This document shows positions 1-64,000 of a stretch of 64,000 nt of DNA, one piece after another; positions within the stretch are counted from its first letter, which is position 1, and each line of letters begins with the position of its first letter. Origin of the DNA: Dehalococcoidia bacterium (GTDB lineage Bacteria; Chloroflexota; Dehalococcoidia; Lucifugimonadales; UBA3495); contig CBDBDE010000002.1 in the NCBI GenBank assembly GCA_965203675.1, forward strand, positions 1,151,028 to 1,215,027, read 5' to 3'. A program made the translations under genes and the position numbers. The notes under the pieces were generated by a model. It was given only the letters and a program-made list of their open reading frames with translations, was not told the DNA's origin and searched no databases.

Positions 1-1229
1 CCCCCCACGCTTACGCGACCAGCAAGTCATTGACCCTTGAGAACTTGGCCGCTTGGGCCAGGCTCAAAGGGCTGGATCTGCTGACCACTGGTGACTTCAC
101 TCATCCTGTCTGGTTTGGGGAACTGCAAGAAAAGCTGAAGCCGGCGGCTGGAGCCGAGGGTCTGTACCAGTTTGGCGGCGTGAAGTTCGTTCTCGGGACC
201 GAGGTCAGTTGTGTTTATGGCCAGGCAGGGCGTCACCGACGCATCCACATCCTCCTGTTGGCCCCCAGCCTCGAGACCGCAGCGGAGTTGACCAGAGCAC
301 TGGCGGTTTACGGGAAACTTGACCTTGATGGGCGGCCCACACTCGGAATATCTGCCCGTGACCTGACGGAGTTAGTCCTGGATGTTGACTCTGAGTGCCT
401 GGTCATCCCTGCTCATGCTTGGACCCCGTGGTACGGGGTGTTCGGATCCAAATCAGGCTTCGACAGCCTTTCCGAGTGCTTCCTCGATATGATTCCTGCC
501 ATCCGGGCCATTGAGACCGGCCTGTCCAGCGATCCAGCCATGAACTGGGGAGTCGAGGAGCTTTCTGACATGGCGATTCTTTCCTTCTCCGACGCCCACT
601 CCCTTCCCAAGCTGGCTAGGGAGGCGACCGCGTTCAACGGCCCTCTCACCTTTTATGGGTTGGCCGATGCCATTGCCCGCAACGACGTGGCGTTCACCGT
701 TGAGTTCTATCCTGAGGAGGGCAAGTACCACTACGACGGCCATCGGAAGTGCGGCGTAAGCCGTGCCCCGAATTTTAGCGATCCTGACTTCGAGACCTGT
801 CCGGTATGCTCCCGCCCTTTAACCCTCGGTGTTCTTCACCGGGTCACTGCTTTGTCGCACGGGAATGCGGAGGTTCGCTTCGGAGAGGACGGGTTCATCC
901 GTTCCCCTGAGGGCAGGCCCCCCTTCATCCGTTTGGTGCCGCTGCAGGAACTGATAGCGCAGGTATTGGGGCGTGGCGTTGGAACTAGAGCGGTGCAGAC
1001 CGCCTATATGCGAACAGTCCAGGAATTGGGCGGCGAGCTGGACATCCTCATCAGCGGCTCCTTTCAGGACCTTCAGATGACCGCTGGAAGCGCTATTGCG
1101 GAGGCGGTGCTGCGTTCAAGGGCCGGTGAAATCCGGGTCAAACCAGGCTACGACGGCGTGTTCGGAGAAATATCCCTTCCGAATCTGGACAGCGCAACGT
1201 CGCCCGATTTCCAGCCAACGCTGCTTTAG
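1..1229 (+). CDS. Endonuclease Q-like PHP-domain protein (TIGR00375-type), 5' end cut by window edge
   Basis: The frame is open back to position 3 (HAYATSKSLTLENL...), so the N-terminus lies upstream. PHP-type motifs are present: GDFTHP, RRIHILLLAP, VIPAHAWTPWYG, FSDAHS. The segment EGKYHYDGHRKCG...CPVCSRPLTLGVLHRV is a zinc-finger region typical of EndoQ-like proteins. Confidence 0.6.
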   Translation, partial: PHAYATSKSLTLENLAAWARLKGLDLLTTGDFTHPVWFGELQEKLKPAAGAEGLYQFGGVKFVLGTEVSCVYGQAGRHRRIHILLLAPSLETAAELTRALAVYGKLDLDGRPTLGISARDLTELVLDVDSECLVIPAHAWTPWYGVFGSKSGFDSLSECFLDMIPAIRAIETGLSSDPAMNWGVEELSDMAILSFSDAHSLPKLAREATAFNGPLTFYGLADAIARNDVAFTVEFYPEEGKYHYDGHRKCGVSRAPNFSDPDFETCPVCSRPLTLGVLHRVTALSHGNAEVRFGEDGFIRSPEGRPPFIRLVPLQELIAQVLGRGVGTRAVQTAYMRTVQELGGELDILISGSFQDLQMTAGSAIAEAVLRSRAGEIRVKPGYDGVFGEISLPNLDSATSPDFQPTLL

Positions 1230-1378
1230 CCCTTGCCGCTCCTCAGGTGGTCCGGATCGGCACCACGGCACTATGCTACAATTGGGCTTCCATTCAGCCC
1301 CATCCTTTTGGTCGTTCCCGATTCTTCCCGTCGTTCAATGAAGGGACCTCGGCCTTCAGTGAATTTACTGATAGCACT

Positions 1379-2029
1379 ATGGACATTGCCCTGAGGCGTA
1401 TGCGTGCCGAAGATGTCTCCCAGGTCGTAGAAATCGAAAGGGAAGCTTTCGCGCCGCTGTCCCTCGGCACTTCCTTCAAGCGGGACCTGAACAACCGTTA
1501 CGTTCGTTACCTGGTTGCCCACTGGCCGGACAACTCCCCTGCACCTCCCGAAGAACCGGAAGTGCCGCCGGATAGCCCGTCCCAATCGTCTCTCTGGGGC
1601 AGGGTAGTCAGGACCGTTCAGGGAGTGGTCAGGCGGGATGAATCCCCTGCCCCCGGGGAAGACATCGTCGGCTACGTGGGCATGTGGTTCCAGGGCAACG
1701 AAGCCCACATTACCGAGATTGCTGTCCGGCACGACCTACGCGGGAACGGCCTTGGAGAGTTGCTCCTGATCGGTTCGATCCGCGCCGCGGTCGAAAATGG
1801 ATCCTCCGTTGTGACTCTCGAAGTACGGGTATCCAACTTCATAGCCCAGCGGTTGTACGAAAAATACGGGTTCAAAACTGCGGGCGTGCGGAAGGGCTAT
1901 TATACGAACAATCGGGAAGACGCTTTGATAATGACCACCAGCCCGTTGCACACTGACGACTACCAAAAGTTGTTCGCGTCTCTGCAAAACGCCTTCACCT
2001 CCCGCTACGGTAAGATCACTGTCCTGTAA
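1379..2029 (+). CDS. rimI: GNAT N-acetyltransferase, RimI-like (ribosomal-protein-alanine acetyltransferase)
   Basis: Motifs: VEIEREAF, ITEIAVRHDLRGNGLGELLL (acetyl-CoA loop), RLYEKYGF. I chose ATG 1379 (MDIALRRMRAED) over the long upstream extension in the ORF track. The protein carries a Pro/Ser-rich insert. Confidence 0.7.
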   Translation: MDIALRRMRAEDVSQVVEIEREAFAPLSLGTSFKRDLNNRYVRYLVAHWPDNSPAPPEEPEVPPDSPSQSSLWGRVVRTVQGVVRRDESPAPGEDIVGYVGMWFQGNEAHITEIAVRHDLRGNGLGELLLIGSIRAAVENGSSVVTLEVRVSNFIAQRLYEKYGFKTAGVRKGYYTNNREDALIMTTSPLHTDDYQKLFASLQNAFTSRYGKITVL

Positions 2030-2180
2030 CAACGGCCGCCATTACACTCCAGATAATGCCAGTGCTGCTTTGCCCGCAAAATGTCTGGGATTGGTGAGGA
2101 TGCTGCCTGCGGTTCGGTTTGGTTGACCGCCTCAAGGGCCGTTGTTAGAATGGGCGGGTTGTTTTCTCCTTGGGGATCGC

Positions 2181-2792
2181 ATGATTGTTATCGGCTTGAC
2201 TGGTGGAATCGGCACTGGAAAAAGCGAGGTGGCCTGCATCCTGGAAGAACTTGGGGCGGTAATTATAGACGCCGACCAGGTGGGTCATGAGGCGTATACT
2301 CCCCATTCCGCAACCTGGTCGGAAGTAGTCGCCGCGTTTGGCCCCGACATCCTTGGAGACAACCAGGAGATTGACCGCCGGAAGTTGGGTTCCATCGTTT
2401 TCTCTGACCCGGCACAGTTGGAACGGCTCAACGGGATTATGCACCCACAGATGGCCCGCATGGTGTCCGATAAAATTGGATATTTCCGCTCTAACGGAAA
2501 GCGTGTGGTCGTGGTAGAAGCAGCCGTTCTCTTTGAGGCCGGTTGGGATGTTCTTGTCGACGAAGTTTGGTCAACCACGGCGCCGGAAGACACTGTCGTT
2601 GCCCGGCTGATGTCCCGGAACGGGATGGCCGAGCAGGAAGCCCGCAATCGGATCAACTCCCAGATGCCCGCTAGTGAGAGGGCCAGAAGGTCCCAGGCAA
2701 TAGTTGATAATTCAGGGGATATCGACCACCTCGAAGCGGTGGTCCGGAGCCTTTGGCATACCAGAGTCGAAGAAAAAGTTGGGAATGAATAA
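2181..2792 (+). CDS. coaE: Dephospho-CoA kinase
   Basis: [18 protein letters not shown]-loop and IDADQVGHE. Length is about 200 aa. ATG 2181 is in frame with ORF 2142..2792. Confidence 0.85.
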
Positions 2793-3688
2793 TGGTTGAT
2801 ACGGCTGAGCCTCATTTCAAAGAATACGCAATCGAAGAGTTCCTGGTCCGCAGCGAACCTTATTACCGCCCGGTCGGCGACGAAATGGACCTGTTTGAGG
2901 CTGCTTATCAGCAGCACATTCCGGTTCTCCTCAAGGGTCCTACCGGCTGCGGTAAGACCAGGTTCGTAGAATACATGGCGTGGAAGCTTGGCCGGCCGTT
3001 GACCGTCATTAAGCCTGAAGAAAATGTCCAACCCATGAGTGAGGGCGAGGTTCGGGTGCCCCTCGTTACCATCGCCTGCCACGAGGACTTGACCGCCAGC
3101 GACCTCGTCGGACGGTACCTCTTGGACTCAGAGGGAACTCGTTGGATCGATGGCCCCATGACCCGCGCGGTGAAGGCAGGGGCGATCCTGTACCTTGACG
3201 AAGTGGTTGAGGCCCGCAAGGACACCACGGTGTTGATTCACCCCCTGACCGACCACCGTCGTATCCTTCCCGTGGAGAAGACCGGCTCCATCATTGAAGC
3301 CGATGACCGGTTCCTGCTTTGCATTTCCTACAATCCGCACTACCAGAGCGCGTTGAAGGATTTGAAACACAGCACCCGCCAGCGGTTCATTTCAGTCGAG
3401 TTCGACTATCCTCCGGCCGATGTGGAAGCCGAAATCGTTCAGCGGGAAAGCGGGTGTTCAGAGGAGCAGGCTGCCTCCTTGGCCAAGCTTGGGGAAAAAG
3501 TGAGGAACCTCCGGGAGCATGGGTTGGCGGAAGGGGCGAGCACACGACTGCTTATCTACGCTGGACGCTTGATGACCGAAGGTATTCCGGCCCGCCGCGC
3601 ATGTCAGGTAGCCATCGTCTGGACGTTGACTGACGAACTCGAGCTGCAACGCAGCATCGAAGAGGTCGTTTCGTCCATCTTCGAATAG
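2792..3688 (+). CDS. CbbQ/NirQ/NorQ-family (MoxR-class) AAA+ ATPase
   Basis: Walker A GPTGCGKT, Walker B ILYLDEV, and [16 protein letters not shown] typical of the CbbQ/NorQ family. The ATG shares one base with the coaE TAA stop (TAATG). Confidence 0.8.
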
Positions 3689-3696
3689 GGGTTTCG

Positions 3697-4272
3697 ATGG
3701 CCCTTTCTGCGCTGGACACCGTAGCGCAAACCTTGGAGGGACGGGTTAACCGCATCGTTTCCGATCCTTCCCTGATGCCAGCCGCGGTGATGATCCTGCT
3801 ATATCCGAAGGATGGAGAGTTCTGTGTCCTTCTGAACAAGCGGTCCCAAGAAGTCGAGCACCACAAGGGAGAGATTTCCTTCCCGGGAGGGGCCAGAGAC
3901 CCTGGGGACGCCGACTTCGTGGATACCGCCCTCCGTGAAACTGAGGAAGAAATGGGGATCGCCCGTGGCGACATTACGTTATTGGGGAGACTGGACGATA
4001 TCGTGACCCGGACTGATTTCTCGGTCGCCGTATTCGTCGGAACTATCCCATACCCTTATGGCTTCAACCCAAGCCCAATAGAAATCGCTGACGTCCTCGA
4101 AGTGCCGGTGTCCGCATTGCTTAATCCCGCCAACCACCGTTACGAAACGAGACTGGCTGGCGGGCAACTCGAAACGGTGGTTTCCTACACCCACGAAGAA
4201 CACCTCGTTTTTGGGGCGACCGCCAGAATCCTCGATCAGTTTCTGGAAACTGTAGGGGAAGGACTCACTTAA
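3697..4272 (+). CDS. Nudix hydrolase, CoA pyrophosphatase type
   Basis: Nudix box GEISFPGGARDPGDADFVDTALRETEEEMGI. It is preceded by LLNKRSQEVEHHKGEISFPGG, which closely matches the CoA-Nudix signature. Confidence 0.75.
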   Translation: MALSALDTVAQTLEGRVNRIVSDPSLMPAAVMILLYPKDGEFCVLLNKRSQEVEHHKGEISFPGGARDPGDADFVDTALRETEEEMGIARGDITLLGRLDDIVTRTDFSVAVFVGTIPYPYGFNPSPIEIADVLEVPVSALLNPANHRYETRLAGGQLETVVSYTHEEHLVFGATARILDQFLETVGEGLT

Positions 4273-4286
4273 GGAGGGAACCTGTT

Positions 4287-7200
4287 TTGAGCAACGATCC
4301 TCTTTTTGAAATAGAGTCGGAACTGGGCAAACTCCCTCCAGCTGTCACGGAGGCATACCGCGAGGTATCGGCCGACATGGGGGAGTCCTTCAACGACGAG
4401 GAACTGACCCTGTGGGCTAAGGAAGGATCAACCATCGGCGCCCACACCGTAAGGTCTTGGGAATCGGCGGTTGAATACTACCGGGTAAGCCCCAGCGTGG
4501 CCCGGGCGCTGGCATTCCCATCTTTCATGCAATGGGCCCGCTGTGGCACCTACCTCGCCCAGGATTCTCCTTCCCTTGCAGTTTCCTTCTTTCGGGCCAG
4601 TCCGTCCATCGTAGGGAATCTCCGGCCGCAATACATACCCCGCTGGGCCGGGTTGGGCCGCAGTTTGTACAAGGGGACCTGGAAATCCAGTACCCTGGCA
4701 TCCAAGTTCTTCGAAGTGAGCCCCGACCTCATCCGGAGTTTGCCCTTCTGGGACGTGGAAGTTTTCGCTTCCCTGATCGAGGCCCTGTCCTACAAGTCTT
4801 ACGATGTCGCCATGGAGTGCCTTTCCCTGGGGCGCGATGTGCTGCCGGGAATGGGCCGGGAACGGGAGGCGTTCCTGTCCATGTGCCGCGCTCTGTCGGA
4901 GGGGAGTTGGCGGGAAGTCAAGAGTTGCCTTGAAGTGGTCCCCCGCGCTCTCCAGCAGGTGGATGATGGCCAGACCGGTCGCTTTTTAAAGCTGGGCGAG
5001 CGAATGGCCAAGGTTGGCTTGCGGGAAACATCCCGCTTTCTAGCTGACGGGACCCAGGCTCTTGCTTCCGTTCCTCAGGGCTCCCAGGCTCACATTCTCG
5101 ACCTTTCCGAGGGATTGCTGGCCATATCCCCGGACGCGGTTCCACCGTTCCTGCGGAGTCTGAACGGCGTTCTGAACCGCATCACGATGAACCAATTGGA
5201 TGTCTGGTTCCAACACGGTGTTGACCTCGTCAAGGAAAACCCGGAGAGCGGGATAGCCTTCTTCAAAGTCGAATCCAACACCTCTGAAGGTTTGCTGGAA
5301 ACTCTGTCTTCCAGCCTGGAACTGGACCGCGTTAAGGGTGTAGTCAAGCTTTATTGCAGCGCCCTGGCTGGCTCCACGATGGAGGTGATGAACACCCAGG
5401 AACTGGTGAACAAGAACATCGGCTGGGTGGACGAAGACACGGCTTCCACCGATGGAACTAAGGTCTTTCTGCCTCCGGTTGTGGACCACTATCCAAATAA
5501 GGACGAGAACTTCTCTTGGTTCAAGGTCGTCGCCACTCACCAGGTCGGGCATCTGGAATTCGGCAGCTTCGAGTTCAAGTTCGACAAGCCCGCCGGCCAG
5601 TTCGAGGAACAGCGCAGGCCGGAGTTGGAACGTAGGCGGGCGGAACAAATGGCCGCCTTGATGCAGGAATTGGCCGATTCACCCGAATTCGATACCTCGA
5701 CCCATGCCTACACCGATATTGGGCGCTTCCTCAACCTGTTCGATGACAAAAAACTGGCTTTCGACCTGTTCACCGTTCTGGAAGACTGCCGGCTGGACTT
5801 CCGTATCAAGGTTGAATATCCCGGAATAAGGCGGGCGTCGGAGCGTGTCCAGATTGAAGCCAGGTCCGGGCGTCCTGACATCCGTGAGCTTCCCATGCAA
5901 GAGGCAATGGTAGAACTGCTGATCCACATGTCCCTGGAACAGTTCACTGACCTTCCCGTGCCGGTCCAGCTCCAGGAGGAAGCCGAAATGCTGGCCCGTA
6001 TCCTGCATACATTGCGGGTGGCGGAAGCCTCGGTCGAAGACACCACCGAAGCGACCCTGCGGGCCTACGAGATCATTTCGAAGCTGGCCAATCAGCAGGA
6101 GCCGGAAGACCAGTTCGAGCCTCAGGACCTGGACGACCCCGGCGAATTCTCTGAGGAGGAGTACGAATCCCTCCTGGATAAGCTGCGGTCGGGTCAGCAG
6201 GAATCTGACGGAGAAAGCGGCGAGGGAGACCCGTACCAGTCCCCGGAGCCGGTGGATTACCGTGGTGACTTCAAGCCGGAAATGGTCCAACTTCTTACCA
6301 AACTCCAGAGCGAACAGGGGCAGAACGCGGAGGGAGAGCCCCTGTCCCAGGAAGAGTTGGAGCAATTGCTCCAGGACAGCGCGGAGTTGGAGCTGGACGC
6401 CGAGCAGGGCGACATCAACAACAGCACCACTACCTTTGCCCAGAACATCATGAAGGAGGCCGGGATGCCTCCCCCTGACTCTAATCCGGGTCAGGGTTAC
6501 GGCCCCCTTTTGAACGACGACGAGCAGGGCGGGGAACTCGAAGCCAGGGAACCGAAGACCTATGTTTACGACGAGTGGGACTTCCGCGCCGGTGACTACA
6601 AGCCCCGTTGGTGTATCGTCAAGGAGAAGACCCTTGACGAGGGAGACACTACCTTCTACAACGACTCTCTGCGCAGCTACAACTCGTTGCTGAACCATGT
6701 CAAGCGGCAGTTTGAGTTGATAATGCCGGAGACCTTCCGCAAGACTTACCGCTTGATCGACGGCGAGGACATCGACTTGAACGCCGCGCTGGAAGCTTGG
6801 TGCGACCTGCGGATGAACGTCCCACCCGACGAGAAGATTTACTGGCGCCGCAACAAGATTCTCCGCGATGTGGCGGTGGTATTCCTGCTGGACATGAGCG
6901 CCTCCACCGCCGAAGCCATCGACGAAGGACGGCACACCGTAGATGACCGGGACGCTCCCGACGATCCGGTGGAGTACATGGTCTGGCTTCGCCGGCGCCG
7001 GGAAGGGCTGGTGCGCCGGCACTACAAGCGCATCATTGACTTGGAGAAGGAGAGCACCGCGCTCCTGATTCAGGCCCTGGAATCCATCGGTGATACCTAC
7101 GGCATCTACGGCTTCTCCGGCTACGGCCGCGAGAACGTGGAATTCTACGTCATCAAGGACATCAACGAACAGTTCAACGAGAAGATCAAGCGGCGGATCG

Positions 7201-7553
7201 ACAAGATTACTCCCCTACATGCCACCCGGATGGGTTCAGCCATCCGACACGCCATCACCAAGCTGGAAAACCAGGACGCGACAACCAAGATAATGTTCCT
7301 GATCAGCGACGGGCGGCCCCAGGACCGGGGATACAGCCGGGAGGGTGTGGAAAAAGAATACGCCGTCCACGACACTCACATGGCCCTATTGGAAGCCAAG
7401 CGCAAGGAAATCACGCCCTTCTGCCTGACCGTGGACAAAGCCGGCCACGATTACCTCAAGCAGATGTGTGGAGATATGGGTTATGAGGTCTTGGGCGATA
7501 TATGGGCCCTGCCCGAGCGTCTCCCCATGCTATACCGGAAGCTGACTTTGTAA
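4287..7553 (+). CDS. Large vWA-domain protein, CbbO/NorD-like partner of the AAA+ ATPase (1088 aa)
   Basis: C-terminal vWA domain with MIDAS DMSAS (VVFLLDMSASTAE), GFSGYGRENVEFYVIKD, LHATRMGSAIRHA and FLISDGRPQD. AAGGAGG lies 8 nt upstream of TTG 4287. There is a long helical N-terminal region and an acidic linker. Confidence 0.7.
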   Translation: MSNDPLFEIESELGKLPPAVTEAYREVSADMGESFNDEELTLWAKEGSTIGAHTVRSWESAVEYYRVSPSVARALAFPSFMQWARCGTYLAQDSPSLAVSFFRASPSIVGNLRPQYIPRWAGLGRSLYKGTWKSSTLASKFFEVSPDLIRSLPFWDVEVFASLIEALSYKSYDVAMECLSLGRDVLPGMGREREAFLSMCRALSEGSWREVKSCLEVVPRALQQVDDGQTGRFLKLGERMAKVGLRETSRFLADGTQALASVPQGSQAHILDLSEGLLAISPDAVPPFLRSLNGVLNRITMNQLDVWFQHGVDLVKENPESGIAFFKVESNTSEGLLETLSSSLELDRVKGVVKLYCSALAGSTMEVMNTQELVNKNIGWVDEDTASTDGTKVFLPPVVDHYPNKDENFSWFKVVATHQVGHLEFGSFEFKFDKPAGQFEEQRRPELERRRAEQMAALMQELADSPEFDTSTHAYTDIGRFLNLFDDKKLAFDLFTVLEDCRLDFRIKVEYPGIRRASERVQIEARSGRPDIRELPMQEAMVELLIHMSLEQFTDLPVPVQLQEEAEMLARILHTLRVAEASVEDTTEATLRAYEIISKLANQQEPEDQFEPQDLDDPGEFSEEEYESLLDKLRSGQQESDGESGEGDPYQSPEPVDYRGDFKPEMVQLLTKLQSEQGQNAEGEPLSQEELEQLLQDSAELELDAEQGDINNSTTTFAQNIMKEAGMPPPDSNPGQGYGPLLNDDEQGGELEAREPKTYVYDEWDFRAGDYKPRWCIVKEKTLDEGDTTFYNDSLRSYNSLLNHVKRQFELIMPETFRKTYRLIDGEDIDLNAALEAWCDLRMNVPPDEKIYWRRNKILRDVAVVFLLDMSASTAEAIDEGRHTVDDRDAPDDPVEYMVWLRRRREGLVRRHYKRIIDLEKESTALLIQALESIGDTYGIYGFSGYGRENVEFYVIKDINEQFNEKIKRRIDKITPLHATRMGSAIRHAITKLENQDATTKIMFLISDGRPQDRGYSREGVEKEYAVHDTHMALLEAKRKEITPFCLTVDKAGHDYLKQMCGDMGYEVLGDIWALPERLPMLYRKLTL

Positions 7554-7570
7554 GGTCCCGTCCAACTCCG

Positions 7571-7613
7571 GGAAAAAGGAAAGGCGGACACAGCGTCCGC
7601 CTTTCCTTTTTGC
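7571..7613. terminator. Bidirectional intrinsic terminator between convergent genes
   Basis: GGAAAAAGGAAAGGCGGAC-ACAGC-GTCCGCCTTTCCTTTTTGC. This is a perfect GC-rich stem flanked by an A-run and a T-run, between the vWA gene (+) and cinA (-). Confidence 0.65.
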
Positions 7614-7641
7614 AGCCCTGCGGATACGATGAAGATCGGTG

Positions 7642-8889
7642 TTAGGCTCTTGAGGGCTCCTCTCCACTCGTGATCAGCTTGCGGAGTTCCGTTAGGGCGG
7701 TGTTGGAGCCGCGTCGCTTGATAGTGATGCGCCGAGGAGGTACCCGCATCGCCAGTTCCTTGACGCCGTCGGGGCCCGCGATTGCGATGAAAATCTGTCC
7801 TGCCGGGTGTCCGTTTTCTCCCTCTGGGCTGGATACCCCGGCGATGCCGATGCCGTAGTCGGCTTCCAACCTTTCCCGGGCCGCGGATGCCATCGCCGCC
7901 GCTGCCTTCTCACTTGCCAGGCCGTATTGCTCCACAACCTGGGCCGGGACTCCGTTTTCCATTGCTTGCCGTGGGCTGAAGGCCACCACGCCCCCTCGAA
8001 AGTATTGGGAAGCCTGGGGCACCTCGGTGATGCTGTTTGCCAGGAATCCGCCGGTGCAGGTTTCCATTGTGGCCAGGGTCAACCCCTTCCCTGAAAGCGC
8101 CTGTCCCACCGACTGCTCGGGAGTCTCGTCATCATAGCCCCAGATGTACTCTCCCAGTCGTTCCTCGATGGCGGCTTCGACCGGCTGGATCATTGACCTG
8201 GCTTCCCCTTCGCTGGCGGCCCGGGCAATGATCCTCAGGTGGATTCCATCGGCCTTGGAGTAGATTCCGAGGTAGGGATTTTCCTGGCCGAAGTATTCGT
8301 CCATTACCTCGTCAATGGCAGCTTCGGACATCCCCAATGTCTTGACGTTGCGGGTGATGGTTACCTCGTCATCAACTAATTCCCGCAGCCGGGGCGCGAT
8401 CTGGTTTTCCCACATGGGATGCATTTCCCCCGGAGGCCCCGGCATGGACACAATGATCTTCCCATCCTTTTCCGCCCACCATCCGGGGGCCGTTCCATTG
8501 GGGTTGGGGATGAACTCGGCGGAGGGTATAAGGTGGGCCTGCTTGATGTTGTGGGCGGGCATGGCCATGCCCCGCCCCTCGAAATACCGTTCCAGCCGCT
8601 CCACTACCTCCGGCTGAACCACCGGGGCCTCCCCAAAGGCCTTGGCCACCGCCTCCCGTGTCAGATCGTCTTGGGTCGGACCGAGTCCTCCCGTGGTAAA
8701 CATAACGTCCGACCGGGACATCCCCCGGGCGAAAGCCTCGGAGATCATGTCCAGGTTGTCCCCCACAATCGTAATCCATTGGAGTTGTATGCCTAGGGGA
8801 GGGAGTTGAGCTGCAATCCAGGAGCCGTTCGTATCCGTCAACTCGCCCATCAGTAACTCCGTGCCGATGGAGAAAATCTCTGCCTTCAC
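7642..8889 (-). CDS. cinA: CinA family protein (competence/damage-inducible; NMN amidohydrolase domain)
   Basis: MKAEIFSIGTELLMGELTDTNGSWIA, FTTGGLGPTQDDLTREAVA, and a C-terminal PncC-like region TCTGGFLANSITEVPQAS. Confidence 0.85.
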   Translation of the reverse strand: MKAEIFSIGTELLMGELTDTNGSWIAAQLPPLGIQLQWITIVGDNLDMISEAFARGMSRSDVMFTTGGLGPTQDDLTREAVAKAFGEAPVVQPEVVERLERYFEGRGMAMPAHNIKQAHLIPSAEFIPNPNGTAPGWWAEKDGKIIVSMPGPPGEMHPMWENQIAPRLRELVDDEVTITRNVKTLGMSEAAIDEVMDEYFGQENPYLGIYSKADGIHLRIIARAASEGEARSMIQPVEAAIEERLGEYIWGYDDETPEQSVGQALSGKGLTLATMETCTGGFLANSITEVPQASQYFRGGVVAFSPRQAMENGVPAQVVEQYGLASEKAAAAMASAARERLEADYGIGIAGVSSPEGENGHPAGQIFIAIAGPDGVKELAMRVPPRRITIKRRGSNTALTELRKLITSGEEPSRA

Positions 8890-9011
8890 AATAATCTCCC
8901 ATTAGAAACGTGGTGGCTTTCTGGGACCTGTCGAACGGCGTCCCGAGTCTGCCAGAAAACCGTGCTATGGCCCGGCTCGAGCAATCTGAGGAAGTGATCT
9001 GAGGGGGCTGC

Positions 9012-9572
9012 CTATCCCGCGTCCGTCTCCTCCTCCCCTTCTTCAGGAGGATAGGGTGGTTCAAGGGCAAGCCGGTTGATTACCTCGGCCCAGATCTGGG
9101 GAACAGTGAAAAGCTTGGGGTTCCCCACCAATCGCGTGTATTGGTTCTCGCCATCAGGAGTCGTGTTCCCCATGTGGAACTCGTAGACTAGCCCGCTCCG
9201 TTCGGTAACTTTGATTGCGCTCAAAGGAGGGTCCAGGCCGTACTTGGCCGGATCGTCAATGGTGTCCCGGAGCAGCCGGTTCACCCGGGGTCCGCTCAAC
9301 AGCAACGGGGTGCCGCTCCATTTCTCCTGGAAGACCGCCGTTTCTCCGTCGGGGTCCTGGATGTACCAGGTCGTGCCGCCTGGCTTCTTATCATAATTGA
9401 CTGTCTTTCCAGCGTGGGAAACCTCAATGTGAACGATAGAGCCGTCGTCCAGACGGTAGAGCCATGGTTGATTGGGCACCCTGTCCTTCTCGGTATTGAA
9501 CTGGAACCAGAGGAAAGCGCCACCGAACAGGATTAGCATGAACACCAGCAGAATGGTCAGGCGGATGTTCAT
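9012..9572 (-). CDS. DUF4340-like membrane-anchored protein (last gene of the ABC-2/GldG operon)
   Basis: It has one N-terminal TM helix (ILLVFMLILFGGAFLWF). Its position directly after a GldG-like gene is the usual DUF4340 context. Confidence 0.5.
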   Translation of the reverse strand: MNIRLTILLVFMLILFGGAFLWFQFNTEKDRVPNQPWLYRLDDGSIVHIEVSHAGKTVNYDKKPGGTTWYIQDPDGETAVFQEKWSGTPLLLSGPRVNRLLRDTIDDPAKYGLDPPLSAIKVTERSGLVYEFHMGNTTPDGENQYTRLVGNPKLFTVPQIWAEVINRLALEPPYPPEEGEEETDAG

Positions 9573-9575
9573 GAT

Positions 9576-11393
9576 TTACCGACGAAGCCACCACACCAGA
9601 GCCGCCAGCAAGCCCATCAGGCCGGGCAGGAAAAACCAGGACGAAAACCGCACAAAGTTGAACTGGTTCTTGTCCAGGTTGAACTCTCGGAAAATATACT
9701 GCCGGTCCCGTATTGAAACCAGGGAAAAATCCCCCATGAGGTAGTTGGCCGTGTTGAGGAACAGCGCAGCGTTGCTTCCCCGGTCAACGAAGCTGTTGGT
9801 GATGAAGTCCGAGTCCCCGAACACGACAATCCCTGATACCTCGTAATCCGCAGGTTGAGAGGTAGGCGCGGGGCTGTTGATTGGCCCTACTCCTTGGACG
9901 TAAACGGCTGGACTGAATACCCCGGTCGGGTCCGGCTCATCCCCATCGGTGACCGGTTCCGTCCTTTCGACGTCGTCTATCAGGAAGCTGTCGGCTGAAG
10001 TGATGGCCAGGGGGATGGGGATTCGCGCTCCACTGCCATCGTCAATCGCTCGCACTGGGGTAGCGCCGGGCATGAAGGAAACGTTTAGGGAAGTGCCCCT
10101 GGGGAATACGATCTCCGGGGGGGCTCCTGGATTGTAGGCGCCGACCCTGAGGGTCTGGGGGTTTCCGGGAACAGACCGTTCCCGGTCCAGGATATACCCC
10201 TCGTCTACAACAATGCCCCATGCGAACAGAAAGGTCTTGAAAGACTCGGGAGTGTCGGGTTCTGCCAGGAAGACTATCCGGCCCCCTTCACGGCGGTTCG
10301 TGCCATCGGCGTTGCGGCCCAGCAGGTAGTTGTCCAGTGCCTTCACATGGGCTTCAGGCAACTCCCCGCTGGGACCTGCAATAACCAGGAGGGCGGCGTC
10401 GTCCGGCACGGATACGTCTTCGTCGGCTGCATTCCAGCGAAGGGTCGCGGGGCGGTAGTTGTCCCGCTCCAGGCCCCGCCTGATGGACGCGAATCCGTCT
10501 CCTCCGCTCCCGTTCAGGTTTTTCTCCCCGTGCCCGGACAGGAAGTAGACCTTCCTTTGTTCCTGTCCCGTGGCCACCAGGATGCTGGTGTAGAGGTCCT
10601 GCTCCAGTTCGGTGTAGAACTGATCCGTCGGTTGGACAATGTCGACTACCTTGGACTCCTCCCCTTGGATGGCTATGGACTCCAGGACTGTGACTCCCAG
10701 GTTGCGGGCGATTTCCGGCGAAATGTCCGGGTCAACCAGCTCGTAGGTGAACATGGATGAACGGTTTGAGAATTCTGAAAGAGTATCCTCTACCTTGACC
10801 CGCCGGATCAGTTGCTCCTCGTTGAGGTATGGGATGTCCTCACGGAAGAAGGCTACCGCCCTAACCGGCTCTTCGAGATCCCGTAGCAGGTTCCTGGTGC
10901 TGTTGGCCAGGCTGAATTGCTGGTTCGCTGTCGTGTCGATGCGAGCGTTGTTGCTGAATGTGATGAAGTTCAACACTACTACGATTCCCAGGAAAGCGGC
11001 CAGCATGATAAGCGAGTTGACCCCATACCGGCCGGTGCGGCTTATGAAGGCGGCCAGCACGGAACTCAGGTATATCAGTGCCATGATCGCGAGAAGCACG
11101 ACGCCGACGCCAGTAACGATGAACCCGTACAGCCGCAGCGCGGGGACGAAGGCCGCTAGGACAATTCCCACGATGAGAGCGAAAATACCGGCGATGACGA
11201 TGGGTGCGCCGAATGACCCGATTAAATCGAGCCCGGGTTCCAGGAAACTGAATAGTGTTCGGGAACCCTCGGGTTCTCCGTCGGCCTCGACTTCTGAGGA
11301 GTCTAACTCATCGGAGGAAACTTCACCCGGGGAATCCCGGCGTCTTCGTTGCCGGCGCCAGTCGGCGGAGGGGTCGGCGGGTCGATCGCTCAT
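9576..11393 (-). CDS. GldG-like ABC-transporter auxiliary component
   Basis: N-terminal TM helices, a large extracytoplasmic domain and a C-terminal TM (FFLPGLMGLLAALVWWL). ATG 11393 is preceded by GGAGG and sits 1 nt after the permease stop. Confidence 0.7.
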   Translation of the reverse strand: MSDRPADPSADWRRQRRRRDSPGEVSSDELDSSEVEADGEPEGSRTLFSFLEPGLDLIGSFGAPIVIAGIFALIVGIVLAAFVPALRLYGFIVTGVGVVLLAIMALIYLSSVLAAFISRTGRYGVNSLIMLAAFLGIVVVLNFITFSNNARIDTTANQQFSLANSTRNLLRDLEEPVRAVAFFREDIPYLNEEQLIRRVKVEDTLSEFSNRSSMFTYELVDPDISPEIARNLGVTVLESIAIQGEESKVVDIVQPTDQFYTELEQDLYTSILVATGQEQRKVYFLSGHGEKNLNGSGGDGFASIRRGLERDNYRPATLRWNAADEDVSVPDDAALLVIAGPSGELPEAHVKALDNYLLGRNADGTNRREGGRIVFLAEPDTPESFKTFLFAWGIVVDEGYILDRERSVPGNPQTLRVGAYNPGAPPEIVFPRGTSLNVSFMPGATPVRAIDDGSGARIPIPLAITSADSFLIDDVERTEPVTDGDEPDPTGVFSPAVYVQGVGPINSPAPTSQPADYEVSGIVVFGDSDFITNSFVDRGSNAALFLNTANYLMGDFSLVSIRDRQYIFREFNLDKNQFNFVRFSSWFFLPGLMGLLAALVWWLRR

Positions 11394-11394
11394 G

Positions 11395-12108
11395 TTACCT
11401 CCACCTTCGGGATTCCAGGGCACGGATCGACAGGAACAGGAAGAAGGCCGTCGCGCTCAGGAAATACACTATGTGCTTGGTGTCCACCACCCCGCGGTCG
11501 AAGTCGGCGAAGTGGCTGCTCATGCTGACTTCTGTGATCAGAGTGGACCAGATTCCTTCCACTACGTCGGCCCCATTAGCCCCAAAGAACAGCAGCAAGA
11601 GGATTCCGGCCGACACGATGAACGCAACGATCTGGTTGCTGGTCAGCGTGGACGTCAGGATACCTATGGAAAGCGCCGCGGCCCCATACAGGATCAGCCC
11701 GAGGTAACCGGAATAGATCGGCCCCGGGTCGGGGTTGGCGAACAGGAACAGCAGGAGCGGGTAGTACAGGGTCATCGCCAGTAGCGAAATCAGAAAGACC
11801 AGGCTGGCGGAATACTTTCCGATGACCACTTCCCAGTCCCTCACCGGTGACGTCAGAAGGAGTTCAATGGTCCCCAGTTTCTGCTCTTCGGACAGCAGCC
11901 TCATGGTCAATGCAGGCGCGAGCAACACCATCATGATGGTAGCGCCTTGAAAGAAGTCGGTGAGGGAAGCCTCCGGGAAGGGGTTGCCCAGGTCGAGGAC
12001 GAAGAAGAATCCGGTAACCGCCAGGTAAATCAGGCCCACTATGTACGCCATGGGATTGCTGAAGTAGACCTGAATCTCCTTCCAGGCTACTGCCTGGACA
12101 GTTCGCAT
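11395..12108 (-). CDS. ABC-2 type transporter permease (GldF-like)
   Basis: Six predicted TM helices. It lies between the ATPase and the GldG-like gene. Confidence 0.75.
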   Translation of the reverse strand: MRTVQAVAWKEIQVYFSNPMAYIVGLIYLAVTGFFFVLDLGNPFPEASLTDFFQGATIMMVLLAPALTMRLLSEEQKLGTIELLLTSPVRDWEVVIGKYSASLVFLISLLAMTLYYPLLLFLFANPDPGPIYSGYLGLILYGAAALSIGILTSTLTSNQIVAFIVSAGILLLLFFGANGADVVEGIWSTLITEVSMSSHFADFDRGVVDTKHIVYFLSATAFFLFLSIRALESRRWR

Positions 12109-12110
12109 GG

Positions 12111-13082
12111 CTACGTCTCCTCTTCGGTGGTAAGTCTCAGGAAGATGTCCTCCAGGCTCATTCCCATCATCTGCATGCTAAGGAGGCTCCAGCCATTGCT
12201 TACCACTACCCGGGAGATTTCCTCCCTCAGGTCGGCGCCTTCCTGAACACGCACCTGGTAGATCTCCCGGTCTTGCTGGCGCCGGTGCGTGACCTGTGAT
12301 ACCCCCGGGATCGACCGCAGCACTGGGAGCACCTCTTCGGGGGGGCCGCCTGTCTCCACCTGGAGCTGGTCGACTCCCTGCAGGCGCTGAGCCAGGTTCT
12401 CGGGAGTGTCCTCCGCAACGATGTGCCCATGGTGAATAATTAGCACCCGTTCGCAGATCATGCTGACTTCGGGGAGGATGTGGCTGCTCAACACCACCGT
12501 TTGCTGTTTTCCCAGGTCCTGGATCAACCGCCGCGTTTCCACCACCTGGATTGGATCAATGCCTATCGTAGGTTCGTCCATCACCAGGACGTCCGGTTCA
12601 TGAAGGATTGCTTGCGCGATCCCCACCCGTTGCCGGTACCCCTTTGACAGCTTCCCGATGGTGGTCTTGAAGTAGTCCTCCAGGCGGCACAGCTCGATAA
12701 CTTCAGGCACGCGCTGCTTGATGCGCCGGGCTGGCATTCCCCGCAGGGTGCCCATGTACTTGAGATAGCCGGTTACGGGCATCTCGGTATAAAGCGGAAC
12801 GGTCTCCGGTAGATACCCGATTCGACGGCGAACTTCCAGGGATTGCTCCACCACGTCGAACCCGCCAAGCGTCACCTGTCCCTGTGTGGGCGGCATATAC
12901 CCGGTGAGGATACGCATTGTGGTCGTTTTGCCCGCGCCGTTGGGTCCCAGAAAGCCGAGAATCTCACCCTTGCGGACTCCGAAATTCACATCTTCGATAG
13001 CGGGATATGGCCCGTAGTAGTGGGTCAGGCCGGAAGCCTGGATCATCAGGTCCCGTTCGGGATGAGTTACAGTCTCTGCCAT
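12111..13082 (-). CDS. ABC transporter ATP-binding protein
   Basis: Walker A GPNGAGKTT, signature LSKGYRQR, Walker B VLVMDEPTIGID, H-loop SSHIL. Confidence 0.9.
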   Translation of the reverse strand: MAETVTHPERDLMIQASGLTHYYGPYPAIEDVNFGVRKGEILGFLGPNGAGKTTTMRILTGYMPPTQGQVTLGGFDVVEQSLEVRRRIGYLPETVPLYTEMPVTGYLKYMGTLRGMPARRIKQRVPEVIELCRLEDYFKTTIGKLSKGYRQRVGIAQAILHEPDVLVMDEPTIGIDPIQVVETRRLIQDLGKQQTVVLSSHILPEVSMICERVLIIHHGHIVAEDTPENLAQRLQGVDQLQVETGGPPEEVLPVLRSIPGVSQVTHRRQQDREIYQVRVQEGADLREEISRVVVSNGWSLLSMQMMGMSLEDIFLRLTTEEET

Positions 13083-13406
13083 TTAGCACCTTGCCAGACG
13101 GATCAGTGCGGAAGTTCGGGCTAGGGTACCCCATGTCCCATTGTTCCTTCCAAGGGGACTTGTGGCGGGAAACCCGCACTTGCCTTCCATCACTCCGGAC
13201 ACCGCTCCGGAACTGGATCATCGCTCTCAAAGCACGTTTGTTTTGAGCCGACAGTGATGATATTCTATACGCCTGATTTTGCCAAGTTGGTTCCCGGCTC
13301 AGGCCCAGCCTCCCGGGTTGGCAGGAACCAGCTGATTCATCTGGAATCCGACTCGCTTGGGGTAACCTGTGCAACGCGTCTCCCGGATTTTATTGCAGGA
13401 GGTAGA

Positions 13407-13838
13407 ATGCATCTGATCATCGACGGATTTGGTGGTAGCGTGGAAAAAATGTGGGACCGCGAAATGGTTAGAGACTTCCTCTTCGAATACCCGAACTCTC
13501 TCGGTATGACCCGCATAACCGAACCCAACGTGCTGGAATACAATGGCCCCTACGAAGAGGATGCCGGAGTTTCCGGTTTCGTAATAATCGCCGAAAGCCA
13601 CATCAGCATCCATACTTTCCCCAGGCGCCAATACGTCAATATTGACATATTCTCCTGTAAATCCTTCGATGATCGGGCGGCATTGGAAGACGCCAGACGT
13701 TTGTTTGACCTGGCCGAAGTCAAAACGTGGGTCCTGGACCGCGGGCTAGAGTGGCTTGATTCCCGCCAGGGATTGATGGAGACCCAGAATCAGAGATCCC
13801 TTCTCGAAACCGGCCATTCCGCGCTGCAGGGTGGCTGA
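13407..13838 (+). CDS. speH: Pyruvoyl-dependent decarboxylase proenzyme of the S-adenosylmethionine decarboxylase (SpeH) fold
   Basis: Self-processing motif AESHISIHTFP. AGGAGG lies 5 nt upstream of ATG 13407 (MHLIIDGFGG). The upstream extension in the ORF track has no homology-like content. Confidence 0.75.
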   Translation: MHLIIDGFGGSVEKMWDREMVRDFLFEYPNSLGMTRITEPNVLEYNGPYEEDAGVSGFVIIAESHISIHTFPRRQYVNIDIFSCKSFDDRAALEDARRLFDLAEVKTWVLDRGLEWLDSRQGLMETQNQRSLLETGHSALQGG

Positions 13839-14742
13839 TACTCTGGCGGCCGGCCAGGGGAACCCACCGCTGTGGGTTCCCTCCAACTTTCTTGCTCTGC
13901 CGGAGGAACAAAGTCGGCTGGACACGGCGCGGGCTGTTGTTGTTCCTGTTCCCATTGATAGCACCACTTCGTTTCGCACCGGAGCGCGTTACGGTCCGCA
14001 GGGTATCATCCAGGCCTCGGCAGCCCTGGAGGACTATGATTGGGAGCTGGATTTGGATGTGGCTGAGTTGGGTATCCACACCACTTCCTTTCTCGAGCCT
14101 CACGTCGGTAACCCAGCTGTTATGGCGCAGCGGGTTAGACAAGCAGTACGTGAATTTGCCGCTGCTGGAAAGGTAACCGGAGTCCTCGGCGGGGACCACT
14201 CCGTGACCATTGGTTCCGCTCAGGCTCATGCGGATTCCATCCCTGGGTTGTCTGTGCTGTACCTGGATGCTCACCCCGACCTTCGGGACGAATACCAAGG
14301 CACCCAATGGGGTCATGCTTCCTCCGCCCGCCGTCTCCAGGATTCATGCTCCCTGGTGATGGTGGGACTGAGAAGCATGTGCTTGGAAGAACGGGAGTGC
14401 CTTCAGGAACATTCCATCCCGTTTTTTCCGTGGCCGCAGCATGACAGCGGGTATATTCGGGAGGTGGTCAACCGGCTGGGACCCGATGTCTATGTGAGCG
14501 TGGACCTGGATGCCTTCGACCCGTCTATCATGCCCGCCGTTGGAACCCCCGAGCCGGGAGGCATGACATGGGCCGACGTGATGTCCCTCCTACAAGCTGT
14601 TGCCGAAGCCCGCAGGATTGTTGGCTTTGATATAAGCGAGCTGGCCCCCAACGAGGGTCCGGCTTCCTGCGCGTACATAGCCGCCAAGCTGACGTACAAA
14701 TTGATAGCCCTGAGCTGCTGGCAAAAGGCACGGCCCGGCTAG
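13831..14742 (+). CDS. speB: Agmatinase (arginase/ureohydrolase family)
   Basis: Mn-binding motifs GGDHSVT, YLDAHPDL and SVDLDAFDPS. The GTG start overlaps the speH-like stop by 8 nt. Confidence 0.8.
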   Translation: MADTLAAGQGNPPLWVPSNFLALPEEQSRLDTARAVVVPVPIDSTTSFRTGARYGPQGIIQASAALEDYDWELDLDVAELGIHTTSFLEPHVGNPAVMAQRVRQAVREFAAAGKVTGVLGGDHSVTIGSAQAHADSIPGLSVLYLDAHPDLRDEYQGTQWGHASSARRLQDSCSLVMVGLRSMCLEERECLQEHSIPFFPWPQHDSGYIREVVNRLGPDVYVSVDLDAFDPSIMPAVGTPEPGGMTWADVMSLLQAVAEARRIVGFDISELAPNEGPASCAYIAAKLTYKLIALSCWQKARPG

Positions 14743-14974
14743 TCGAGGAGGGACGGACAAGCTAAGCCCTGTCCAAACTCAAAGGTTGCCGATGGGAGTT
14801 ATAAGCACCATAGATCAGCACCAAAGATCAGGTGCTCCCGTGGGCATTTTAGATGCGCTAAGAACCTGCGCCCGGCGGAGGCGCCGACTGAGGAATCCGG
14901 CAACTGGGGTTCCCCGGTCCGGCGTTCCTGACCCGCTCCTATGCTAAAATTATTGGAGCGAACGGAGCTGTCCC

Positions 14975-16165
14975 ATGGAGCTGCCAGCAACAATCTATCT
15001 CGACCACGCCGGCACCACCGCCACAGATCCCGAGGTTCTGGAGGCGATGCTGCCCTTCTTTACCCACTTCTACGGCAATCCGTCCAGCATACATAACGTA
15101 GGACAGGAAGCCCGTCACGCCCTGGATACTGCCCGGGAAAGAGTCGCAGCCGTACTCAACTGCCGCAACAACGAAGTCGTGTTCACCAGCGGAGGGACCG
15201 AAGCCGATAACGCCGCCATCCACGGCGCCGCCGTCGCGCTGCAGGGCACCGGGAACCACATCATCACCACAAGCGTTGAACACCATGCGGTCCTGCATAC
15301 GTGCCAGTACCTGGAAAGCATGGGGTTCGAAGTTACCTACCTGCCGGTGGACGACTACGGCGCGGTCAGCCCGGAAGCAGTGTCCAACGCGATAACAGAC
15401 CGAACGACCGTGGTGTCGGTGATGTACGCCAATAACGAGATTGGCACCATCAACCCGATACCGGATATCGGAGCAATGGTCCGGCGGCGGGCCGGCGAGC
15501 TGGGACGCACCATCGTCATGCACACGGATGCGGTGCAGGCGGCGGGGTTCCTCGATATGAACGTTCGCACACTGAACGTCGATATGCTCAGTTTATCCGG
15601 GCACAAGTTCTACGGCCCCAAGGGCTCGGGGGTCTTGTTCATACGGCGGGGCACCCCATATCTCCCCCTTCTACTGGGGGGCGGCCAGGAACGGGAACGC
15701 CGGTCCGGCACCGAGAATATCGCCGCCATCGTGGGACTGTCGGTCGCCCTCGAAACCGCCAACGCCGCTCGCCTCGAGACGGGCTCTCACTGCGCCGCCC
15801 TTCGGGACCGGATTATAGACAGGATCGGGGAGGAAATTGACGGGGCCATCCTCAACGGCCATCCGTCCAATCGCCTGCCCAACAACGTCAACTTTTCCTT
15901 CGCAGGCGTGGAGGGAGAGTCGCTCCTGCTGGGCCTGGATCTGGCAGGGATCGCCGCTTCGTCAGGCAGCGCGTGCAGTTCCGGTTCGCTGGAGCCCTCC
16001 CATGTGCTGCTGGCCCTGGGCCAGACCGCCGAGACAGCCCGGGGGAGCCTGCGGATGACATTGGGGAAAAACAATACCCAAGAGGAAGTCGACTACGTCC
16101 TGAACGTCTTGTCCGGCCTTCTTCATCAGCTACGGGCGATGCCCACCCTTTCCCAGACGGGTTAA
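14975..16165 (+). CDS. Cysteine desulfurase (NifS/IscS class V aminotransferase)
   Basis: [11 protein letters not shown]-lysine motif [12 protein letters not shown], active-site loop SSGSACSSG. Confidence 0.9.
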
Positions 16166-16237
16166 CCCCGCAGGAAACCGGCTACCAGGCCGCAGTCACT
16201 GGAGTATTTCTTACGTTAGCTTAGGGGGTTTCAGGGG

Positions 16238-16804
16238 TTGTTGTGCAAGAGGTTTGTGTTCGGATTGATCATCGTAGCGGCTCTGGGCTTGCCTCTCCTT
16301 GCGGCGTGCTCTGAAACTTCGCCGTCATTCGGAAAGTATTACCGAGGGAAGACTCTGGACGTCAGCGTGGTATCCCTGGAGCGGGCCGACGAGATCCGGT
16401 ACAAGTGGCCTAGAGACGATTCCGGGAAACACTGGCGCCTGGGCCCCCTGGAACAGGAGAATGAGCTGGTCCTCCTGAGGGTCAAGGTCGAGAACCACAC
16501 CGCCACCAGCGCCATCGTCAACATAGACTCCAAAGCTGCTGAATTAAGGGATTTTTTCCGGGGCAAGTACTTTCCCATCGACATCAACGGCCGCGTTGAG
16601 GAAGCGTCGGTCCCGGAGAACCCCGGGGCCGAGCGGCACATCGTGTTCCTGTGGAACGCGACCCTGGACGACGGGTCACTCCAGGCGTTCAACCTTGCCC
16701 AGGACATGGGAATAGATGGTGTGCTGGTCTTTGAAGCTCCCAAGGACACGAAGTTCAAAGAGTTCCGGTGGAGGGCGGGAGACTCCCTTTCCATCGACTT
16801 CTAG
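16238..16804 (+). CDS. Lipoprotein of unknown function
   Basis: Signal peptide with lipobox LPLLAAC, followed by a soluble beta-rich domain. I recognised no family. Confidence 0.5.
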   Translation: MLCKRFVFGLIIVAALGLPLLAACSETSPSFGKYYRGKTLDVSVVSLERADEIRYKWPRDDSGKHWRLGPLEQENELVLLRVKVENHTATSAIVNIDSKAAELRDFFRGKYFPIDINGRVEEASVPENPGAERHIVFLWNATLDDGSLQAFNLAQDMGIDGVLVFEAPKDTKFKEFRWRAGDSLSIDF

Positions 16805-16819
16805 CCACCGAAGTTCATC

Positions 16820-17449
16820 GTGACTCCGGCTGAAGATCCCCCTGTGGTCCAATCAGGCGCTTCCGGGGCCCCTCCCGTCTGGCGCAGGGTCTTCCATGCC
16901 TCTGCGGGGTCGGCACTGGCTGCCGCTGGAATATTCCTGCCTCTTGCTGTGATGGTGGCAGGCCTGGCGGTCCTAACCTTCTTGAGCTTGTCACTGGACC
17001 TGGTGCGGTTCCGGGTGCCGTCGTTGAACCGAACCTTCCTGCGCTGGCTGGCGCCGCTGCTCAAGCTGGAGGAAGGGTCCAAGCTCACTGGAGCCACCTT
17101 CATGCTGGCCGCAGGATTTCTGGCTTTTGCCGTCTTCGACCGCCCGGTGGCCGTGACGGCCCTGTTTTTCCTTGCCCTGGGCGACCCCGCAGCGGCATTG
17201 GTTGGCTTCCGGGGGCCGATACCGCGCTACATGGGAAAATCAATTCTGGGGCCCGCTGCGTTCATCGTTGTTTCCCTGGCAGCAGCCGCGGTCCTGGCAG
17301 GAACGGGAGTAATCGAGTGGCACTGGCGATGGGTGGCGGGAGCGGTAACGGCCGGGATCGTGGAATCCGCGCGTCTGCCCTTGGACGACAACCTGACAGT
17401 CCCCTTAGCGGGCGGAGTGGTGATGCAGTTCCCGGTGTGGGCGGCTTGA
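16820..17449 (+). CDS. Integral membrane protein, possibly polyprenol/phytol (dolichol) kinase family
   Basis: It has 5-6 TM helices. LALGDPAAALVGFRG...GKSILG and ESARLPLDDNLTVPL resemble the CTP-dependent polyprenol kinase family. The assignment is weak. Confidence 0.4.
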   Translation: MTPAEDPPVVQSGASGAPPVWRRVFHASAGSALAAAGIFLPLAVMVAGLAVLTFLSLSLDLVRFRVPSLNRTFLRWLAPLLKLEEGSKLTGATFMLAAGFLAFAVFDRPVAVTALFFLALGDPAAALVGFRGPIPRYMGKSILGPAAFIVVSLAAAAVLAGTGVIEWHWRWVAGAVTAGIVESARLPLDDNLTVPLAGGVVMQFPVWAA

Positions 17450-17516
17450 TCCGGTGAATTGACATGGGCCAGGATAACCCGGTTTTTATCGAAGGAAGGT
17501 CTTCGCCGGGAGCTTC

Positions 17517-18878
17517 TTATGCGGCTCCGTCAAAGTCCACGGTGGTCGCCCGTTCCCGTTGGAACTTCAGGTACGCCTGTTTCTTCATCGCCGGCCGGTG
17601 GTGAGAAATGACTTCGTTGGCCTTTGCCGCGCCGTCCGAAAGAAGGTCAATGGCCACCATAGCCATGATCTTAGCCGGGTTGATCACCGCTGACTCGTAA
17701 TCGGTGATTACGTAGTCCTTGCTGTGCCCGGGTCCCTCCGCTCCCGATGTGTACGGATGGCAAGCCGGCATCAGTTGGCTGAGGTCCCCCATATCCGTGG
17801 AACCGCCCCGGTTGCGGCGGGCCGGCATCACCAAAACGCTGGACGGCCCGATGAGGCTCCCCGAGTTCTGCTCAAACAGGTCCAGGAGGCTCACGTCGTG
17901 CCGCATGGGCAGATATCCCGGAATAGTGGTGATGTTCGCGCTGGCCCCGACCGCGAGAGCCCCTGCCTTGAAGCACCGGTCGACTATGGCGCTGTTGGCT
18001 ACCACCGCCTTGGGATTCCCAGACCTGACCCGCCACTCCAACCGTATATCCGATGGAACGGCGTTGACCGCCTCCCCACCGCGGGTCATTATCCCGTGGA
18101 TGCGGACGGTGTCCTCATCCTTGAATACTTCCCGGTTGGAGTTGATGGCCTGGAGGGCAAAGGAGGCGGCGTTGAGGGCGTTGACTCCCAGGTGGGGCGC
18201 GCTGCCGGCGTGAGAGCCCCGGCCAATGAACCTGACGTACTTGACGACGTGACCGTTGCTGGTGCCCCCGATGGCGAACTTGCGGTCGCCCATGTCGCTG
18301 GCGGTGTGGCACATCATCGCCATGTCGACGTCGTCAAACTCCCCGAGGCGGATCAACTCCTGCTTTCCGCCCATGAACTCGATCTTCCCCTGCGAGCGGA
18401 GTTCGAGGCGGTGCCCCACCTGTATGAACTCCTCGGCGGGAACGGCGAAGGGGACAATCTCGCCGGAAAGCTGTCCCAGGACTTCCGGTTCCATCAGGCC
18501 GGTCAGTGCGCCAAGCATCATCCCGATCTGGCAATGGTGTCCGCAAGCGTGGGCGGCGTTGGTTTCCGGGTCGGCGTGGGGGTGCTCGTTGACCACCAAC
18601 GAGTCGAGCTCTCCAATAATCGCCAGCCGGGGGCCGGCGCCCGAGCCTCCCGGGACCGTCCCCTTGAGGCCGGTCAATGCCAAGCCGTCTCGGTGGACGA
18701 CGCCCATCTCCCGGAATTTCCGGCCGACCAGAGCAGCAGTCTTGACCTCGCGAAACCCGGGTTCCGGGTTGGCGAGGATTTCCCGGGAAACGCCTATCAG
18801 CTCGGCTTTCCGCCGCTCGATGGCCGCGCAGGCCCGCTGCTTGAGTTCCTGCCTGGTTAACGTGTTAGTCTGCGTCAA
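17517..18878 (-). CDS. M20-family amidohydrolase (AbgB/PM20D2-like), paralogue 1
   Basis: ANPEPGFRE, AHACGHHCQIGM, GRGSHAGSAPHLGVNAL. TTG 18878 (MTQTNTLTRQELKQ) is preceded by GGAGAAGGAAG. The 100-aa Pro/Arg-rich extension in the ORF track was rejected. Confidence 0.8.
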   Translation of the reverse strand: MTQTNTLTRQELKQRACAAIERRKAELIGVSREILANPEPGFREVKTAALVGRKFREMGVVHRDGLALTGLKGTVPGGSGAGPRLAIIGELDSLVVNEHPHADPETNAAHACGHHCQIGMMLGALTGLMEPEVLGQLSGEIVPFAVPAEEFIQVGHRLELRSQGKIEFMGGKQELIRLGEFDDVDMAMMCHTASDMGDRKFAIGGTSNGHVVKYVRFIGRGSHAGSAPHLGVNALNAASFALQAINSNREVFKDEDTVRIHGIMTRGGEAVNAVPSDIRLEWRVRSGNPKAVVANSAIVDRCFKAGALAVGASANITTIPGYLPMRHDVSLLDLFEQNSGSLIGPSSVLVMPARRNRGGSTDMGDLSQLMPACHPYTSGAEGPGHSKDYVITDYESAVINPAKIMAMVAIDLLSDGAAKANEVISHHRPAMKKQAYLKFQRERATTVDFDGAA

Positions 18879-20196
18879 AGGTCTCTTCCTTCTCCAGGCC
18901 CCGCATGAATTGGAGGTATTCCCTGCGTGACATTGCGGGACGATGGCCGGCAACGATCTTTCCGCCGGCTTCGGCGCCGTCGGCCAGCAGGTCAACGACG
19001 GTGGCGGCGATGGACTTGGCCGCGGTGAGAACGGCCAGATTGTAGTCCCGGACGACGTAGTTGGCGCCGTGTCCCAGTCCGGTGGCGCCTCCGACGTAAG
19101 GGTGAATCGCGGGCATAATCTGGCTGATGTCGCCCATGTCGGTGGAACCCGTGCGGTGGGTGACCCGCCCCACGTTTTCCGGTCCAACGAGGGAGTTGGC
19201 GTTGAACCGGAACACTTCGTTCATGGTCTCATTCTGAGCCAGCGGCAGGTAGCCGGGGTGGGTCTGAATGTTTACCCTGGCCCCAACGGCCATCGCTCCG
19301 GCTCGCAGAGCCCGGTCAACCTTGGTGTTAGCGTCCATGATGGCGTCCACGGTCTTGCCGCGCACGAAGGTTTCCATCCTGACGTCGGCGGGGACGGCGC
19401 TAACCGCTTCGCCGCCGCGGGTAATGATGGGATGAACCCGGACGGTGTCGTCATCCCGGAAGGTCTCGCGGTTGTAGTGGATGGCGCTCAGGGCGAGGGT
19501 CGCCGCGTTGAGGGCGTTGATTCCGAGGTGGGGTGCGCCGCCGGCGTGGGAACCCTTTCCGACGAAGTGTATCTGCTTGGCCAGGGTTCCGTTGTTGGTC
19601 CCGCTGATGCAGAGCTGCCCCTCGCTCTCGTTGCTAGTGGTGTGGACCATCATCGACAGGTCCACATCGTCAAACTCCCCCAGCCGTATCATTTCAGGTT
19701 TACCACCGAGGAATTCCAGCTTGCCTTCCCGGCGCAGGCTGTCCCGGTATTCTATCTCGATGTACTCTTCCGCCGGCACGGCGACCAGCGCGATCCGCCC
19801 GCTCAGTTCCGTGAGCACAGAGGGCTGCATCAACGCGAGAGCCGCGCCGACCAACATTCCAATCTGGCAGTGGTGGCCGCAGGCGTGGGCTGCGCCGGTT
19901 GCGGCATCTGCATGGGGGTGTTCTTCGACTATGAGGGAGTCGAGCTCGCCGAGGATGGCCATGGTGGGGCCGGGGCTGCCGCCGGTCAGTTCGCCGCGGA
20001 CTCCGGTGATGGCCAGCCCGGACCGGAAGGGAATGCCCAGCTCGGCGAATTTGTCCGCGACGAGTTTGGCGGTCTTGACTTCGCGGAAACCGGGCTCCGG
20101 GTTGGCGAGGATGGTCTTGGAGATACCGATTATCTCCGCCGAGCGACGGTCGATTTCCTGGAAAGCTTGCTGTTTCAGTTCTTCCTTGGACGGCAC
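18865..20196 (-). CDS. M20-family amidohydrolase (AbgB/PM20D2-like), paralogue 2
   Basis: It is colinear with paralogue 1 (ANPEPGFREVKTAKLV, AHACGHHCQIGM, GKGSHAGGAPHLGINAL). GTG 20196 with a GGGAG RBS is preferred; ATG 20274 is possible. Confidence 0.8.
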   Translation of the reverse strand: MPSKEELKQQAFQEIDRRSAEIIGISKTILANPEPGFREVKTAKLVADKFAELGIPFRSGLAITGVRGELTGGSPGPTMAILGELDSLIVEEHPHADAATGAAHACGHHCQIGMLVGAALALMQPSVLTELSGRIALVAVPAEEYIEIEYRDSLRREGKLEFLGGKPEMIRLGEFDDVDLSMMVHTTSNESEGQLCISGTNNGTLAKQIHFVGKGSHAGGAPHLGINALNAATLALSAIHYNRETFRDDDTVRVHPIITRGGEAVSAVPADVRMETFVRGKTVDAIMDANTKVDRALRAGAMAVGARVNIQTHPGYLPLAQNETMNEVFRFNANSLVGPENVGRVTHRTGSTDMGDISQIMPAIHPYVGGATGLGHGANYVVRDYNLAVLTAAKSIAATVVDLLADGAEAGGKIVAGHRPAMSRREYLQFMRGLEKEETFDAD

Positions 20197-20479
20197 TGAC
20201 GCTCCCTTGAGGGTCTCTCTTGAAGGGCTGACGAGGTTGCGCCGAATTTTATCAGAGGGTGTGGCAAAAAACATCCCGGCAGGGCGTCGGCGGGGGAGTC
20301 TCCCACCGGACAAAGGGAGAGACGGACTGCCAATAGCTTATTCACGGCAATAGTTGACGACTGGATATATAGGTATCAAGCTGCGGTATCTGCATGGTGG
20401 TATCCTTCAATTGCGACAGCCTCGAATGCGATAGCCGAGGGAGTCGGCGGGGTGCGTTGTATAATGGGTGTCACCAGTC

Positions 20480-21616
20480 ATGAAAGTTGTTATCGCACCC
20501 CAAAGTTTCAAAGGCAGTCTCTATGCGCTGGAGGCGGCGGAAGCCATCCAGCGGGGCGTTCTGGAGGCGGACCCAACGGCGGAGACCGTCCTGGTCCCGG
20601 TGGCGGACGGCGGCGACGGCACGCTGGAAGCCCTGGTAAACGCGACGGGCGGGCAGATATTCCGGAGCATCGTTACCGGTCCGCTGGGCCAGGCGGTGGA
20701 GGCCCTCTGGGGAGTGATGGGGGACGGGCAAACCGCCGTCGTGGAAATGGCCCGCCCGTCCGGGTTGGCCCTGGTGCCGCCCAAGCGCCGCAACCCCCGG
20801 ACGGCCACCACCCGCGGCACCGGGGAAATCATCCGAGAGGCGTTGGACAAGGGGTTTGCCCGCATTATCGTCGGCCTGGGGGGCAGCGCAACCAACGACG
20901 GCGGGGCGGGCATGGCATCCGCTCTCGGAGCGAAGTTCCTGGACCGGAGGGGGCAGCAGCTTCCGCCGGGAGGCGCAGCCCTATCCCGCCTGGACCGCAT
21001 CGACGTTACCGGCCTGCACCAGGGGCTGGAAGGGGCGGCCATCATCGGCGCCACCGATGTCACCAATCCCCTGTGCGGACCGGAGGGAGCGTCAGCCATA
21101 TACGGGCCGCAGAAGGGCGCTTCAGCCAAGGTAGTTGCCGAGTTGGACGAGGCTTTGGGCAACTTCGCCAGCGTCGTGAAACGCGACGTTGGAATCGACG
21201 TTCTGGACACTCCGGGCGCGGGGGCGGCAGGCGGGCTGGGCGCGGGGCTGATGGCCTTTGCGGGCGCCGACCTGCGTTCGGGAATCGAGATGGTATGCGA
21301 AGTGCTGGAGTTCGACCGGCACCTGGAGGGAGCCGATCTCGTGATTACCGGCGAAGGGCGGGCCGATGAGTCCACCATCTACAACAAGGCGCCGGTGGGG
21401 GTTGCTCAACGCGCCCGCGCCAGGGGCGTTCCCACCGTGATCCTGGCAGGAAGCCTGGGACCCGGCCACGAGGCCCTGTACGACCACGGGGTAGCGGGGA
21501 TTGTTTGCATCGCCGACCGTCCGATGAGCTTTGACCGCAGCCTGGCGCGGACCGGGGAGCTTCTCCAGGGGGCGGCGGAGCGGACCATCCGGCTGATGCA
21601 GGGGACCCGGGGGTGA
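20480..21616 (+). CDS. Glycerate kinase
   Basis: MKVVIAPQSFKGSL, VADGGDGT, GGSATNDGGAGM, ITGEGRADESTIYNKAP. Confidence 0.85.
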   Translation: MKVVIAPQSFKGSLYALEAAEAIQRGVLEADPTAETVLVPVADGGDGTLEALVNATGGQIFRSIVTGPLGQAVEALWGVMGDGQTAVVEMARPSGLALVPPKRRNPRTATTRGTGEIIREALDKGFARIIVGLGGSATNDGGAGMASALGAKFLDRRGQQLPPGGAALSRLDRIDVTGLHQGLEGAAIIGATDVTNPLCGPEGASAIYGPQKGASAKVVAELDEALGNFASVVKRDVGIDVLDTPGAGAAGGLGAGLMAFAGADLRSGIEMVCEVLEFDRHLEGADLVITGEGRADESTIYNKAPVGVAQRARARGVPTVILAGSLGPGHEALYDHGVAGIVCIADRPMSFDRSLARTGELLQGAAERTIRLMQGTRG

Positions 21617-21639
21617 CCCGGTCGTAGATTTGGGCGGAG

Positions 21640-21900
21640 CTTGTTGGGTCGGAGGGTGTGGGAGACCGGGTTGTGGGGATGGCTGGTCTTGCGTTGTCCG
21701 GGGTGGTTCCCGGGAAGGCTGATGGGTCCCTGCCTCCGCAGGGACGACTGGGAGAGGGTTGGCTCCGGTTGGGGTGGCTGAGGGTAGGGTTGATGGGTCC
21801 CTGCCTCCGCAGGGACGACGGGGAGAGGGTTTGCTGCGGTTGCCGGCTTTGAGGGGAGGCTGAAGGGGGATTTGTGAAGGATTCGAGCGGACTTTATCCG
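21640..21900 (+). repeat. Intergenic array of B-type hairpin repeats (GGGTCCCTGC-CTCC-GCAGGGACGACGGGGAG) with conserved linkers
   Basis: B cores start at 21724 and 21795. The linker GGTTGGCTCCGGTTGGGGTGGCTGAGGGTAGG recurs at 23290-23400. Confidence 0.85.
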
Positions 21901-21952
21901 ATGACCTTGGCTCGTTCACCTTGCCCACCTGCCAGGGGCAATCGTTGTTGCG

Positions 21953-22402
21953 ATGATGAAGATATGGACGCTGGAGACTGAGCAGTGGCTGCCGCGTCCG
22001 AGGGAAGAGGTCTTCGATTTTTTCGCCGACGCCTTCAACCTGGAAAATATCACGCCGCCTTTGCTGGAGTTTCGGGTTGTGACTCCGCCACCCATCACCA
22101 TGAAGTTGGGGACGGTAATTGATTACCGGCTGAAGCTGCGGGGGATTCCCCTGAGGTGGCGGAGCGAGATTACGAGGTGGGAGCCGCCGGAGTTGTTTGT
22201 GGATGAGCAGCGGCGTGGGCCCTACCGTTTGTGGCGCCACTTGCACACGTTTGAGGAATCGGGAGGCGGAACCATTGCCCGCGACCACGTTGAGTATTCG
22301 GTGATCGGGGGAGCCATTGTGAGGAACTTGGTGGTGGCACCGGATTTGCGGAGGATTTTCGCCTACCGTCAGGAGAGGCTGGCGGAGTTGTTTTCCGGGT
22401 AG
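21953..22402 (+). CDS. SRPBCC-superfamily ligand-binding protein (COG4276-like)
   Basis: WLPRPREEVFDFFADAFNLENITPP, RWEPPELFVDEQRRGPYRLWRHLHTFEE. Length is about 150 aa. Confidence 0.6.
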   Translation: MMKIWTLETEQWLPRPREEVFDFFADAFNLENITPPLLEFRVVTPPPITMKLGTVIDYRLKLRGIPLRWRSEITRWEPPELFVDEQRRGPYRLWRHLHTFEESGGGTIARDHVEYSVIGGAIVRNLVVAPDLRRIFAYRQERLAELFSG

Positions 22403-22414
22403 AGGGGTGGGGTG

Positions 22415-22510
22415 GTTGGCTTTGCTCCGGTTGCCATTCCTGCGGGGAGGGTTAACGGGGGTCTGGATTCCCGCCAGCGCGGGAATGACGGGAGAGGTGG
22501 CGGGTGTGGG
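22415..22510 (+). repeat. A-type hairpin repeat copy (GGTCTGGATTCCCGC-CWGC-GCGGGAATGACGGGAG) with linker module
   Basis: The core is at 22459-22493. The upstream linker GCTCCGGTTGCCATTCCTGCGGGGAGGGTTAAC recurs at 29420-29460. Confidence 0.85.
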
Positions 22511-22660
22511 AGAGATGGTTGGGGGATAGCTAACGGGGTCCTAGCGGCGGAACGCTCTACGCAGTGGGCTGGCGAGAAAAAGAGTATGCGGGTTTTCGAT
22601 GACATTTGCTGGTTGTGACAACTGACTCACGCCGCTACCATCATCCTGGCTACTCCGATT

Positions 22661-22700
22661 GTGGTTACCCGGTTGGACTTGTGGTTACCCGGTTGGACAA
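22661..22700 (+). repeat. Perfect 19-of-20 bp tandem direct duplication just upstream of the GIY-YIG start
   Basis: TGTGGTTACCCGGTTGGAC(T) followed by TGTGGTTACCCGGTTGGAC(A). It ends 11 nt before ATG 22711. Confidence 0.9.
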
Positions 22701-22710
22701 AAGGACCCTG

Positions 22711-23001
22711 ATGCGCAAGAATCCCGCCGTCTACATGCTGGCCAGCGGCCGAAACGGAACCCTTTATGTAGGGGTGACGTCGAACCTAGCGGAAAGGGTC
22801 TGGCAGCACCGGAGCGGGTTTACCCCCGGATTTACCGGACGGTTCAGGGTGGACAACCTGGTGTGGTACGAGTTCCATGAGACGATGGAGCAGGCGATTG
22901 GCCGGGAGAAGGCGTTGAAGAAGTGGCACCGGGGTTGGAAGATTCGGGTAATCGAATTGTCGAATCCGGGGTGGGATGACCTGTTTCCTGACGTTTGCTG
23001 A
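22711..23001 (+). CDS. GIY-YIG nuclease family protein (UPF0213/YhbQ-like, 96 aa)
   Basis: AVYMLASGRNGTLYVGVTSNLAERVWQHRSG...GREKALKKW. This is the single-domain GIY-YIG fold. ATG 22711 was chosen. Confidence 0.8.
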   Translation: MRKNPAVYMLASGRNGTLYVGVTSNLAERVWQHRSGFTPGFTGRFRVDNLVWYEFHETMEQAIGREKALKKWHRGWKIRVIELSNPGWDDLFPDVC

Positions 23002-23004
23002 GGG

Positions 23005-23475
23005 GAGGGTTAACGGGGGTCTGGATTCCCGCCTGCGCGGGAATGACGGGAAAGAGGGTAGGCGGAGGGGACGTTGTTGAAGGGAGGGTTTACCGGGGTC
23101 TGGGCCCTCGCCTGCGCGGGGGTGACGGGAGAGATATTGGGTGTAGGGAACGGGATTGTGGGGAAGGATTTACCGGGGTCTGGATTCCCGCCTGCGCGGG
23201 AATGACGGGAGAAGTGTTGGGTGTGGGAGACAGGGTTGGGGGGAAGGATTTGCCGGGGTCTGGGTCCCTGCCTCCGCAGGGACGACGGGGGGGAGGGGTT
23301 GGCTCCGGTTGGGGTGGCTGAGGGTAGGTTTGATGGGTCCCTGCCTCCGCAGGGACGACGGGGAGGGGGTTTGCTCCGGTTGGGGTGGCTGAGGGTAGGT
23401 TTGATGGGTCCCTGCCTCCGCGGGGCGACGGGGGGAAGCAGGGACGACGGAGGGAGAAGGGGCGACGGGGAGGGG
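23005..23475 (+). repeat. Dense array of A-type and B-type hairpin repeats
   Basis: A cores start at 23019, 23108 (variant) and 23178. B cores start at 23262, 23335 and 23406, the last three with a 71-73 bp period and conserved linkers. Confidence 0.9.
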
Positions 23476-23480
23476 GTTGG

Positions 23481-23882
23481 CTAGGTTACGCGCTCGCGGA
23501 CGAAGTCGACGACTATCTGGGATAGTTCGATGGAGCGGTCGGCGTCGTCCCGGTCGAAGGCCTCGGAGGGGATTCCGCCGGGGAGGAAGCCGGGATAGCG
23601 GGTTATTTCGTAATACTTGTCCAGCTGGCGGGCCTCGCTTTTGACCGTGTCGAAGAACATCTCGAATATCTTGGCGTCTTCGCACAGGTCGTTCAGGGAA
23701 TGTCCCCACACGTCTTCGGCTCCCCGGTGGTAGAGGTAGGCTTTGACCGCTTTCTCCGCCGCCTGGTGCCCCAGGAAACAGGCCAGGTTGAACCGGCTGC
23801 CCTCCCGGTTGAAATCGGCGTCGTCGAGGTCCTGGATGGCTTGACGCAGCCAGCGGGCGCCCTCGGTTTCGTGATCAGGCAT
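23481..23882 (-). CDS. HEPN-domain protein (toxin-like partner of the MNT)
   Basis: [14 protein letters not shown]...[19 protein letters not shown]...GHSL. This is the HEPN helical pattern. It overlaps the upstream MNT gene by 8 nt. Confidence 0.75.
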
Positions 23883-24216
23883 TGAATAACACGCGTCCTT
23901 TCCGGCACGCTGCGTTGAGGGCCGGCAACTCGTCCTGCAACCGTTCGAACTCGTCCGGGGTGTACACCAGGGTCTCGACGTGGACCATGCTGCCCAGGTG
24001 GTAGAAGAAGAAGTCCTCGCGCCGCCCGAAGGGACGGTCGGTGTCGTGGACGGCGATCAACTGTATCTTGCTTTCCGGGGTGTATTCCCCGGTGACCATG
24101 TCCCCGGTGAGAATGACTTTTTCCACGCCCAGGGTGGGCAGCAACTGCTCGATGTTCTGAAGCTCCTGCTCCAGCATCCGTTTTCGGAACTCGGTGAACC
24201 CGATCCGCACCGGCAT
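23875..24216 (-). CDS. Minimal nucleotidyltransferase (MNT) domain protein
   Basis: Its size of about 113 aa and its position immediately 5' of and overlapping a HEPN gene fit an [29 protein letters not shown] resembles a degenerate GS-x-DxD NTase core. Confidence 0.65.
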
Positions 24217-24239
24217 TTTCTACTCCTCGTTCAGGGACA

Positions 24240-24410
24240 CCTGGGCAATGGCTCGAGTGGCAGTTTGGCTGAACTGGCAGTTAACGGTCAACACGGTTCT
24301 GTGGGGAACAGACGACGGGGGTCTGGATTCCCGCCTTCGCGGGAATGACGGGAGGGGGCGCGGGAATGACGGGAAGAGAGGTGAAAGTATTGAGTCAGAC
24401 TTCATGCGAT
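24240..24410 (+). repeat. Composite dispersed element, copy 1 (left module + A hairpin + right module)
   Basis: Left module GGCAGTTTGGCTGAACTGGCAGTTAACGGTCAACACGG. A core at 24319-24353 plus a partial duplicate at 24358-24375. Right module GGTGAAAGTATTGAGTCAGACTTCATGCGATTA. Confidence 0.8.
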
Positions 24411-25159
24411 TACTCGTCCAGCAGTACCATGTGGACTTCCTTGGGCCCGTGAACGCCGATTACAATGGTCTGCTCAATATCGGCGGTGCGGCTGGGGCCG
24501 GTGATGAAGTTGAGATAGCTGCCCATATCGCCGCCTTTCTGGAAGTATTCCAGACGCCGCAGCAGGAAAAGGTCATCCAGGGATTCGACCACGTCGCCAG
24601 GACGGACCAAGGCAACGTGCACCGGCGGCACCAGCGAAACCAGCCGGCTCAACCCGGCCTGGGGCACCACCACCACCGATCCTGTTTCGGCCACGGCGTA
24701 GTCAACGCCGGTGACGCCCACGTCCGCGCGTATAATGCCCTGCCGCACTTCCTCCCGGTCACGGCTCTCTCCCATGACGGCCGTGGCTACCCCCAGGCCG
24801 GCGTTGCCCAAAGCCTCGTCGACCGGGACCTCGGAGAAAACATCCTGGCCGGAGCGGGCGATCTGTTTGGCTCCGACAGACTCGGCTAGGTCCACCACGA
24901 CGCCCACGGCGGCCTCGCCGCTGCTTGCCCGGTGGACGTTCCAGCCGCGCAAGGCGGCGGTCTCCGCCAGCCGGGAAACCAGTTTGCCGCGGGACTCCTT
25001 CAATCTATGATTGAGGTCAACCGAGCGGGCTTCCAGTTCCTCCAGGCCATCCCCGGCGCGGGGGGAAACTGGCTCAACCGACTCAAGCCCCGGCCGGCCC
25101 AGCGCCCGCCGGACGGAGGCGATGAAATCCGATTGGGACGTTCCGGGAAAGTGCGCCAC
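24410..25159 (-). CDS. lutC: Lactate utilization protein C (LUD domain)
   Basis: It is the third gene of a lutA-lutB-lutC arrangement and has an LUD-type C-terminus (GPSRTADIEQTIVIGVHGP). Confidence 0.75.
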   Translation of the reverse strand: MAHFPGTSQSDFIASVRRALGRPGLESVEPVSPRAGDGLEELEARSVDLNHRLKESRGKLVSRLAETAALRGWNVHRASSGEAAVGVVVDLAESVGAKQIARSGQDVFSEVPVDEALGNAGLGVATAVMGESRDREEVRQGIIRADVGVTGVDYAVAETGSVVVVPQAGLSRLVSLVPPVHVALVRPGDVVESLDDLFLLRRLEYFQKGGDMGSYLNFITGPSRTADIEQTIVIGVHGPKEVHMVLLDE

Positions 25160-25160
25160 G

Positions 25161-26630
25161 CTAACGGCCGTTCCGCCGGGGACTATCCAGTCCGGGGTTG
25201 GAAAGTTCCTGGTCCCATACGTCGCGAAAGCTGCGGGGCGGAATGGCGGGCAGGTCGCGGGACCGGCTCCAGCGGGAGAAGGGCGGGAAGGGAGCGCGGG
25301 CTATCCGGCCGCCCCTGGCGAAGGGCACCTGCAACAGCCGGGCGGCTTTCCTGCCCAGCGCCAGAAGGGCGGGGCGGGACATAACCGCGGCGAATCCCCG
25401 GGCGAGAAGGCGTTCCCGGCGGGTTACCGAGCGGACCTCCGGGGCCGGACTCTCCTTCAATTGGCCGCGCAGGTGCAGCAGCATCCGGGGGATGTTGATT
25501 TTAACCGGACATGCCTCGCGGCAGGCACCGCAAAGACTGGAAGCGAAGGGGAGGTCCTTGGCTTCCTTCAGACCCACCAGCTCGGGCGTCACTATTGACC
25601 CGATGGGGCCGGGGTAGACCCAGCCGTAGGCGTGTCCTCCGACCTTCTGGTAAACGGGGCAGATATTGAGGCAGGCCCCGCAACGGATGCAGTAAAGGGC
25701 TTCCCGCAGCTTGGGGTCGGCCAGCAGGCGGGACCGGCCGTTGTCCACGATGACGAGGTGAAACTCCTCCGGGCCATCCTCGTCGGCCTCGCGGCGCGGG
25801 CCGCTGACCATGCTCATGTAGCTGGTAATCCGCTGGCCCGTTGCGGACCGGGGCAGCAATCGGAGGAACAAGGCCAGGTTTTCCAGCGAGGGGATAACCT
25901 TCTCCATCCCGGCGATGCCGACATGGATGCGGGGCGCCGAGGTGCAGAGGCGCCCGTTTCCCTCGTTGGTGATGATGACGAGGCTACCGGTGTCGGCGAT
26001 GAGGAAGTTGGCGCCGCTGATCCCCATGTCCGCCGCCAGGAATTTATCCCGCAGGGCGACCCGGGCCACCCGGGCCATTTCCTCGATGTCGTCGTTGTAG
26101 GGAACGCCCAGCTTGTCGGCGAAGAGCTGGGCCACCTGCTCCTTGGTCTTGTGGAGGGCCGGCGCGACGAGGTGGGAAGGCGTTTCTCCCGCTAATTGGA
26201 TGATGTATTCGCCCAGGTCGGTCTCGTAGACCTCGACTCCGGCCGCTTCCAGGACGTGGTTGAGGTCCAGTTCCTCGGACACCATTGACTTGCCCTTGGT
26301 CACCACCTGGACGCCACGGGCCTGGACGATGCCGGAGACTAGGGCGTTGGCCTCGGCGGCGTCGACGGCGAAGTGGACCTGCCCGCCGTTGCGTTCCACG
26401 TTGCGGGACAGCATTTCCAGGTAATAGTCCAGGTGGTCGAGGGTGTGGGCCTTGACGGCGCGGGCCTCTTCGCGCCACGACTCCCACGTCTCGGGGGAGA
26501 CTTCCTCGATGGCTTCCCGCCGGGCCCCGTCGAAGCCGGTGCCAACCCTCTGCAACGCCCGCCGGAGCTGGGGGTCGCGGATGGATATGGAAGAGGCGGG
26601 GATGAAATCCCGGGTCTGGACCACGGGCAT
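25161..26630 (-). CDS. lutB: Lactate utilization protein B (4Fe-4S binding)
   Basis: CIRCGACLNICPVY and CGACREACPVKI ferredoxin motifs with an LUD domain. Its ATGA start overlaps the lutA stop. Confidence 0.85.
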   Translation of the reverse strand: MPVVQTRDFIPASSISIRDPQLRRALQRVGTGFDGARREAIEEVSPETWESWREEARAVKAHTLDHLDYYLEMLSRNVERNGGQVHFAVDAAEANALVSGIVQARGVQVVTKGKSMVSEELDLNHVLEAAGVEVYETDLGEYIIQLAGETPSHLVAPALHKTKEQVAQLFADKLGVPYNDDIEEMARVARVALRDKFLAADMGISGANFLIADTGSLVIITNEGNGRLCTSAPRIHVGIAGMEKVIPSLENLALFLRLLPRSATGQRITSYMSMVSGPRREADEDGPEEFHLVIVDNGRSRLLADPKLREALYCIRCGACLNICPVYQKVGGHAYGWVYPGPIGSIVTPELVGLKEAKDLPFASSLCGACREACPVKINIPRMLLHLRGQLKESPAPEVRSVTRRERLLARGFAAVMSRPALLALGRKAARLLQVPFARGGRIARAPFPPFSRWSRSRDLPAIPPRSFRDVWDQELSNPGLDSPRRNGR

Positions 26631-27373
26631 CAGGAGGCTCCCGGGTCAAGAATCTGGGCGAGGTGCTTCACCGCGACGCGATGGCCCCGGCGGGACAGGC
26701 CGCCGCCGATGTGCATAAGGCAGCTCATGTCACAGGCGACCAGGGTGTCCGCGCCGGTGGATGCTATGTTGCCAATCTTGTCTTCTAGCATCCCCTCGGA
26801 GATGTGGGGGTACTTGACCGAGAAGGTGCCACCGAAACCGCAGCAGGACTCCCGGCCGGGCAGGGGGACGAGATTCAATCCCTCGACCCCAGCGAGCAAC
26901 CGCTCGGCGGCGTCTCCCGCGCCAAGCTCGCGGGACAGGTGGCAACTGGGATGGTAGGTGGCGGAGCCGGAGGCTGCCGCTCCGACGCCGGTGACGCCCA
27001 GTACGCCGGTCACAAACTCGGATAGCTCGTAGACTCTGGAGGCCAGTTCCAGCGCCCGCCGGTGCTGTTCCGGGTCATCATCAAGCAACTCGGGATAGAA
27101 GACCCGCAGCATGGCGGCGCAGGACCCCGACGGCACCACCACGTATCGGCTGTCCGCGAACTGGTCCATTACCCGCAAGGCCAGCTTCCGGGCGTCGGAG
27201 GCAAAGCCGGAGTTGAAGAGGGGCTGGCCGCAGCAGGTCTGGTCCCGGGGAAAGTCCACCTCGACCCCAAGACTCCGCAAGAGCCGCACCGTGCTGACCC
27301 CTACCTCGGGGTACAACTGGTCGATGATGCAGGTGACGAAAAGGGAGGCGCTGACGCCCGAGGGAGAAGACAA
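26630..27373 (-). CDS. lutA: Lactate utilization protein A ((Fe-S)-binding, CCG domains)
   Basis: CCGQP and CCGFGG cysteine-rich CCG motifs. Length is about 245 aa. Confidence 0.85.
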   Translation of the reverse strand: MSSPSGVSASLFVTCIIDQLYPEVGVSTVRLLRSLGVEVDFPRDQTCCGQPLFNSGFASDARKLALRVMDQFADSRYVVVPSGSCAAMLRVFYPELLDDDPEQHRRALELASRVYELSEFVTGVLGVTGVGAAASGSATYHPSCHLSRELGAGDAAERLLAGVEGLNLVPLPGRESCCGFGGTFSVKYPHISEGMLEDKIGNIASTGADTLVACDMSCLMHIGGGLSRRGHRVAVKHLAQILDPGAS

Positions 27374-27440
27374 ACGACAATCTTTCAGAACAATTTTTCA
27401 GAGGGGGATGGCTCGGCGTAGCGTATCAGAGAGACCGGAG

Positions 27441-27470
27441 GGAGGCAACCGGAGGGGAGGCAACCGGAGG
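27441..27470 (+). repeat. Perfect 15-bp tandem duplication in the lutA / ThDP-enzyme divergent intergenic region
   Basis: GGAGGCAACCGGAGG occurs twice (27441-27455 and 27456-27470), preceded by a partial ACCGGAGG. Confidence 0.9.
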
Positions 27471-27622
27471 GATTCGCCGGGGCGGGGGTTCCCTTGCCTT
27501 TTGCGGGGGCGGGCGTTAGTATCCGATTGGGCGCCATCCTGAGGGGTGCCGCCGGATTTTCGTGGACGGAGCGCGTGAAATGCTTCTCCGTTGTCCAGTA
27601 AGGAATTGCAGGTAGGTCGCTT

Positions 27623-29260
27623 ATGAACGTGATGGAAGCCGTAGCCCGAATTTTGAAGATTGAAGGGGTGGAGTGGGTGTCCTGTTTCCCCTCCAACCAG
27701 CTGATTGAACACGCCGCCAAGGAAGGTATCCGCACAATCATGTTCCGCCAGGAGCGGGGCGCCCTGATGGCCGCTGACGGGTACAGCCGCCTGAACCAGC
27801 GGGAGAAGTTCGGCGTCACCATCACCCAGGGCGGCCCGGGGTCAGAGAATTCCATGGGGGGTTTGGCCCAGGCGTACAGCGACAATGTGCCAATCCTGTA
27901 CCTTCCCGGGGGGCCGGCGCTGAGCCAGTATTCGGTGAAGCCCAACTTCTCGCCGGTGCGGACCTACGCCAGCGTTTCCAAGCAGGGGGAGGTTATCACC
28001 CAGCCCAGCCAGGTTTCCGCGGTCATGCGCCGCGCTTTCCACGCTCTACGGAACGGCCGGCCAGGGCCGGTAATTGTGGAGATCCCCGCCGACGTCGGCA
28101 CCCAGGAAGTTGCCGAAGCCGACCTGAACTATCAAGCGCCCAAGCGGGCCCGCCAGGCCCCCGACCCTGCCGACGTGAAGCAGGCGGTGGAGCTGCTGCT
28201 GAATGCCCGCAAGCCGGTTATCTGGTCTGGGATGGGCGTCCTCTTCGCCGGAGCTTCCAAGGAACTGACGGAGTTCGCGGAACTGGCCGAGATACCGGTC
28301 TACTGCACCATGCCGGGCAAATCGTCCTTCAACGAAAGCCATCCTCTCGCCCTGGGCTCGGGGAGCGCTTCCACCTCGCTGCCGGCCCGCACCTGGCTCC
28401 AGGAGTCGGATGTTCTCTTCGCCGTCGGCTCCAGCATGACCCGCACCAGCTACGGGCAGCCCATCCCGGGCGGCAAGGTCATCATCCACAACGTGGAGAG
28501 CATCGAGGACATCAACAAGGACTTCCCGGTCGATGTGGGGCTTCCCGGAGACGCCAAGCTGACCCTGAAAGCCATGATCGACGAGGTCAAGGCCCAGGCG
28601 GGCGCCAACGGACGCAAGGGGACCACCGGAGTGCAGTCGGAAATCGCGACCATGCGGGACGCCTGGATGGGCGAGTGGGCGGACATCCTCGAGACGGACG
28701 AAAAGCCCATCAGCCACTACCGGGTGATTGGCGAGCTGGAGCGGGTCCTGGACAAGGACAACAGCATAGTCACCCACGACGCCGGCGCTCCAAGGGACAC
28801 CATCATGCCCTTCTACACCGCCAGCGTCCCCCACAGCTACATTGGATGGGGCAAGACCACGCACCTGGGATACGGTATCCCACTGATGATCGGGGCCAAG
28901 CTGGCCCGCCCGGACAAGTTCTGCCTCAACTTCATGGGGGATGGAGCCTTCGGGATGTCAGGACTGGATATCGAGACGGCGGTCAGGGCCGGCGCTCCCA
29001 TCACCACCATCGTGCTGAACAACGGCGGCATGGCGACCTACCCGGGCGGATACCCCACTGCCAACGAGCTGTTCGGGGCGACGCAAATGGGCGGCGATTA
29101 CGCCAAGATTGCCGAAGGCATGGGTGCAGTCGGCATCACGGTCAGCGAACCGGGCGAGGTGGCCTCGGCCCTGGAACAGGCCAAGCGGCTCAACGCGGAC
29201 GGCCGGACGGTACTGATCGACGTTCACGCCAACCTAGAGGCACGCCGGTCGCAGTTCTGA
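27623..29260 (+). CDS. Thiamine diphosphate-dependent enzyme (acetolactate synthase large-subunit-like), paralogue A
   Basis: RQERGALMAADGYSR (catalytic Glu), GPGSEN, ThDP motif GDGAFGMSGLDIETAVRAGAPITTIVLNNGG. Confidence 0.85.
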   Translation: MNVMEAVARILKIEGVEWVSCFPSNQLIEHAAKEGIRTIMFRQERGALMAADGYSRLNQREKFGVTITQGGPGSENSMGGLAQAYSDNVPILYLPGGPALSQYSVKPNFSPVRTYASVSKQGEVITQPSQVSAVMRRAFHALRNGRPGPVIVEIPADVGTQEVAEADLNYQAPKRARQAPDPADVKQAVELLLNARKPVIWSGMGVLFAGASKELTEFAELAEIPVYCTMPGKSSFNESHPLALGSGSASTSLPARTWLQESDVLFAVGSSMTRTSYGQPIPGGKVIIHNVESIEDINKDFPVDVGLPGDAKLTLKAMIDEVKAQAGANGRKGTTGVQSEIATMRDAWMGEWADILETDEKPISHYRVIGELERVLDKDNSIVTHDAGAPRDTIMPFYTASVPHSYIGWGKTTHLGYGIPLMIGAKLARPDKFCLNFMGDGAFGMSGLDIETAVRAGAPITTIVLNNGGMATYPGGYPTANELFGATQMGGDYAKIAEGMGAVGITVSEPGEVASALEQAKRLNADGRTVLIDVHANLEARRSQF

Positions 29261-29379
29261 GGGATGTGAGAGTTATCGTGTCCCCGTGTATCCGGCCCCC
29301 GCCTTCGCGGGGGCTGGTTTTGTGTGGGGGTAACGGGTGGCGGATTGACTGGTCCTGCCTAGCCAGCGTTAGTTTCTGG

Positions 29380-29800
29380 GATAGCTGATAGGTCCCTGCC
29401 TCCGCGGGGACGACGGGGGAGGGGGTTCGCTCCGGTGGCCATTCCTGAGGGAGGGTTAATGGGTCCCTGCCTCCGCAGGGACGACGGGGGAGAGGATTTG
29501 CTCCGGTGGGCGCGCCTGGGGGGGTTACCGGGGTCTGGATTCCCGCCTACGCGGGAATGAGGGGAGAGATATTGGGTGTAGGAAACGGGGTTGCGGGGAA
29601 GGCTGATGGGTCCCTGCCTCCGCAGGGACGACGGGGGAGAGGATTTGCTCCGGTGGGCGCGCCTGGGGGGGTTACCGGGGTCTGGATTCCCGCCTGCGCG
29701 GGAATGACGGGAGAGATATTGGGTGTAGGAAACGGGGTTGCGGGGAAGGCTGATGGGTCCCTGCCTCCGCAGGGACGACGGGGGAGGGGGTTGTTCTTCG
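29380..29800 (+). repeat. Alternating A/B hairpin repeat array containing a 147-bp unit duplicated in tandem
   Basis: B cores start at 29391, 29461, 29608 and 29755. A cores start at 29531 and 29678. Units 29491-29637 and 29638-29784 differ at 2 positions. Confidence 0.9.
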
Positions 29801-29804
29801 GGTG

Positions 29805-29993
29805 CTAGTCAAAGAGGGACAGGAGCATAAGTCCGCCGAAGGCAACGCCGATTACAATCATCAGGACTATTAGCTCCCCTCCCGATTGGGCGCGGGCCTG
29901 TAACTCCCAGGGGCGGTCCTTGTAGCGGTTGAGCCGCTCCATCTCCTTCTGCCACATATACTCGCCAAGTCTGCCACGGTAGCGGGGTATCAT
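29805..29993 (-). CDS. Small tail-anchored membrane protein (62 aa), hypothetical
   Basis: The ORF has a basic N-terminal half and one C-terminal TM helix (LIVLMIVIGVAFGGLMLLSLF). No family was recognised. Confidence 0.35.
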   Translation of the reverse strand: MIPRYRGRLGEYMWQKEMERLNRYKDRPWELQARAQSGGELIVLMIVIGVAFGGLMLLSLFD

Positions 29994-30105
29994 TTGCTTG
30001 AACTCCTTTTGTTTCGACGACGGTGACGGCGTGACGTTTTCGATAATCCAGCAGGGAAGAGCATGCGGGACAGCCTGAAGTCCCTGGACTTTCGTCCGAC
30101 GCTAT

Positions 30106-30148
30106 CCTTGCGGGAAAACACGAAACCCCTGTTGCGGCAGGGGTTTCG
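30106..30148 (-). terminator. Intrinsic terminator downstream of tRNA-Sec
   Basis: On the minus strand the sequence reads CGAAACCCCTG-CCGCAA-CAGGGGTTTCG followed by TGTTTTCCC. This is an 11-bp stem, 14 nt after the tRNA 3' end. Confidence 0.65.
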
Positions 30149-30162
30149 ATCCAGTTGCCGGT

Positions 30163-30259
30163 TGGCGGGAGTGCGAGGGAGTCGAACCCACCTACCCCGC
30201 TCTTCACGAGGCATAACGGTTTTGAAGACCGCAAGAGCCACCGGGCCCCATCCACTCCC
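30163..30259 (-). tRNA. selC: tRNA-Sec (anticodon TCA, reads UGA)
   Basis: 97 nt: GGGAGTGG-AT-GGGGCC-CGGT-GGCTCT-T-GCGGT-CTTCAAA-ACCGT-(24-nt variable arm)-GTGGG-TTCGACT-CCCTC-GCACTCCC-G-CCA. It has a 6-bp D stem with a 4-nt loop CGGT, anticodon loop CUUCAAA, a long extra arm, G73 and an encoded CCA. All are bacterial tRNA-Sec hallmarks. Confidence 0.85.
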
Positions 30260-30284
30260 CCGAAAACCTCGGGAGCAGGAGGTG

Positions 30285-30614
30285 TTAGCTGCCCAGGACT
30301 GAGTCGATCTTCTGCTTGAGCCTGCCTTTGGGGGCCGCTCCGACGTGCTGGTCGACGGGCTTTCCGTCCTTGAAGAAAATCAGGGCGGGGATGCTGCGGA
30401 TACCGTACTTCATGGCGATGCTCGGGTTGTTGTCCACGTCCACCTTGGCCACGTTCAGCTTGCCGTCGTACTCCAGGGCGAGGTCGTGGACGGCGGGGGC
30501 GATCATCTTGCAAGGGCCGCACCATTCGGCCCAGAAATCCACCAGGACCGGCAGATCGGAGTTTATAACTTCGTCGTCCCAACTGCTCTCGTTGACTTCG
30601 ATAGGTTCAGGCAT
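30285..30614 (-). CDS. trxA: Thioredoxin
   Basis: WAEWCGPCKMIAP active site. The 109-aa product starts at ATG 30614, preceded by GGAGG with a 4-nt spacer. The longer ORF-track extension was rejected. Confidence 0.85.
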   Translation of the reverse strand: MPEPIEVNESSWDDEVINSDLPVLVDFWAEWCGPCKMIAPAVHDLALEYDGKLNVAKVDVDNNPSIAMKYGIRSIPALIFFKDGKPVDQHVGAAPKGRLKQKIDSVLGS

Positions 30615-30840
30615 CAGGCCTCCAAATCTTGTTTTCATTATTAAGTCCACCTCTCGGCGCCGCTGCATTCGCAGTTGTTCGGGCACCGCCGGCGGACTCT
30701 TCAGTGCTCGAAGTTTATACCCGGTCAATGGGCAGGGTCAACACGACTGAGGCGGCAACGCTGCGCTGCCGCTCATCCACGCATCAACCATTTAATGTTA
30801 CGGCCTCTTGGATTATAGTATCCTGCGGAGTTTCCTGAAT

Positions 30841-32717
<1,877 letters not shown>

Positions 32718-32721
<4 letters not shown>

Positions 32722-32993
32722 ACCTGTTCGGGGTGGGCCTTCCCGAAATCGCCCTGATAATGGTAGTGGGGTTCCTGGTGCTGGGCCCGGCCAGGACGAT
32801 GGAAATGGCCCGCACCACCGGGAAGGTATGGCGGGAAATCCGCCGGACCGTTGGCGACATAACCGACGCGGCTTCTTTGGACGACCGCCGACCGGGGGAT
32901 GATCGCAGGCCGGGGGACGACCGACGGCCCGGGCCCCCCAATCCGACGGGACCGGGGCCCAGGGAAGACCCTGCCGGACCCGACAGCCGGTGA
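32718..32993 (+). CDS. TatA/TatB-family twin-arginine translocase subunit (TatB-like, 91 aa)
   Basis: FGVGLPEIALIMVVGFLVLGPARTMEMARTTGKVWREIRR. The GTG overlaps the preceding stop (GTGA) and has a GGGAGGGA RBS. The C-terminal tail carries three DDRRPG repeats. Confidence 0.7.
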
Positions 32994-33757
32994 ACGACCG
33001 GGAACTCTCCCTCCGGGAACACCTCCAGGAGCTGCGGCGGCGGCTCCTGATTTCGGTTATCGCCCTGCTCGTCGGCACCGTGGTTGTCTTCGCCTTCTGG
33101 GAGGATGTGGTGCTGCTCCTGAAGCGTCCGGCCCAGGAACTCAACGACGGGCAGGGCGTCACGCTCATCGCGACCCAGGTGACCGAATCGCTGACGACCA
33201 GCTTCAAGATATCCATGGTCGGCGGCGCAGTGCTGGCCTTCCCAGTCATCCTGTACCAGGCCGTCCGGTTCGCCGCCCCCGGACTGACGGACCGGGAAAA
33301 GCGCTACCTGTTAATCTTCATGCCCGCGGCGGTGGTGGCCTTTGCGGCGGGGCTGGCCTTCGGATACTTCGTCCTGACGCCCCAGGCGCTCCCGTTTCTG
33401 CTGTCCTTCGGGGACGGCGTTGTCCAGCCCATGGTGCGGATCAGCAGCCTGGTGGACGTGATGATCCGGCTCTTGGTCTGGATGGGGCTGGTCTTTGAGA
33501 CTCCCCTAATCATGGTCCTGCTGGCCCGACTGGGGATCGTTCCAGCCAGAGCTTTCTCCCGTTTCCGACGCTACTGGCTGATAATCGCTTTCGTCCTTGC
33601 CGCCGTGATAACGCCCACGGTGGACCCGGTGAACCAGATACTGGTGGCGGTGCCGCTGCTGGTCCTGTATGAGCTGGGCGTGGTGCTGGCCAAGATAGCG
33701 GGAAAACGCAGAGACCGGCTCTCGGGGTCCGCCTCGCCGGTTTCGGACGTTGAGTGA
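32990..33757 (+). CDS. tatC: Twin-arginine translocase subunit TatC
   Basis: LSLREHLQELRRRLL and six TM helices. The GTGA start overlaps the tatB-like stop. Confidence 0.85.
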   Translation: MNDRELSLREHLQELRRRLLISVIALLVGTVVVFAFWEDVVLLLKRPAQELNDGQGVTLIATQVTESLTTSFKISMVGGAVLAFPVILYQAVRFAAPGLTDREKRYLLIFMPAAVVAFAAGLAFGYFVLTPQALPFLLSFGDGVVQPMVRISSLVDVMIRLLVWMGLVFETPLIMVLLARLGIVPARAFSRFRRYWLIIAFVLAAVITPTVDPVNQILVAVPLLVLYELGVVLAKIAGKRRDRLSGSASPVSDVE

Positions 33758-33805
33758 GGAGGGGGTTGCCAGCCGGGGATTCTGCGGAGCGGGGCGGCAG
33801 GAAAT

Positions 33806-33845
33806 GAAAAGGACCGGCCCCAGCGCCGGTCCTTTCGTTTTGTCC
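33806..33845. terminator. Bidirectional terminator between tatC (+) and tatA (-)
   Basis: AAAGGACCGGC-CCCAGC-GCCGGTCCTTT, with a T-rich tail on both strands. Confidence 0.6.
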
Positions 33846-33862
33846 GGGAGATGCAGCTGTTG

Positions 33863-34081
33863 CTAGGACGGGTCGTCGGTGTTGCTCCTTGCCTTGGCCG
33901 TTTCCTGCTTTTCGGGCGGCTTGGCCGATTCGTCTTCGCCGGTCACCGAGGTCTTGAACATCCTGATGCCCTTGCCCAGCGATGAGCCGATTTCGGGCAG
34001 GCGGGTGGCGCCGAAGATAAGCAACAGGACGGCCAAGATGATCAACAGTTCCGTCAGGCCCAAGGGTCCTAGTCTCATCAC
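33863..34081 (-). CDS. tatA: Twin-arginine translocase subunit TatA/E
   Basis: LGLTELLIILAVLLLIFGATRLPEIGSSLGKGIRMFK. Confidence 0.85.
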   Translation of the reverse strand: MMRLGPLGLTELLIILAVLLLIFGATRLPEIGSSLGKGIRMFKTSVTGEDESAKPPEKQETAKARSNTDDPS

Positions 34082-34184
34082 AACCTCGTGGTTCCGGTTG
34101 GTAGGGGTGAATGATACCAGAACGCCCGATTGGGGACAAACCGGGGTTGGGCCTGAAGGTGAAGTTCCCGCTGGGCTGTCGAAC

Positions 34185-34320
34185 GAGTGGCAGTTTGGTC
34201 AAACTGCCGGTGAACGACCAACACGACATTGCAGGGAAGAGACAACGGGGGTCTGGATTCCCGCCTGCGCGGGAATGACGGGAAAAGGGGAAAAAGGTGC
34301 AGTTAGACTTCATTGATGCC
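34185..34320 (+). repeat. Composite dispersed element, copy 2
   Basis: Left module GGCAGTTTGGTCAAACTGCCGGTGAACGACCAACACGAC. A core at 34249-34283. Right module GGTGCAGTTAGACTTCATTGATGCC. Confidence 0.8.
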
Positions 34321-34466
34321 CCCTAGACGCTCAGGATCTTCGTTGCCCGCCGGTAGGGTGGCCGGTATAATTGGCTGGCCCAGCCTTCACCGCAGCAGCG
34401 GTCTTTGCAGACACCAAACCGGCTGGAATTATCTCCGACCTCATATCTCTAAAACCGCTGGTACAA

Positions 34467-35852
34467 ATGGCTAACGACTACGACGTTGTGGTAATTGGCG
34501 CGGGCCCAGGCGGGTATGTGTCCGCCATTCGCTGCGCCCAATTGGGGATGAAGGCTGCCATCGTCGAACGGGACGCCCTGGGAGGGGTTTGCCTCAACTG
34601 GGGCTGCATCCCCAGCAAGGCGCTGCTGAAGAACGCCGAGATAGTTTCCTACGTGCGACGGGCGGACGAGTTCGGGTTGAGGTTCGACAATTTCCACGCC
34701 GACTTTTCCTCCGCCATCGACCGGAGCAGGAAGGTGGTTGACCGCAACGTCCGGGGCGTGGCGTATCTGCTTCGCAAGAACAACATTGACCACATCAGCG
34801 GAGAGGGCTCCATTGTCTCGCCCGGAGTTGTTGAGGTATCTCCCCAGGGCGACCGGCTCAACGCGAAGAACATCATCATTGCCACCGGGGCCCGCCCCCG
34901 CAGCATCCCGTCCCTGCCCGTGGATGGAGAGCGGGTCATAACCAGCCGGGAGAGCATCGTGCTCCGGGACCTTCCCGGATCCATCGTTATCGTGGGAGGC
35001 GGAGCCATCGGCGTCGAGTTCGCCTACGTTTACAAGATGTATGGCGTGGACGTGACGGTGGTCGAGCTCCTGCCCCGCCTTGTTCCCAACGAGGATGAGG
35101 AAATCAGCCGCCAGCTGGAGCGGTCCCTTTCCCGTCACGGCATCAACGTCATGACCGGCGCCGGGGTTTCCGGCGTTGTTCCCACCGCCAACGGGGTCTC
35201 CGTCACCGTGGACCAGAACGGGGTTGAGCACACGATAGAGGCCGGGAAGGTGCTGGTGGCGGTGGGCATCCAGCCCAACACGGAGGGGTTGGGGCTGGAG
35301 CGCATCGGCGTCGCCACCGAGCGGGGATACATAAGTATTGACGACCGGATGGCCACCAACGTTCCCGGGGTGTTCGCGATAGGGGACGTCACCGGAAAGC
35401 TGGCCCTGGCCCATGCCGCCTCGGCACAGGCAGTCACCGCCGCCGAAGCCATCGCCGGCGAGGAGACCCAGCCCCTGGACTACACCTACATGCCCAAGGC
35501 GACGTACTGCCAGCCCCAGGTGGCCAGCTTCGGCCTGACGGAAGAACAGGCCGTGGCGCAGGGCCACGAGGTGAAGGTCGGAAAGATGAACGTCCTGGCC
35601 AACGGCAAGGCCATGGCCATGGGGGAGACGGAGGGCATGGTCAAGCTGGTGATGGATGCCCGCTACGGCGAGCTGCTGGGCGCTCATCTCATTGGGCCGG
35701 AAGTGACCGAGCTGCTGGGCGAGCTGTCCCTGACCCGTCTCCTGGAAGGCACTTCGCTGGAGCTGGGCTGGGCGGTCCATGCCCACCCGTCCATATCGGA
35801 AATGGTCAAGGAAGCGGCGTTGGGCGCAGAGGGAAGGGCCATTCATGGATAG
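34467..35852 (+). CDS. lpdA: Dihydrolipoyl dehydrogenase (E3)
   Basis: YDVVVIGAGPGGY, redox centre GGVCLNWGCIPSK, C-terminal HAHPSISE. ATG 34467 was chosen. Confidence 0.9.
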   Translation: MANDYDVVVIGAGPGGYVSAIRCAQLGMKAAIVERDALGGVCLNWGCIPSKALLKNAEIVSYVRRADEFGLRFDNFHADFSSAIDRSRKVVDRNVRGVAYLLRKNNIDHISGEGSIVSPGVVEVSPQGDRLNAKNIIIATGARPRSIPSLPVDGERVITSRESIVLRDLPGSIVIVGGGAIGVEFAYVYKMYGVDVTVVELLPRLVPNEDEEISRQLERSLSRHGINVMTGAGVSGVVPTANGVSVTVDQNGVEHTIEAGKVLVAVGIQPNTEGLGLERIGVATERGYISIDDRMATNVPGVFAIGDVTGKLALAHAASAQAVTAAEAIAGEETQPLDYTYMPKATYCQPQVASFGLTEEQAVAQGHEVKVGKMNVLANGKAMAMGETEGMVKLVMDARYGELLGAHLIGPEVTELLGELSLTRLLEGTSLELGWAVHAHPSISEMVKEAALGAEGRAIHG

Positions 35853-35859
35853 ACTCCAG

Positions 35860-35995
35860 CGGGCACGGGCTATCGCGTGAGTGCCAGTTTGTTCAAATTT
35901 CCAGTGAACGGCCAACACGACATTTAGGGAACATACGACGGGGGTCTGGATTCCCGCCTGCGCGGGAATGACGGGAAGAGCGGACTGTGACGCCG
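35860..35995 (+). repeat. Composite dispersed element, copy 3 (right module truncated)
   Basis: GGGCTATCGCGTGAGTGCCAGTTTGTTCAAATTTCCAGTGAACGGCCAACACGAC, with the A core at 35939-35975. Confidence 0.8.
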
Positions 35996-36018
35996 AAATT
36001 TTCTGCAGGGAGGCCGTC

Positions 36019-37434
36019 TTGGCGACAAGCATAGTGATGCCCCAGATGGGCTACGACATGCGGGAAGGCACCGTGGTCCGCTGGCACAAGAGGGAAGGCG
36101 AGACCGTCGCCCGCGGCGAAGTCCTGGCGGACATCGAGACGGACAAGGCGACCGTCGAGTTCGAAGCCTATACCGGCGGGGTTGTCGGCAGGATAGTCGC
36201 CGCCGAGGGGATGGTCGTCCCGGTGGGCGAACTCATCGCCATTATCACGGCTCCCGGCGAGGCCCTGCCGGAGGATGACCTGCCGGCCGCGCCGCCGGAT
36301 GCAGTCCCGGACGATTCGGGAGCTCAGTCTAATCGGTCCTCCCAGGCGGTTGCTTCCCCTTCCGACTCAGGGACAGCCGACAGCGAGACAGCCGACGAGG
36401 GCCGCCTGCGGGCGTCACCCATTGCCCGCCGCCTGGCCAGGGAACGGGGCATAGACTTGGGAGATGTGACGGGCACCGGTCCCGGCGGGCGGATCGTGGA
36501 AAAGGACGTCCTGGAATACCAGCCTCCTGCCCTTCCGGCGGAACCCCCCGGCGGGGTTCGGGCATCGCCCATCGCCCGCCGTTTGGCCCGGGAACGGGGC
36601 ATCGACCTAACAGCAATAAGCGGGACCGGTCCGGGTGGGCGCATCGTCGAGAAGGACGTGCTGGAGTACCGCCCTCCAGCGCCCGCACAGGCCCCCATAT
36701 CGGAAGCGCCTCCAAGTCCAGACGGCGATGCGGCGGCTGTTCCGGCCGAGGCCGCAGAGCGGGTAGACCTTTCCCGGATGCGCCAGGCCATCGCCCGGGT
36801 GACCTCGGACTCGAAACGGGAAGCGCCCCACTTCTATGTCACCGCCGAGATTGACATGGGAAGGGCCATGGCCCTGCGGCAGGAAATCAACGACGCGGTT
36901 GATTCGGACTCCCGGGTCACGGTCAACGACCTGATTGTCAGGGCGTGCGCCCTGGCCCTGGGGCGGCATCCCAAGTTCAACGCTTCCTTCTCCGACGGGG
37001 CCCTGGAATTTCACCCCCAGGTCAACATCGGCATTGCCATTGCCTTGGAAGCGGGACTGATGGTCCCGGGCATCGCCAACTGCCAGGAGAAGAGCCTGGT
37101 GGAGCTGGCGGCGGCCAGCAAGGACCTCATCCAGCGGGCCTACAGCGGCCACCTCCGCAATGACGAATACAGCAGCACGACGTTCAGCGTCAGCAACCTG
37201 GGGATGTTCGACGTGGAGAGCTTTGCGGCCATCATCTACCCGCCCCACGCCGCCGTTCTTGCGGTGGGTTCGGTGAAGGAGCAGCCTGTGGTCCGGGACG
37301 GACAACTGGCCGTTGGCCAGATGATGAAGGCAACGCTGTCCACCGACCACCGGGTCGCGGACGGCGCGGAGGCCGCCCAATTCCTGATGGAAGTGAAGCG
37401 GGTGCTGGAGAATCCGGTGACGCTGTTGATTTAG
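36019..37434 (+). CDS. Dihydrolipoamide acyltransferase (E2) with one lipoyl and two E3/E1-binding domains
   Basis: Lipoyl motif ETDKATVEF. There are two copies of ASPIARRLARERGIDL...GTGPGGRIVEKDVLEY. The catalytic motif is DHRVADGA. TTG 36019 lies 5 nt after GGGAGG. Confidence 0.85.
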   Translation: MATSIVMPQMGYDMREGTVVRWHKREGETVARGEVLADIETDKATVEFEAYTGGVVGRIVAAEGMVVPVGELIAIITAPGEALPEDDLPAAPPDAVPDDSGAQSNRSSQAVASPSDSGTADSETADEGRLRASPIARRLARERGIDLGDVTGTGPGGRIVEKDVLEYQPPALPAEPPGGVRASPIARRLARERGIDLTAISGTGPGGRIVEKDVLEYRPPAPAQAPISEAPPSPDGDAAAVPAEAAERVDLSRMRQAIARVTSDSKREAPHFYVTAEIDMGRAMALRQEINDAVDSDSRVTVNDLIVRACALALGRHPKFNASFSDGALEFHPQVNIGIAIALEAGLMVPGIANCQEKSLVELAAASKDLIQRAYSGHLRNDEYSSTTFSVSNLGMFDVESFAAIIYPPHAAVLAVGSVKEQPVVRDGQLAVGQMMKATLSTDHRVADGAEAAQFLMEVKRVLENPVTLLI

Positions 37435-37439
37435 AGGGT

Positions 37440-37660
37440 GGGGGAGGATTGGGTTTTCAGGCCCACCCTATCCCCCGGCCTTATCGGGAATGACGGGAAG
37501 AGGGGTTTGCTTTGGTTGTCGTTCTGTGGGGAGGGTTTACCGGGGTCTGGGCCCCCTCCCCTTTCCCTCCTTCGTCGTCCCTCCTCAGTCGCCAGGGGCA
37601 GGCTCTGCGCGGGGGTGACGGGAGAGAGGGTAGACGGGGCTCATCGCGGGAATAAGCGAA
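37440..37660 (+). repeat. Degenerate A-type repeat cluster (one copy with an insertion in the loop)
   Basis: CGGGAATGACGGGAAG at 37485-37500. GGTCTGGGCCCCCTCC...GCGCGGGGGTGACGGGAGAG at 37543-37624. Confidence 0.7.
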
Positions 37661-37732
37661 GTGCGGCGAAGCCAATGAGCCGTCATTCTTACTGATTTAG
37701 AGATTGTTACTTAACACGCTAGGAGAGAACCC

Positions 37733-39370
37733 ATGCCGCTGATGACCGGTGGACAGACTATTGCCGAATCGTTGAAGGCCCAGGATGTTGACACCATATT
37801 CGGGATTATTTCCGTTCATACCCTGGACCTCTTTGATGCCCTGTTCGACAACCAGGACTCGCTCCGGTTCATCGGCGGGCGGCTGGAACTGGGCTGCGGG
37901 TACATGGCGGACGGCTATTCCCGGGCCACGGGAAAGCCGGGAGTGCTGCTGACCAGCACCGGCCCCGGGGCGGCCGATTCCATGGGCGCCATGGGGGAGG
38001 CCTACTTCTCCAGCTCGTCGATCCTACAGGTAACCACCAACGTTGAGCGGGAGTTCGTGGGCAGCAACAAGCTGGCTACCCACGAGACTAAGGACCAGCT
38101 GGGCATGTTCCGCGCCGTCACCGACTGGAATGCGATGATCGGCGAGGTTGAGGCCATCCCGGACCATTTCGTGGAAGCCTTCCGCCGCTTCCAGGAGCGC
38201 CGTCCCCGGCCCATCGAGCTGGAAGTGCCCACCGACATGCTGGGAGAGAGGGCCGAGGTGGAGATCCTGCGCCCCCGGGAGCCGGACATCCCTCAGGGTG
38301 ATCCCGGGATGGTGGAACAGGCGCTCCAGGTCATGCTCGACGCGAAACGCCCGGTCATCGTCGTGGGCGAGGAAGTTCAGTCCCAGGGCGGGGCGGCGGA
38401 AGTCATCGAACTGGCCGAAAAGCTGGGAGCGGCGGTGGTCACCACGGACGGGGCCAAGGGGGCCTTCCCGGAAAGCCATCCTCTGTCCCTGGGGCCCGCG
38501 CTGGGCCGACGCATCTGGGGGGAGAATCCGGCCCAGGACTGGCTGGGTTCGTGTGACGCCGCGCTGGTCCTCGGTTCGGCCCTAGCCTACCGCTCCACTG
38601 TCGGCGTGGACCTGAAGCTGCCGGAAAAGCTGGTCCACGTCCTGCTGGACGAGGAATACATCGGCAAGAACTATCCGGCGGCGGTTGCCATCACGGCCAA
38701 TTCCCGGGCCGTCGTCGCCCAACTGCTGCAGGGTATCGGGGGCCGGGACGTGGAAAGCTCGGCGGAGTACCGGCAGGAAGTTTCCGCTCTGAAACAGCAG
38801 CAATACCAGGCCCTCCAGGATACGTGGGGGAATGAACTGCGGGCCTTTGAGGCCATCCGCGCGGCCACACCCGACGACACCATTTTCACTTTGGACGCAA
38901 CCGTCCCGGCCAGCCGCGCGGCCCGCTGCCTGACCATCGACCAGCCCCGCCAGTTCATGTATCCCTGGGGTTGGGCCGGCTTGGGGTTTGGATTCCCCTC
39001 CGCACTGGGCGCCAAGGTTGGCAAACCCGAGTGCCCGGTGGTGTGCATCACGGGCGACGGCGGGTTCCAGTACAACGCCCAGGAATTGGGGACCGCCGTC
39101 CAGTACGGCATCAACCCGGTAATAGTCATTTTCAACGACAACGCTTGGGGAGTCCTCAAGGGATACCAAAGCGCCCGCTTCAGCGACCGCCTAATGGGCA
39201 CAGACCTGGTAAACCCGGACTTCATCAAGCTCTTCGACTCCTACGGCATCCCCGGCACCCGAGTCTCCACGGTAGACGGTCTGTCAAAGGCCCTGGAGCA
39301 GGCGGTGGGCGCCGACCGGGTGCAATTGATAGAGGTGGAGATTCCCAATGGGTTCGGGGCGCTGGTCTAG
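37733..39370 (+). CDS. Thiamine diphosphate-dependent enzyme, paralogue B
   Basis: ELGCGYMADGYSR, GPGAADS, ThDP motif GDGGFQYNAQELGTAVQYGINPVIVIFNDNAWG. Confidence 0.85.
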   Translation: MPLMTGGQTIAESLKAQDVDTIFGIISVHTLDLFDALFDNQDSLRFIGGRLELGCGYMADGYSRATGKPGVLLTSTGPGAADSMGAMGEAYFSSSSILQVTTNVEREFVGSNKLATHETKDQLGMFRAVTDWNAMIGEVEAIPDHFVEAFRRFQERRPRPIELEVPTDMLGERAEVEILRPREPDIPQGDPGMVEQALQVMLDAKRPVIVVGEEVQSQGGAAEVIELAEKLGAAVVTTDGAKGAFPESHPLSLGPALGRRIWGENPAQDWLGSCDAALVLGSALAYRSTVGVDLKLPEKLVHVLLDEEYIGKNYPAAVAITANSRAVVAQLLQGIGGRDVESSAEYRQEVSALKQQQYQALQDTWGNELRAFEAIRAATPDDTIFTLDATVPASRAARCLTIDQPRQFMYPWGWAGLGFGFPSALGAKVGKPECPVVCITGDGGFQYNAQELGTAVQYGINPVIVIFNDNAWGVLKGYQSARFSDRLMGTDLVNPDFIKLFDSYGIPGTRVSTVDGLSKALEQAVGADRVQLIEVEIPNGFGALV

Positions 39371-39425
39371 CCGGGAGCCGGGTACCCATCGGCCCGCCGG
39401 AAAGCCAGGGAGGTAAAGGAAGGGA

Positions 39426-40211
39426 ATGTCCCAGGAAAGGACCCACGACGAGCTGATCCAGGAGCAGTTTTCCCAGCAGGCCGCCAACTGGGATGCCTAT
39501 GTGGTGTCCGGCGGCAACGAACATGCCCTGGCGTGGAGCCTGGAGAACCTGGAGTTGCGCCCGGATATGCGGGTCCTGGACGTGGCCGCTGGCACCGGGG
39601 TCCTAGCCCGGGGAATGGCCCCGATGGTTGCCCAGTCCGTCGCCGTCGACGTGACCGCGGAGATGGTCGCACGGGGCAGCCAACTGGCCGCTGAAGAGGG
39701 GTTGACCAACGTCACCTTCGACCTCGGCGATGCCCGCAGCCTGCCCTACGAAGACGAGAGCTTCTCGCTGGTGGCGTGCCGCCTGGCGATGCACCAGGTG
39801 GAAGACCCCGGCATGTGCCTGCGGGAAATGGTCCGCGCCTGTCGTTCCGGCGGGCACGTCGCAATCATTGACCTCACCACATCCGAAGACCCGTCCACCG
39901 CCGAGACCCACAACCACCTGGAACGCCTCCGGGACCCCTCCCACACCAACGCCCTGCCCGTCAGCCGCCTCCGAGCGATGGCAGAGGAGTGCGGCCTGGA
40001 AGTCGCCCGCACATCCGCATTCGAGGCCCAACGCAGCGTTGAGAGCTGGATGGACATGACCCAGACCACCGACGAATCCCGGGCCCTGATCCTGAAGGAT
40101 TTGCAATCCGAGCTATCGGGCGGCCCCGAAACCGGGATGTATCCCTACCTGGAAGACGGGGAGCTAATGTTCAGACACCGCTGGGCCATGCTGGTGTGCC
40201 GGAAGCCCTAG
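39426..40211 (+). CDS. Class I SAM-dependent methyltransferase
   Basis: Motif I VLDVAAGTGVLA, plus acidic and post-I motifs (FDLGDARSLPYEDESFSLV). Confidence 0.8.
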   Translation: MSQERTHDELIQEQFSQQAANWDAYVVSGGNEHALAWSLENLELRPDMRVLDVAAGTGVLARGMAPMVAQSVAVDVTAEMVARGSQLAAEEGLTNVTFDLGDARSLPYEDESFSLVACRLAMHQVEDPGMCLREMVRACRSGGHVAIIDLTTSEDPSTAETHNHLERLRDPSHTNALPVSRLRAMAEECGLEVARTSAFEAQRSVESWMDMTQTTDESRALILKDLQSELSGGPETGMYPYLEDGELMFRHRWAMLVCRKP

Positions 40212-40298
40212 CCTCCGGTGCCTGGGCCGTCCAAACCTCCTGAAGGCGGTTTTGGCAGGCTCTAGGATTTTTTCCGGCGGGCATGGACAATTGTATGA

Positions 40299-41753
40299 GT
40301 GAGCACTGAACACGCCCCCAGCCGCCGGGTCTATCCGCTGGATGCCCACGATCTGACGGAGGAGCAGATCGCGGTGGTCTTCGCCATGACCTCACGCCGG
40401 CCCGAACCCTTCGACGAGATTGCCGAGCAGGTCAGCCGGGAACGCGCCGCCGATTTCCACGAGCGATGGGTCCTAGGATACGGCCACGCCTCCGTCGCGG
40501 AGCACGCGGTCGTCCACCTGGCCGTGGAGAACGTCTCCCGCCTAGCCTGCGACGCGCTGGAGGACAACCGCCTGGCCTCCTACACCGAGAAATCATCCCG
40601 GTACCAGGTCCTGCCGCCCGGCAGCTACCACACACCTAGGGAACTGGAGCCCTTCCCGCAGCTGCTGGAGGAGTACCACGGCACCTGCCGACACCTGTTC
40701 GAGGCATATTCCCAACTGCTCGACGGTTGCATGGCGCACCTGGCCAGGGAGCATCCTCGGGTGGAAGGGGAGCGCGAATCCGCCTACCGCCTGCGGCTGC
40801 GCCGCGTCGCCACCGACCAGTGCCGGGAAGTGCTGCCCGCCGCCACCCTGACGAACGTGGGAGTAACCGCCAACGCCCGCACCCTAGAACACGCGGTCAG
40901 CAAGCTCCTGTCCGCCGAACTGGCCGAAGAGCGGGACCTGGGCCTGGAAATCCGGGAGGAGGCCCGCACTATCACCCCCACGCTGATCAAGTACGCCGAC
41001 GAGAACGCCTATCTCACCTCCGTCTCAGCGGAGCAAAAGCAGTTGGCTTCCGAGGCCGGGACCCGGGGAGGGGGAGCTATCCCGGGAGGCGGCGCGGCGG
41101 CTTCCGTTATCTCGGCCAGGCTGGTCGGGTGGGATACCGATGCGGTGGAGAAGGTTGCCGCCGCCCTTCTTTACCGCTATTCAGGGAGGGGCTACGATGA
41201 CGTGCTCCAGGCGGTCCGGGCCATGCCGGAGTGCCAGAGACATGACATAATCCACCGCTGCGTGGCTGGGATCGGGCCCCACGATCTTCCCGGGCGCGAA
41301 TTCGAGACCGTACACTACACCTTCGAGTTCACCCTGGATTACGGCGCATTCCGGGAGTTCAGGCGCCACCGGATGCTGACCTGTCTCCCCCAGCCCGGCA
41401 CGGTGGACCTGGGATACCGATTGCCCTCCCTGATCCGCGATGCGGGAATGGCTTCCGTGTTTAAGTCCGCGCTGGGGCGGGCGGAGCAGGCTTTCCGGCA
41501 GGTGCAGGAAGTATCCCCAACCGCGGCCCAGTACCTGGTTACCCATGCCCACTACCGCCGCGCCGTGGCCCACGTCAACCTGAGGGAGTGCTACCACCTC
41601 TTCAAGCTCCGCACGTCGGAACTGGCCCACGACGCCATCCGGGAACCGGTCTCCCAGGCGATGAAGCTGGCGGTGGATACCCATCCCGAGCTTTTCCGGC
41701 ACCTGCGTCTCCGGGACTATCCGGAGTGGTGGCCGTTCCCGCGCGTGGAGTGA
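40299..41753 (+). CDS. Long (484 aa) ThyX-family protein (flavin-dependent thymidylate synthase-like, two-module form)
   Basis: GHASVAEHAVVHLAVENVSRLACDALEDNRLASYTEKSSRY is a ThyX motif with RHR replaced by DNR. A second module has FREFRRHRML and LRTSELAHDAIRE. Confidence 0.6.
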   Translation: MSTEHAPSRRVYPLDAHDLTEEQIAVVFAMTSRRPEPFDEIAEQVSRERAADFHERWVLGYGHASVAEHAVVHLAVENVSRLACDALEDNRLASYTEKSSRYQVLPPGSYHTPRELEPFPQLLEEYHGTCRHLFEAYSQLLDGCMAHLAREHPRVEGERESAYRLRLRRVATDQCREVLPAATLTNVGVTANARTLEHAVSKLLSAELAEERDLGLEIREEARTITPTLIKYADENAYLTSVSAEQKQLASEAGTRGGGAIPGGGAAASVISARLVGWDTDAVEKVAAALLYRYSGRGYDDVLQAVRAMPECQRHDIIHRCVAGIGPHDLPGREFETVHYTFEFTLDYGAFREFRRHRMLTCLPQPGTVDLGYRLPSLIRDAGMASVFKSALGRAEQAFRQVQEVSPTAAQYLVTHAHYRRAVAHVNLRECYHLFKLRTSELAHDAIREPVSQAMKLAVDTHPELFRHLRLRDYPEWWPFPRVE

Positions 41754-41847
41754 CGGGACCGGGCGGCGTCCCGGGCCGGTCTTTCGGTATCCCGGCCTGG
41801 CCGGCGTCCCCTGGAAACCTGAAGCGGGGCAAGTGACTAGCCGAAGA

Positions 41848-41997
41848 CTAGGGGTCGGAGCAGTCGCGGGTGTAGCCGCAGTTGCGGCACTGGATCTTGC
41901 AATGAAGTTCCAGCGTCGGCCCGCCGCAAATCTCGCAAACGGACTTGGGAGGAGACGGCCCGGGCGCCGGCTTGGGTTTCCGCGGCTCCGCAGTCAT
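41848..41997 (-). CDS. Candidate 49-aa zinc-ribbon protein (below the ORF-track length cut-off)
   Basis: My translation is MTAEPRKPKPAPGPSPPKSVCEICGGPTLELHCKIQCRNCGYTRDCSDP. It contains CxxC...CxxxCxxC, and the ATG lies 18 nt after the anti-sigma stop on the same strand. Confidence 0.4.
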   Translation of the reverse strand: MTAEPRKPKPAPGPSPPKSVCEICGGPTLELHCKIQCRNCGYTRDCSDP

Positions 41998-42015
41998 CCT
42001 TGAAGCTGGGGTCTC

Positions 42016-42945
42016 CTACTTGGGGTTGGCTTGGTGGGGAATCCGGCTGGTCAACACGACCTGGTCATGGACCGGTTCCTCCCCTTCCATGGTAACGTTC
42101 ACCGAGTCGAACTCGAACAGGGACTGGCCGGATTCGATGTCCAGCGTTCCCTGCCCGGACTCGTTCACCATTACCTCCCCCGCCGGGGTCCAGTCCGTCC
42201 CACGGACCAGCCAGACGAGGTAGGGCGTGTTGCCCGCCGCAGGATTCTGGCTGGAAATCATCATCGTCGCCTTCCTGCCCTCGTCTTCAACCAGCAGGAA
42301 CCCTTCGTGGCCGGAATGGTCTTCCGACGGCTCCAACATCACGGGTTGGGTTTCCGGGAAGGAATCGAGGTAGCTGCCGATCAGGGTGGCGGTCCAATCG
42401 GAGATTCTCCCCAGCGACACTATCCCGGAACTTTCCATCTGGGCGGCGAGGACGGAGGTTTCCCGCTGCAGCCTTTCCGTCTCCTTCAACGCATTGGCCA
42501 TCTGCGCCGTCACGGTTGAGTTCCGGTGGGCCATGTCATCAACCTGCTCGGCCAGCCTCAGGTTCAGAGCCACCGACAGCCCGAAAAGGGCCAGCACCAA
42601 CACCGCCGCCGCGGGGAGAGCCAGTCCCCGGAGAGTAAACCAGGGAGGCAGCATGAACCGGGGCATTGCCCACCGGCGAGCCCCGTTGTTCACGGCCGGA
42701 GTGGCTTCCGGCGCCGGAGGGTTAATCTCCGCCATGACCCGGTTGAGGATCCCCGGGGGAGCCGGGGCCTGCTCCACGGCCATGGCGAGGCGAGTTACCG
42801 ATTCCAACGCCCGGCCGACCAGGACCTGGCACCGGGAGCAGGTCTCCAAGTGCTGGTCGACCAGATTCGCTTCGTAAGCATCCAGCGCTTCCAGCGCGTA
42901 GGCTTCGAAGAGATCGTCGGGATGGTCCGTCAGGTTAGGCGACAT
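42016..42945 (-). CDS. Anti-sigma factor (zf-HC2 N-terminus, one TM, RskA-like C-terminal domain)
   Basis: HLETCSRCQ zinc motif and the TM helix LALPAAAVLVLALFGLSVAL. It overlaps the sigma gene by 11 nt. Confidence 0.7.
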   Translation of the reverse strand: MSPNLTDHPDDLFEAYALEALDAYEANLVDQHLETCSRCQVLVGRALESVTRLAMAVEQAPAPPGILNRVMAEINPPAPEATPAVNNGARRWAMPRFMLPPWFTLRGLALPAAAVLVLALFGLSVALNLRLAEQVDDMAHRNSTVTAQMANALKETERLQRETSVLAAQMESSGIVSLGRISDWTATLIGSYLDSFPETQPVMLEPSEDHSGHEGFLLVEDEGRKATMMISSQNPAAGNTPYLVWLVRGTDWTPAGEVMVNESGQGTLDIESGQSLFEFDSVNVTMEGEEPVHDQVVLTSRIPHQANPK

Positions 42946-43507
42946 CGGCCTCCAGTTCCAACCGTAACTTCTGCATTCCCAGCCGCATCCTCGTTTTCAC
43001 CGTTCCCAGGGGAAGTCCCAGCTTGGCTGCGATTTCCGATTGCGAGTACCCTTCGAAATAGGCCAGGATCAGCGCCGACCTTTGCCCCTCGGGCAGGCCA
43101 TCCAGCGCCTTGACTATGCGCTCCCGTTCGATGTTCAGTTCAGCCTCTTCGTCCGTGGGCCTGGACCGGGATGGAAGAAGGTCCAGCGTTTCGTAATCCC
43201 CCTGGTCTCCCAGGTTCTGGTGGCGGCGCTGGGAGCGGATGATGTCGATAATCTTGTTGTGGGCCACGCTCATCAACCAGGACCGGGGCGCTCCCCGCTC
43301 CGGTTTATAGCTCGACGACTTGGTCCATACATTAAGGAAAATGTCCTGGGTGGCGTCTTCCGCCGAGGCTTCGTTACGCAGCATATACCGGGCCAGCGAG
43401 TAGACCGCTGTCGAGTAGCGGGAATACAGCTCTTCGAGAGCCTGACCGTCGCCACCGGCGGTCATTTGGATGAGCTGGAGGTCTTCCAACTCATTGTAAC
43501 TAGCCAC
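42935..43507 (-). CDS. ECF-type RNA polymerase sigma factor
   Basis: Region 2 (DATQDIFLNVW) and region 4 (SQSEIAAKLGLPLGTVKTRMRLG). Confidence 0.85.
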   Translation of the reverse strand: MASYNELEDLQLIQMTAGGDGQALEELYSRYSTAVYSLARYMLRNEASAEDATQDIFLNVWTKSSSYKPERGAPRSWLMSVAHNKIIDIIRSQRRHQNLGDQGDYETLDLLPSRSRPTDEEAELNIERERIVKALDGLPEGQRSALILAYFEGYSQSEIAAKLGLPLGTVKTRMRLGMQKLRLELEADVA

Positions 43508-43686
43508 CGCCCGTCTCCAGGCGCCGGAAGACAGCGGTTCCTGTCTCCCTTAATACGTGCCGGCCGCCGTACCGGATTCCCCGCGTCTCCGCCGCCACAT
43601 CACCTCCACTAGCCCGCAGGCACAAACCCGCGGGTGAAACCTCACTGGGAAACCTCCGGGTCTGGGCCTTCCGGCGAAAACCCCGC

Positions 43687-45039
43687 CTATACTACCAGCG
43701 CATCAAATACGTCGTCCATGTCCGGCTGCTGCTCCAGGCTCCACAACAGTCCCAGGGCCTCGTCGCATTGCTCGCCGGAAAGCATGGGAGTAGCCAGACG
43801 CCGGAATTTTTCGCTGACCTCGGCGTCGCTCAACGGGTTGTCCCGGTGTCCCTTGGGATAGGGCCCGGAGGCAACATAACCCGCCCCGGATTTGGTCTTG
43901 ACCTCGATGTGGCAGTTGTATTCCAACGGGTATTTTTCGGTGAAGGCCGGGTCCTCTTCGATGGTCATTTTGGCCAGTATGGGGCGGAGGGACGGGTCGG
44001 CGATACGGTCCGCGGCGAAGGTGGCCGGGGTAACCGCGCCGTCCCGCAGCCCGACGGCCACCAGGAAGGGGATGCTGTGGTCGGCGGTTTCCCGGGTCTT
44101 GGGATCCCACTTCTCGGGCTCGGTGGACGCGCTGCTGACCGCGCTCCGGTAGCTCCTGATATGGATGGACTCGATGTCGGCAACGTCGACCTGGGAATGC
44201 AGCTCAATGGCCAGCCCGATGGGGTTCTGGGTGTGAATCTGCGACGGGTAGAACTTGAAGGTGTTCTGGGTAATCAGGAAGGGTTCGTCGCCTCCCCCCA
44301 TCTTGTCCAATTGAATTTCCCGTCCCAGGGCCGATTCCCACAGGCCTTTTCTCCCCTCGAAGGGCTCGAAGGGGCCGTTCATCCCCTCGGCGGCCAACTG
44401 GGCGGCGAAGATGCCGGCCCGCGTCGCGCTGGCGGCGGCGCATCCCTTCCACATGGAAAGCTCACCCATGCGGGTCACCCTCAGCGGGATGTTAGGGACC
44501 GCCGCCAGGGAAATGGCATGGGCCATCTGTTCCTCGTCCAGGTCCATCAGCTTCCCGGCGGCACAGGCGGCGCCGATGACGCTGAAGATGCCCTGGTCCC
44601 ATCCCGATTCGGGCACCTCGTCCGAGATCCGGCAGAATACCTCGTAGGCAAGGGCGATGGCCGTGATCAAGGACGGCCCGTCGGCGTTCAACGTATCCCC
44701 CACCGCCAGGGCCGCCGGAATCATGTCGCTGGGATGCCCTCCCCCCGGGGAAAAGTAGGAGTCGTTGCAGTCGAGGTAGCGCACCATCACGCCGTTGGCG
44801 AACCCGGCCAGGTCCATGGAGCTGTAGTCCCCGGTGCCGATGATTCGGGAAGGGGCAGCGCTGTTGACCCCGGCCGCCAACCGCCGGGCAATCTTGGCCG
44901 GCTCGGAAAGGTATCCCCCGATGGCGCACCCGAAGGTGTCCACCACCGTTCTCTTAATCTGATGCACCGTCGCCGGGCTCAGGTCCTCGTAGGAAAGCCG
45001 GCAGGCGTAGGAACTCAGCAGCTGTGATGTTTGGTCCAT
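43687..45039 (-). CDS. MmgE/PrpD family protein (2-methylcitrate dehydratase-like)
   Basis: LSPATVHQIKRTVVDTFGCAIGG and RYLDCNDSY, with a typical 450-aa length. ATG 45039 was chosen; the upstream Gly/Pro/Arg extension was rejected. Confidence 0.85.
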   Translation of the reverse strand: MDQTSQLLSSYACRLSYEDLSPATVHQIKRTVVDTFGCAIGGYLSEPAKIARRLAAGVNSAAPSRIIGTGDYSSMDLAGFANGVMVRYLDCNDSYFSPGGGHPSDMIPAALAVGDTLNADGPSLITAIALAYEVFCRISDEVPESGWDQGIFSVIGAACAAGKLMDLDEEQMAHAISLAAVPNIPLRVTRMGELSMWKGCAAASATRAGIFAAQLAAEGMNGPFEPFEGRKGLWESALGREIQLDKMGGGDEPFLITQNTFKFYPSQIHTQNPIGLAIELHSQVDVADIESIHIRSYRSAVSSASTEPEKWDPKTRETADHSIPFLVAVGLRDGAVTPATFAADRIADPSLRPILAKMTIEEDPAFTEKYPLEYNCHIEVKTKSGAGYVASGPYPKGHRDNPLSDAEVSEKFRRLATPMLSGEQCDEALGLLWSLEQQPDMDDVFDALVV

Positions 45040-45098
45040 TTTTCCGGGTCCTCCAGGTTGCTCAGGCTCGACAGGCGCGATGGCGAGGGATACGGGGA

Positions 45099-45941
45099 TT
45101 AGCGGATGACCGCTTCCGCGATCCGCTCCAACTGCTCTCCCATCTCGGCTTCGGTTTCGACGAAATCGGGGCGGACCACCACCCGGTCGGCCCCGGCGTC
45201 GAAAAGGGAGCGCAGGGCTTCGAGGTTGGGGTCCTGTCCGTAGACGGTTATCGTCAGTGAGGCCGGGTCCCGGCCCAGCTCCGCCGCCAGGTTGTCGAGG
45301 GTAGCCCGGCTCCGTTCCAGGTCCGCGGGGCTGATGCGGTTGGGCATCCAGCCATCCCCCCAAGTTGCGACCCGCCGCAGAACGTTACGCGCCATTCCGC
45401 CCAGAATGACCGGCGGATGGGGGTCCTGCACCGGCTTGGGGTTGCACTTGACCGGCGGGAAGTCGTAGTAGCGGCCGTGAAACTCGGCTTCCTCCTTGGT
45501 CCACAGCTCCTTCAGCACCGCCACCGCCTCTCTCGTTTGGGTCCAGCGGTGGTCGAAGTCCCCGCCCATGATTTCGGTTTCTTCCCGGTTCCATCCCGCG
45601 CCGATCCCGAACATGAACCGGCCTCCGCTGTAACGGTCCAGGGTGGCGATGGCCTTGGCCAGCACCAAGGGGTTGCGCTCCGGCACCAGGGTGATTCCGG
45701 TGGCCAGCTTGATGGTGGTGGTCACCGAGGAAGCCCGGGCCAGGGAAATATACGGGTCGGAGAAGTGGGCGTAGGTCTCGGGGATGGGGCCGCCGCTGGG
45801 GAAGGGACTGTCGCTGTTGACCGGCAGGATGGGATGTTCGGCGTACCAGATCGAATCGAACCCCAGTTCCTCGGCCTTTTGGGCCATGAATGCCGGGTCT
45901 ATGGTGTAAGCAGGCAAGGGTACCGAGGTTCCTATGTTCAT
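45099..45941 (-). CDS. Luciferase-like (LLM class) flavin/F420-dependent oxidoreductase
   Basis: AEELGFDSIWYAEHP, LDRYSGGRFMFGIGAGWN. Length is 280 aa. Confidence 0.8.
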   Translation of the reverse strand: MNIGTSVPLPAYTIDPAFMAQKAEELGFDSIWYAEHPILPVNSDSPFPSGGPIPETYAHFSDPYISLARASSVTTTIKLATGITLVPERNPLVLAKAIATLDRYSGGRFMFGIGAGWNREETEIMGGDFDHRWTQTREAVAVLKELWTKEEAEFHGRYYDFPPVKCNPKPVQDPHPPVILGGMARNVLRRVATWGDGWMPNRISPADLERSRATLDNLAAELGRDPASLTITVYGQDPNLEALRSLFDAGADRVVVRPDFVETEAEMGEQLERIAEAVIR

Positions 45942-46123
45942 CGCGCTCTCCTTGCGGCGGCTGGTTGCCGGGCTTTGTTCAAATAATGATCAGGCTTTTA
46001 GAAACTATCTCAAAACCATTAGCCAACGTAGTGTGCGTGTGTTACATCTCGATAATGTGACGGCATTTCACCCCCATCCTAACCTTCCCCCGTCGAGGGG
46101 GAAGGGACTTTTGAGCTAGTTTC

Positions 46124-48112
46124 TTAGTCGTCTGCCGGTTGGGGCTGCCTGGCTCCGGCGGACAGGTAGTCAAATCGCTCTTGGGCGTGTTTCGTGACCG
46201 TTGCCAGGTCATCCGAGAGCAGGAAGCCCTGGACCGCCAGGCCGGAGGCGGCCTCCTTGACCTGCGCCAGGTAGGCGTCCCTGGAATCGTAGCGTTCTTC
46301 AATGGATGGACGGGGGTCCTGCCTGGTTTCCCGCTCTTCCCTGGTCACGGCAAAGGGGATGGTCGCGCCGGTTGTTCCGATGACCTGTCCCTCCGCTCCG
46401 ACCTCCGGGTGCCGGAGGTTCCAGCCGGCGTTGGTGGCGAGGGGCACTGAAATGTCCGGCAGCCTAATTCCGGCCAGCTCGTTTCCGTCGGCGTCCACCG
46501 CCGGAGCCAGGATAGGGTAGGGGCTGCCGATGCCGGCCGGCAGGTTTTCCGGCGAGCCTGCTGCGGGGTCGAAATGGAGCCGCGAGAAGCGCTTCAAATG
46601 GACCGGGAAGTTGACTCCCGGGATGGCGCGGAAGGCAGGGGCCACCGCTTCCGGGGCGACCAGCGTTCCGTCGGACAGCCGGGGGTGGCAACTGGGAGGC
46701 GGAGCGACTCCGGAGCGGACCCAGGCGTCGAGGTTAGCCACGGACGCCCTCAGGACGGGGCGGTAATCCACCCAGTTGAAGGGCTGCTGTCCCCGGGTCT
46801 CCCCGGGGCCTTCGCCGCCGGCCAGCGGGAAGCTCCCAGATGCGTGTTGGGTTCCCGCATAGTAGTAGATGCGGATGTCATCCGATGGTTCGATGTCCCT
46901 GGCGGCGGTGACATCCGTGTGGATCAGGGACAGGTGCGCCCACCAGTACTCGGAGGCGGAGTTCATCAGGAAAACCCTGGGCACGCCGCCCCTGGCCCGC
47001 TGGCGGTCCAGGAGCCCCTCGGTGGCGCCCAGTTCCGCATCGGTTTCGGGGGTGTCGGTGAAGGGAAACAGGTTGCTCATGCTGCGGCGGTGGGCCGTGG
47101 AAGGCTGGGCAAACCGCTGGTTGAACTCGCCACGCCGGGCGCCCGCCACATGGGCGATGACCCCGTCGAATACCTTCCTGCCTCCCTCGTCCAGGTTGAG
47201 CCCCAGGTACAGCAGGTGCCGCAGCAACCGCCCGCTCTGGGACTGGCCGAATCCCAGGGCGAGGTCCACCTCGCCCGCGCAAGGGTTGCCCGCCTCCGTG
47301 GACCCGTACCTCAAGAAGGAAATAAAGTCCCGGGTGGCCAGCAGTCCCAAGCCCGCGATGGGGGTGTGGCTGGTGGAGAAGGTTACATCGTAGATACGGC
47401 CGGGTTGGAAACCGGACTCCAGGTGAATGTGGGCCGGGTCCGGGACCCGCCGCCCAGCTTCGACCCGGGCAAAATGCCACTGGTCGCGAGGCAGCGGGCG
47501 TGGTTCCCCTTCCTCGGAATCCCGGACGGTTAGGGTGGCCTCCCAGTCCTCCAGGTGGTTGGTTGGATAGGGCCGGTGCCCCCGCTCGGACAGCATCTGG
47601 ACGTCGGATGCAACGGAGGGCTGGAAGGTCACGGCCATCCTGCCGGAGACCGGTCCGTCCTCGCGCACGGCCTGCGGAACGTCTATCCCCAACAGACCGG
47701 GCACGTCCGGGACGTCGTGCTGCCAACCGCACCAGGCAACGGTGTAGCCCCGCCGCATCAGGAACCCGTTCCCCGGGTCCGGGGGTTCCGTCGGGGCTCC
47801 GTCATCCGGCGCGTCGTTAATCAGCTTGAACGCCCGCCCTCGTCCCCGGTTCACCACATCCAGGAAGACCGTGCGGCATCCCCGGCCTGTTTCCGCAGGA
47901 CGCAAAATACGGAAGGGCGCTGAAAAACAGACCATCCCCGCATCATTTCTCGGCGCCAGTTCGATGTCGGCAATCAGGCTGTTGTCGGGATGGTCTCGGT
48001 CCACGGAGAAGAACGCCGTACCCTCGATGAGCTCGTAGGTACCGGCGTCGCCGAAGGACTTCCCGCCCCAGTAGGGCTGGCGGCTGTGGACTTCTATCCT
48101 GGATACTCCCAT
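46124..48112 (-). CDS. Large hypothetical protein, probably alpha/beta-hydrolase-domain family (662 aa)
   Basis: GFGQSQSGRLLRHLLYLG looks like a nucleophile-elbow segment. The N-terminal pattern SFGDAGTYELIEG...NRGRG recalls uncharacterised alpha/beta-hydrolase-domain proteins. This assignment is from memory only. Confidence 0.45.
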   Translation of the reverse strand: MGVSRIEVHSRQPYWGGKSFGDAGTYELIEGTAFFSVDRDHPDNSLIADIELAPRNDAGMVCFSAPFRILRPAETGRGCRTVFLDVVNRGRGRAFKLINDAPDDGAPTEPPDPGNGFLMRRGYTVAWCGWQHDVPDVPGLLGIDVPQAVREDGPVSGRMAVTFQPSVASDVQMLSERGHRPYPTNHLEDWEATLTVRDSEEGEPRPLPRDQWHFARVEAGRRVPDPAHIHLESGFQPGRIYDVTFSTSHTPIAGLGLLATRDFISFLRYGSTEAGNPCAGEVDLALGFGQSQSGRLLRHLLYLGLNLDEGGRKVFDGVIAHVAGARRGEFNQRFAQPSTAHRRSMSNLFPFTDTPETDAELGATEGLLDRQRARGGVPRVFLMNSASEYWWAHLSLIHTDVTAARDIEPSDDIRIYYYAGTQHASGSFPLAGGEGPGETRGQQPFNWVDYRPVLRASVANLDAWVRSGVAPPPSCHPRLSDGTLVAPEAVAPAFRAIPGVNFPVHLKRFSRLHFDPAAGSPENLPAGIGSPYPILAPAVDADGNELAGIRLPDISVPLATNAGWNLRHPEVGAEGQVIGTTGATIPFAVTREERETRQDPRPSIEERYDSRDAYLAQVKEAASGLAVQGFLLSDDLATVTKHAQERFDYLSAGARQPQPADD

Positions 48113-48185
48113 GACTAACCTCCGATGGGGCCACCCTTAAGAGGGCAGCTCGCTACCCTGGAATGGGGATGTCCTGGCTACCGGG

Positions 48186-51100
48186 CTAGAAAACCGTGCT
48201 GGTATCCACGTCCAGGTCCGTTGGAGCGGCCTCGCCGGTGAAGTCCTGCCACCACTCCTCGAACCCATCCAGCCCCATCTTGTCCCGCAGCCGGGCCAAG
48301 TGCGCCTTGACCTGGACCACCATGGGAAGGTTGTAGTCCATGGCCAACTGGTAGGTCTTGGCGACCCATTCCAGGGCCCCCGGAATATCCTCCTGTTCCT
48401 CGGCGACCATTCCCAGCTGGCCGTAGGTGCGGGCCGCGCGAAGCAGGTCACCCAGCTCCTCGAAAATCTCCCGGGCCTGGTGGTACCACCTGGCGGCGTC
48501 CTCGTACCGCTTCTGTTCGTGGAACAGCACTCCAAGCTGACGGCACTCGTCTCCCACCGCCCGCCGGTTGCCCACCATTTCCCACTGGTTCATCGCCGCG
48601 ACGTACCACTCCTCGGCCTCGTCGTAGATGATGCCCCGGTTCTGCTGGAGCAGGCCGAGGTGGTGGAACTCCACCGCCATCTGGGCCTCCATACCCAGGC
48701 GGTCCGCCAGGTTCAACGCCTGTTCGTAGTAGTCGATGGCCTCGTCGAACAGGTACTGGGAGTGGCACACCGTTCCCAGCTCGTGGAAAATCAGGACCGC
48801 CGTTTCCTCGTCGCGCTGTTCCTCGACGATGGCCCGGGCCCGCTGGTACCAGCTGTCCGCCTCCTGGTACTCGAACCTGAGATGGGACACGGCCCCCAGG
48901 GCCCGGTAGTCCTTGACCATCTCCTCCTCGTCGGGAAGCCGCTGGTGGATATCCAGGGCCTTCTGATACAGCTCCTTGGCCTCGGTGTAGTAGCGCTGGT
49001 GCTGCTTGACCTGTCCCAAGGCGAAGTAATCGTCGGCCACGGAGGCCTGGTCCTCCCCGTTTTCGATAATTCCCAGGGACTGTTCGAACCATCCGGCCGC
49101 CTCGTCCAGCCGGAACCTGCGGAGGGCAATCTGGCCGAATTGGTGGGATACTGCCGCCACCCTGGGATCCTGGGCGCTTCCTTCCAGGTTGGAGAGATAC
49201 TCGTATAGCTGGCGGTTAAGGTCCTCGGCGTACTCCAGGTCTCCCACGTCCACCGACTCGCTGGCTTCCGTGCCCAGCAGGTAGGTCCAGAACTCCTCCG
49301 CACCGTTGGATGCTGCGTCCTCCGCCGTCACGCCGACGACTTCCAGCAGCTGCCGCCGCAACCGCCGCAGCTCCGCGAACCGCTTCTGCATCCGGTAGAC
49401 CTGGGCCAGGGGCTGGACCAGCAGCTGGGCGTTGTCCCAATGACGGGCCTCGAGGGCCAGGCCGAGAGCCTGGGTCAGGTTGCCCTCCTCGGCGAGGATT
49501 GCCGTGACGCCCGCATCCTGGTTTTCGTAGAGGGACTCCATGAAGTAGTCTGCCGTGTCCGCGTAAACCCGCACGTACTCCTGTTCCAGGTCGCCCAGCC
49601 GGGCCGTTGCCACCTGCTGTCCCAGCTTCCGCCCGTAGAACCAGGGCAGCGCGGGATGAATCTGGTACACGCTGGGAGAAACCCCTTCCAGGAAGCCATC
49701 GGCCAGCCCGGTCCGCAGCAGCGTCCGCGTCGCCCCCCAACCCAGTTCCTCGCCCATGGCTCCCTTGTACCCGGCTTCGCCGGTCATGTGGTTCACAATG
49801 TCCATCATCACCCGGCGCTGGAACAGGGCAAGGAAGGGGAGGTGGGTGCGGCTGCGGCGGGACATCTTTCCCCAGGAAAATTCCATCGCCGCCGTGAGCG
49901 ACGGCAGCCTGCCTTCCTCCAGGGCCGATTCGGGAAGGCTCTCCAGCGTCCGCTGGAGCTCGGCCAGCAGAGCGGTAGCCGGAACGTCCTTCAACCGGGG
50001 CAGCGCGATTTTCATTGCCAGCGGGTTGCCTTCGACGAAGTCGATGACATCCACCACCTCCGGGGACAACCGCCCCGGCTCAACGCCGGCCTGGGAAAGT
50101 ATCGCGGCGGCCAGCTCCCGGCGGTCACCGCCCTGCAGGCCGGGCAGGGTCATCGTTTGATGGGGGACGGACAGCCAGCCCTCCCCATCCCGCCGGGTAG
50201 CCAGCAGGACCCAGCTCTGTCCATCACCGGTTACGCCGGCGATGAATTCGTTGAGCCCGCTCAGTTCCTCCGGCTCCAGCAGCCCGGGCGACCCCGACGG
50301 AAAACCCGCCGCGTTCTCCACGTTGTCCCAGATGAGCAGGGAAGGATGCTGCTGCAGGTACTCCACCACCCACTGCCGCTGCTGGTCCAGGCTCAAATCG
50401 GGAAACTCCAGACCCGCCACACTGGTCCCGATTTCGTGGACGATCCGCTCCAGCCCCGACGGGTGGGACGCCTCGAAGGTCGTGTAGAACACCCCGCCAG
50501 GCCGCTGTTTCCTGCCAATCCTCTGGAACCAGCGGGCCAGGCCCAGGCACAGCTCCGTCTTGCCTCCTCCGGTGGGACCGGTCAGCGCCACCGTGGGCGA
50601 CTCGGTGAACATCCGCTCCAGCCGGTGCAGCTCTCCCTGCCGGCCCACCATGCCGAAGGCTCCGGCGGCGGGCAACTGCATCTCTACGTTCACGTCCTGC
50701 TGCTGGGGCTGGAGCATCGGCGGCGCCAACGGATCGGGCGCTTCCCCTTCGATAGCCCTGGGGGAATACTCCCGGGACTGGAAGGTGACCGGCGCAACCC
50801 AGTCCCACATTACCTGCTTGCCGGACAGAATGACCCGCACCGGCGATTCCATCAGGGCGTTGCGCGCCGTGGCCGCGCTGGCCGCTACATCCATCCCGCC
50901 CGCCAGGGACTGGTAGAACTGGCGGACAAACATTTCCCGGCTGGCCGAGTCCGCCAGTTGATAGGGAAGGCACACCACCACCGGCACTCCGTGTTCCGAC
51001 AGGTCCGAGGCCGCTCCCGCCAGCGTGCCCCAGGATTCCTGGTGGGCGCCTCCGGCCCCGGTGAGGAACGCCACCGGCACCTGGGCCGATTCCAGCGTTT

Positions 51101-51860
51101 TGCCCAACTGGGCTGTCTGCACCGTCTCCGGGCCCGCGCCGGTTTCCAGGACTAATGCCCCGGGCTCGTTTCCTGCCGTGATTCCGTCGAGTTGGACTAC
51201 GTGGTAATGCCGGGGTTTGTTTTCCAGGGCATCGGTCAGCCCCTGGAAACCGGGTGGGCTGACGTATTCCAGCTCGGCCTGCACCTCCAGGCCCTCCAGG
51301 GCAACGGCGGTCTCGGAAGCCAACCCGCCCCGGAAAGTGCTGTTTTCCAGGGACGGACGCGGGGCGATGAGCAGGACGTTGAGCTGGTCCGTTGGCAGGT
51401 CCGGGTCAAATTCACTGGCGGCTCCGGTTGGATTGCGGCGTATGACGCTGGCCATCTGGGTGGCCGGATAGCCCGCCTCCGTCTCGTTCAGCAGTTCCCA
51501 GGGCAGGGTAAGGAACTCCCGCCGGGACGAGACGATTTCCAGGCGGGTTTCCCCTAGGCCGTCCCCCGAAGCCTGGGCGTAGATGCCGGCCGCTTCCGGG
51601 TTGGCGTTGAACGTGGATTCGAACAGCACCCGACCGAGGTTTCTCAGCCCGGTCTCCACCGCCTCCGAACGGGCCTGGCTGGGGCCGAAGGGCTGGTCCG
51701 CGTACTCGCGGAAATACCAGTCAAGCTCCCGATGGTCGGATGGTTCCAGCGGGTTGGAGAATTGCGAAGGAGGGGCTTCGAGGGTGGCATCCGGCTTTCG
51801 GTAGACAACCTGCAACTGGCCGGATTGGGGGAGGTCGTGAATCTCAATCGCTTGGGACAC
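48186..51860 (-). CDS. STAND NTPase: N-terminal CHAT-like domain, central NB-ARC/P-loop module, C-terminal TPR array (1224 aa)
   Basis: CHAT-type LTLPWELL (aa 117-124) and overall CHAT layout. P-loop LTGPTGGGKTEL (aa 426-437). Walker B LLIWDNVE (aa 508-515) and LLATRRD. There are many TPR-like repeats (Y..A....Q...D...) over aa ~850-1190. Confidence 0.75.
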   Translation of the reverse strand: MSQAIEIHDLPQSGQLQVVYRKPDATLEAPPSQFSNPLEPSDHRELDWYFREYADQPFGPSQARSEAVETGLRNLGRVLFESTFNANPEAAGIYAQASGDGLGETRLEIVSSRREFLTLPWELLNETEAGYPATQMASVIRRNPTGAASEFDPDLPTDQLNVLLIAPRPSLENSTFRGGLASETAVALEGLEVQAELEYVSPPGFQGLTDALENKPRHYHVVQLDGITAGNEPGALVLETGAGPETVQTAQLGKTLESAQVPVAFLTGAGGAHQESWGTLAGAASDLSEHGVPVVVCLPYQLADSASREMFVRQFYQSLAGGMDVAASAATARNALMESPVRVILSGKQVMWDWVAPVTFQSREYSPRAIEGEAPDPLAPPMLQPQQQDVNVEMQLPAAGAFGMVGRQGELHRLERMFTESPTVALTGPTGGGKTELCLGLARWFQRIGRKQRPGGVFYTTFEASHPSGLERIVHEIGTSVAGLEFPDLSLDQQRQWVVEYLQQHPSLLIWDNVENAAGFPSGSPGLLEPEELSGLNEFIAGVTGDGQSWVLLATRRDGEGWLSVPHQTMTLPGLQGGDRRELAAAILSQAGVEPGRLSPEVVDVIDFVEGNPLAMKIALPRLKDVPATALLAELQRTLESLPESALEEGRLPSLTAAMEFSWGKMSRRSRTHLPFLALFQRRVMMDIVNHMTGEAGYKGAMGEELGWGATRTLLRTGLADGFLEGVSPSVYQIHPALPWFYGRKLGQQVATARLGDLEQEYVRVYADTADYFMESLYENQDAGVTAILAEEGNLTQALGLALEARHWDNAQLLVQPLAQVYRMQKRFAELRRLRRQLLEVVGVTAEDAASNGAEEFWTYLLGTEASESVDVGDLEYAEDLNRQLYEYLSNLEGSAQDPRVAAVSHQFGQIALRRFRLDEAAGWFEQSLGIIENGEDQASVADDYFALGQVKQHQRYYTEAKELYQKALDIHQRLPDEEEMVKDYRALGAVSHLRFEYQEADSWYQRARAIVEEQRDEETAVLIFHELGTVCHSQYLFDEAIDYYEQALNLADRLGMEAQMAVEFHHLGLLQQNRGIIYDEAEEWYVAAMNQWEMVGNRRAVGDECRQLGVLFHEQKRYEDAARWYHQAREIFEELGDLLRAARTYGQLGMVAEEQEDIPGALEWVAKTYQLAMDYNLPMVVQVKAHLARLRDKMGLDGFEEWWQDFTGEAAPTDLDVDTSTVF

Positions 51861-52149
51861 TGCCTGCTCCTAGTGTACGCTGGACTGGCCCCGGTACTGG
51901 CGCCGCTGTCGTTGCCAACCGGAAACCGGTGGTCTAGAATCGGCCGGTATTCGTAACCGTTACGCCCGGTGCCGACGCCTCCGGGACTCGGGTTTCGGCC
52001 GGTTGAAGGCGTTGGAGGGCTTGCGGGAAATCCAGCGCATTATACTATATTCAGTCCGGCCACCGTTGCCGGCGGCTGTGTGTGGCCGCTCCTCGACTCG
52101 CTTCTCGGTCTAGCGGTGCAGAAAGTTGGCCGGTGGTAGAGGTCTGGAC

Positions 52150-52405
52150 GGGGCTATCGTATGAATGCCAGGTTGTTCAAAGTTCCATCGAACAGCCAAC
52201 ACAACATCGTGGGGAACGAGCTACGGGGATCTGGATTCCCGCCTGCGCGGGAATGACGGGAGAGAGGGTTTGCCCCGGTTACCGCCTTTGAGGGGAGGTT
52301 TGATGGGGCTGTGGATTCCCGCCCCCGCCTACGCGGGTAAGGCTCTGCGCGGGAATGACGGGAGGAGTGGTGAAAGGACCGAGTCAGGCTTGGTGCGATT
52401 ATCTC
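52150..52405 (+). repeat. Composite dispersed element, copy 4 (two A cores, the second with an insertion)
   Basis: Left module GGGCTATCGTATGAATGCCAGGTTGTTCAAAGTTCCATCGAACAGCCAACACAAC. A cores at 52226-52260 and 52306-52353. Right module GGTGAAAGGACCGAGTCAGGCTTGGTGCGATTA. Confidence 0.8.
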
Positions 52406-52421
52406 TATCTTTGGGGGAACA

Positions 52422-52841
52422 TTGATTGACATAAGCGGAGAAATGCGGGAACTGTTGGACAACGCCCTTGCCGACGGCTGCTGCTGCATCGTGGGCACCG
52501 CCTCGGGCGACGGGAGGCCCCAGATTAGCATGAAGGGCAGCGTCCTGGTATATGATCCCACCACCCTTGCCTACTGGGAACGCGCCCGCCGCTCGGCCAT
52601 GGAAAACGTGACCGACAATCCGCAGGTGGTCGTGTTCTACCGGAACGCGGAACGCCGCATAAACTGGCGGTTCCACGGGACAGCCGAAGTGGTGGAGAGC
52701 GGCCCGGTCCGCGAGGATGTCATGTCCCGCACTGTTCAGGGAGAGCTTGACCGGGACCCGGAACGCACCGGAGCCGCCGTCCTGGTCCACGTCGACCGGG
52801 TCACCGCCCTTTCCGGCGAGGTCCTGCAGGAAAGAGACTAG
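52422..52841 (+). CDS. Pyridoxamine 5'-phosphate oxidase-family (FMN-binding split-barrel) protein
   Basis: CCIVGTASGDGRPQISMKGS...VVFYRN...RFHGTA matches the PNPOx-like pattern. The start is TTG 52422; ATG 52443 is also possible. Confidence 0.65.
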   Translation: MIDISGEMRELLDNALADGCCCIVGTASGDGRPQISMKGSVLVYDPTTLAYWERARRSAMENVTDNPQVVVFYRNAERRINWRFHGTAEVVESGPVREDVMSRTVQGELDRDPERTGAAVLVHVDRVTALSGEVLQERD

Positions 52842-52885
52842 GGGCGCCGGTTGACAGTAAGGTCAGGAGCGTCCAATAGAAGGAT

Positions 52886-53269
52886 ATGGTCAACGGACAC
52901 AGCAACGAAGCGGCCAGGCACACAGCCCAAGCGCACGAGTTCCTCGAAAAGGCGGGTCAGTACCTGGCCGGCGGAGACCTGCACCAGGCATCCGAGAAGG
53001 GCTGGGGAGCGGCCGCCCACATGGCCAAGGCCGTGGCTCTAGTCCAGGGCCGGGAGTACGAACGGCACAGCCACTTCCACCGGGTGATGAACCAGGCCCG
53101 CCGACTGAGCGGCAACGACCGCCTTCCTTTCCTGCACGGGCGGGCGGAGATCCTGCACGTGAACTTCTACGAGCTGACCGGCGACCTAGACCCGGTGACC
53201 ATCGGGGAGGACTTGGCCAGCATGGCAGAACTCCTGGGCGTGCTGGAGCCTCTGACAGCCAAGGCCTGA
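52886..53269 (+). CDS. PaREP1-like / HEPN-fold helical protein (127 aa)
   Basis: FLEKAGQYLAGGDLHQASEKGWGAAAHMAKAVALVQGREYERHSHF resembles the archaeal PaREP1 family signature (ASEK.WGA...K). Confidence 0.5.
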   Translation: MVNGHSNEAARHTAQAHEFLEKAGQYLAGGDLHQASEKGWGAAAHMAKAVALVQGREYERHSHFHRVMNQARRLSGNDRLPFLHGRAEILHVNFYELTGDLDPVTIGEDLASMAELLGVLEPLTAKA

Positions 53270-53294
53270 ATGTCGACAGGTTACATACGCCGGG

Positions 53295-53445
53295 TAAAGC
53301 GTTGCCAGTTTGGTTAAACTGACAATGAACGGTCAACACGATACTGCGGGGAGAGCACGGCGGGGGTCTGGATTCCCGCCTGCGCGGGAATGACGGGGGA
53401 ACGAGTTAAAGGTACCAGTTGGACTTTATGCGATTGCCCTGGGCA
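53295..53445 (+). repeat. Composite dispersed element, copy 5
   Basis: Left module TGCCAGTTTGGTTAAACTGACAATGAACGGTCAACACGAT. A core at 53363-53397. Right module AAAGGTACCAGTTGGACTTTATGCGATTG. Confidence 0.8.
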
Positions 53446-53495
53446 CGCCGGTTGACGCCGCTCCCCCTGGTCCGGTTGGCCTTGGGAAGCGTTCC

Positions 53496-55622
53496 CTATT
53501 GGAGGACAGCCAGAGCGTCGGCCACCTTCACTCCCTGACCCTTGGGCATCACCATCAGGGGGTTGATGTCCAGCTCCGACAGCTTGCCTTCCAGGTTGAC
53601 CGCCATCCGGGAGACCCGCACCAGGGTGTCCGCCAGCGCGTCAATGTCCGCTTCCGGGGCGCCCCGGAAGCCCTGCAGCAGCCTGGCTCCCTTGACCTGG
53701 TGGACCATCTCCAGGGCTTCCGTCTTGGTGATGGGGCAGTGCCGCACCGCCACGTCGTTGTAAACTTCCACCATCACTCCACCGGTCCCGAAGAGGACCA
53801 CCGGCCCGAGCTGGGCGTCGTAGTTGATTCCGGCGATGACTTCCACACCCCCGCTGACCATCTCCTGGACCAGCACGCCTTCAACCCTGGCCTGGGGATC
53901 GTACCGGCGCGCCCCTTCCATAATGTCGTTGAAGGCCTCGGTGACCTCCGCCATGTTTTTCAGACCGAGCCGGATACCTCCCGCCTCGGTCTTGTGCAGG
54001 ATGTCGGGGGAGTTGACTTTCAGCGCCACGGGATACCCAATGCGCTGGGCCGCGTCGGCCGCCTCAGCCGCTGATCCGGCAACTTCCTCTTTGGTAACCG
54101 GGATTCCCCACTCGGCAATCAGCTGCTTCCCTTCATACTCCGTTAACGAAGGCCGATCCAGGCCGGTGACCCTTGCCACGGCCGCGTTCTGGTCCCCGTT
54201 CATCGCCGGGGCGTCGCCGAATCCATTGGCGTTCCGTCCCTCCAGCCACTCGTGGTAGTCGAGCAGGGACTTGAGACCCATCGCCAGCTTGTCCGGCACG
54301 TAGAAGATGGGTATCCCGGCTTCCTTCAGTTTGGGCAGCCCCGCGGTGGCTCCCCGGGTACCCGTCCAGAGAAAGGCCACGCCCTTATCGCTGGCGTCCC
54401 GCTGGGCAATGACCTGCTCCGCCTGGGCGTCCGCTCCCGCGCTGGCCACCACCAGGTTGCCCACCGTCGGCTCGGAAATCAGGAAGTCCATGATCTCGGG
54501 GAAGGACTCGCTGTTGGCAAACCCGGTCACGTCGGAGGGATTCGCAGCCCAGCCGAACCCCTTCAGCACCCCGTTGATTCCGTCCCGGGCCCGGTCCGTC
54601 AGCAGCGGCAGGTCCAGTCCCGCCTGTCCGCACATGTCCGCCGTAAGCGAGCTGATGCCGCCGGAGTGGGAGACCACCGCCACTCCCTTCTGGCTGGGCC
54701 TGGGAAGGTTGGCCAGTAGGTGAGAGACCTCCAGCAGCTCGTCGTAGTCCTGGACCCGGGTCACGCCGTATTGGGCGAAAATCTCGTCGTATACCGCATC
54801 CGATCCGGTCAGCGCCGCCGTGTGTGACCGCGCCGCCCGCGCTCCCAGGTCGGACCTGCCGATCTTGATCAGGACAATCGGTTTCCCCCGTTCCGCCGCC
54901 AGCCTGGCGACCTCGGTGAACTTGCGGGCGTCCTTGAATCCCTCCACGAAACCCGCGATTACCTTGACCCCGTCGTCGTCCAGCAGGTAACGGGCGAAGT
55001 CGCAGAAGTCCAGGTCCGCCTCGTTGCCGGTGGAGATGATGTGGCTCAGTCCAATGCCTTCCTCCACCGCCCGGGTCAGGAAGGGGCCGAAGGCGGATGC
55101 CCCGCTCTGGCAGATGAGGCCCACCGGGCCGGTGAGTCCATCCGAACCGCGGGAGGAGGAGCTGGCCCAGATGTTGTCCCGCACGTTGGCCAGCCCCAGG
55201 CAGTTGGGGCCGCTGCACCGCAGCCCTGACTCCCGGGCAAAGCGGCTCAACTCGCCCTGCAGGTCGCTCCGGTCATCCTCGCCACGCTCTGAAAACCCCG
55301 CCGATATGATGACGGCGGACCCTGCCCCTTTCGCGTGGCTCTCCTTCAGGACGTCCAGCACCCGGTTATAGGGGACGACTATCCCCACCAGGTCCGGGCC
55401 TTCGGGCAGCTCGCTGACGCTGGGGTAGGCCTTGACTCCCATGATCTCGTCGTAGTTGGGGTTGACCGGATAGATTCTCACCCGGTCCTGGCACGACTGG
55501 AGCATCGCGTTGAGGAACCGTCCGCCGTACTGCATCCTGGGCGTCGCGCCCACGATGGCCACCGACTCAGGGTTCAACATCTTGTGGATCGAGGCGAGTT
55601 GACTGTCACTCCAGGTGGCCAT
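53496..55622 (-). CDS. ADP-forming acyl-CoA synthetase (CoA-binding + ligase-CoA + ATP-grasp domains)
   Basis: PESVAIVGAT, GPNCLGL, SQSGA and HTAALTG (phosphohistidine loop), followed by an ATP-grasp region (GYPVALKVNSPDILHKTEAGGI). ATG 55622 was chosen. Confidence 0.8.
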   Translation of the reverse strand: MATWSDSQLASIHKMLNPESVAIVGATPRMQYGGRFLNAMLQSCQDRVRIYPVNPNYDEIMGVKAYPSVSELPEGPDLVGIVVPYNRVLDVLKESHAKGAGSAVIISAGFSERGEDDRSDLQGELSRFARESGLRCSGPNCLGLANVRDNIWASSSSRGSDGLTGPVGLICQSGASAFGPFLTRAVEEGIGLSHIISTGNEADLDFCDFARYLLDDDGVKVIAGFVEGFKDARKFTEVARLAAERGKPIVLIKIGRSDLGARAARSHTAALTGSDAVYDEIFAQYGVTRVQDYDELLEVSHLLANLPRPSQKGVAVVSHSGGISSLTADMCGQAGLDLPLLTDRARDGINGVLKGFGWAANPSDVTGFANSESFPEIMDFLISEPTVGNLVVASAGADAQAEQVIAQRDASDKGVAFLWTGTRGATAGLPKLKEAGIPIFYVPDKLAMGLKSLLDYHEWLEGRNANGFGDAPAMNGDQNAAVARVTGLDRPSLTEYEGKQLIAEWGIPVTKEEVAGSAAEAADAAQRIGYPVALKVNSPDILHKTEAGGIRLGLKNMAEVTEAFNDIMEGARRYDPQARVEGVLVQEMVSGGVEVIAGINYDAQLGPVVLFGTGGVMVEVYNDVAVRHCPITKTEALEMVHQVKGARLLQGFRGAPEADIDALADTLVRVSRMAVNLEGKLSELDINPLMVMPKGQGVKVADALAVLQ

Positions 55623-55666
55623 CGAATCTCTCTCCCATTGCCTGGTTATATTGTTCAGAATGAGGC

Positions 55667-57385
55667 CTAAGTCTCTCCCGCCGTGCGCAGATCGGCCCGC
55701 CAATCGTCGGGACTCGGCTCCCGGTCGACGATAACGTCCACCACTGCGGGCAGCCCGGATGCCTGCGCCTCACGGATGGCGTCGGGAAGGTCCCTGGAGT
55801 CGTTCACCTGGATGCCGAAAGCTCCCATTCCCCGGGCCACGGCCCCGTTGTCCGTCTGGACGAATTCGGAGGCAATCTCCCGGCCGGGCTCCTGGTGGTC
55901 CAGGACCATTCCCAGGGCGCTGTCATTGAAAACCACGCACAGAATCGGCAGCTCGTACTGGACCGCCGTCGACAGGGCGTTAACCGTCATCATGTAGCCG
56001 CCGTCTCCGGTGACGCAGCACACGGTCCGGTCGGGGTACACCAGCTTGAGGGCAACGGCCGCCGGAAGTCCCCAACCCATTCCCGCCGTGCCACCGGGCG
56101 CGAAGAAGGTCTTGGCCTGCTGGGCCTGGTAGAAGTGGGCCATCCAGGTGCGGTTGTTGCCCGCGTCCAGCGAAAAGACCGTATCCGCCGGAAGGGTGTC
56201 CTGGAGCCTGGCAACCAAACGCTGGGGCGTAACCGGAGACGACTCGACTCCCAGGGCGGGGTCGCTGTAGAAGCCCCGGTCGGCCTTCTTTCGAGAGAGG
56301 CTTCCGGCCCATTCCTCCCTTTGAGCTGCCGTATTCGCCGCAACGGTCTCCGAGGCGTCCAGCAGTTGGTCCATGATGGCGCCGGCGTCGCCGGTCAAAC
56401 CCAACTCGATGGGGAAGGTCCATCCCGCGTTCCGGTCGTCGATGTCAATCTGGATAATGTGCTGCTGCCGTGGGTTGAATACGTTGGGGCTTTCCCTGAC
56501 CGTATCCTGCGGGCTGAGCTTGGCCCCGACGATAACCACGGTATCTGCTTCACCGACCACCTGGTTGGCCGCCGCCTGTCCGTAAACCCCGACCATTCCC
56601 AGGGACAAGGGGTGGGTCTCGGAGATTGCGCTCTTTCCTTTGTAGCTGGTGGCTACGGGCGCGTTCCACATTTCGGCCAAACGCTGGAGCTGCTCGTGGG
56701 CTTCGGAGACATGGACCCCATTGCCAGCCACCAGGACCGGCCTTCGGGATGAGGCCAGGATGTCCACGGCCCGCTGGATGTCCTGGGGAGAACTTTGCGG
56801 TTTGGCCGTATTCAGGTAGCCGCCGGTGGGATGGATGAAGGGGGGAGCCTCCAGGTCGACTTCCCCTCCGATGGAGGCGCTCCGCATGACGACGGCGGCC
56901 GGGCCAGGCCGCCCGCTGGTAGCGTGTTTCAAAGCCAACTGAGTCCCCACCACAGCCTCCTTGGGGCTGGTGGCCAGGGTGGTGTACTTCGTCATCGACT
57001 TGAAGATGTTCTGCAGGTCGATGCTGCCGTACTCTCCGGCTCCCGACTGGTTGGCCGGATGCTGCGCCGAACCGCCGTCGGAAGTGTCGGTGAGCACCAG
57101 CATAGGAGAGCTGCTCAACATGGACTCCATGATCCCGAAGGCGGCATTGGAGCCAATGAACAGTCCCTGGCCCATCACCACCGCAGGCTTTCCGCTGGCC
57201 CGGGCATAGGCGTCGGCCATGATTGCCGCCGTCTGCTCGTGGCGGCACAGAATGGCCTTGATCCGGTCTTCCCTCCCGTGCAGGAGGTTGAAAATCTGTC
57301 CGGTCCCGCCCCCTGGAATCCCGAACACGTACTCAACGCCTGCTTCCTCAAGCGACTGGACTATGAGCTCATTGGCCTTGGGCAT
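55667..57385 (-). CDS. Thiamine diphosphate-dependent enzyme, paralogue C
   Basis: RHEQTAAIMADAYAR, ThDP motif GDGGYMMTVNALSTAVQYELPILCVVFNDSALG. It lies 44 nt upstream of the acyl-CoA synthetase gene. Confidence 0.85.
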   Translation of the reverse strand: MPKANELIVQSLEEAGVEYVFGIPGGGTGQIFNLLHGREDRIKAILCRHEQTAAIMADAYARASGKPAVVMGQGLFIGSNAAFGIMESMLSSSPMLVLTDTSDGGSAQHPANQSGAGEYGSIDLQNIFKSMTKYTTLATSPKEAVVGTQLALKHATSGRPGPAAVVMRSASIGGEVDLEAPPFIHPTGGYLNTAKPQSSPQDIQRAVDILASSRRPVLVAGNGVHVSEAHEQLQRLAEMWNAPVATSYKGKSAISETHPLSLGMVGVYGQAAANQVVGEADTVVIVGAKLSPQDTVRESPNVFNPRQQHIIQIDIDDRNAGWTFPIELGLTGDAGAIMDQLLDASETVAANTAAQREEWAGSLSRKKADRGFYSDPALGVESSPVTPQRLVARLQDTLPADTVFSLDAGNNRTWMAHFYQAQQAKTFFAPGGTAGMGWGLPAAVALKLVYPDRTVCCVTGDGGYMMTVNALSTAVQYELPILCVVFNDSALGMVLDHQEPGREIASEFVQTDNGAVARGMGAFGIQVNDSRDLPDAIREAQASGLPAVVDVIVDREPSPDDWRADLRTAGET

Positions 57386-57540
57386 GAACCCTCCTTAACG
57401 TAGGGCACTGAGACATGGAGAATGGGCCGCCGCGGCTGGCAAATCCCGCACGGATGATAACCTTGGGCATTTTGCGGGTCAAGTTGGGGAATGGGGGCCC
57501 GTGAGCGGGCCAAGGCTACAACCGCCATCCGGCTCCGCCT

Positions 57541-57577
57541 GGAAAAAGGTTCGCCCCGCGTCCGGCGCGGGGCGAAG
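57541..57577 (-). terminator. Intrinsic terminator after the ABC permease pair
   Basis: On the minus strand the sequence reads TTCGCCCCGCGCC-GGA-CGCGGGGCGAA followed by CCTTTTTCC. Confidence 0.65.
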
Positions 57578-57608
57578 TTTCGCGGGTGTTCTGGGCGGGG
57601 AAGGCCGG

Positions 57609-58598
57609 TTACATCCGGACTCCCGCTTCCTTGGCTTCCTTGGTTGCCCTCAACCACCGCCACCGCTGAAGCGGATCGCTGACCGCCCGCATCCAGACTC
57701 CAAACAGGTTGAAGGACAGGGCTGTGAGGAAGATAGCCATTCCTGGCACCACCACCACCCACCAGGCGGTGACGATGTACTGCCGTCCCTGGGACAACAT
57801 AAGGCCCCAAGACGATTCGGGGGGCTGAATGCCGAATCCCAGGAAGCTCAGGGTGGACTCGGTCAAGATGTTCCTGGGAACGTCCAACGCAGCCAGCGTC
57901 AGCAAGGGGGTAATCAGGTTGGGCAGGATGTGCCGGCCCACGATTCGGCCGTCGCTGCAACCGATGGCCCGGGCCGCGTCGATGAAGGACTGCTCCCGCA
58001 AGGAGAGGACGACTCCCCGGGTTACGCGGCAGTAGAGCATCCACCGGGCCACTGCGAACACGATGATGATGTTGGTGAAGCTGGGTCCTAATATGAACAG
58101 CACCATCAGTGCCAGCAGCAGCGTCGGCACGGACATGAAAACGTCCACCGCCCGCATTATCACGTCGTCCAGCAGCCCCCGGTAGTAACCGGCCACCAAC
58201 CCCAGGAACACTCCAATGACGCTGGAAATCAGAACGCCCAGCACTCCCACGAGGATGGAGATCCTACCTCCGTAGATCAACCTGCTGAGGTAGTCGCGGC
58301 CAAGGTGGTCGGTGCCCAGCAGGAAGAAGCGGGTGCTTTCGGTGGGAGGGCTCACGGTGCGGTCGACCGCGGTCCCCGAGGTAAGCGGCCCATAGTGCCG
58401 AAGCCGCAGCTGCTGGTCCTGGGGATCATAAGGCGCGACTACCGGCGCGAAGACAGCGGCGAGGATTATTACCAATAGGAAAGCAGCCGACAGGAGCGTT
58501 ATGGTGTCGCTGAAGAAGGCCTGCACCAGTGCGTGGCGCCAGATCGCCACGATCTTGTTCGGGCTTTGCTCCAGGGTGGTTGTTTCTTCTTGAATCAT
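57609..58598 (-). CDS. ABC transporter permease (DppC/OppC-like)
   Basis: N-terminal TM, the EAA-like loop FIDAARAIGCSDGRIVGRHILPN, and six TM helices. Confidence 0.85.
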   Translation of the reverse strand: MIQEETTTLEQSPNKIVAIWRHALVQAFFSDTITLLSAAFLLVIILAAVFAPVVAPYDPQDQQLRLRHYGPLTSGTAVDRTVSPPTESTRFFLLGTDHLGRDYLSRLIYGGRISILVGVLGVLISSVIGVFLGLVAGYYRGLLDDVIMRAVDVFMSVPTLLLALMVLFILGPSFTNIIIVFAVARWMLYCRVTRGVVLSLREQSFIDAARAIGCSDGRIVGRHILPNLITPLLTLAALDVPRNILTESTLSFLGFGIQPPESSWGLMLSQGRQYIVTAWWVVVVPGMAIFLTALSFNLFGVWMRAVSDPLQRWRWLRATKEAKEAGVRM

Positions 58599-58686
58599 GT
58601 TGGGGAGTCCTTATAAACCCGCTTGCCTGATTCTGAATGTTGGTCGAGGGTGAACGCCGGCAGGATTAGGAATAGCTGCGACTCGG

Positions 58687-59616
58687 TTAACTGTAGGAGA
58701 TCCGCGGGTCGAGCCAGGTATAAATCAGGTCAACCGTGAGGTTGATGACCATTACCATCAGCGCGATTACGAACACTGCCGCGGTTACTACCGGCAGGTC
58801 GCGGGCGTTGATGGCGTCAATCAGCAGCTTTCCAATTCCAGGCCATCCGAAAATGATCTCGACCACAGTGGAACCGTTCATAAATCCGGCCAGCTCGTCG
58901 CCCATCAGGGTAACGATGGATATGGCCGCGTTCTTGAGGACGTGTGCGTAAAGGACGGTGTTCTCCGCCAGACCCTTGGCGCGGGCAGTGGCCACGTATT
59001 GCTTGTTGATCTCCTCGATCATGGTCGCCCGGGTAATCTGGGCGTTTCTTCCCAAAACCCGGGGACACAGCGCAATGGCGGGAAGAATCATGAACTTCCA
59101 TCCGCCGGGTCCCAAACCGGCGAATCCCGAGGTTGGCAACAGGTCAAGTTGGACCGATACCACCAGAATAAGCATCAAGGCGAGCCAGAACTCGGGCACG
59201 GAGATTATGGCGAAGGACAGGACGTTTACTATCCGGTCCATGAGCCCTCTGGGCCGTCTTGCGGCCAGCATTCCTAACGGAATGCCTATGGAGCCCAAGG
59301 CCCAGGCCACCACCGCCAGGACTGCCGTGTTCGGCAGCCGGTCCCAAATCATTTCCCTGGCGTCGATGCGGTGGCGGATGGACTTGCCGAAGTCGCCGCG
59401 GGCCAGGTCCCAGTAAAAGTCAGCGAACCTTATATAAAGAGGACGGTCCAGGCCGAACTTGGCCCGCAGGGCGTCGATAGCCTCCTGGGAGGCGTCTTCG
59501 TCGACCAGCAACTGTACCGGGTCTCCGAGAATGTTGATGGCGAAAAACAGCAAAGCCATCAACCCCAGAATAATGAAAATCGAGTGCCCCACCCGACGGA
59601 TCATGTAATTGCGCAC
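58687..59616 (-). CDS. ABC transporter permease (DppB/OppB-like)
   Basis: MIRRVGHSIFIILGLMALLFF, YVATARAKGLAENTVLYAHVLKNA. Confidence 0.85.
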   Translation of the reverse strand: MRNYMIRRVGHSIFIILGLMALLFFAINILGDPVQLLVDEDASQEAIDALRAKFGLDRPLYIRFADFYWDLARGDFGKSIRHRIDAREMIWDRLPNTAVLAVVAWALGSIGIPLGMLAARRPRGLMDRIVNVLSFAIISVPEFWLALMLILVVSVQLDLLPTSGFAGLGPGGWKFMILPAIALCPRVLGRNAQITRATMIEEINKQYVATARAKGLAENTVLYAHVLKNAAISIVTLMGDELAGFMNGSTVVEIIFGWPGIGKLLIDAINARDLPVVTAAVFVIALMVMVINLTVDLIYTWLDPRISYS

Positions 59617-60213
59617 GGAGATTCCCTCGCTAATTGGTTATGGTTTGAAGTCAGCCGTGGCGTGCTGGGCGGTTTTCGAGCGACAGTATAAAGGGCGCAT
59701 CCCGGTTTGCCTATACTTCTGGCCCAGCGGGATAAATTACTGCTGGGCGTTGCCCCTCTTGGGGCACATTCAATAATGAGGCACCATCCGGGGAAATGCC
59801 CGGTGAGTATCTGAACTGGTGGGTATCTGAACTTACTATGCCGCGGGGTTGTAGAAATCCTGACACCGGATTCAGGCTGCGAACCGAAAAATTGTCCTGA
59901 CCGGGAAATTGGCGGGAGTATACACTACCGGATTATGGGCGACAACTTTCTGATACCTGCCGGCACGCTGGGCTGCCCTTTGCCGGGAAGGATAATTATT
60001 ACCCATTATAAACAGGATAGGTTAAAGGACGAGCCAGACTCCACACGGTGGTGCTGGGAAGGTCCGGTCCGGCGTTGACCCTCAACCTCATCTCCCTTAG
60101 AATCGCCCCAATTCCCCCGCCTGTGTTCAGCGGACTTGCGCTGGCCTGACAACGCAGCCAGAGGGGGAAGCAAATGCCGGTTCCCGATCCATTGCCAGAT
60201 CGAAGGAGGCGTT

Positions 60214-61902
60214 ATGCGCGGCGGAGATGCGGTTGTCCATGCGTTGGAAAAAGAAGGGGTACGTTACATAACCGGATTCTCCGGCGGCGGCCTGGCGCCA
60301 TTATGGCCGGCGCTGCGGGAATCGCCCACCATCACCGCTTTCGCCACGCGGCATGAACGGCTGGGCGTGGAAGTTGCGGATGGCTATTCCAGGGCAACGG
60401 GACAGGTCGCGGTGGCCATGACCGGCACCGGCCCGGGGGCGACGAACACTCTCACCGGAATCGCGAGCTGTTTCGCCGACAACGTGCCGGTGCTCCTGCT
60501 CATGGGCCAACATCCGCTTCGGAACCTGGGCAAGGAGTACCAGCAGGAGGTGTCCTCCAGCATCTTTGACTCCCTGGTTAAATGGAAGGGGACGTTCACT
60601 CGGCCCGACGAAATTCCGGGAATCATGCGGCGAGCTTTTACCGCACTGCGCTCCGGCTCGCCCGGGCCAGTCGTCTTGGAGATGCCGCAGGATGTCCTGA
60701 ATGCGGAGGCCGACGACGCCGTTTTGCAATACGAAGCGGTCGGCGAAGGCCGCAAGGCAGCCCCCGACGCCCGGGACATTGAAAGGGCCGCCGATATTCT
60801 CGTGAACGCCAAGCTTCCTATATTAAATGCCGGTGGGGGAGCCCTCGGCGGGGGGGCTGCCGAGGAGGTCCGCGAGCTGGCCGAGCTGCTTTCCATGCCC
60901 GTGGCCACCACCCTGCTGGGCAAGAGCGTGTTTCCCGAGGATCATCCCCTGTCGTTGGGTGGAGGGGTCTACCCCCGCAGCAAGTATGCTTCCGGCCCGG
61001 CGCTGCACATGAACCGCCAGACCGACGCGGTCCTGGCCGTGGGGAACTCCTTCCGGCTGCCCAACGGGACCGACGGACGCCCGATACCCGAAGGCGTCAA
61101 GCTCATCCATATCAACGCGGATGAGAAGGACCTGAACAAGCAATACCAGGCCGATGTGCCGATTCTCGCGGATGCCAAGCTGGCGCTTCGAGCCCTGATT
61201 GACGCGGTGCGGGAAAGGCTGGGCTCCCAAAGCGGGGGCATCAAGGAAGAAGTTGTCGGCGAAATCGCCCGAGCCAAGGCCAAGTGGCTGGGGGAGTGGA
61301 TGCCCATCTTCACCGACGAGTCCAAGCCCACCAACGGCTACCGGGTCGTCCATGATTTGATGCGGGCCGTGGACCCGACACGAACTATCGCGCTTCACGA
61401 CGCTGGGGGTAGCCGGGGTTACATAACCCCCTTCTGGGTCTCCACCATTCCCCATAGCTTCGTGGCCATGGGCGGGATGGCGCCAATGGGATGGTCCCTG
61501 GGAGCCGCCATTGGGGCCAAGCTGGCCCACCCCGACCGTTTGGTTGTCCACCTGTTGGGCGACGCTTCTTTTGGCATGACCGGCATGGAAATCGAGACCG
61601 CCGTCCGCATGAACCTTCCCACCCTGACCGTGGTGATAAACAACGGGGGCATCGGCGGCGGCATGATGGGAATGGACCGGCCGGGCGGCACGCCTCCAAC
61701 CGTTGCCCAACTGGGCGGCAACTTCAGCGAGGTTGCCCGGGGCCTGGGAGCGTACTCGGAGCGGGTGGAGGAGCCAACGGAAATCCTGCCGGCGTTCCAA
61801 AGGGCCATTCGGACAACCGAAGAGGGACAGGCTGCCCTGGTGGAGGTCATGATCAAGCCCATGCGGACGCCCGAACTGCCGGACGACTGGTCGGTGGACT
61901 AG
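60214..61902 (+). CDS. Thiamine diphosphate-dependent enzyme, paralogue D
   Basis: RHERLGVEVADGYSR, GPGATN, ThDP motif GDASFGMTGMEIETAVRMNLPTLTVVINNGG. ATG 60214 lies 5 nt after GAAGGAGG. Confidence 0.85.
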   Translation: MRGGDAVVHALEKEGVRYITGFSGGGLAPLWPALRESPTITAFATRHERLGVEVADGYSRATGQVAVAMTGTGPGATNTLTGIASCFADNVPVLLLMGQHPLRNLGKEYQQEVSSSIFDSLVKWKGTFTRPDEIPGIMRRAFTALRSGSPGPVVLEMPQDVLNAEADDAVLQYEAVGEGRKAAPDARDIERAADILVNAKLPILNAGGGALGGGAAEEVRELAELLSMPVATTLLGKSVFPEDHPLSLGGGVYPRSKYASGPALHMNRQTDAVLAVGNSFRLPNGTDGRPIPEGVKLIHINADEKDLNKQYQADVPILADAKLALRALIDAVRERLGSQSGGIKEEVVGEIARAKAKWLGEWMPIFTDESKPTNGYRVVHDLMRAVDPTRTIALHDAGGSRGYITPFWVSTIPHSFVAMGGMAPMGWSLGAAIGAKLAHPDRLVVHLLGDASFGMTGMEIETAVRMNLPTLTVVINNGGIGGGMMGMDRPGGTPPTVAQLGGNFSEVARGLGAYSERVEEPTEILPAFQRAIRTTEEGQAALVEVMIKPMRTPELPDDWSVD

Positions 61903-62253
61903 GCCTCCAAGCTGCCCCGGTCCACGGGCAAGGATGGCAACCTCGGAGCCGGGGCTTTTCGAAATCAGCGTCCCCGGAGCCTGGAGGGCGTGTTTGTAAC
62001 GTGTCCTTGTGGTCTGTCCAAGGACACGGCAATTCCCAAGCAGGGCGAACCTCAAACCTGGCGCAGGGGGCGGGATTGGCGGCGGGGGGCACCGGCCTAG
62101 CGAGGCTGCCCGAACCCTTGCCGCGATACCGCTGTTGTTATACCCTTGCCGCATTGCCTGACTCTTGCTGCGGTATCCTTGCAGCAGGAGCCGCAAGGTA
62201 TAGCACGAGCCAAAGGCCCGGGATTCCGCGCCGCACATGAAGGAGGCGATCAG

Positions 62254-63219
62254 ATGGCCACCTGGAAAGTAGCCTATTTCAGCGGCGTTGGCGGACGCCC
62301 TTCCACCATGCTTGAGCAGGCGCCGGACGAAATCGAGGTGACGGTGGTGGACCCGGCCCTGTCCGAGTCGGAAAAGATCGACCTTTGCCGCGACGCCGAC
62401 GCCCTCATCACCAGCGACGTCAGCACCAACGTGCTGCAAGAGTGCTCCCGGGTAAAGCTGATCCAGACCCTGAGTGCGGGCTACGACCGGCTGGACCTGG
62501 AGGCCATTCTTGAAATGGGCATACCCGTGGCCAACAACGGCGGCGCCAACGCCATTTCAGTGTCGGAGCAGACCATTGCCCTGATGATCGGTATCAACCG
62601 GAACCTGATGGCCCAGTGGGACAGCACCACCCGGCGGCGGGAGTGGCGAAGCGACCTCTACCAGACTGACCTGTCGGAAGTTACCGACAAGACGGTGGGC
62701 ATAATGGGTTTGGGACGCATAGGCAGGCAGGTGGCCAAGCGGCTGACCGGGTTCGATACGCGGACCATCTTTTACGACGTGGAGGATATTCCGGAGGATG
62801 TTCAGCGCGAGGTAAAGGCGTCGCCTGTGCCCTTTGACGAATTGCTGGCGACCTCAGACATCGTCAGCCTCCATGTTCCCCTCACCCGGCGAACCCGGGG
62901 CATGATGTCGGACCGGGAATTCGACATGATGAAGGAGACGGCCTTCCTGATTAACCTCTGCCGCGGGCCGGTGGTGGACGAGGCGGCCCTGTATGCAGCC
63001 CTGACCGAGGGGAAGATCGCCGGCGCTGCAGTGGACGTTCTGGAGGTGGAGCCCACGCCCGCCGACAATCCTCTGTTCGAACTGGACAACGTTATCATCA
63101 CCCCGCACATGGCCGGTCAGAGCCAGGAGACCGCCCTGCGGGCAGCGCACTTTGCCTACGGCAATATCCTCCGCGTGCTGTCGGGACAGGAGGCCGAGTC
63201 CCTGGTAACCCCGGAGTAG
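62254..63219 (+). CDS. D-isomer-specific 2-hydroxyacid dehydrogenase (NAD-binding)
   Basis: GIMGLGRIGRQVAKR Rossmann motif, LINLCRGPVVDE, ITPHMAG. ATG 62254 follows GAAGGAGG. Confidence 0.85.
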   Translation: MATWKVAYFSGVGGRPSTMLEQAPDEIEVTVVDPALSESEKIDLCRDADALITSDVSTNVLQECSRVKLIQTLSAGYDRLDLEAILEMGIPVANNGGANAISVSEQTIALMIGINRNLMAQWDSTTRRREWRSDLYQTDLSEVTDKTVGIMGLGRIGRQVAKRLTGFDTRTIFYDVEDIPEDVQREVKASPVPFDELLATSDIVSLHVPLTRRTRGMMSDREFDMMKETAFLINLCRGPVVDEAALYAALTEGKIAGAAVDVLEVEPTPADNPLFELDNVIITPHMAGQSQETALRAAHFAYGNILRVLSGQEAESLVTPE

Positions 63220-63519
63220 CCGGGGGCTGTGGCAACCCCGCGGCAACCGCAAAAGCTGTTATAGCCTGCTGGATTCTCCTTCGCGACTCCGCCGCTGCCG
63301 TAAAGGCCACCCTGCCTGCGCGGGAGGAGGCTGGTGTCAACGGCAGTGGCCGTCGCGCGAAGTCCGTCGGGAGGGTGACGGGACAGTGCGCGGGGACGAA
63401 CGGAAGGCGATGGGGTATTTTCACCACCCTGCCAGCGTTAGTCCCCGCCGTTTTTTGGCCTTTGGGACGGCCGACATTGCAACGTCTTTGGCAATACATA
63501 AAGGACATGCCGTTTCGCT

Positions 63520-64000
63520 ATGAAGAGCATCACCATCGACCGAAGCAAGCGTCTTAAAGAAGAACCCGGGAAGGGCCATAATCGCTGGCACCCGGATATC
63601 CCGCCGGTCTTGGAAGTGGAACCGGGCGAGGAAACGCTCCTGGAGACTAGGGACGCTTCCGATTGCCAGATTCAGCCTGGAATGACCGTTGACGATCTGG
63701 TTGGATTGGATGCCAAGGTCGCTCACCCGCTGACAGGCCCGGTTTACGTTAACGGGGCCGAACCCGGGGACCTCCTGGAGATCGAATACGTTGACATAAC
63801 CCCCCAACCCCACGGTTGGACGCGGAACCGGCCCGGCTCCGGGTTTTTGCGCGATTTTTTCCAGGAACCTTACCTCGTCCATTGGGAGATAGATGGCGAC
63901 TGGGCAAACTCGCCCCAGCTGCCCGGTGTCCGCATTCCCAACGGCTCCTTCATGGGCACCGCCGGCATCGCCCCATCCCACGAGCAGTTGGCCCAGTGGG
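63520..64000 (+). CDS. Acetamidase/formamidase family protein, 3' end cut by window edge
   Basis: My translation from ATG 63520 is MKSITIDRSKRLKEEPGKGHNRWHPDIPPV...GPVYVNGAEPGDLLEIE. The frame is open to the window end, so the ORF is absent from the track. Confidence 0.75.
   Translation, partial: MKSITIDRSKRLKEEPGKGHNRWHPDIPPVLEVEPGEETLLETRDASDCQIQPGMTVDDLVGLDAKVAHPLTGPVYVNGAEPGDLLEIEYVDITPQPHGWTRNRPGSGFLRDFFQEPYLVHWEIDGDWANSPQLPGVRIPNGSFMGTAGIAPSHEQLAQW

Follow-up and report, generated by a model that had tools for sequence, protein, structure and literature searches.

STAND NTPases that carry a TPR or comparable sensor have been described with several kinds of output. In PH0952 of Pyrococcus horikoshii (6mfv), an NBD–HD–WHD module is followed by a helical/TPR sensor, and we know of no CHAT-type N-terminal domain in this protein. 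Apaf-1 (3sfz, 1z6t) combines its NB-ARC module with a CARD adaptor and WD40 sensors, while the MalT, AfsR, and LAL regulators couple a STAND NTPase and a TPR-like sensor to a DNA-binding output in physiological, not immune, signaling. Protease-headed STAND NTPases are commonly interpreted as devices of immunity or cell death. Non-defense STAND clades are known to be interspersed among the defense clades (PMC13581612). Among solved structures, the CHAT fold is represented by separase, the Craspase protein TPR-CHAT (Csx29), SAVED-CHAT (8tl0), and DdvA (8rot), none of which has a STAND NTPase attached; the CHAT domain comes after the TPRs in separase, TPR-CHAT, and DdvA. All four keep a His–Cys dyad, as reported for DdvA, separase, and craspase (PMC11506125). 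Relatives of this fold that have lost the dyad include the inactive caspase effector domains of vWA-MoxR ternary systems, proposed to be peptide binders or dominant negatives (PMC7159879, Kaur et al. 2020), and the bacterial pseudo-orthocaspases, caspase-superfamily proteins that are conserved despite lacking the dyad (PMC6426788, Klemencic et al. 2019); for such dyad-less domains, a regulatory role has been proposed as well.

We analyzed a 64,000-nt stretch of a Dehalococcoidia genome (the window) and within it a gene for a protein in which a head of the CHAT/caspase fold is joined to an NB-ARC-like STAND NTPase and a TPR array (Table 1). The ORF is uninterrupted, encodes 1224 aa plus a stop, and starts with GTG, with AGGAG 8–9 nt 5' of the start. 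The same three-module architecture is found in active CHAT-protease/STAND/TPR proteins of about 1100–1300 aa (P0022, P0026, P0030), whereas the solved CHAT proteins differ from the window protein in having no STAND fusion and, where TPRs are placed before the CHAT domain, in lacking its C-terminal arrangement. The active three-module relatives are uncharacterized and annotated merely as "TPR repeat protein." In our preferred reading, to which we assign a probability of roughly 0.55, the window protein is a lineage-specific NB-ARC-like STAND switch derived from this active family, responding to an endogenous ligand and signaling through a noncatalytic pseudo-CHAT output.

Table 1. Features of the gene and its neighborhood, in window coordinates
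Feature	Residues	Coordinates	Strand	Basis or remark
Whole gene, pseudo-CHAT/STAND NTPase/TPR protein		48186..51860	(-)	ORF list and translation
N-terminal beta/helical extension	1-100	51561..51860	(-)	AF2 model: strands 3-28, helices 40-100
CHAT/caspase-fold core without catalytic dyad (pseudo-protease)	101-370	50751..51560	(-)	Pfam CHAT, Foldseek
Position of first (non-catalytic) His of H-x3-H	Gln223	51192..51194	(-)	Orthologue alignment
Catalytic His column (active relatives FDG-H-G)	Ile227	51180..51182	(-)	Alignments
Catalytic Cys column (active relatives LNA-C-QS)	Ala269	51054..51056	(-)	Alignments
P-loop nucleotide-binding domain	401-560	50181..50660	(-)	Pfam AAA_22; Foldseek PH0952, Apaf-1
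Walker A (GPTGGGKT)	G428-T435	50556-50579	(-)	Invariant in orthologues
Walker B (LLIWD) and E515	L508-D512, E515	50316-50339	(-)	Conserved in all orthologues
Helical and winged-helix domains of STAND module	561-730	49671..50180	(-)	Secondary structure; Foldseek 6mfv/3sfz/1z6t
Helical arm between winged helix and TPRs	731-860	49281..49670	(-)	Invariance across orthologues
TPR sensor array, about 8-9 repeats	861-1190	48291..49280	(-)	Pfam, Foldseek
C-terminal tail (GxxxFxxWW...P.DL.VD), partly conserved	1191-1224	48189..48290	(-)	Orthologue alignment
Abhydrolase_10 protein (context)		46124..48112	(-)	Pfam PF20091; 73 nt downstream, same strand
PPOX-class (PNPOx_N) small oxidoreductase (context), divergently transcribed		52422..52841	(+)	Pfam, NCBIfam
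ADP-forming acyl-CoA ligase (context)		53496-55703	(-)	Syntenic in 29 loci
ThDP-dependent acetolactate-synthase-like enzyme (context)		55667-57385	(-)	Syntenic in 29 loci

The preliminary description, made by a model from the letters of the window, had recognized a CHAT-like layout in the N-terminal part, and this assignment held. Pfam CHAT (PF12770) matched aa 105–357 with 24.3 bits (cutoff 24.0; E 2.5e-5), covering profile positions 25–284 of 289. The AF2 model of aa 1–384 had a pLDDT of 93.4 and a pTM of 0.93, and its best PDB matches in Foldseek were separase, Craspase TPR-CHAT, SAVED-CHAT, and DdvA (E 1e-8 to 1e-6, probability 1.00), with caspases-3/9 ranking lower. As modeled, the head of aa 101–370 thus retains the CHAT/caspase fold, and its motifs lie where the description had placed them (LPWELL at 119–124, HYHVVQLDGIT at 218–228, VAFLTGAGGAH at 263–273, and FYQSL at 315–319). 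The Pfam score is barely over the threshold, yet it is backed by the 11,288 representative proteins (E<=1e-3) that an exhaustive N-domain profile search returned, 492 of them with E<=1e-30; among the matches listed, most relatives start at profile positions 1–45. The extension at aa 1–100, with the motifs LEIHDL, WYFxEY, and LGRLLFE, is common to the active CHAT-STAND relatives, and the N-domains of the active CHAT/STAND/TPR proteins, extension included, are about 24–30% identical to that of the window protein; in the NTPase, the motifs WDNFE, TSR, and GHPLA are common to both.

The columns of the catalytic dyad were set by alignment to 107 dyad-bearing relatives and by profile alignment to solved CHAT structures, which extended across the dyad motifs. 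The dyad-bearing relatives read YHIVHFDG-H-G around the His and VLNA-C-QS around the Cys; the active CHAT/STAND/TPR proteins keep both residues (YHIVHFDGHG and VLNACQSA), while the window clade has neither. HFIGHG of SAVED-CHAT aligned with the column of Ile227, and C907 of DdvA, its catalytic Cys (PMC11506125), aligned with that of Ala269. Both dyad residues are therefore absent from the expected positions, as the preliminary description had proposed, and the loss is general: the His column is occupied by I, L, V, A, F, or W in 27/27 orthologues, no orthologue in the 27-genome alignment has a Cys anywhere in the Ala269 segment, and both residues are missing in all 27. Judged by sequence, the head has Ile227 and Ala269 in place of the His–Cys dyad that a functional CHAT peptidase should carry where its two central strands end. 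The first, non-catalytic His of H-x3-H is more variable, being Q in the window protein and in L003–5, L009, L011–13, and L029 and H in the remaining, more numerous orthologues.

Loss of the dyad has left the rest of the domain under constraint. Positions W121–E122, R141, D225–G226, R333, R342, D353–W354, and P357 are near-invariant in a 133-sequence family alignment and invariant in the dyad-less orthologues too. A head with its fold and several pocket-region residues conserved might still be a protease through relocated or alternative catalytic residues, and that of the window protein contains Cys297 and His218, His220, His273, and His290. This is very improbable, however: among the head positions that are invariant across 22 diverse orthologues there is no Cys and no His; Cys297, His273, and His290 are not constant, L022, L025, and L028 have Asp in place of His220, and the His of position 223 is Gln in the window protein itself; and no conserved Ser or Cys stands as a substitute nucleophile where the beta-strand bearing the Cys in active relatives ends. 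The head resembles the inactive caspases of the vWA-MoxR systems and the pseudo-orthocaspases in having lost the dyad while the domain is conserved, but families and contexts differ. No MoxR ATPase or vWA gene is adjacent in the window or in the syntenic loci. The pseudo-orthocaspases belong to p20/Peptidase_C14, for which the window protein has no Pfam match, and have Tyr/Ser substitutions, whereas the domain of the window protein is CHAT, carries Ile/Ala, and is joined to a STAND NTPase.

[quoted passage not shown] D512 is followed directly by N or G (DN/DG) instead of a second acidic residue, so the predicted hydrolysis may be slow. Within aa 561–730, LLxSRR and a GLPL-like G611-x-PLA615 are invariant or nearly so. 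The model of aa 385–1224 (pLDDT 93.3) had PH0952 as its best Foldseek match (E 4e-14), with Apaf-1 also among the top; the order of domains is that of PH0952, although the sequence similarity to it is marginal (E 0.05). The description's label of NB-ARC stands in part. Motifs and predicted fold support the likeness, while the Pfam NB-ARC profile (PF00931) gave no match at E<=1, where only AAA_22, AAA_25, and AAA_16 matched; a PDB profile search returned P-loop matches only, among which ADR1 had an E of 0.16.

The arm (RVYADTADYF...LAEEGNL...QPLAQVYRMQ) is conserved more strongly than any other segment: across 22 diverse orthologues, 52% of its positions are invariant, compared with 11% for the CHAT core. 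In comparison with the active CHAT/STAND/TPR proteins, the near-invariant arm is specific to the window clade. The long TPR array reported earlier was recovered by Pfam at about aa 880–1190 (TPR_12, E 1.8e-27), and in Foldseek it resembles the peptide-binding TPRs of LGN/Pins (TMt 0.7–0.8). In the tail, 10/34 positions are invariant; the final five residues are of low confidence in the model. Pfam found no DNA-binding domain in the 1224-aa protein, in agreement with the preliminary description, and no HTH or SARP domain, the AfsR model matching over its TPR part only; any regulatory role must therefore run via proteins. With its weak TPR_MalT and AfsR matches, the window protein recalls the MalT/AfsR/LAL regulators but differs from them in having a pseudo-protease as the output module.

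A genome scan detected the gene in 27 Dehalococcoidia species-level genomes, at a single locus in each; all are uncultured MAGs, and several are complete chromosomes. The orthologous ORF is intact in 25 of these (1214–1266 aa), and the two others run off contig ends. Among the close relatives L003–L005, dN/dS was 0.15–0.25 for the head, 0.04–0.11 for the NTPase, and 0.04–0.09 for the TPRs, and identity to the window protein among orthologues was 35–51% in the head, compared with 58–82% in the NTPase and TPR modules. For the segments aa 101–370 and aa 861–1190, the values against close relatives were 0.15–0.23 and 0.04–0.08 dN/dS. Purifying selection acts on all three modules and is strongest on the arm/TPR sensor. 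The gene could in principle be a decaying remnant of a former CHAT-STAND gene, given the loss of both catalytic residues and the many database homologues that are fragments of 270–470 aa. Two of the fragments were traced to long-read metagenome contigs, where a frameshift had split the gene call and the rest of the gene lay directly downstream. The intact ORFs and a dN/dS well below 1 in every module contradict decay, and we give this reading next to no weight.

The genomic neighborhood is conserved as well. A block shared by 29 loci, among which protein identity goes down to 51%, comprises a TPP enzyme, an ADP-forming acyl-CoA ligase, a PPOX-like gene, the STAND gene, Abhydrolase_10, (F420-LLM), and a PrpD-like gene. 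ACS, STAND, Abh10, and PrpD form a core that every clade retains, whereas the outer flanks differ. Abhydrolase_10 follows in every locus reaching that far except L018, which lacks it, at a spacing of 18 to about 530 nt. The PPOX gene was found in 26/29 loci, in most of them directly upstream of the STAND gene; in L018 and L022–L028, about 3.2–3.6 kb separates the two, and three metabolic genes of the HpcH type (HpcH/HpaI) make up the insert in L018 and L022. Inheritance of the gene has been vertical, and its place within a block of acyl-CoA/organic-acid metabolism genes is fixed. As the spacing to Abh10 varies, L018 lacks Abh10, and some clades have upstream insertions, the adjacency to metabolic genes may reflect merely inherited gene order.

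The preliminary description had taken the gene for an accessory-type one and the best candidate for an undescribed defense system. Our results do not bear this out: within the lineage, the homologues are one-locus-per-genome genes in a fixed metabolic neighborhood, in 27/27 genomes, and the loss of the dyad and the neighboring genes are conserved with them. As an anti-phage or conflict receptor of the Avs- or bNACHT-like type, the protein would use its dead CHAT head as a decoy, a dominant negative, or the activator of a separate effector. Descent from CHAT-STAND-TPR proteins, whose domain layout is characteristic of NTP-dependent conflict systems (PMC7159879, PMC13581612), speaks for such a receptor, as do the presence of Avs3 among the Foldseek matches of aa 385–1224 and the decoy role proposed for inactive enzyme domains in such systems (PMC7159879). 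We nevertheless consider it unlikely. Besides the constant position, there are no defense or mobile genes among the neighbors in the 29 loci, the PADLOC defense models gave only a generic TPR match and a marginal P-loop match to mad8 (E 0.005), viral contigs contained no relatives, and the protein is predicted to retain no effector activity. The sensor evolves slowest, and a sensor and NTPase evolving more slowly than the dead head are the reverse of what an arms-race receptor would show. A core, conserved defense gene is conceivable.

The protein probably has a regulatory role in physiology, with the adjacent metabolic genes as possible targets; phage defense is the less likely role. Under our preferred reading of a STAND switch, an ancestor of this Dehalococcoidia clade would have lost both catalytic residues of the CHAT head. 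A conserved endogenous ligand, either a peptide or protein segment as for LGN-type TPRs or a metabolite as for MalT, would bind the arm/TPR sensor and lift autoinhibition, as in PH0952-type STANDs; nucleotide exchange would then drive oligomerization, and the clustered pseudo-CHAT heads would form a noncatalytic binding or scaffolding platform. Their targets may be a substrate-like partner that they capture, or another protein that they recruit or inhibit.

In a narrower form of this explanation, the protein would serve the flanking genes (ThDP enzyme, ADP-forming acyl-CoA ligase, Abhydrolase_10, F420 oxidoreductases, and PrpD-like) as their dedicated sensor-regulator, its arm/TPR region binding a metabolite of the pathway in the manner of MalT and its pseudo-CHAT head controlling an enzyme through direct contact. 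The persistence of the core genes while the outer flanks change, the nearly invariant arm, the TPR_MalT score of 44.8 bits (slightly under the cutoff of 45), and the TPR-sensor STAND PH0952 as the best structural match are consistent with this. It is rather doubtful all the same: an HTH domain is absent, the adjacency is not operon-tight and is lost for Abh10 in L018, the TPRs are tied to no metabolite while those of the LGN type bind peptides, and gene order could have been conserved for historical reasons alone.

We put forward, tentatively, that an immune-type CHAT/STAND/TPR receptor was domesticated early in a Dehalococcoidia lineage and kept in every genome found as a noncatalytic NTP switch, its nearly invariant arm/TPR sensor reading an endogenous signal and its dead head serving as the output. 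By induced proximity, the head would control an adjacent acyl-CoA/organic-acid enzyme or recruit an active CHAT paralogue. If true, this would be the first STAND regulator whose signal passes through a pseudo-protease, not through DNA binding or an active effector, and nature would offer here a clear case of a conflict-type receptor that has become a pseudo-enzyme signaling scaffold. In this clade, such a protein became fixed as a conserved gene after the loss of the dyad, with selection concentrated more on the sensor than on the effector, a warning that not every CHAT-STAND-TPR protein should be annotated as defense. Within the practical limit set by uncultured carriers, the near-invariant arm and the fixed metabolic neighborhood are concrete handles toward the ligand and the partner.

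The preliminary description had also pointed to a cluster of repeats directly upstream of the gene. The repeats are real but not tied to the gene, being copies of a dispersed REP-like element that occurs 10 times within the window.

The STAND gene is a single ORF in the ORF listing of the window, with a GTG start codon preceded by AGGAG, and the motifs reported in the preliminary description were all recovered in its translation at the same residue numbers. In Pfam, CHAT (PF12770) matched aa 105-357 with 24.3 bits, just over the cutoff of 24.0, the P-loop families AAA_22, AAA_25 and AAA_16 matched aa 405-518, and TPR matches were strong at approximately aa 880-1180 (TPR_12, E = 1.8e-27; TPR_MalT reached 44.8 bits for a cutoff of 45). 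The same search found neither a DNA-binding domain nor a match to the NB-ARC profile, and PADLOC and NCBIfam gave generic TPR or P-loop matches only. Against PDB sequences, the whole protein matched only TPRs and the NTPase profile only P-loops, and the classification therefore rests on motifs and on Foldseek comparisons of predicted structures.

For the N-terminal head (aa 1-384), an AlphaFold2 model based on a 91-sequence alignment reached a pLDDT of 93.4 and a pTM of 0.93. Its top PDB matches were the separase protease domain, the Craspase TPR-CHAT, a SAVED-CHAT protein and the CHAT domain of DdvA (E = 1e-8 to 1e-6, probability 1.00), with caspases-3/9 lower down; the predicted fold of the head is that of a CHAT domain. 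Word-indexed homologue searches with the N-domain and two profiles gave just 3, 12 and 7 proteins, and the depth of our homologue data comes from an exhaustive search of representative proteins and a genome scan. The N-domain profile matched 11,288 of 1.84 billion representative proteins at E ≤ 1e-3, and 492 of them still at E ≤ 1e-30; lengths of 1100-1300 aa are frequent among the matches, indicating a shared architecture.

Almost all relatives scoring at most 260 bits against the ortholog N-domain profile carry the motifs YH(I/L)VHFDG-H-G and V(L/V)NA-C-(Q/R)S, where the window protein reads YHVVQLDG-I-T and AFLTG-A-GG. In the alignment to these dyad-bearing relatives, the catalytic His column is occupied by Ile227 and the catalytic Cys column by Ala269, while Gln223 takes the place of the first His in the H-x3-H motif, which is not catalytic. 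We used a profile-to-PDB alignment to anchor the columns on solved structures: C907 of DdvA, whose structure paper names C907 and H862 as the dyad (PMC11506125), falls in the Cys column, and HFIGHG in the SAVED-CHAT structure 8tl0 lies opposite the HFDGHG motif. Both dyad residues are kept in 107 of the 135 aligned N-domains and both are absent in 23, which comprise the window clade and the database relatives P0020, P0053, P0112 and P0117; four of the five N-domains scored as lacking His are alignment artefacts in which the His sits in an insert. A cryptic alternative dyad was rejected, as the His and Cys residues of the head all vary among the orthologues; with no invariant His or Cys at all, nothing points to a relocated dyad. 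The four additional proteins apparently lost the dyad independently of the window clade, and as judged from the alignment, inactivation may have occurred repeatedly within the CHAT-STAND superfamily. These four (P0020 with 2696 aa) are CHAT-STAND-type representatives scoring well below the window clade, and a further relative, P0080, lacks the His alone.

Beyond the head, Walker A (G428-T435) and Walker B (L508-D512) are kept in all orthologues, and the LLxSRR and G-x-PLA (GLPL-like) motifs are also conserved. The model of aa 385-1224 (pLDDT 93.3) matched best the TPR-sensor STAND protein PH0952 (6mfv; E = 4e-14), followed by Apaf-1 and Avs3, and its TPR part superposed on the peptide-binding TPRs of LGN/Pins with TMt of 0.7-0.8. 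The assignment of this region as an NB-ARC-like STAND module thus holds on motifs and predicted fold but not on sequence profiles, where Pfam NB-ARC gives no match and PDB profiles see the P-loop alone; we consider it a fair label on the former grounds.

In a scan of one genome per species from 185,579 species, we found 27 loci, one per genome and all in Dehalococcoidia/Chloroflexota MAGs, several of the carrier genomes being complete chromosomes, such as OZ240220.1, OY762444.1 and OZ244064.1; no relatives were found among 2.9 million viral contigs. Each of the 27 loci holds an intact ORF of approximately 1214-1266 aa, with two running off a contig end, and the nearest, L003, is 93-97% identical to the window protein per module. 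The database homologues (P0001-P0011) are fragments of 270-755 aa from ENA contigs, as are the "CHAT-only" proteins of 270-470 aa. We traced P0001 and P0003 to their contigs, which by their names (ctg...l) look like long-read assemblies, and found two separate gene calls, the second of which follows immediately and covers the C-terminal part; such split fragments could pass for stand-alone pseudo-CHAT proteins. Source annotations of the relatives say nothing beyond "TPR repeat protein."

Every one of the 29 examined loci has the STAND gene in the same block, which encodes a ThDP-dependent acetolactate-synthase-like enzyme, an ADP-forming acyl-CoA ligase, a divergently oriented PPOX-class oxidoreductase, the STAND protein, an Abhydrolase_10 protein, in some clades an F420-type LLM oxidoreductase, and an MmgE/PrpD-family protein. 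This core persists across clades, and the outer flanks vary. In L018 and L022-L028, extra DNA separates the PPOX and STAND genes; its content, read in L018 and L022, is three tandem HpcH/HpaI aldolase/citryl-CoA-lyase-like paralogues, metabolic genes that the window does not have at that place, and L023-L028 have a same-sized gap at that position. A specific link between the STAND protein and the flanking pathway is plausible, though of low probability. We found no evidence for a functional link with the Abhydrolase_10 neighbor. A promoter and terminator scan around the STAND gene performed no better than on shuffled sequences, allowing no conclusion on co-transcription of the two. The Abhydrolase_10 protein has no PDB or NCBIfam relatives, and a possible nucleophile elbow, GQSQSG, can be read in its translation.

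Selection differs among the modules. The heads of the more distant orthologues (L006-L029) share 35-51% identity with that of the window protein, their NTPases 59-74% and their TPRs 58-82%. Among the close relatives (window and L003-L005), dN/dS by Nei-Gojobori is 0.15-0.25 in the head, 0.04-0.11 in the NTPase and 0.04-0.09 in the TPR. Across 22 diverse orthologues, invariant positions make up 7% of aa 1-100, 11% of the CHAT core, 23-24% of the NBD and HD/WHD, 31% of the TPR and 52% of the helical arm (aa 731-860). The pattern indicates that all modules are maintained by selection, and a pseudogene was rejected on this constraint and the 27 intact copies. Constraint is highest on the sensor side and lowest on the dead head; for a receptor in an arms race whose effector is conserved, the reverse would be expected.

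The preliminary description was right about the ORF, its motifs, the CHAT head without the dyad, the STAND module and the TPRs, while its accessory or defense-type classification is not supported: it had named single-copy homologues in a fixed housekeeping neighborhood as the observation that would speak against it, and within the lineage this is the arrangement we found. A defense role with the head acting as a decoy appears improbable. A domesticated STAND switch is the best-supported reading of the observed anatomy, conservation and context of the protein. By analogy with established STAND NTPases and pseudo-proteases, a conserved endogenous ligand would bind the arm/TPR sensor, nucleotide exchange would lead to oligomerization, and the clustered pseudo-CHAT heads would work by binding rather than cleavage. 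The domesticated switch fits earlier findings that approximately 70% of the caspase effector domains of vWA-MoxR systems lack catalytic activity, with peptide-binding or dominant-negative roles proposed (Kaur et al. 2020, PMC7159879), and that defense clades are interspersed with non-defense clades in a 2026 STAND phylogeny (PMC13581612). Bacterial pseudo-orthocaspases, although unrelated, are likewise caspase homologues that are dead yet conserved (PMC6426788). Neither the components nor the notion of inactive caspase-like domains is new, and in the papers searched none joins Dehalococcoidia with the CHAT domain. What is new is that an entire, conserved clade of CHAT-STAND-TPR proteins lacks the dyad, with sensor-biased constraint and a fixed metabolic location.

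Upstream of the STAND gene, two copies of the palindromic 27-mer GGATTCCCGCCTGCGCGGGAATGACGG each lie within one of a pair of related 105-nt repeats. With at most three mismatches, the 27-mer has 10 copies in the window, between 22465 and 53396, where none are expected by chance; it looks like a dispersed REP/MITE-like intergenic element and no feature of the STAND gene, and given this dispersal, a role of the upstream repeats specific to that gene was rejected. The strand bias is strict (10/10), and the core ATTCCC-N8-GGGAAT resembles the Neisseria dRS3 repeat.

Coordinates of the features discussed (window positions unless a locus is named)
Feature	Position	Strand	Remark
STAND gene	48186-51860	-	1224 codons + stop
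GGATTCCCGCCTGCGCGGGAATGACGG copies	22465, 23023, 23182, 24325, 29537, 29684, 34255, 35948, 52233, 53370	+	start positions
105-nt repeats	52166-52270, 53303-53407		75% identical; flank PPOX and PaREP1-like genes
PaREP1-like ORF	52886-53269	+	127 aa
ThDP-enzyme gene	55667-57385	-	
ORFs with similar presence pattern	37733-39370, 60136-61902	+	
Three HpcH/HpaI paralogues	L022 6660-9668; L018 6842-9762		between PPOX and STAND genes
Split gene calls	L001 10001-13610; L002 10001-13676		traced from database fragments
Lower GC	1-14000, 58001-60000		0.57-0.60; elsewhere 0.62-0.66
GC skew peak	20001-24000		0.17-0.26

Pfam places the PaREP1-like ORF in the archaeal PaREP1/PaREP8 family with E = 2.7e-12. 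Its position between the PPOX gene and the acyl-CoA ligase gene is confined to the window and the nearest relatives, L003-L005; the repeat pair bracketing the PaREP1-like and PPOX genes suggests a recent insertion. Two further large ORFs closely resemble the ThDP-enzyme gene in the presence pattern of their hits within the related loci, which only suggests that they are its paralogues within 25 kb. GC content is lower at two places in the window, and the GC skew has a sharp peak in the stretch that also holds a cluster of four REP-like copies.
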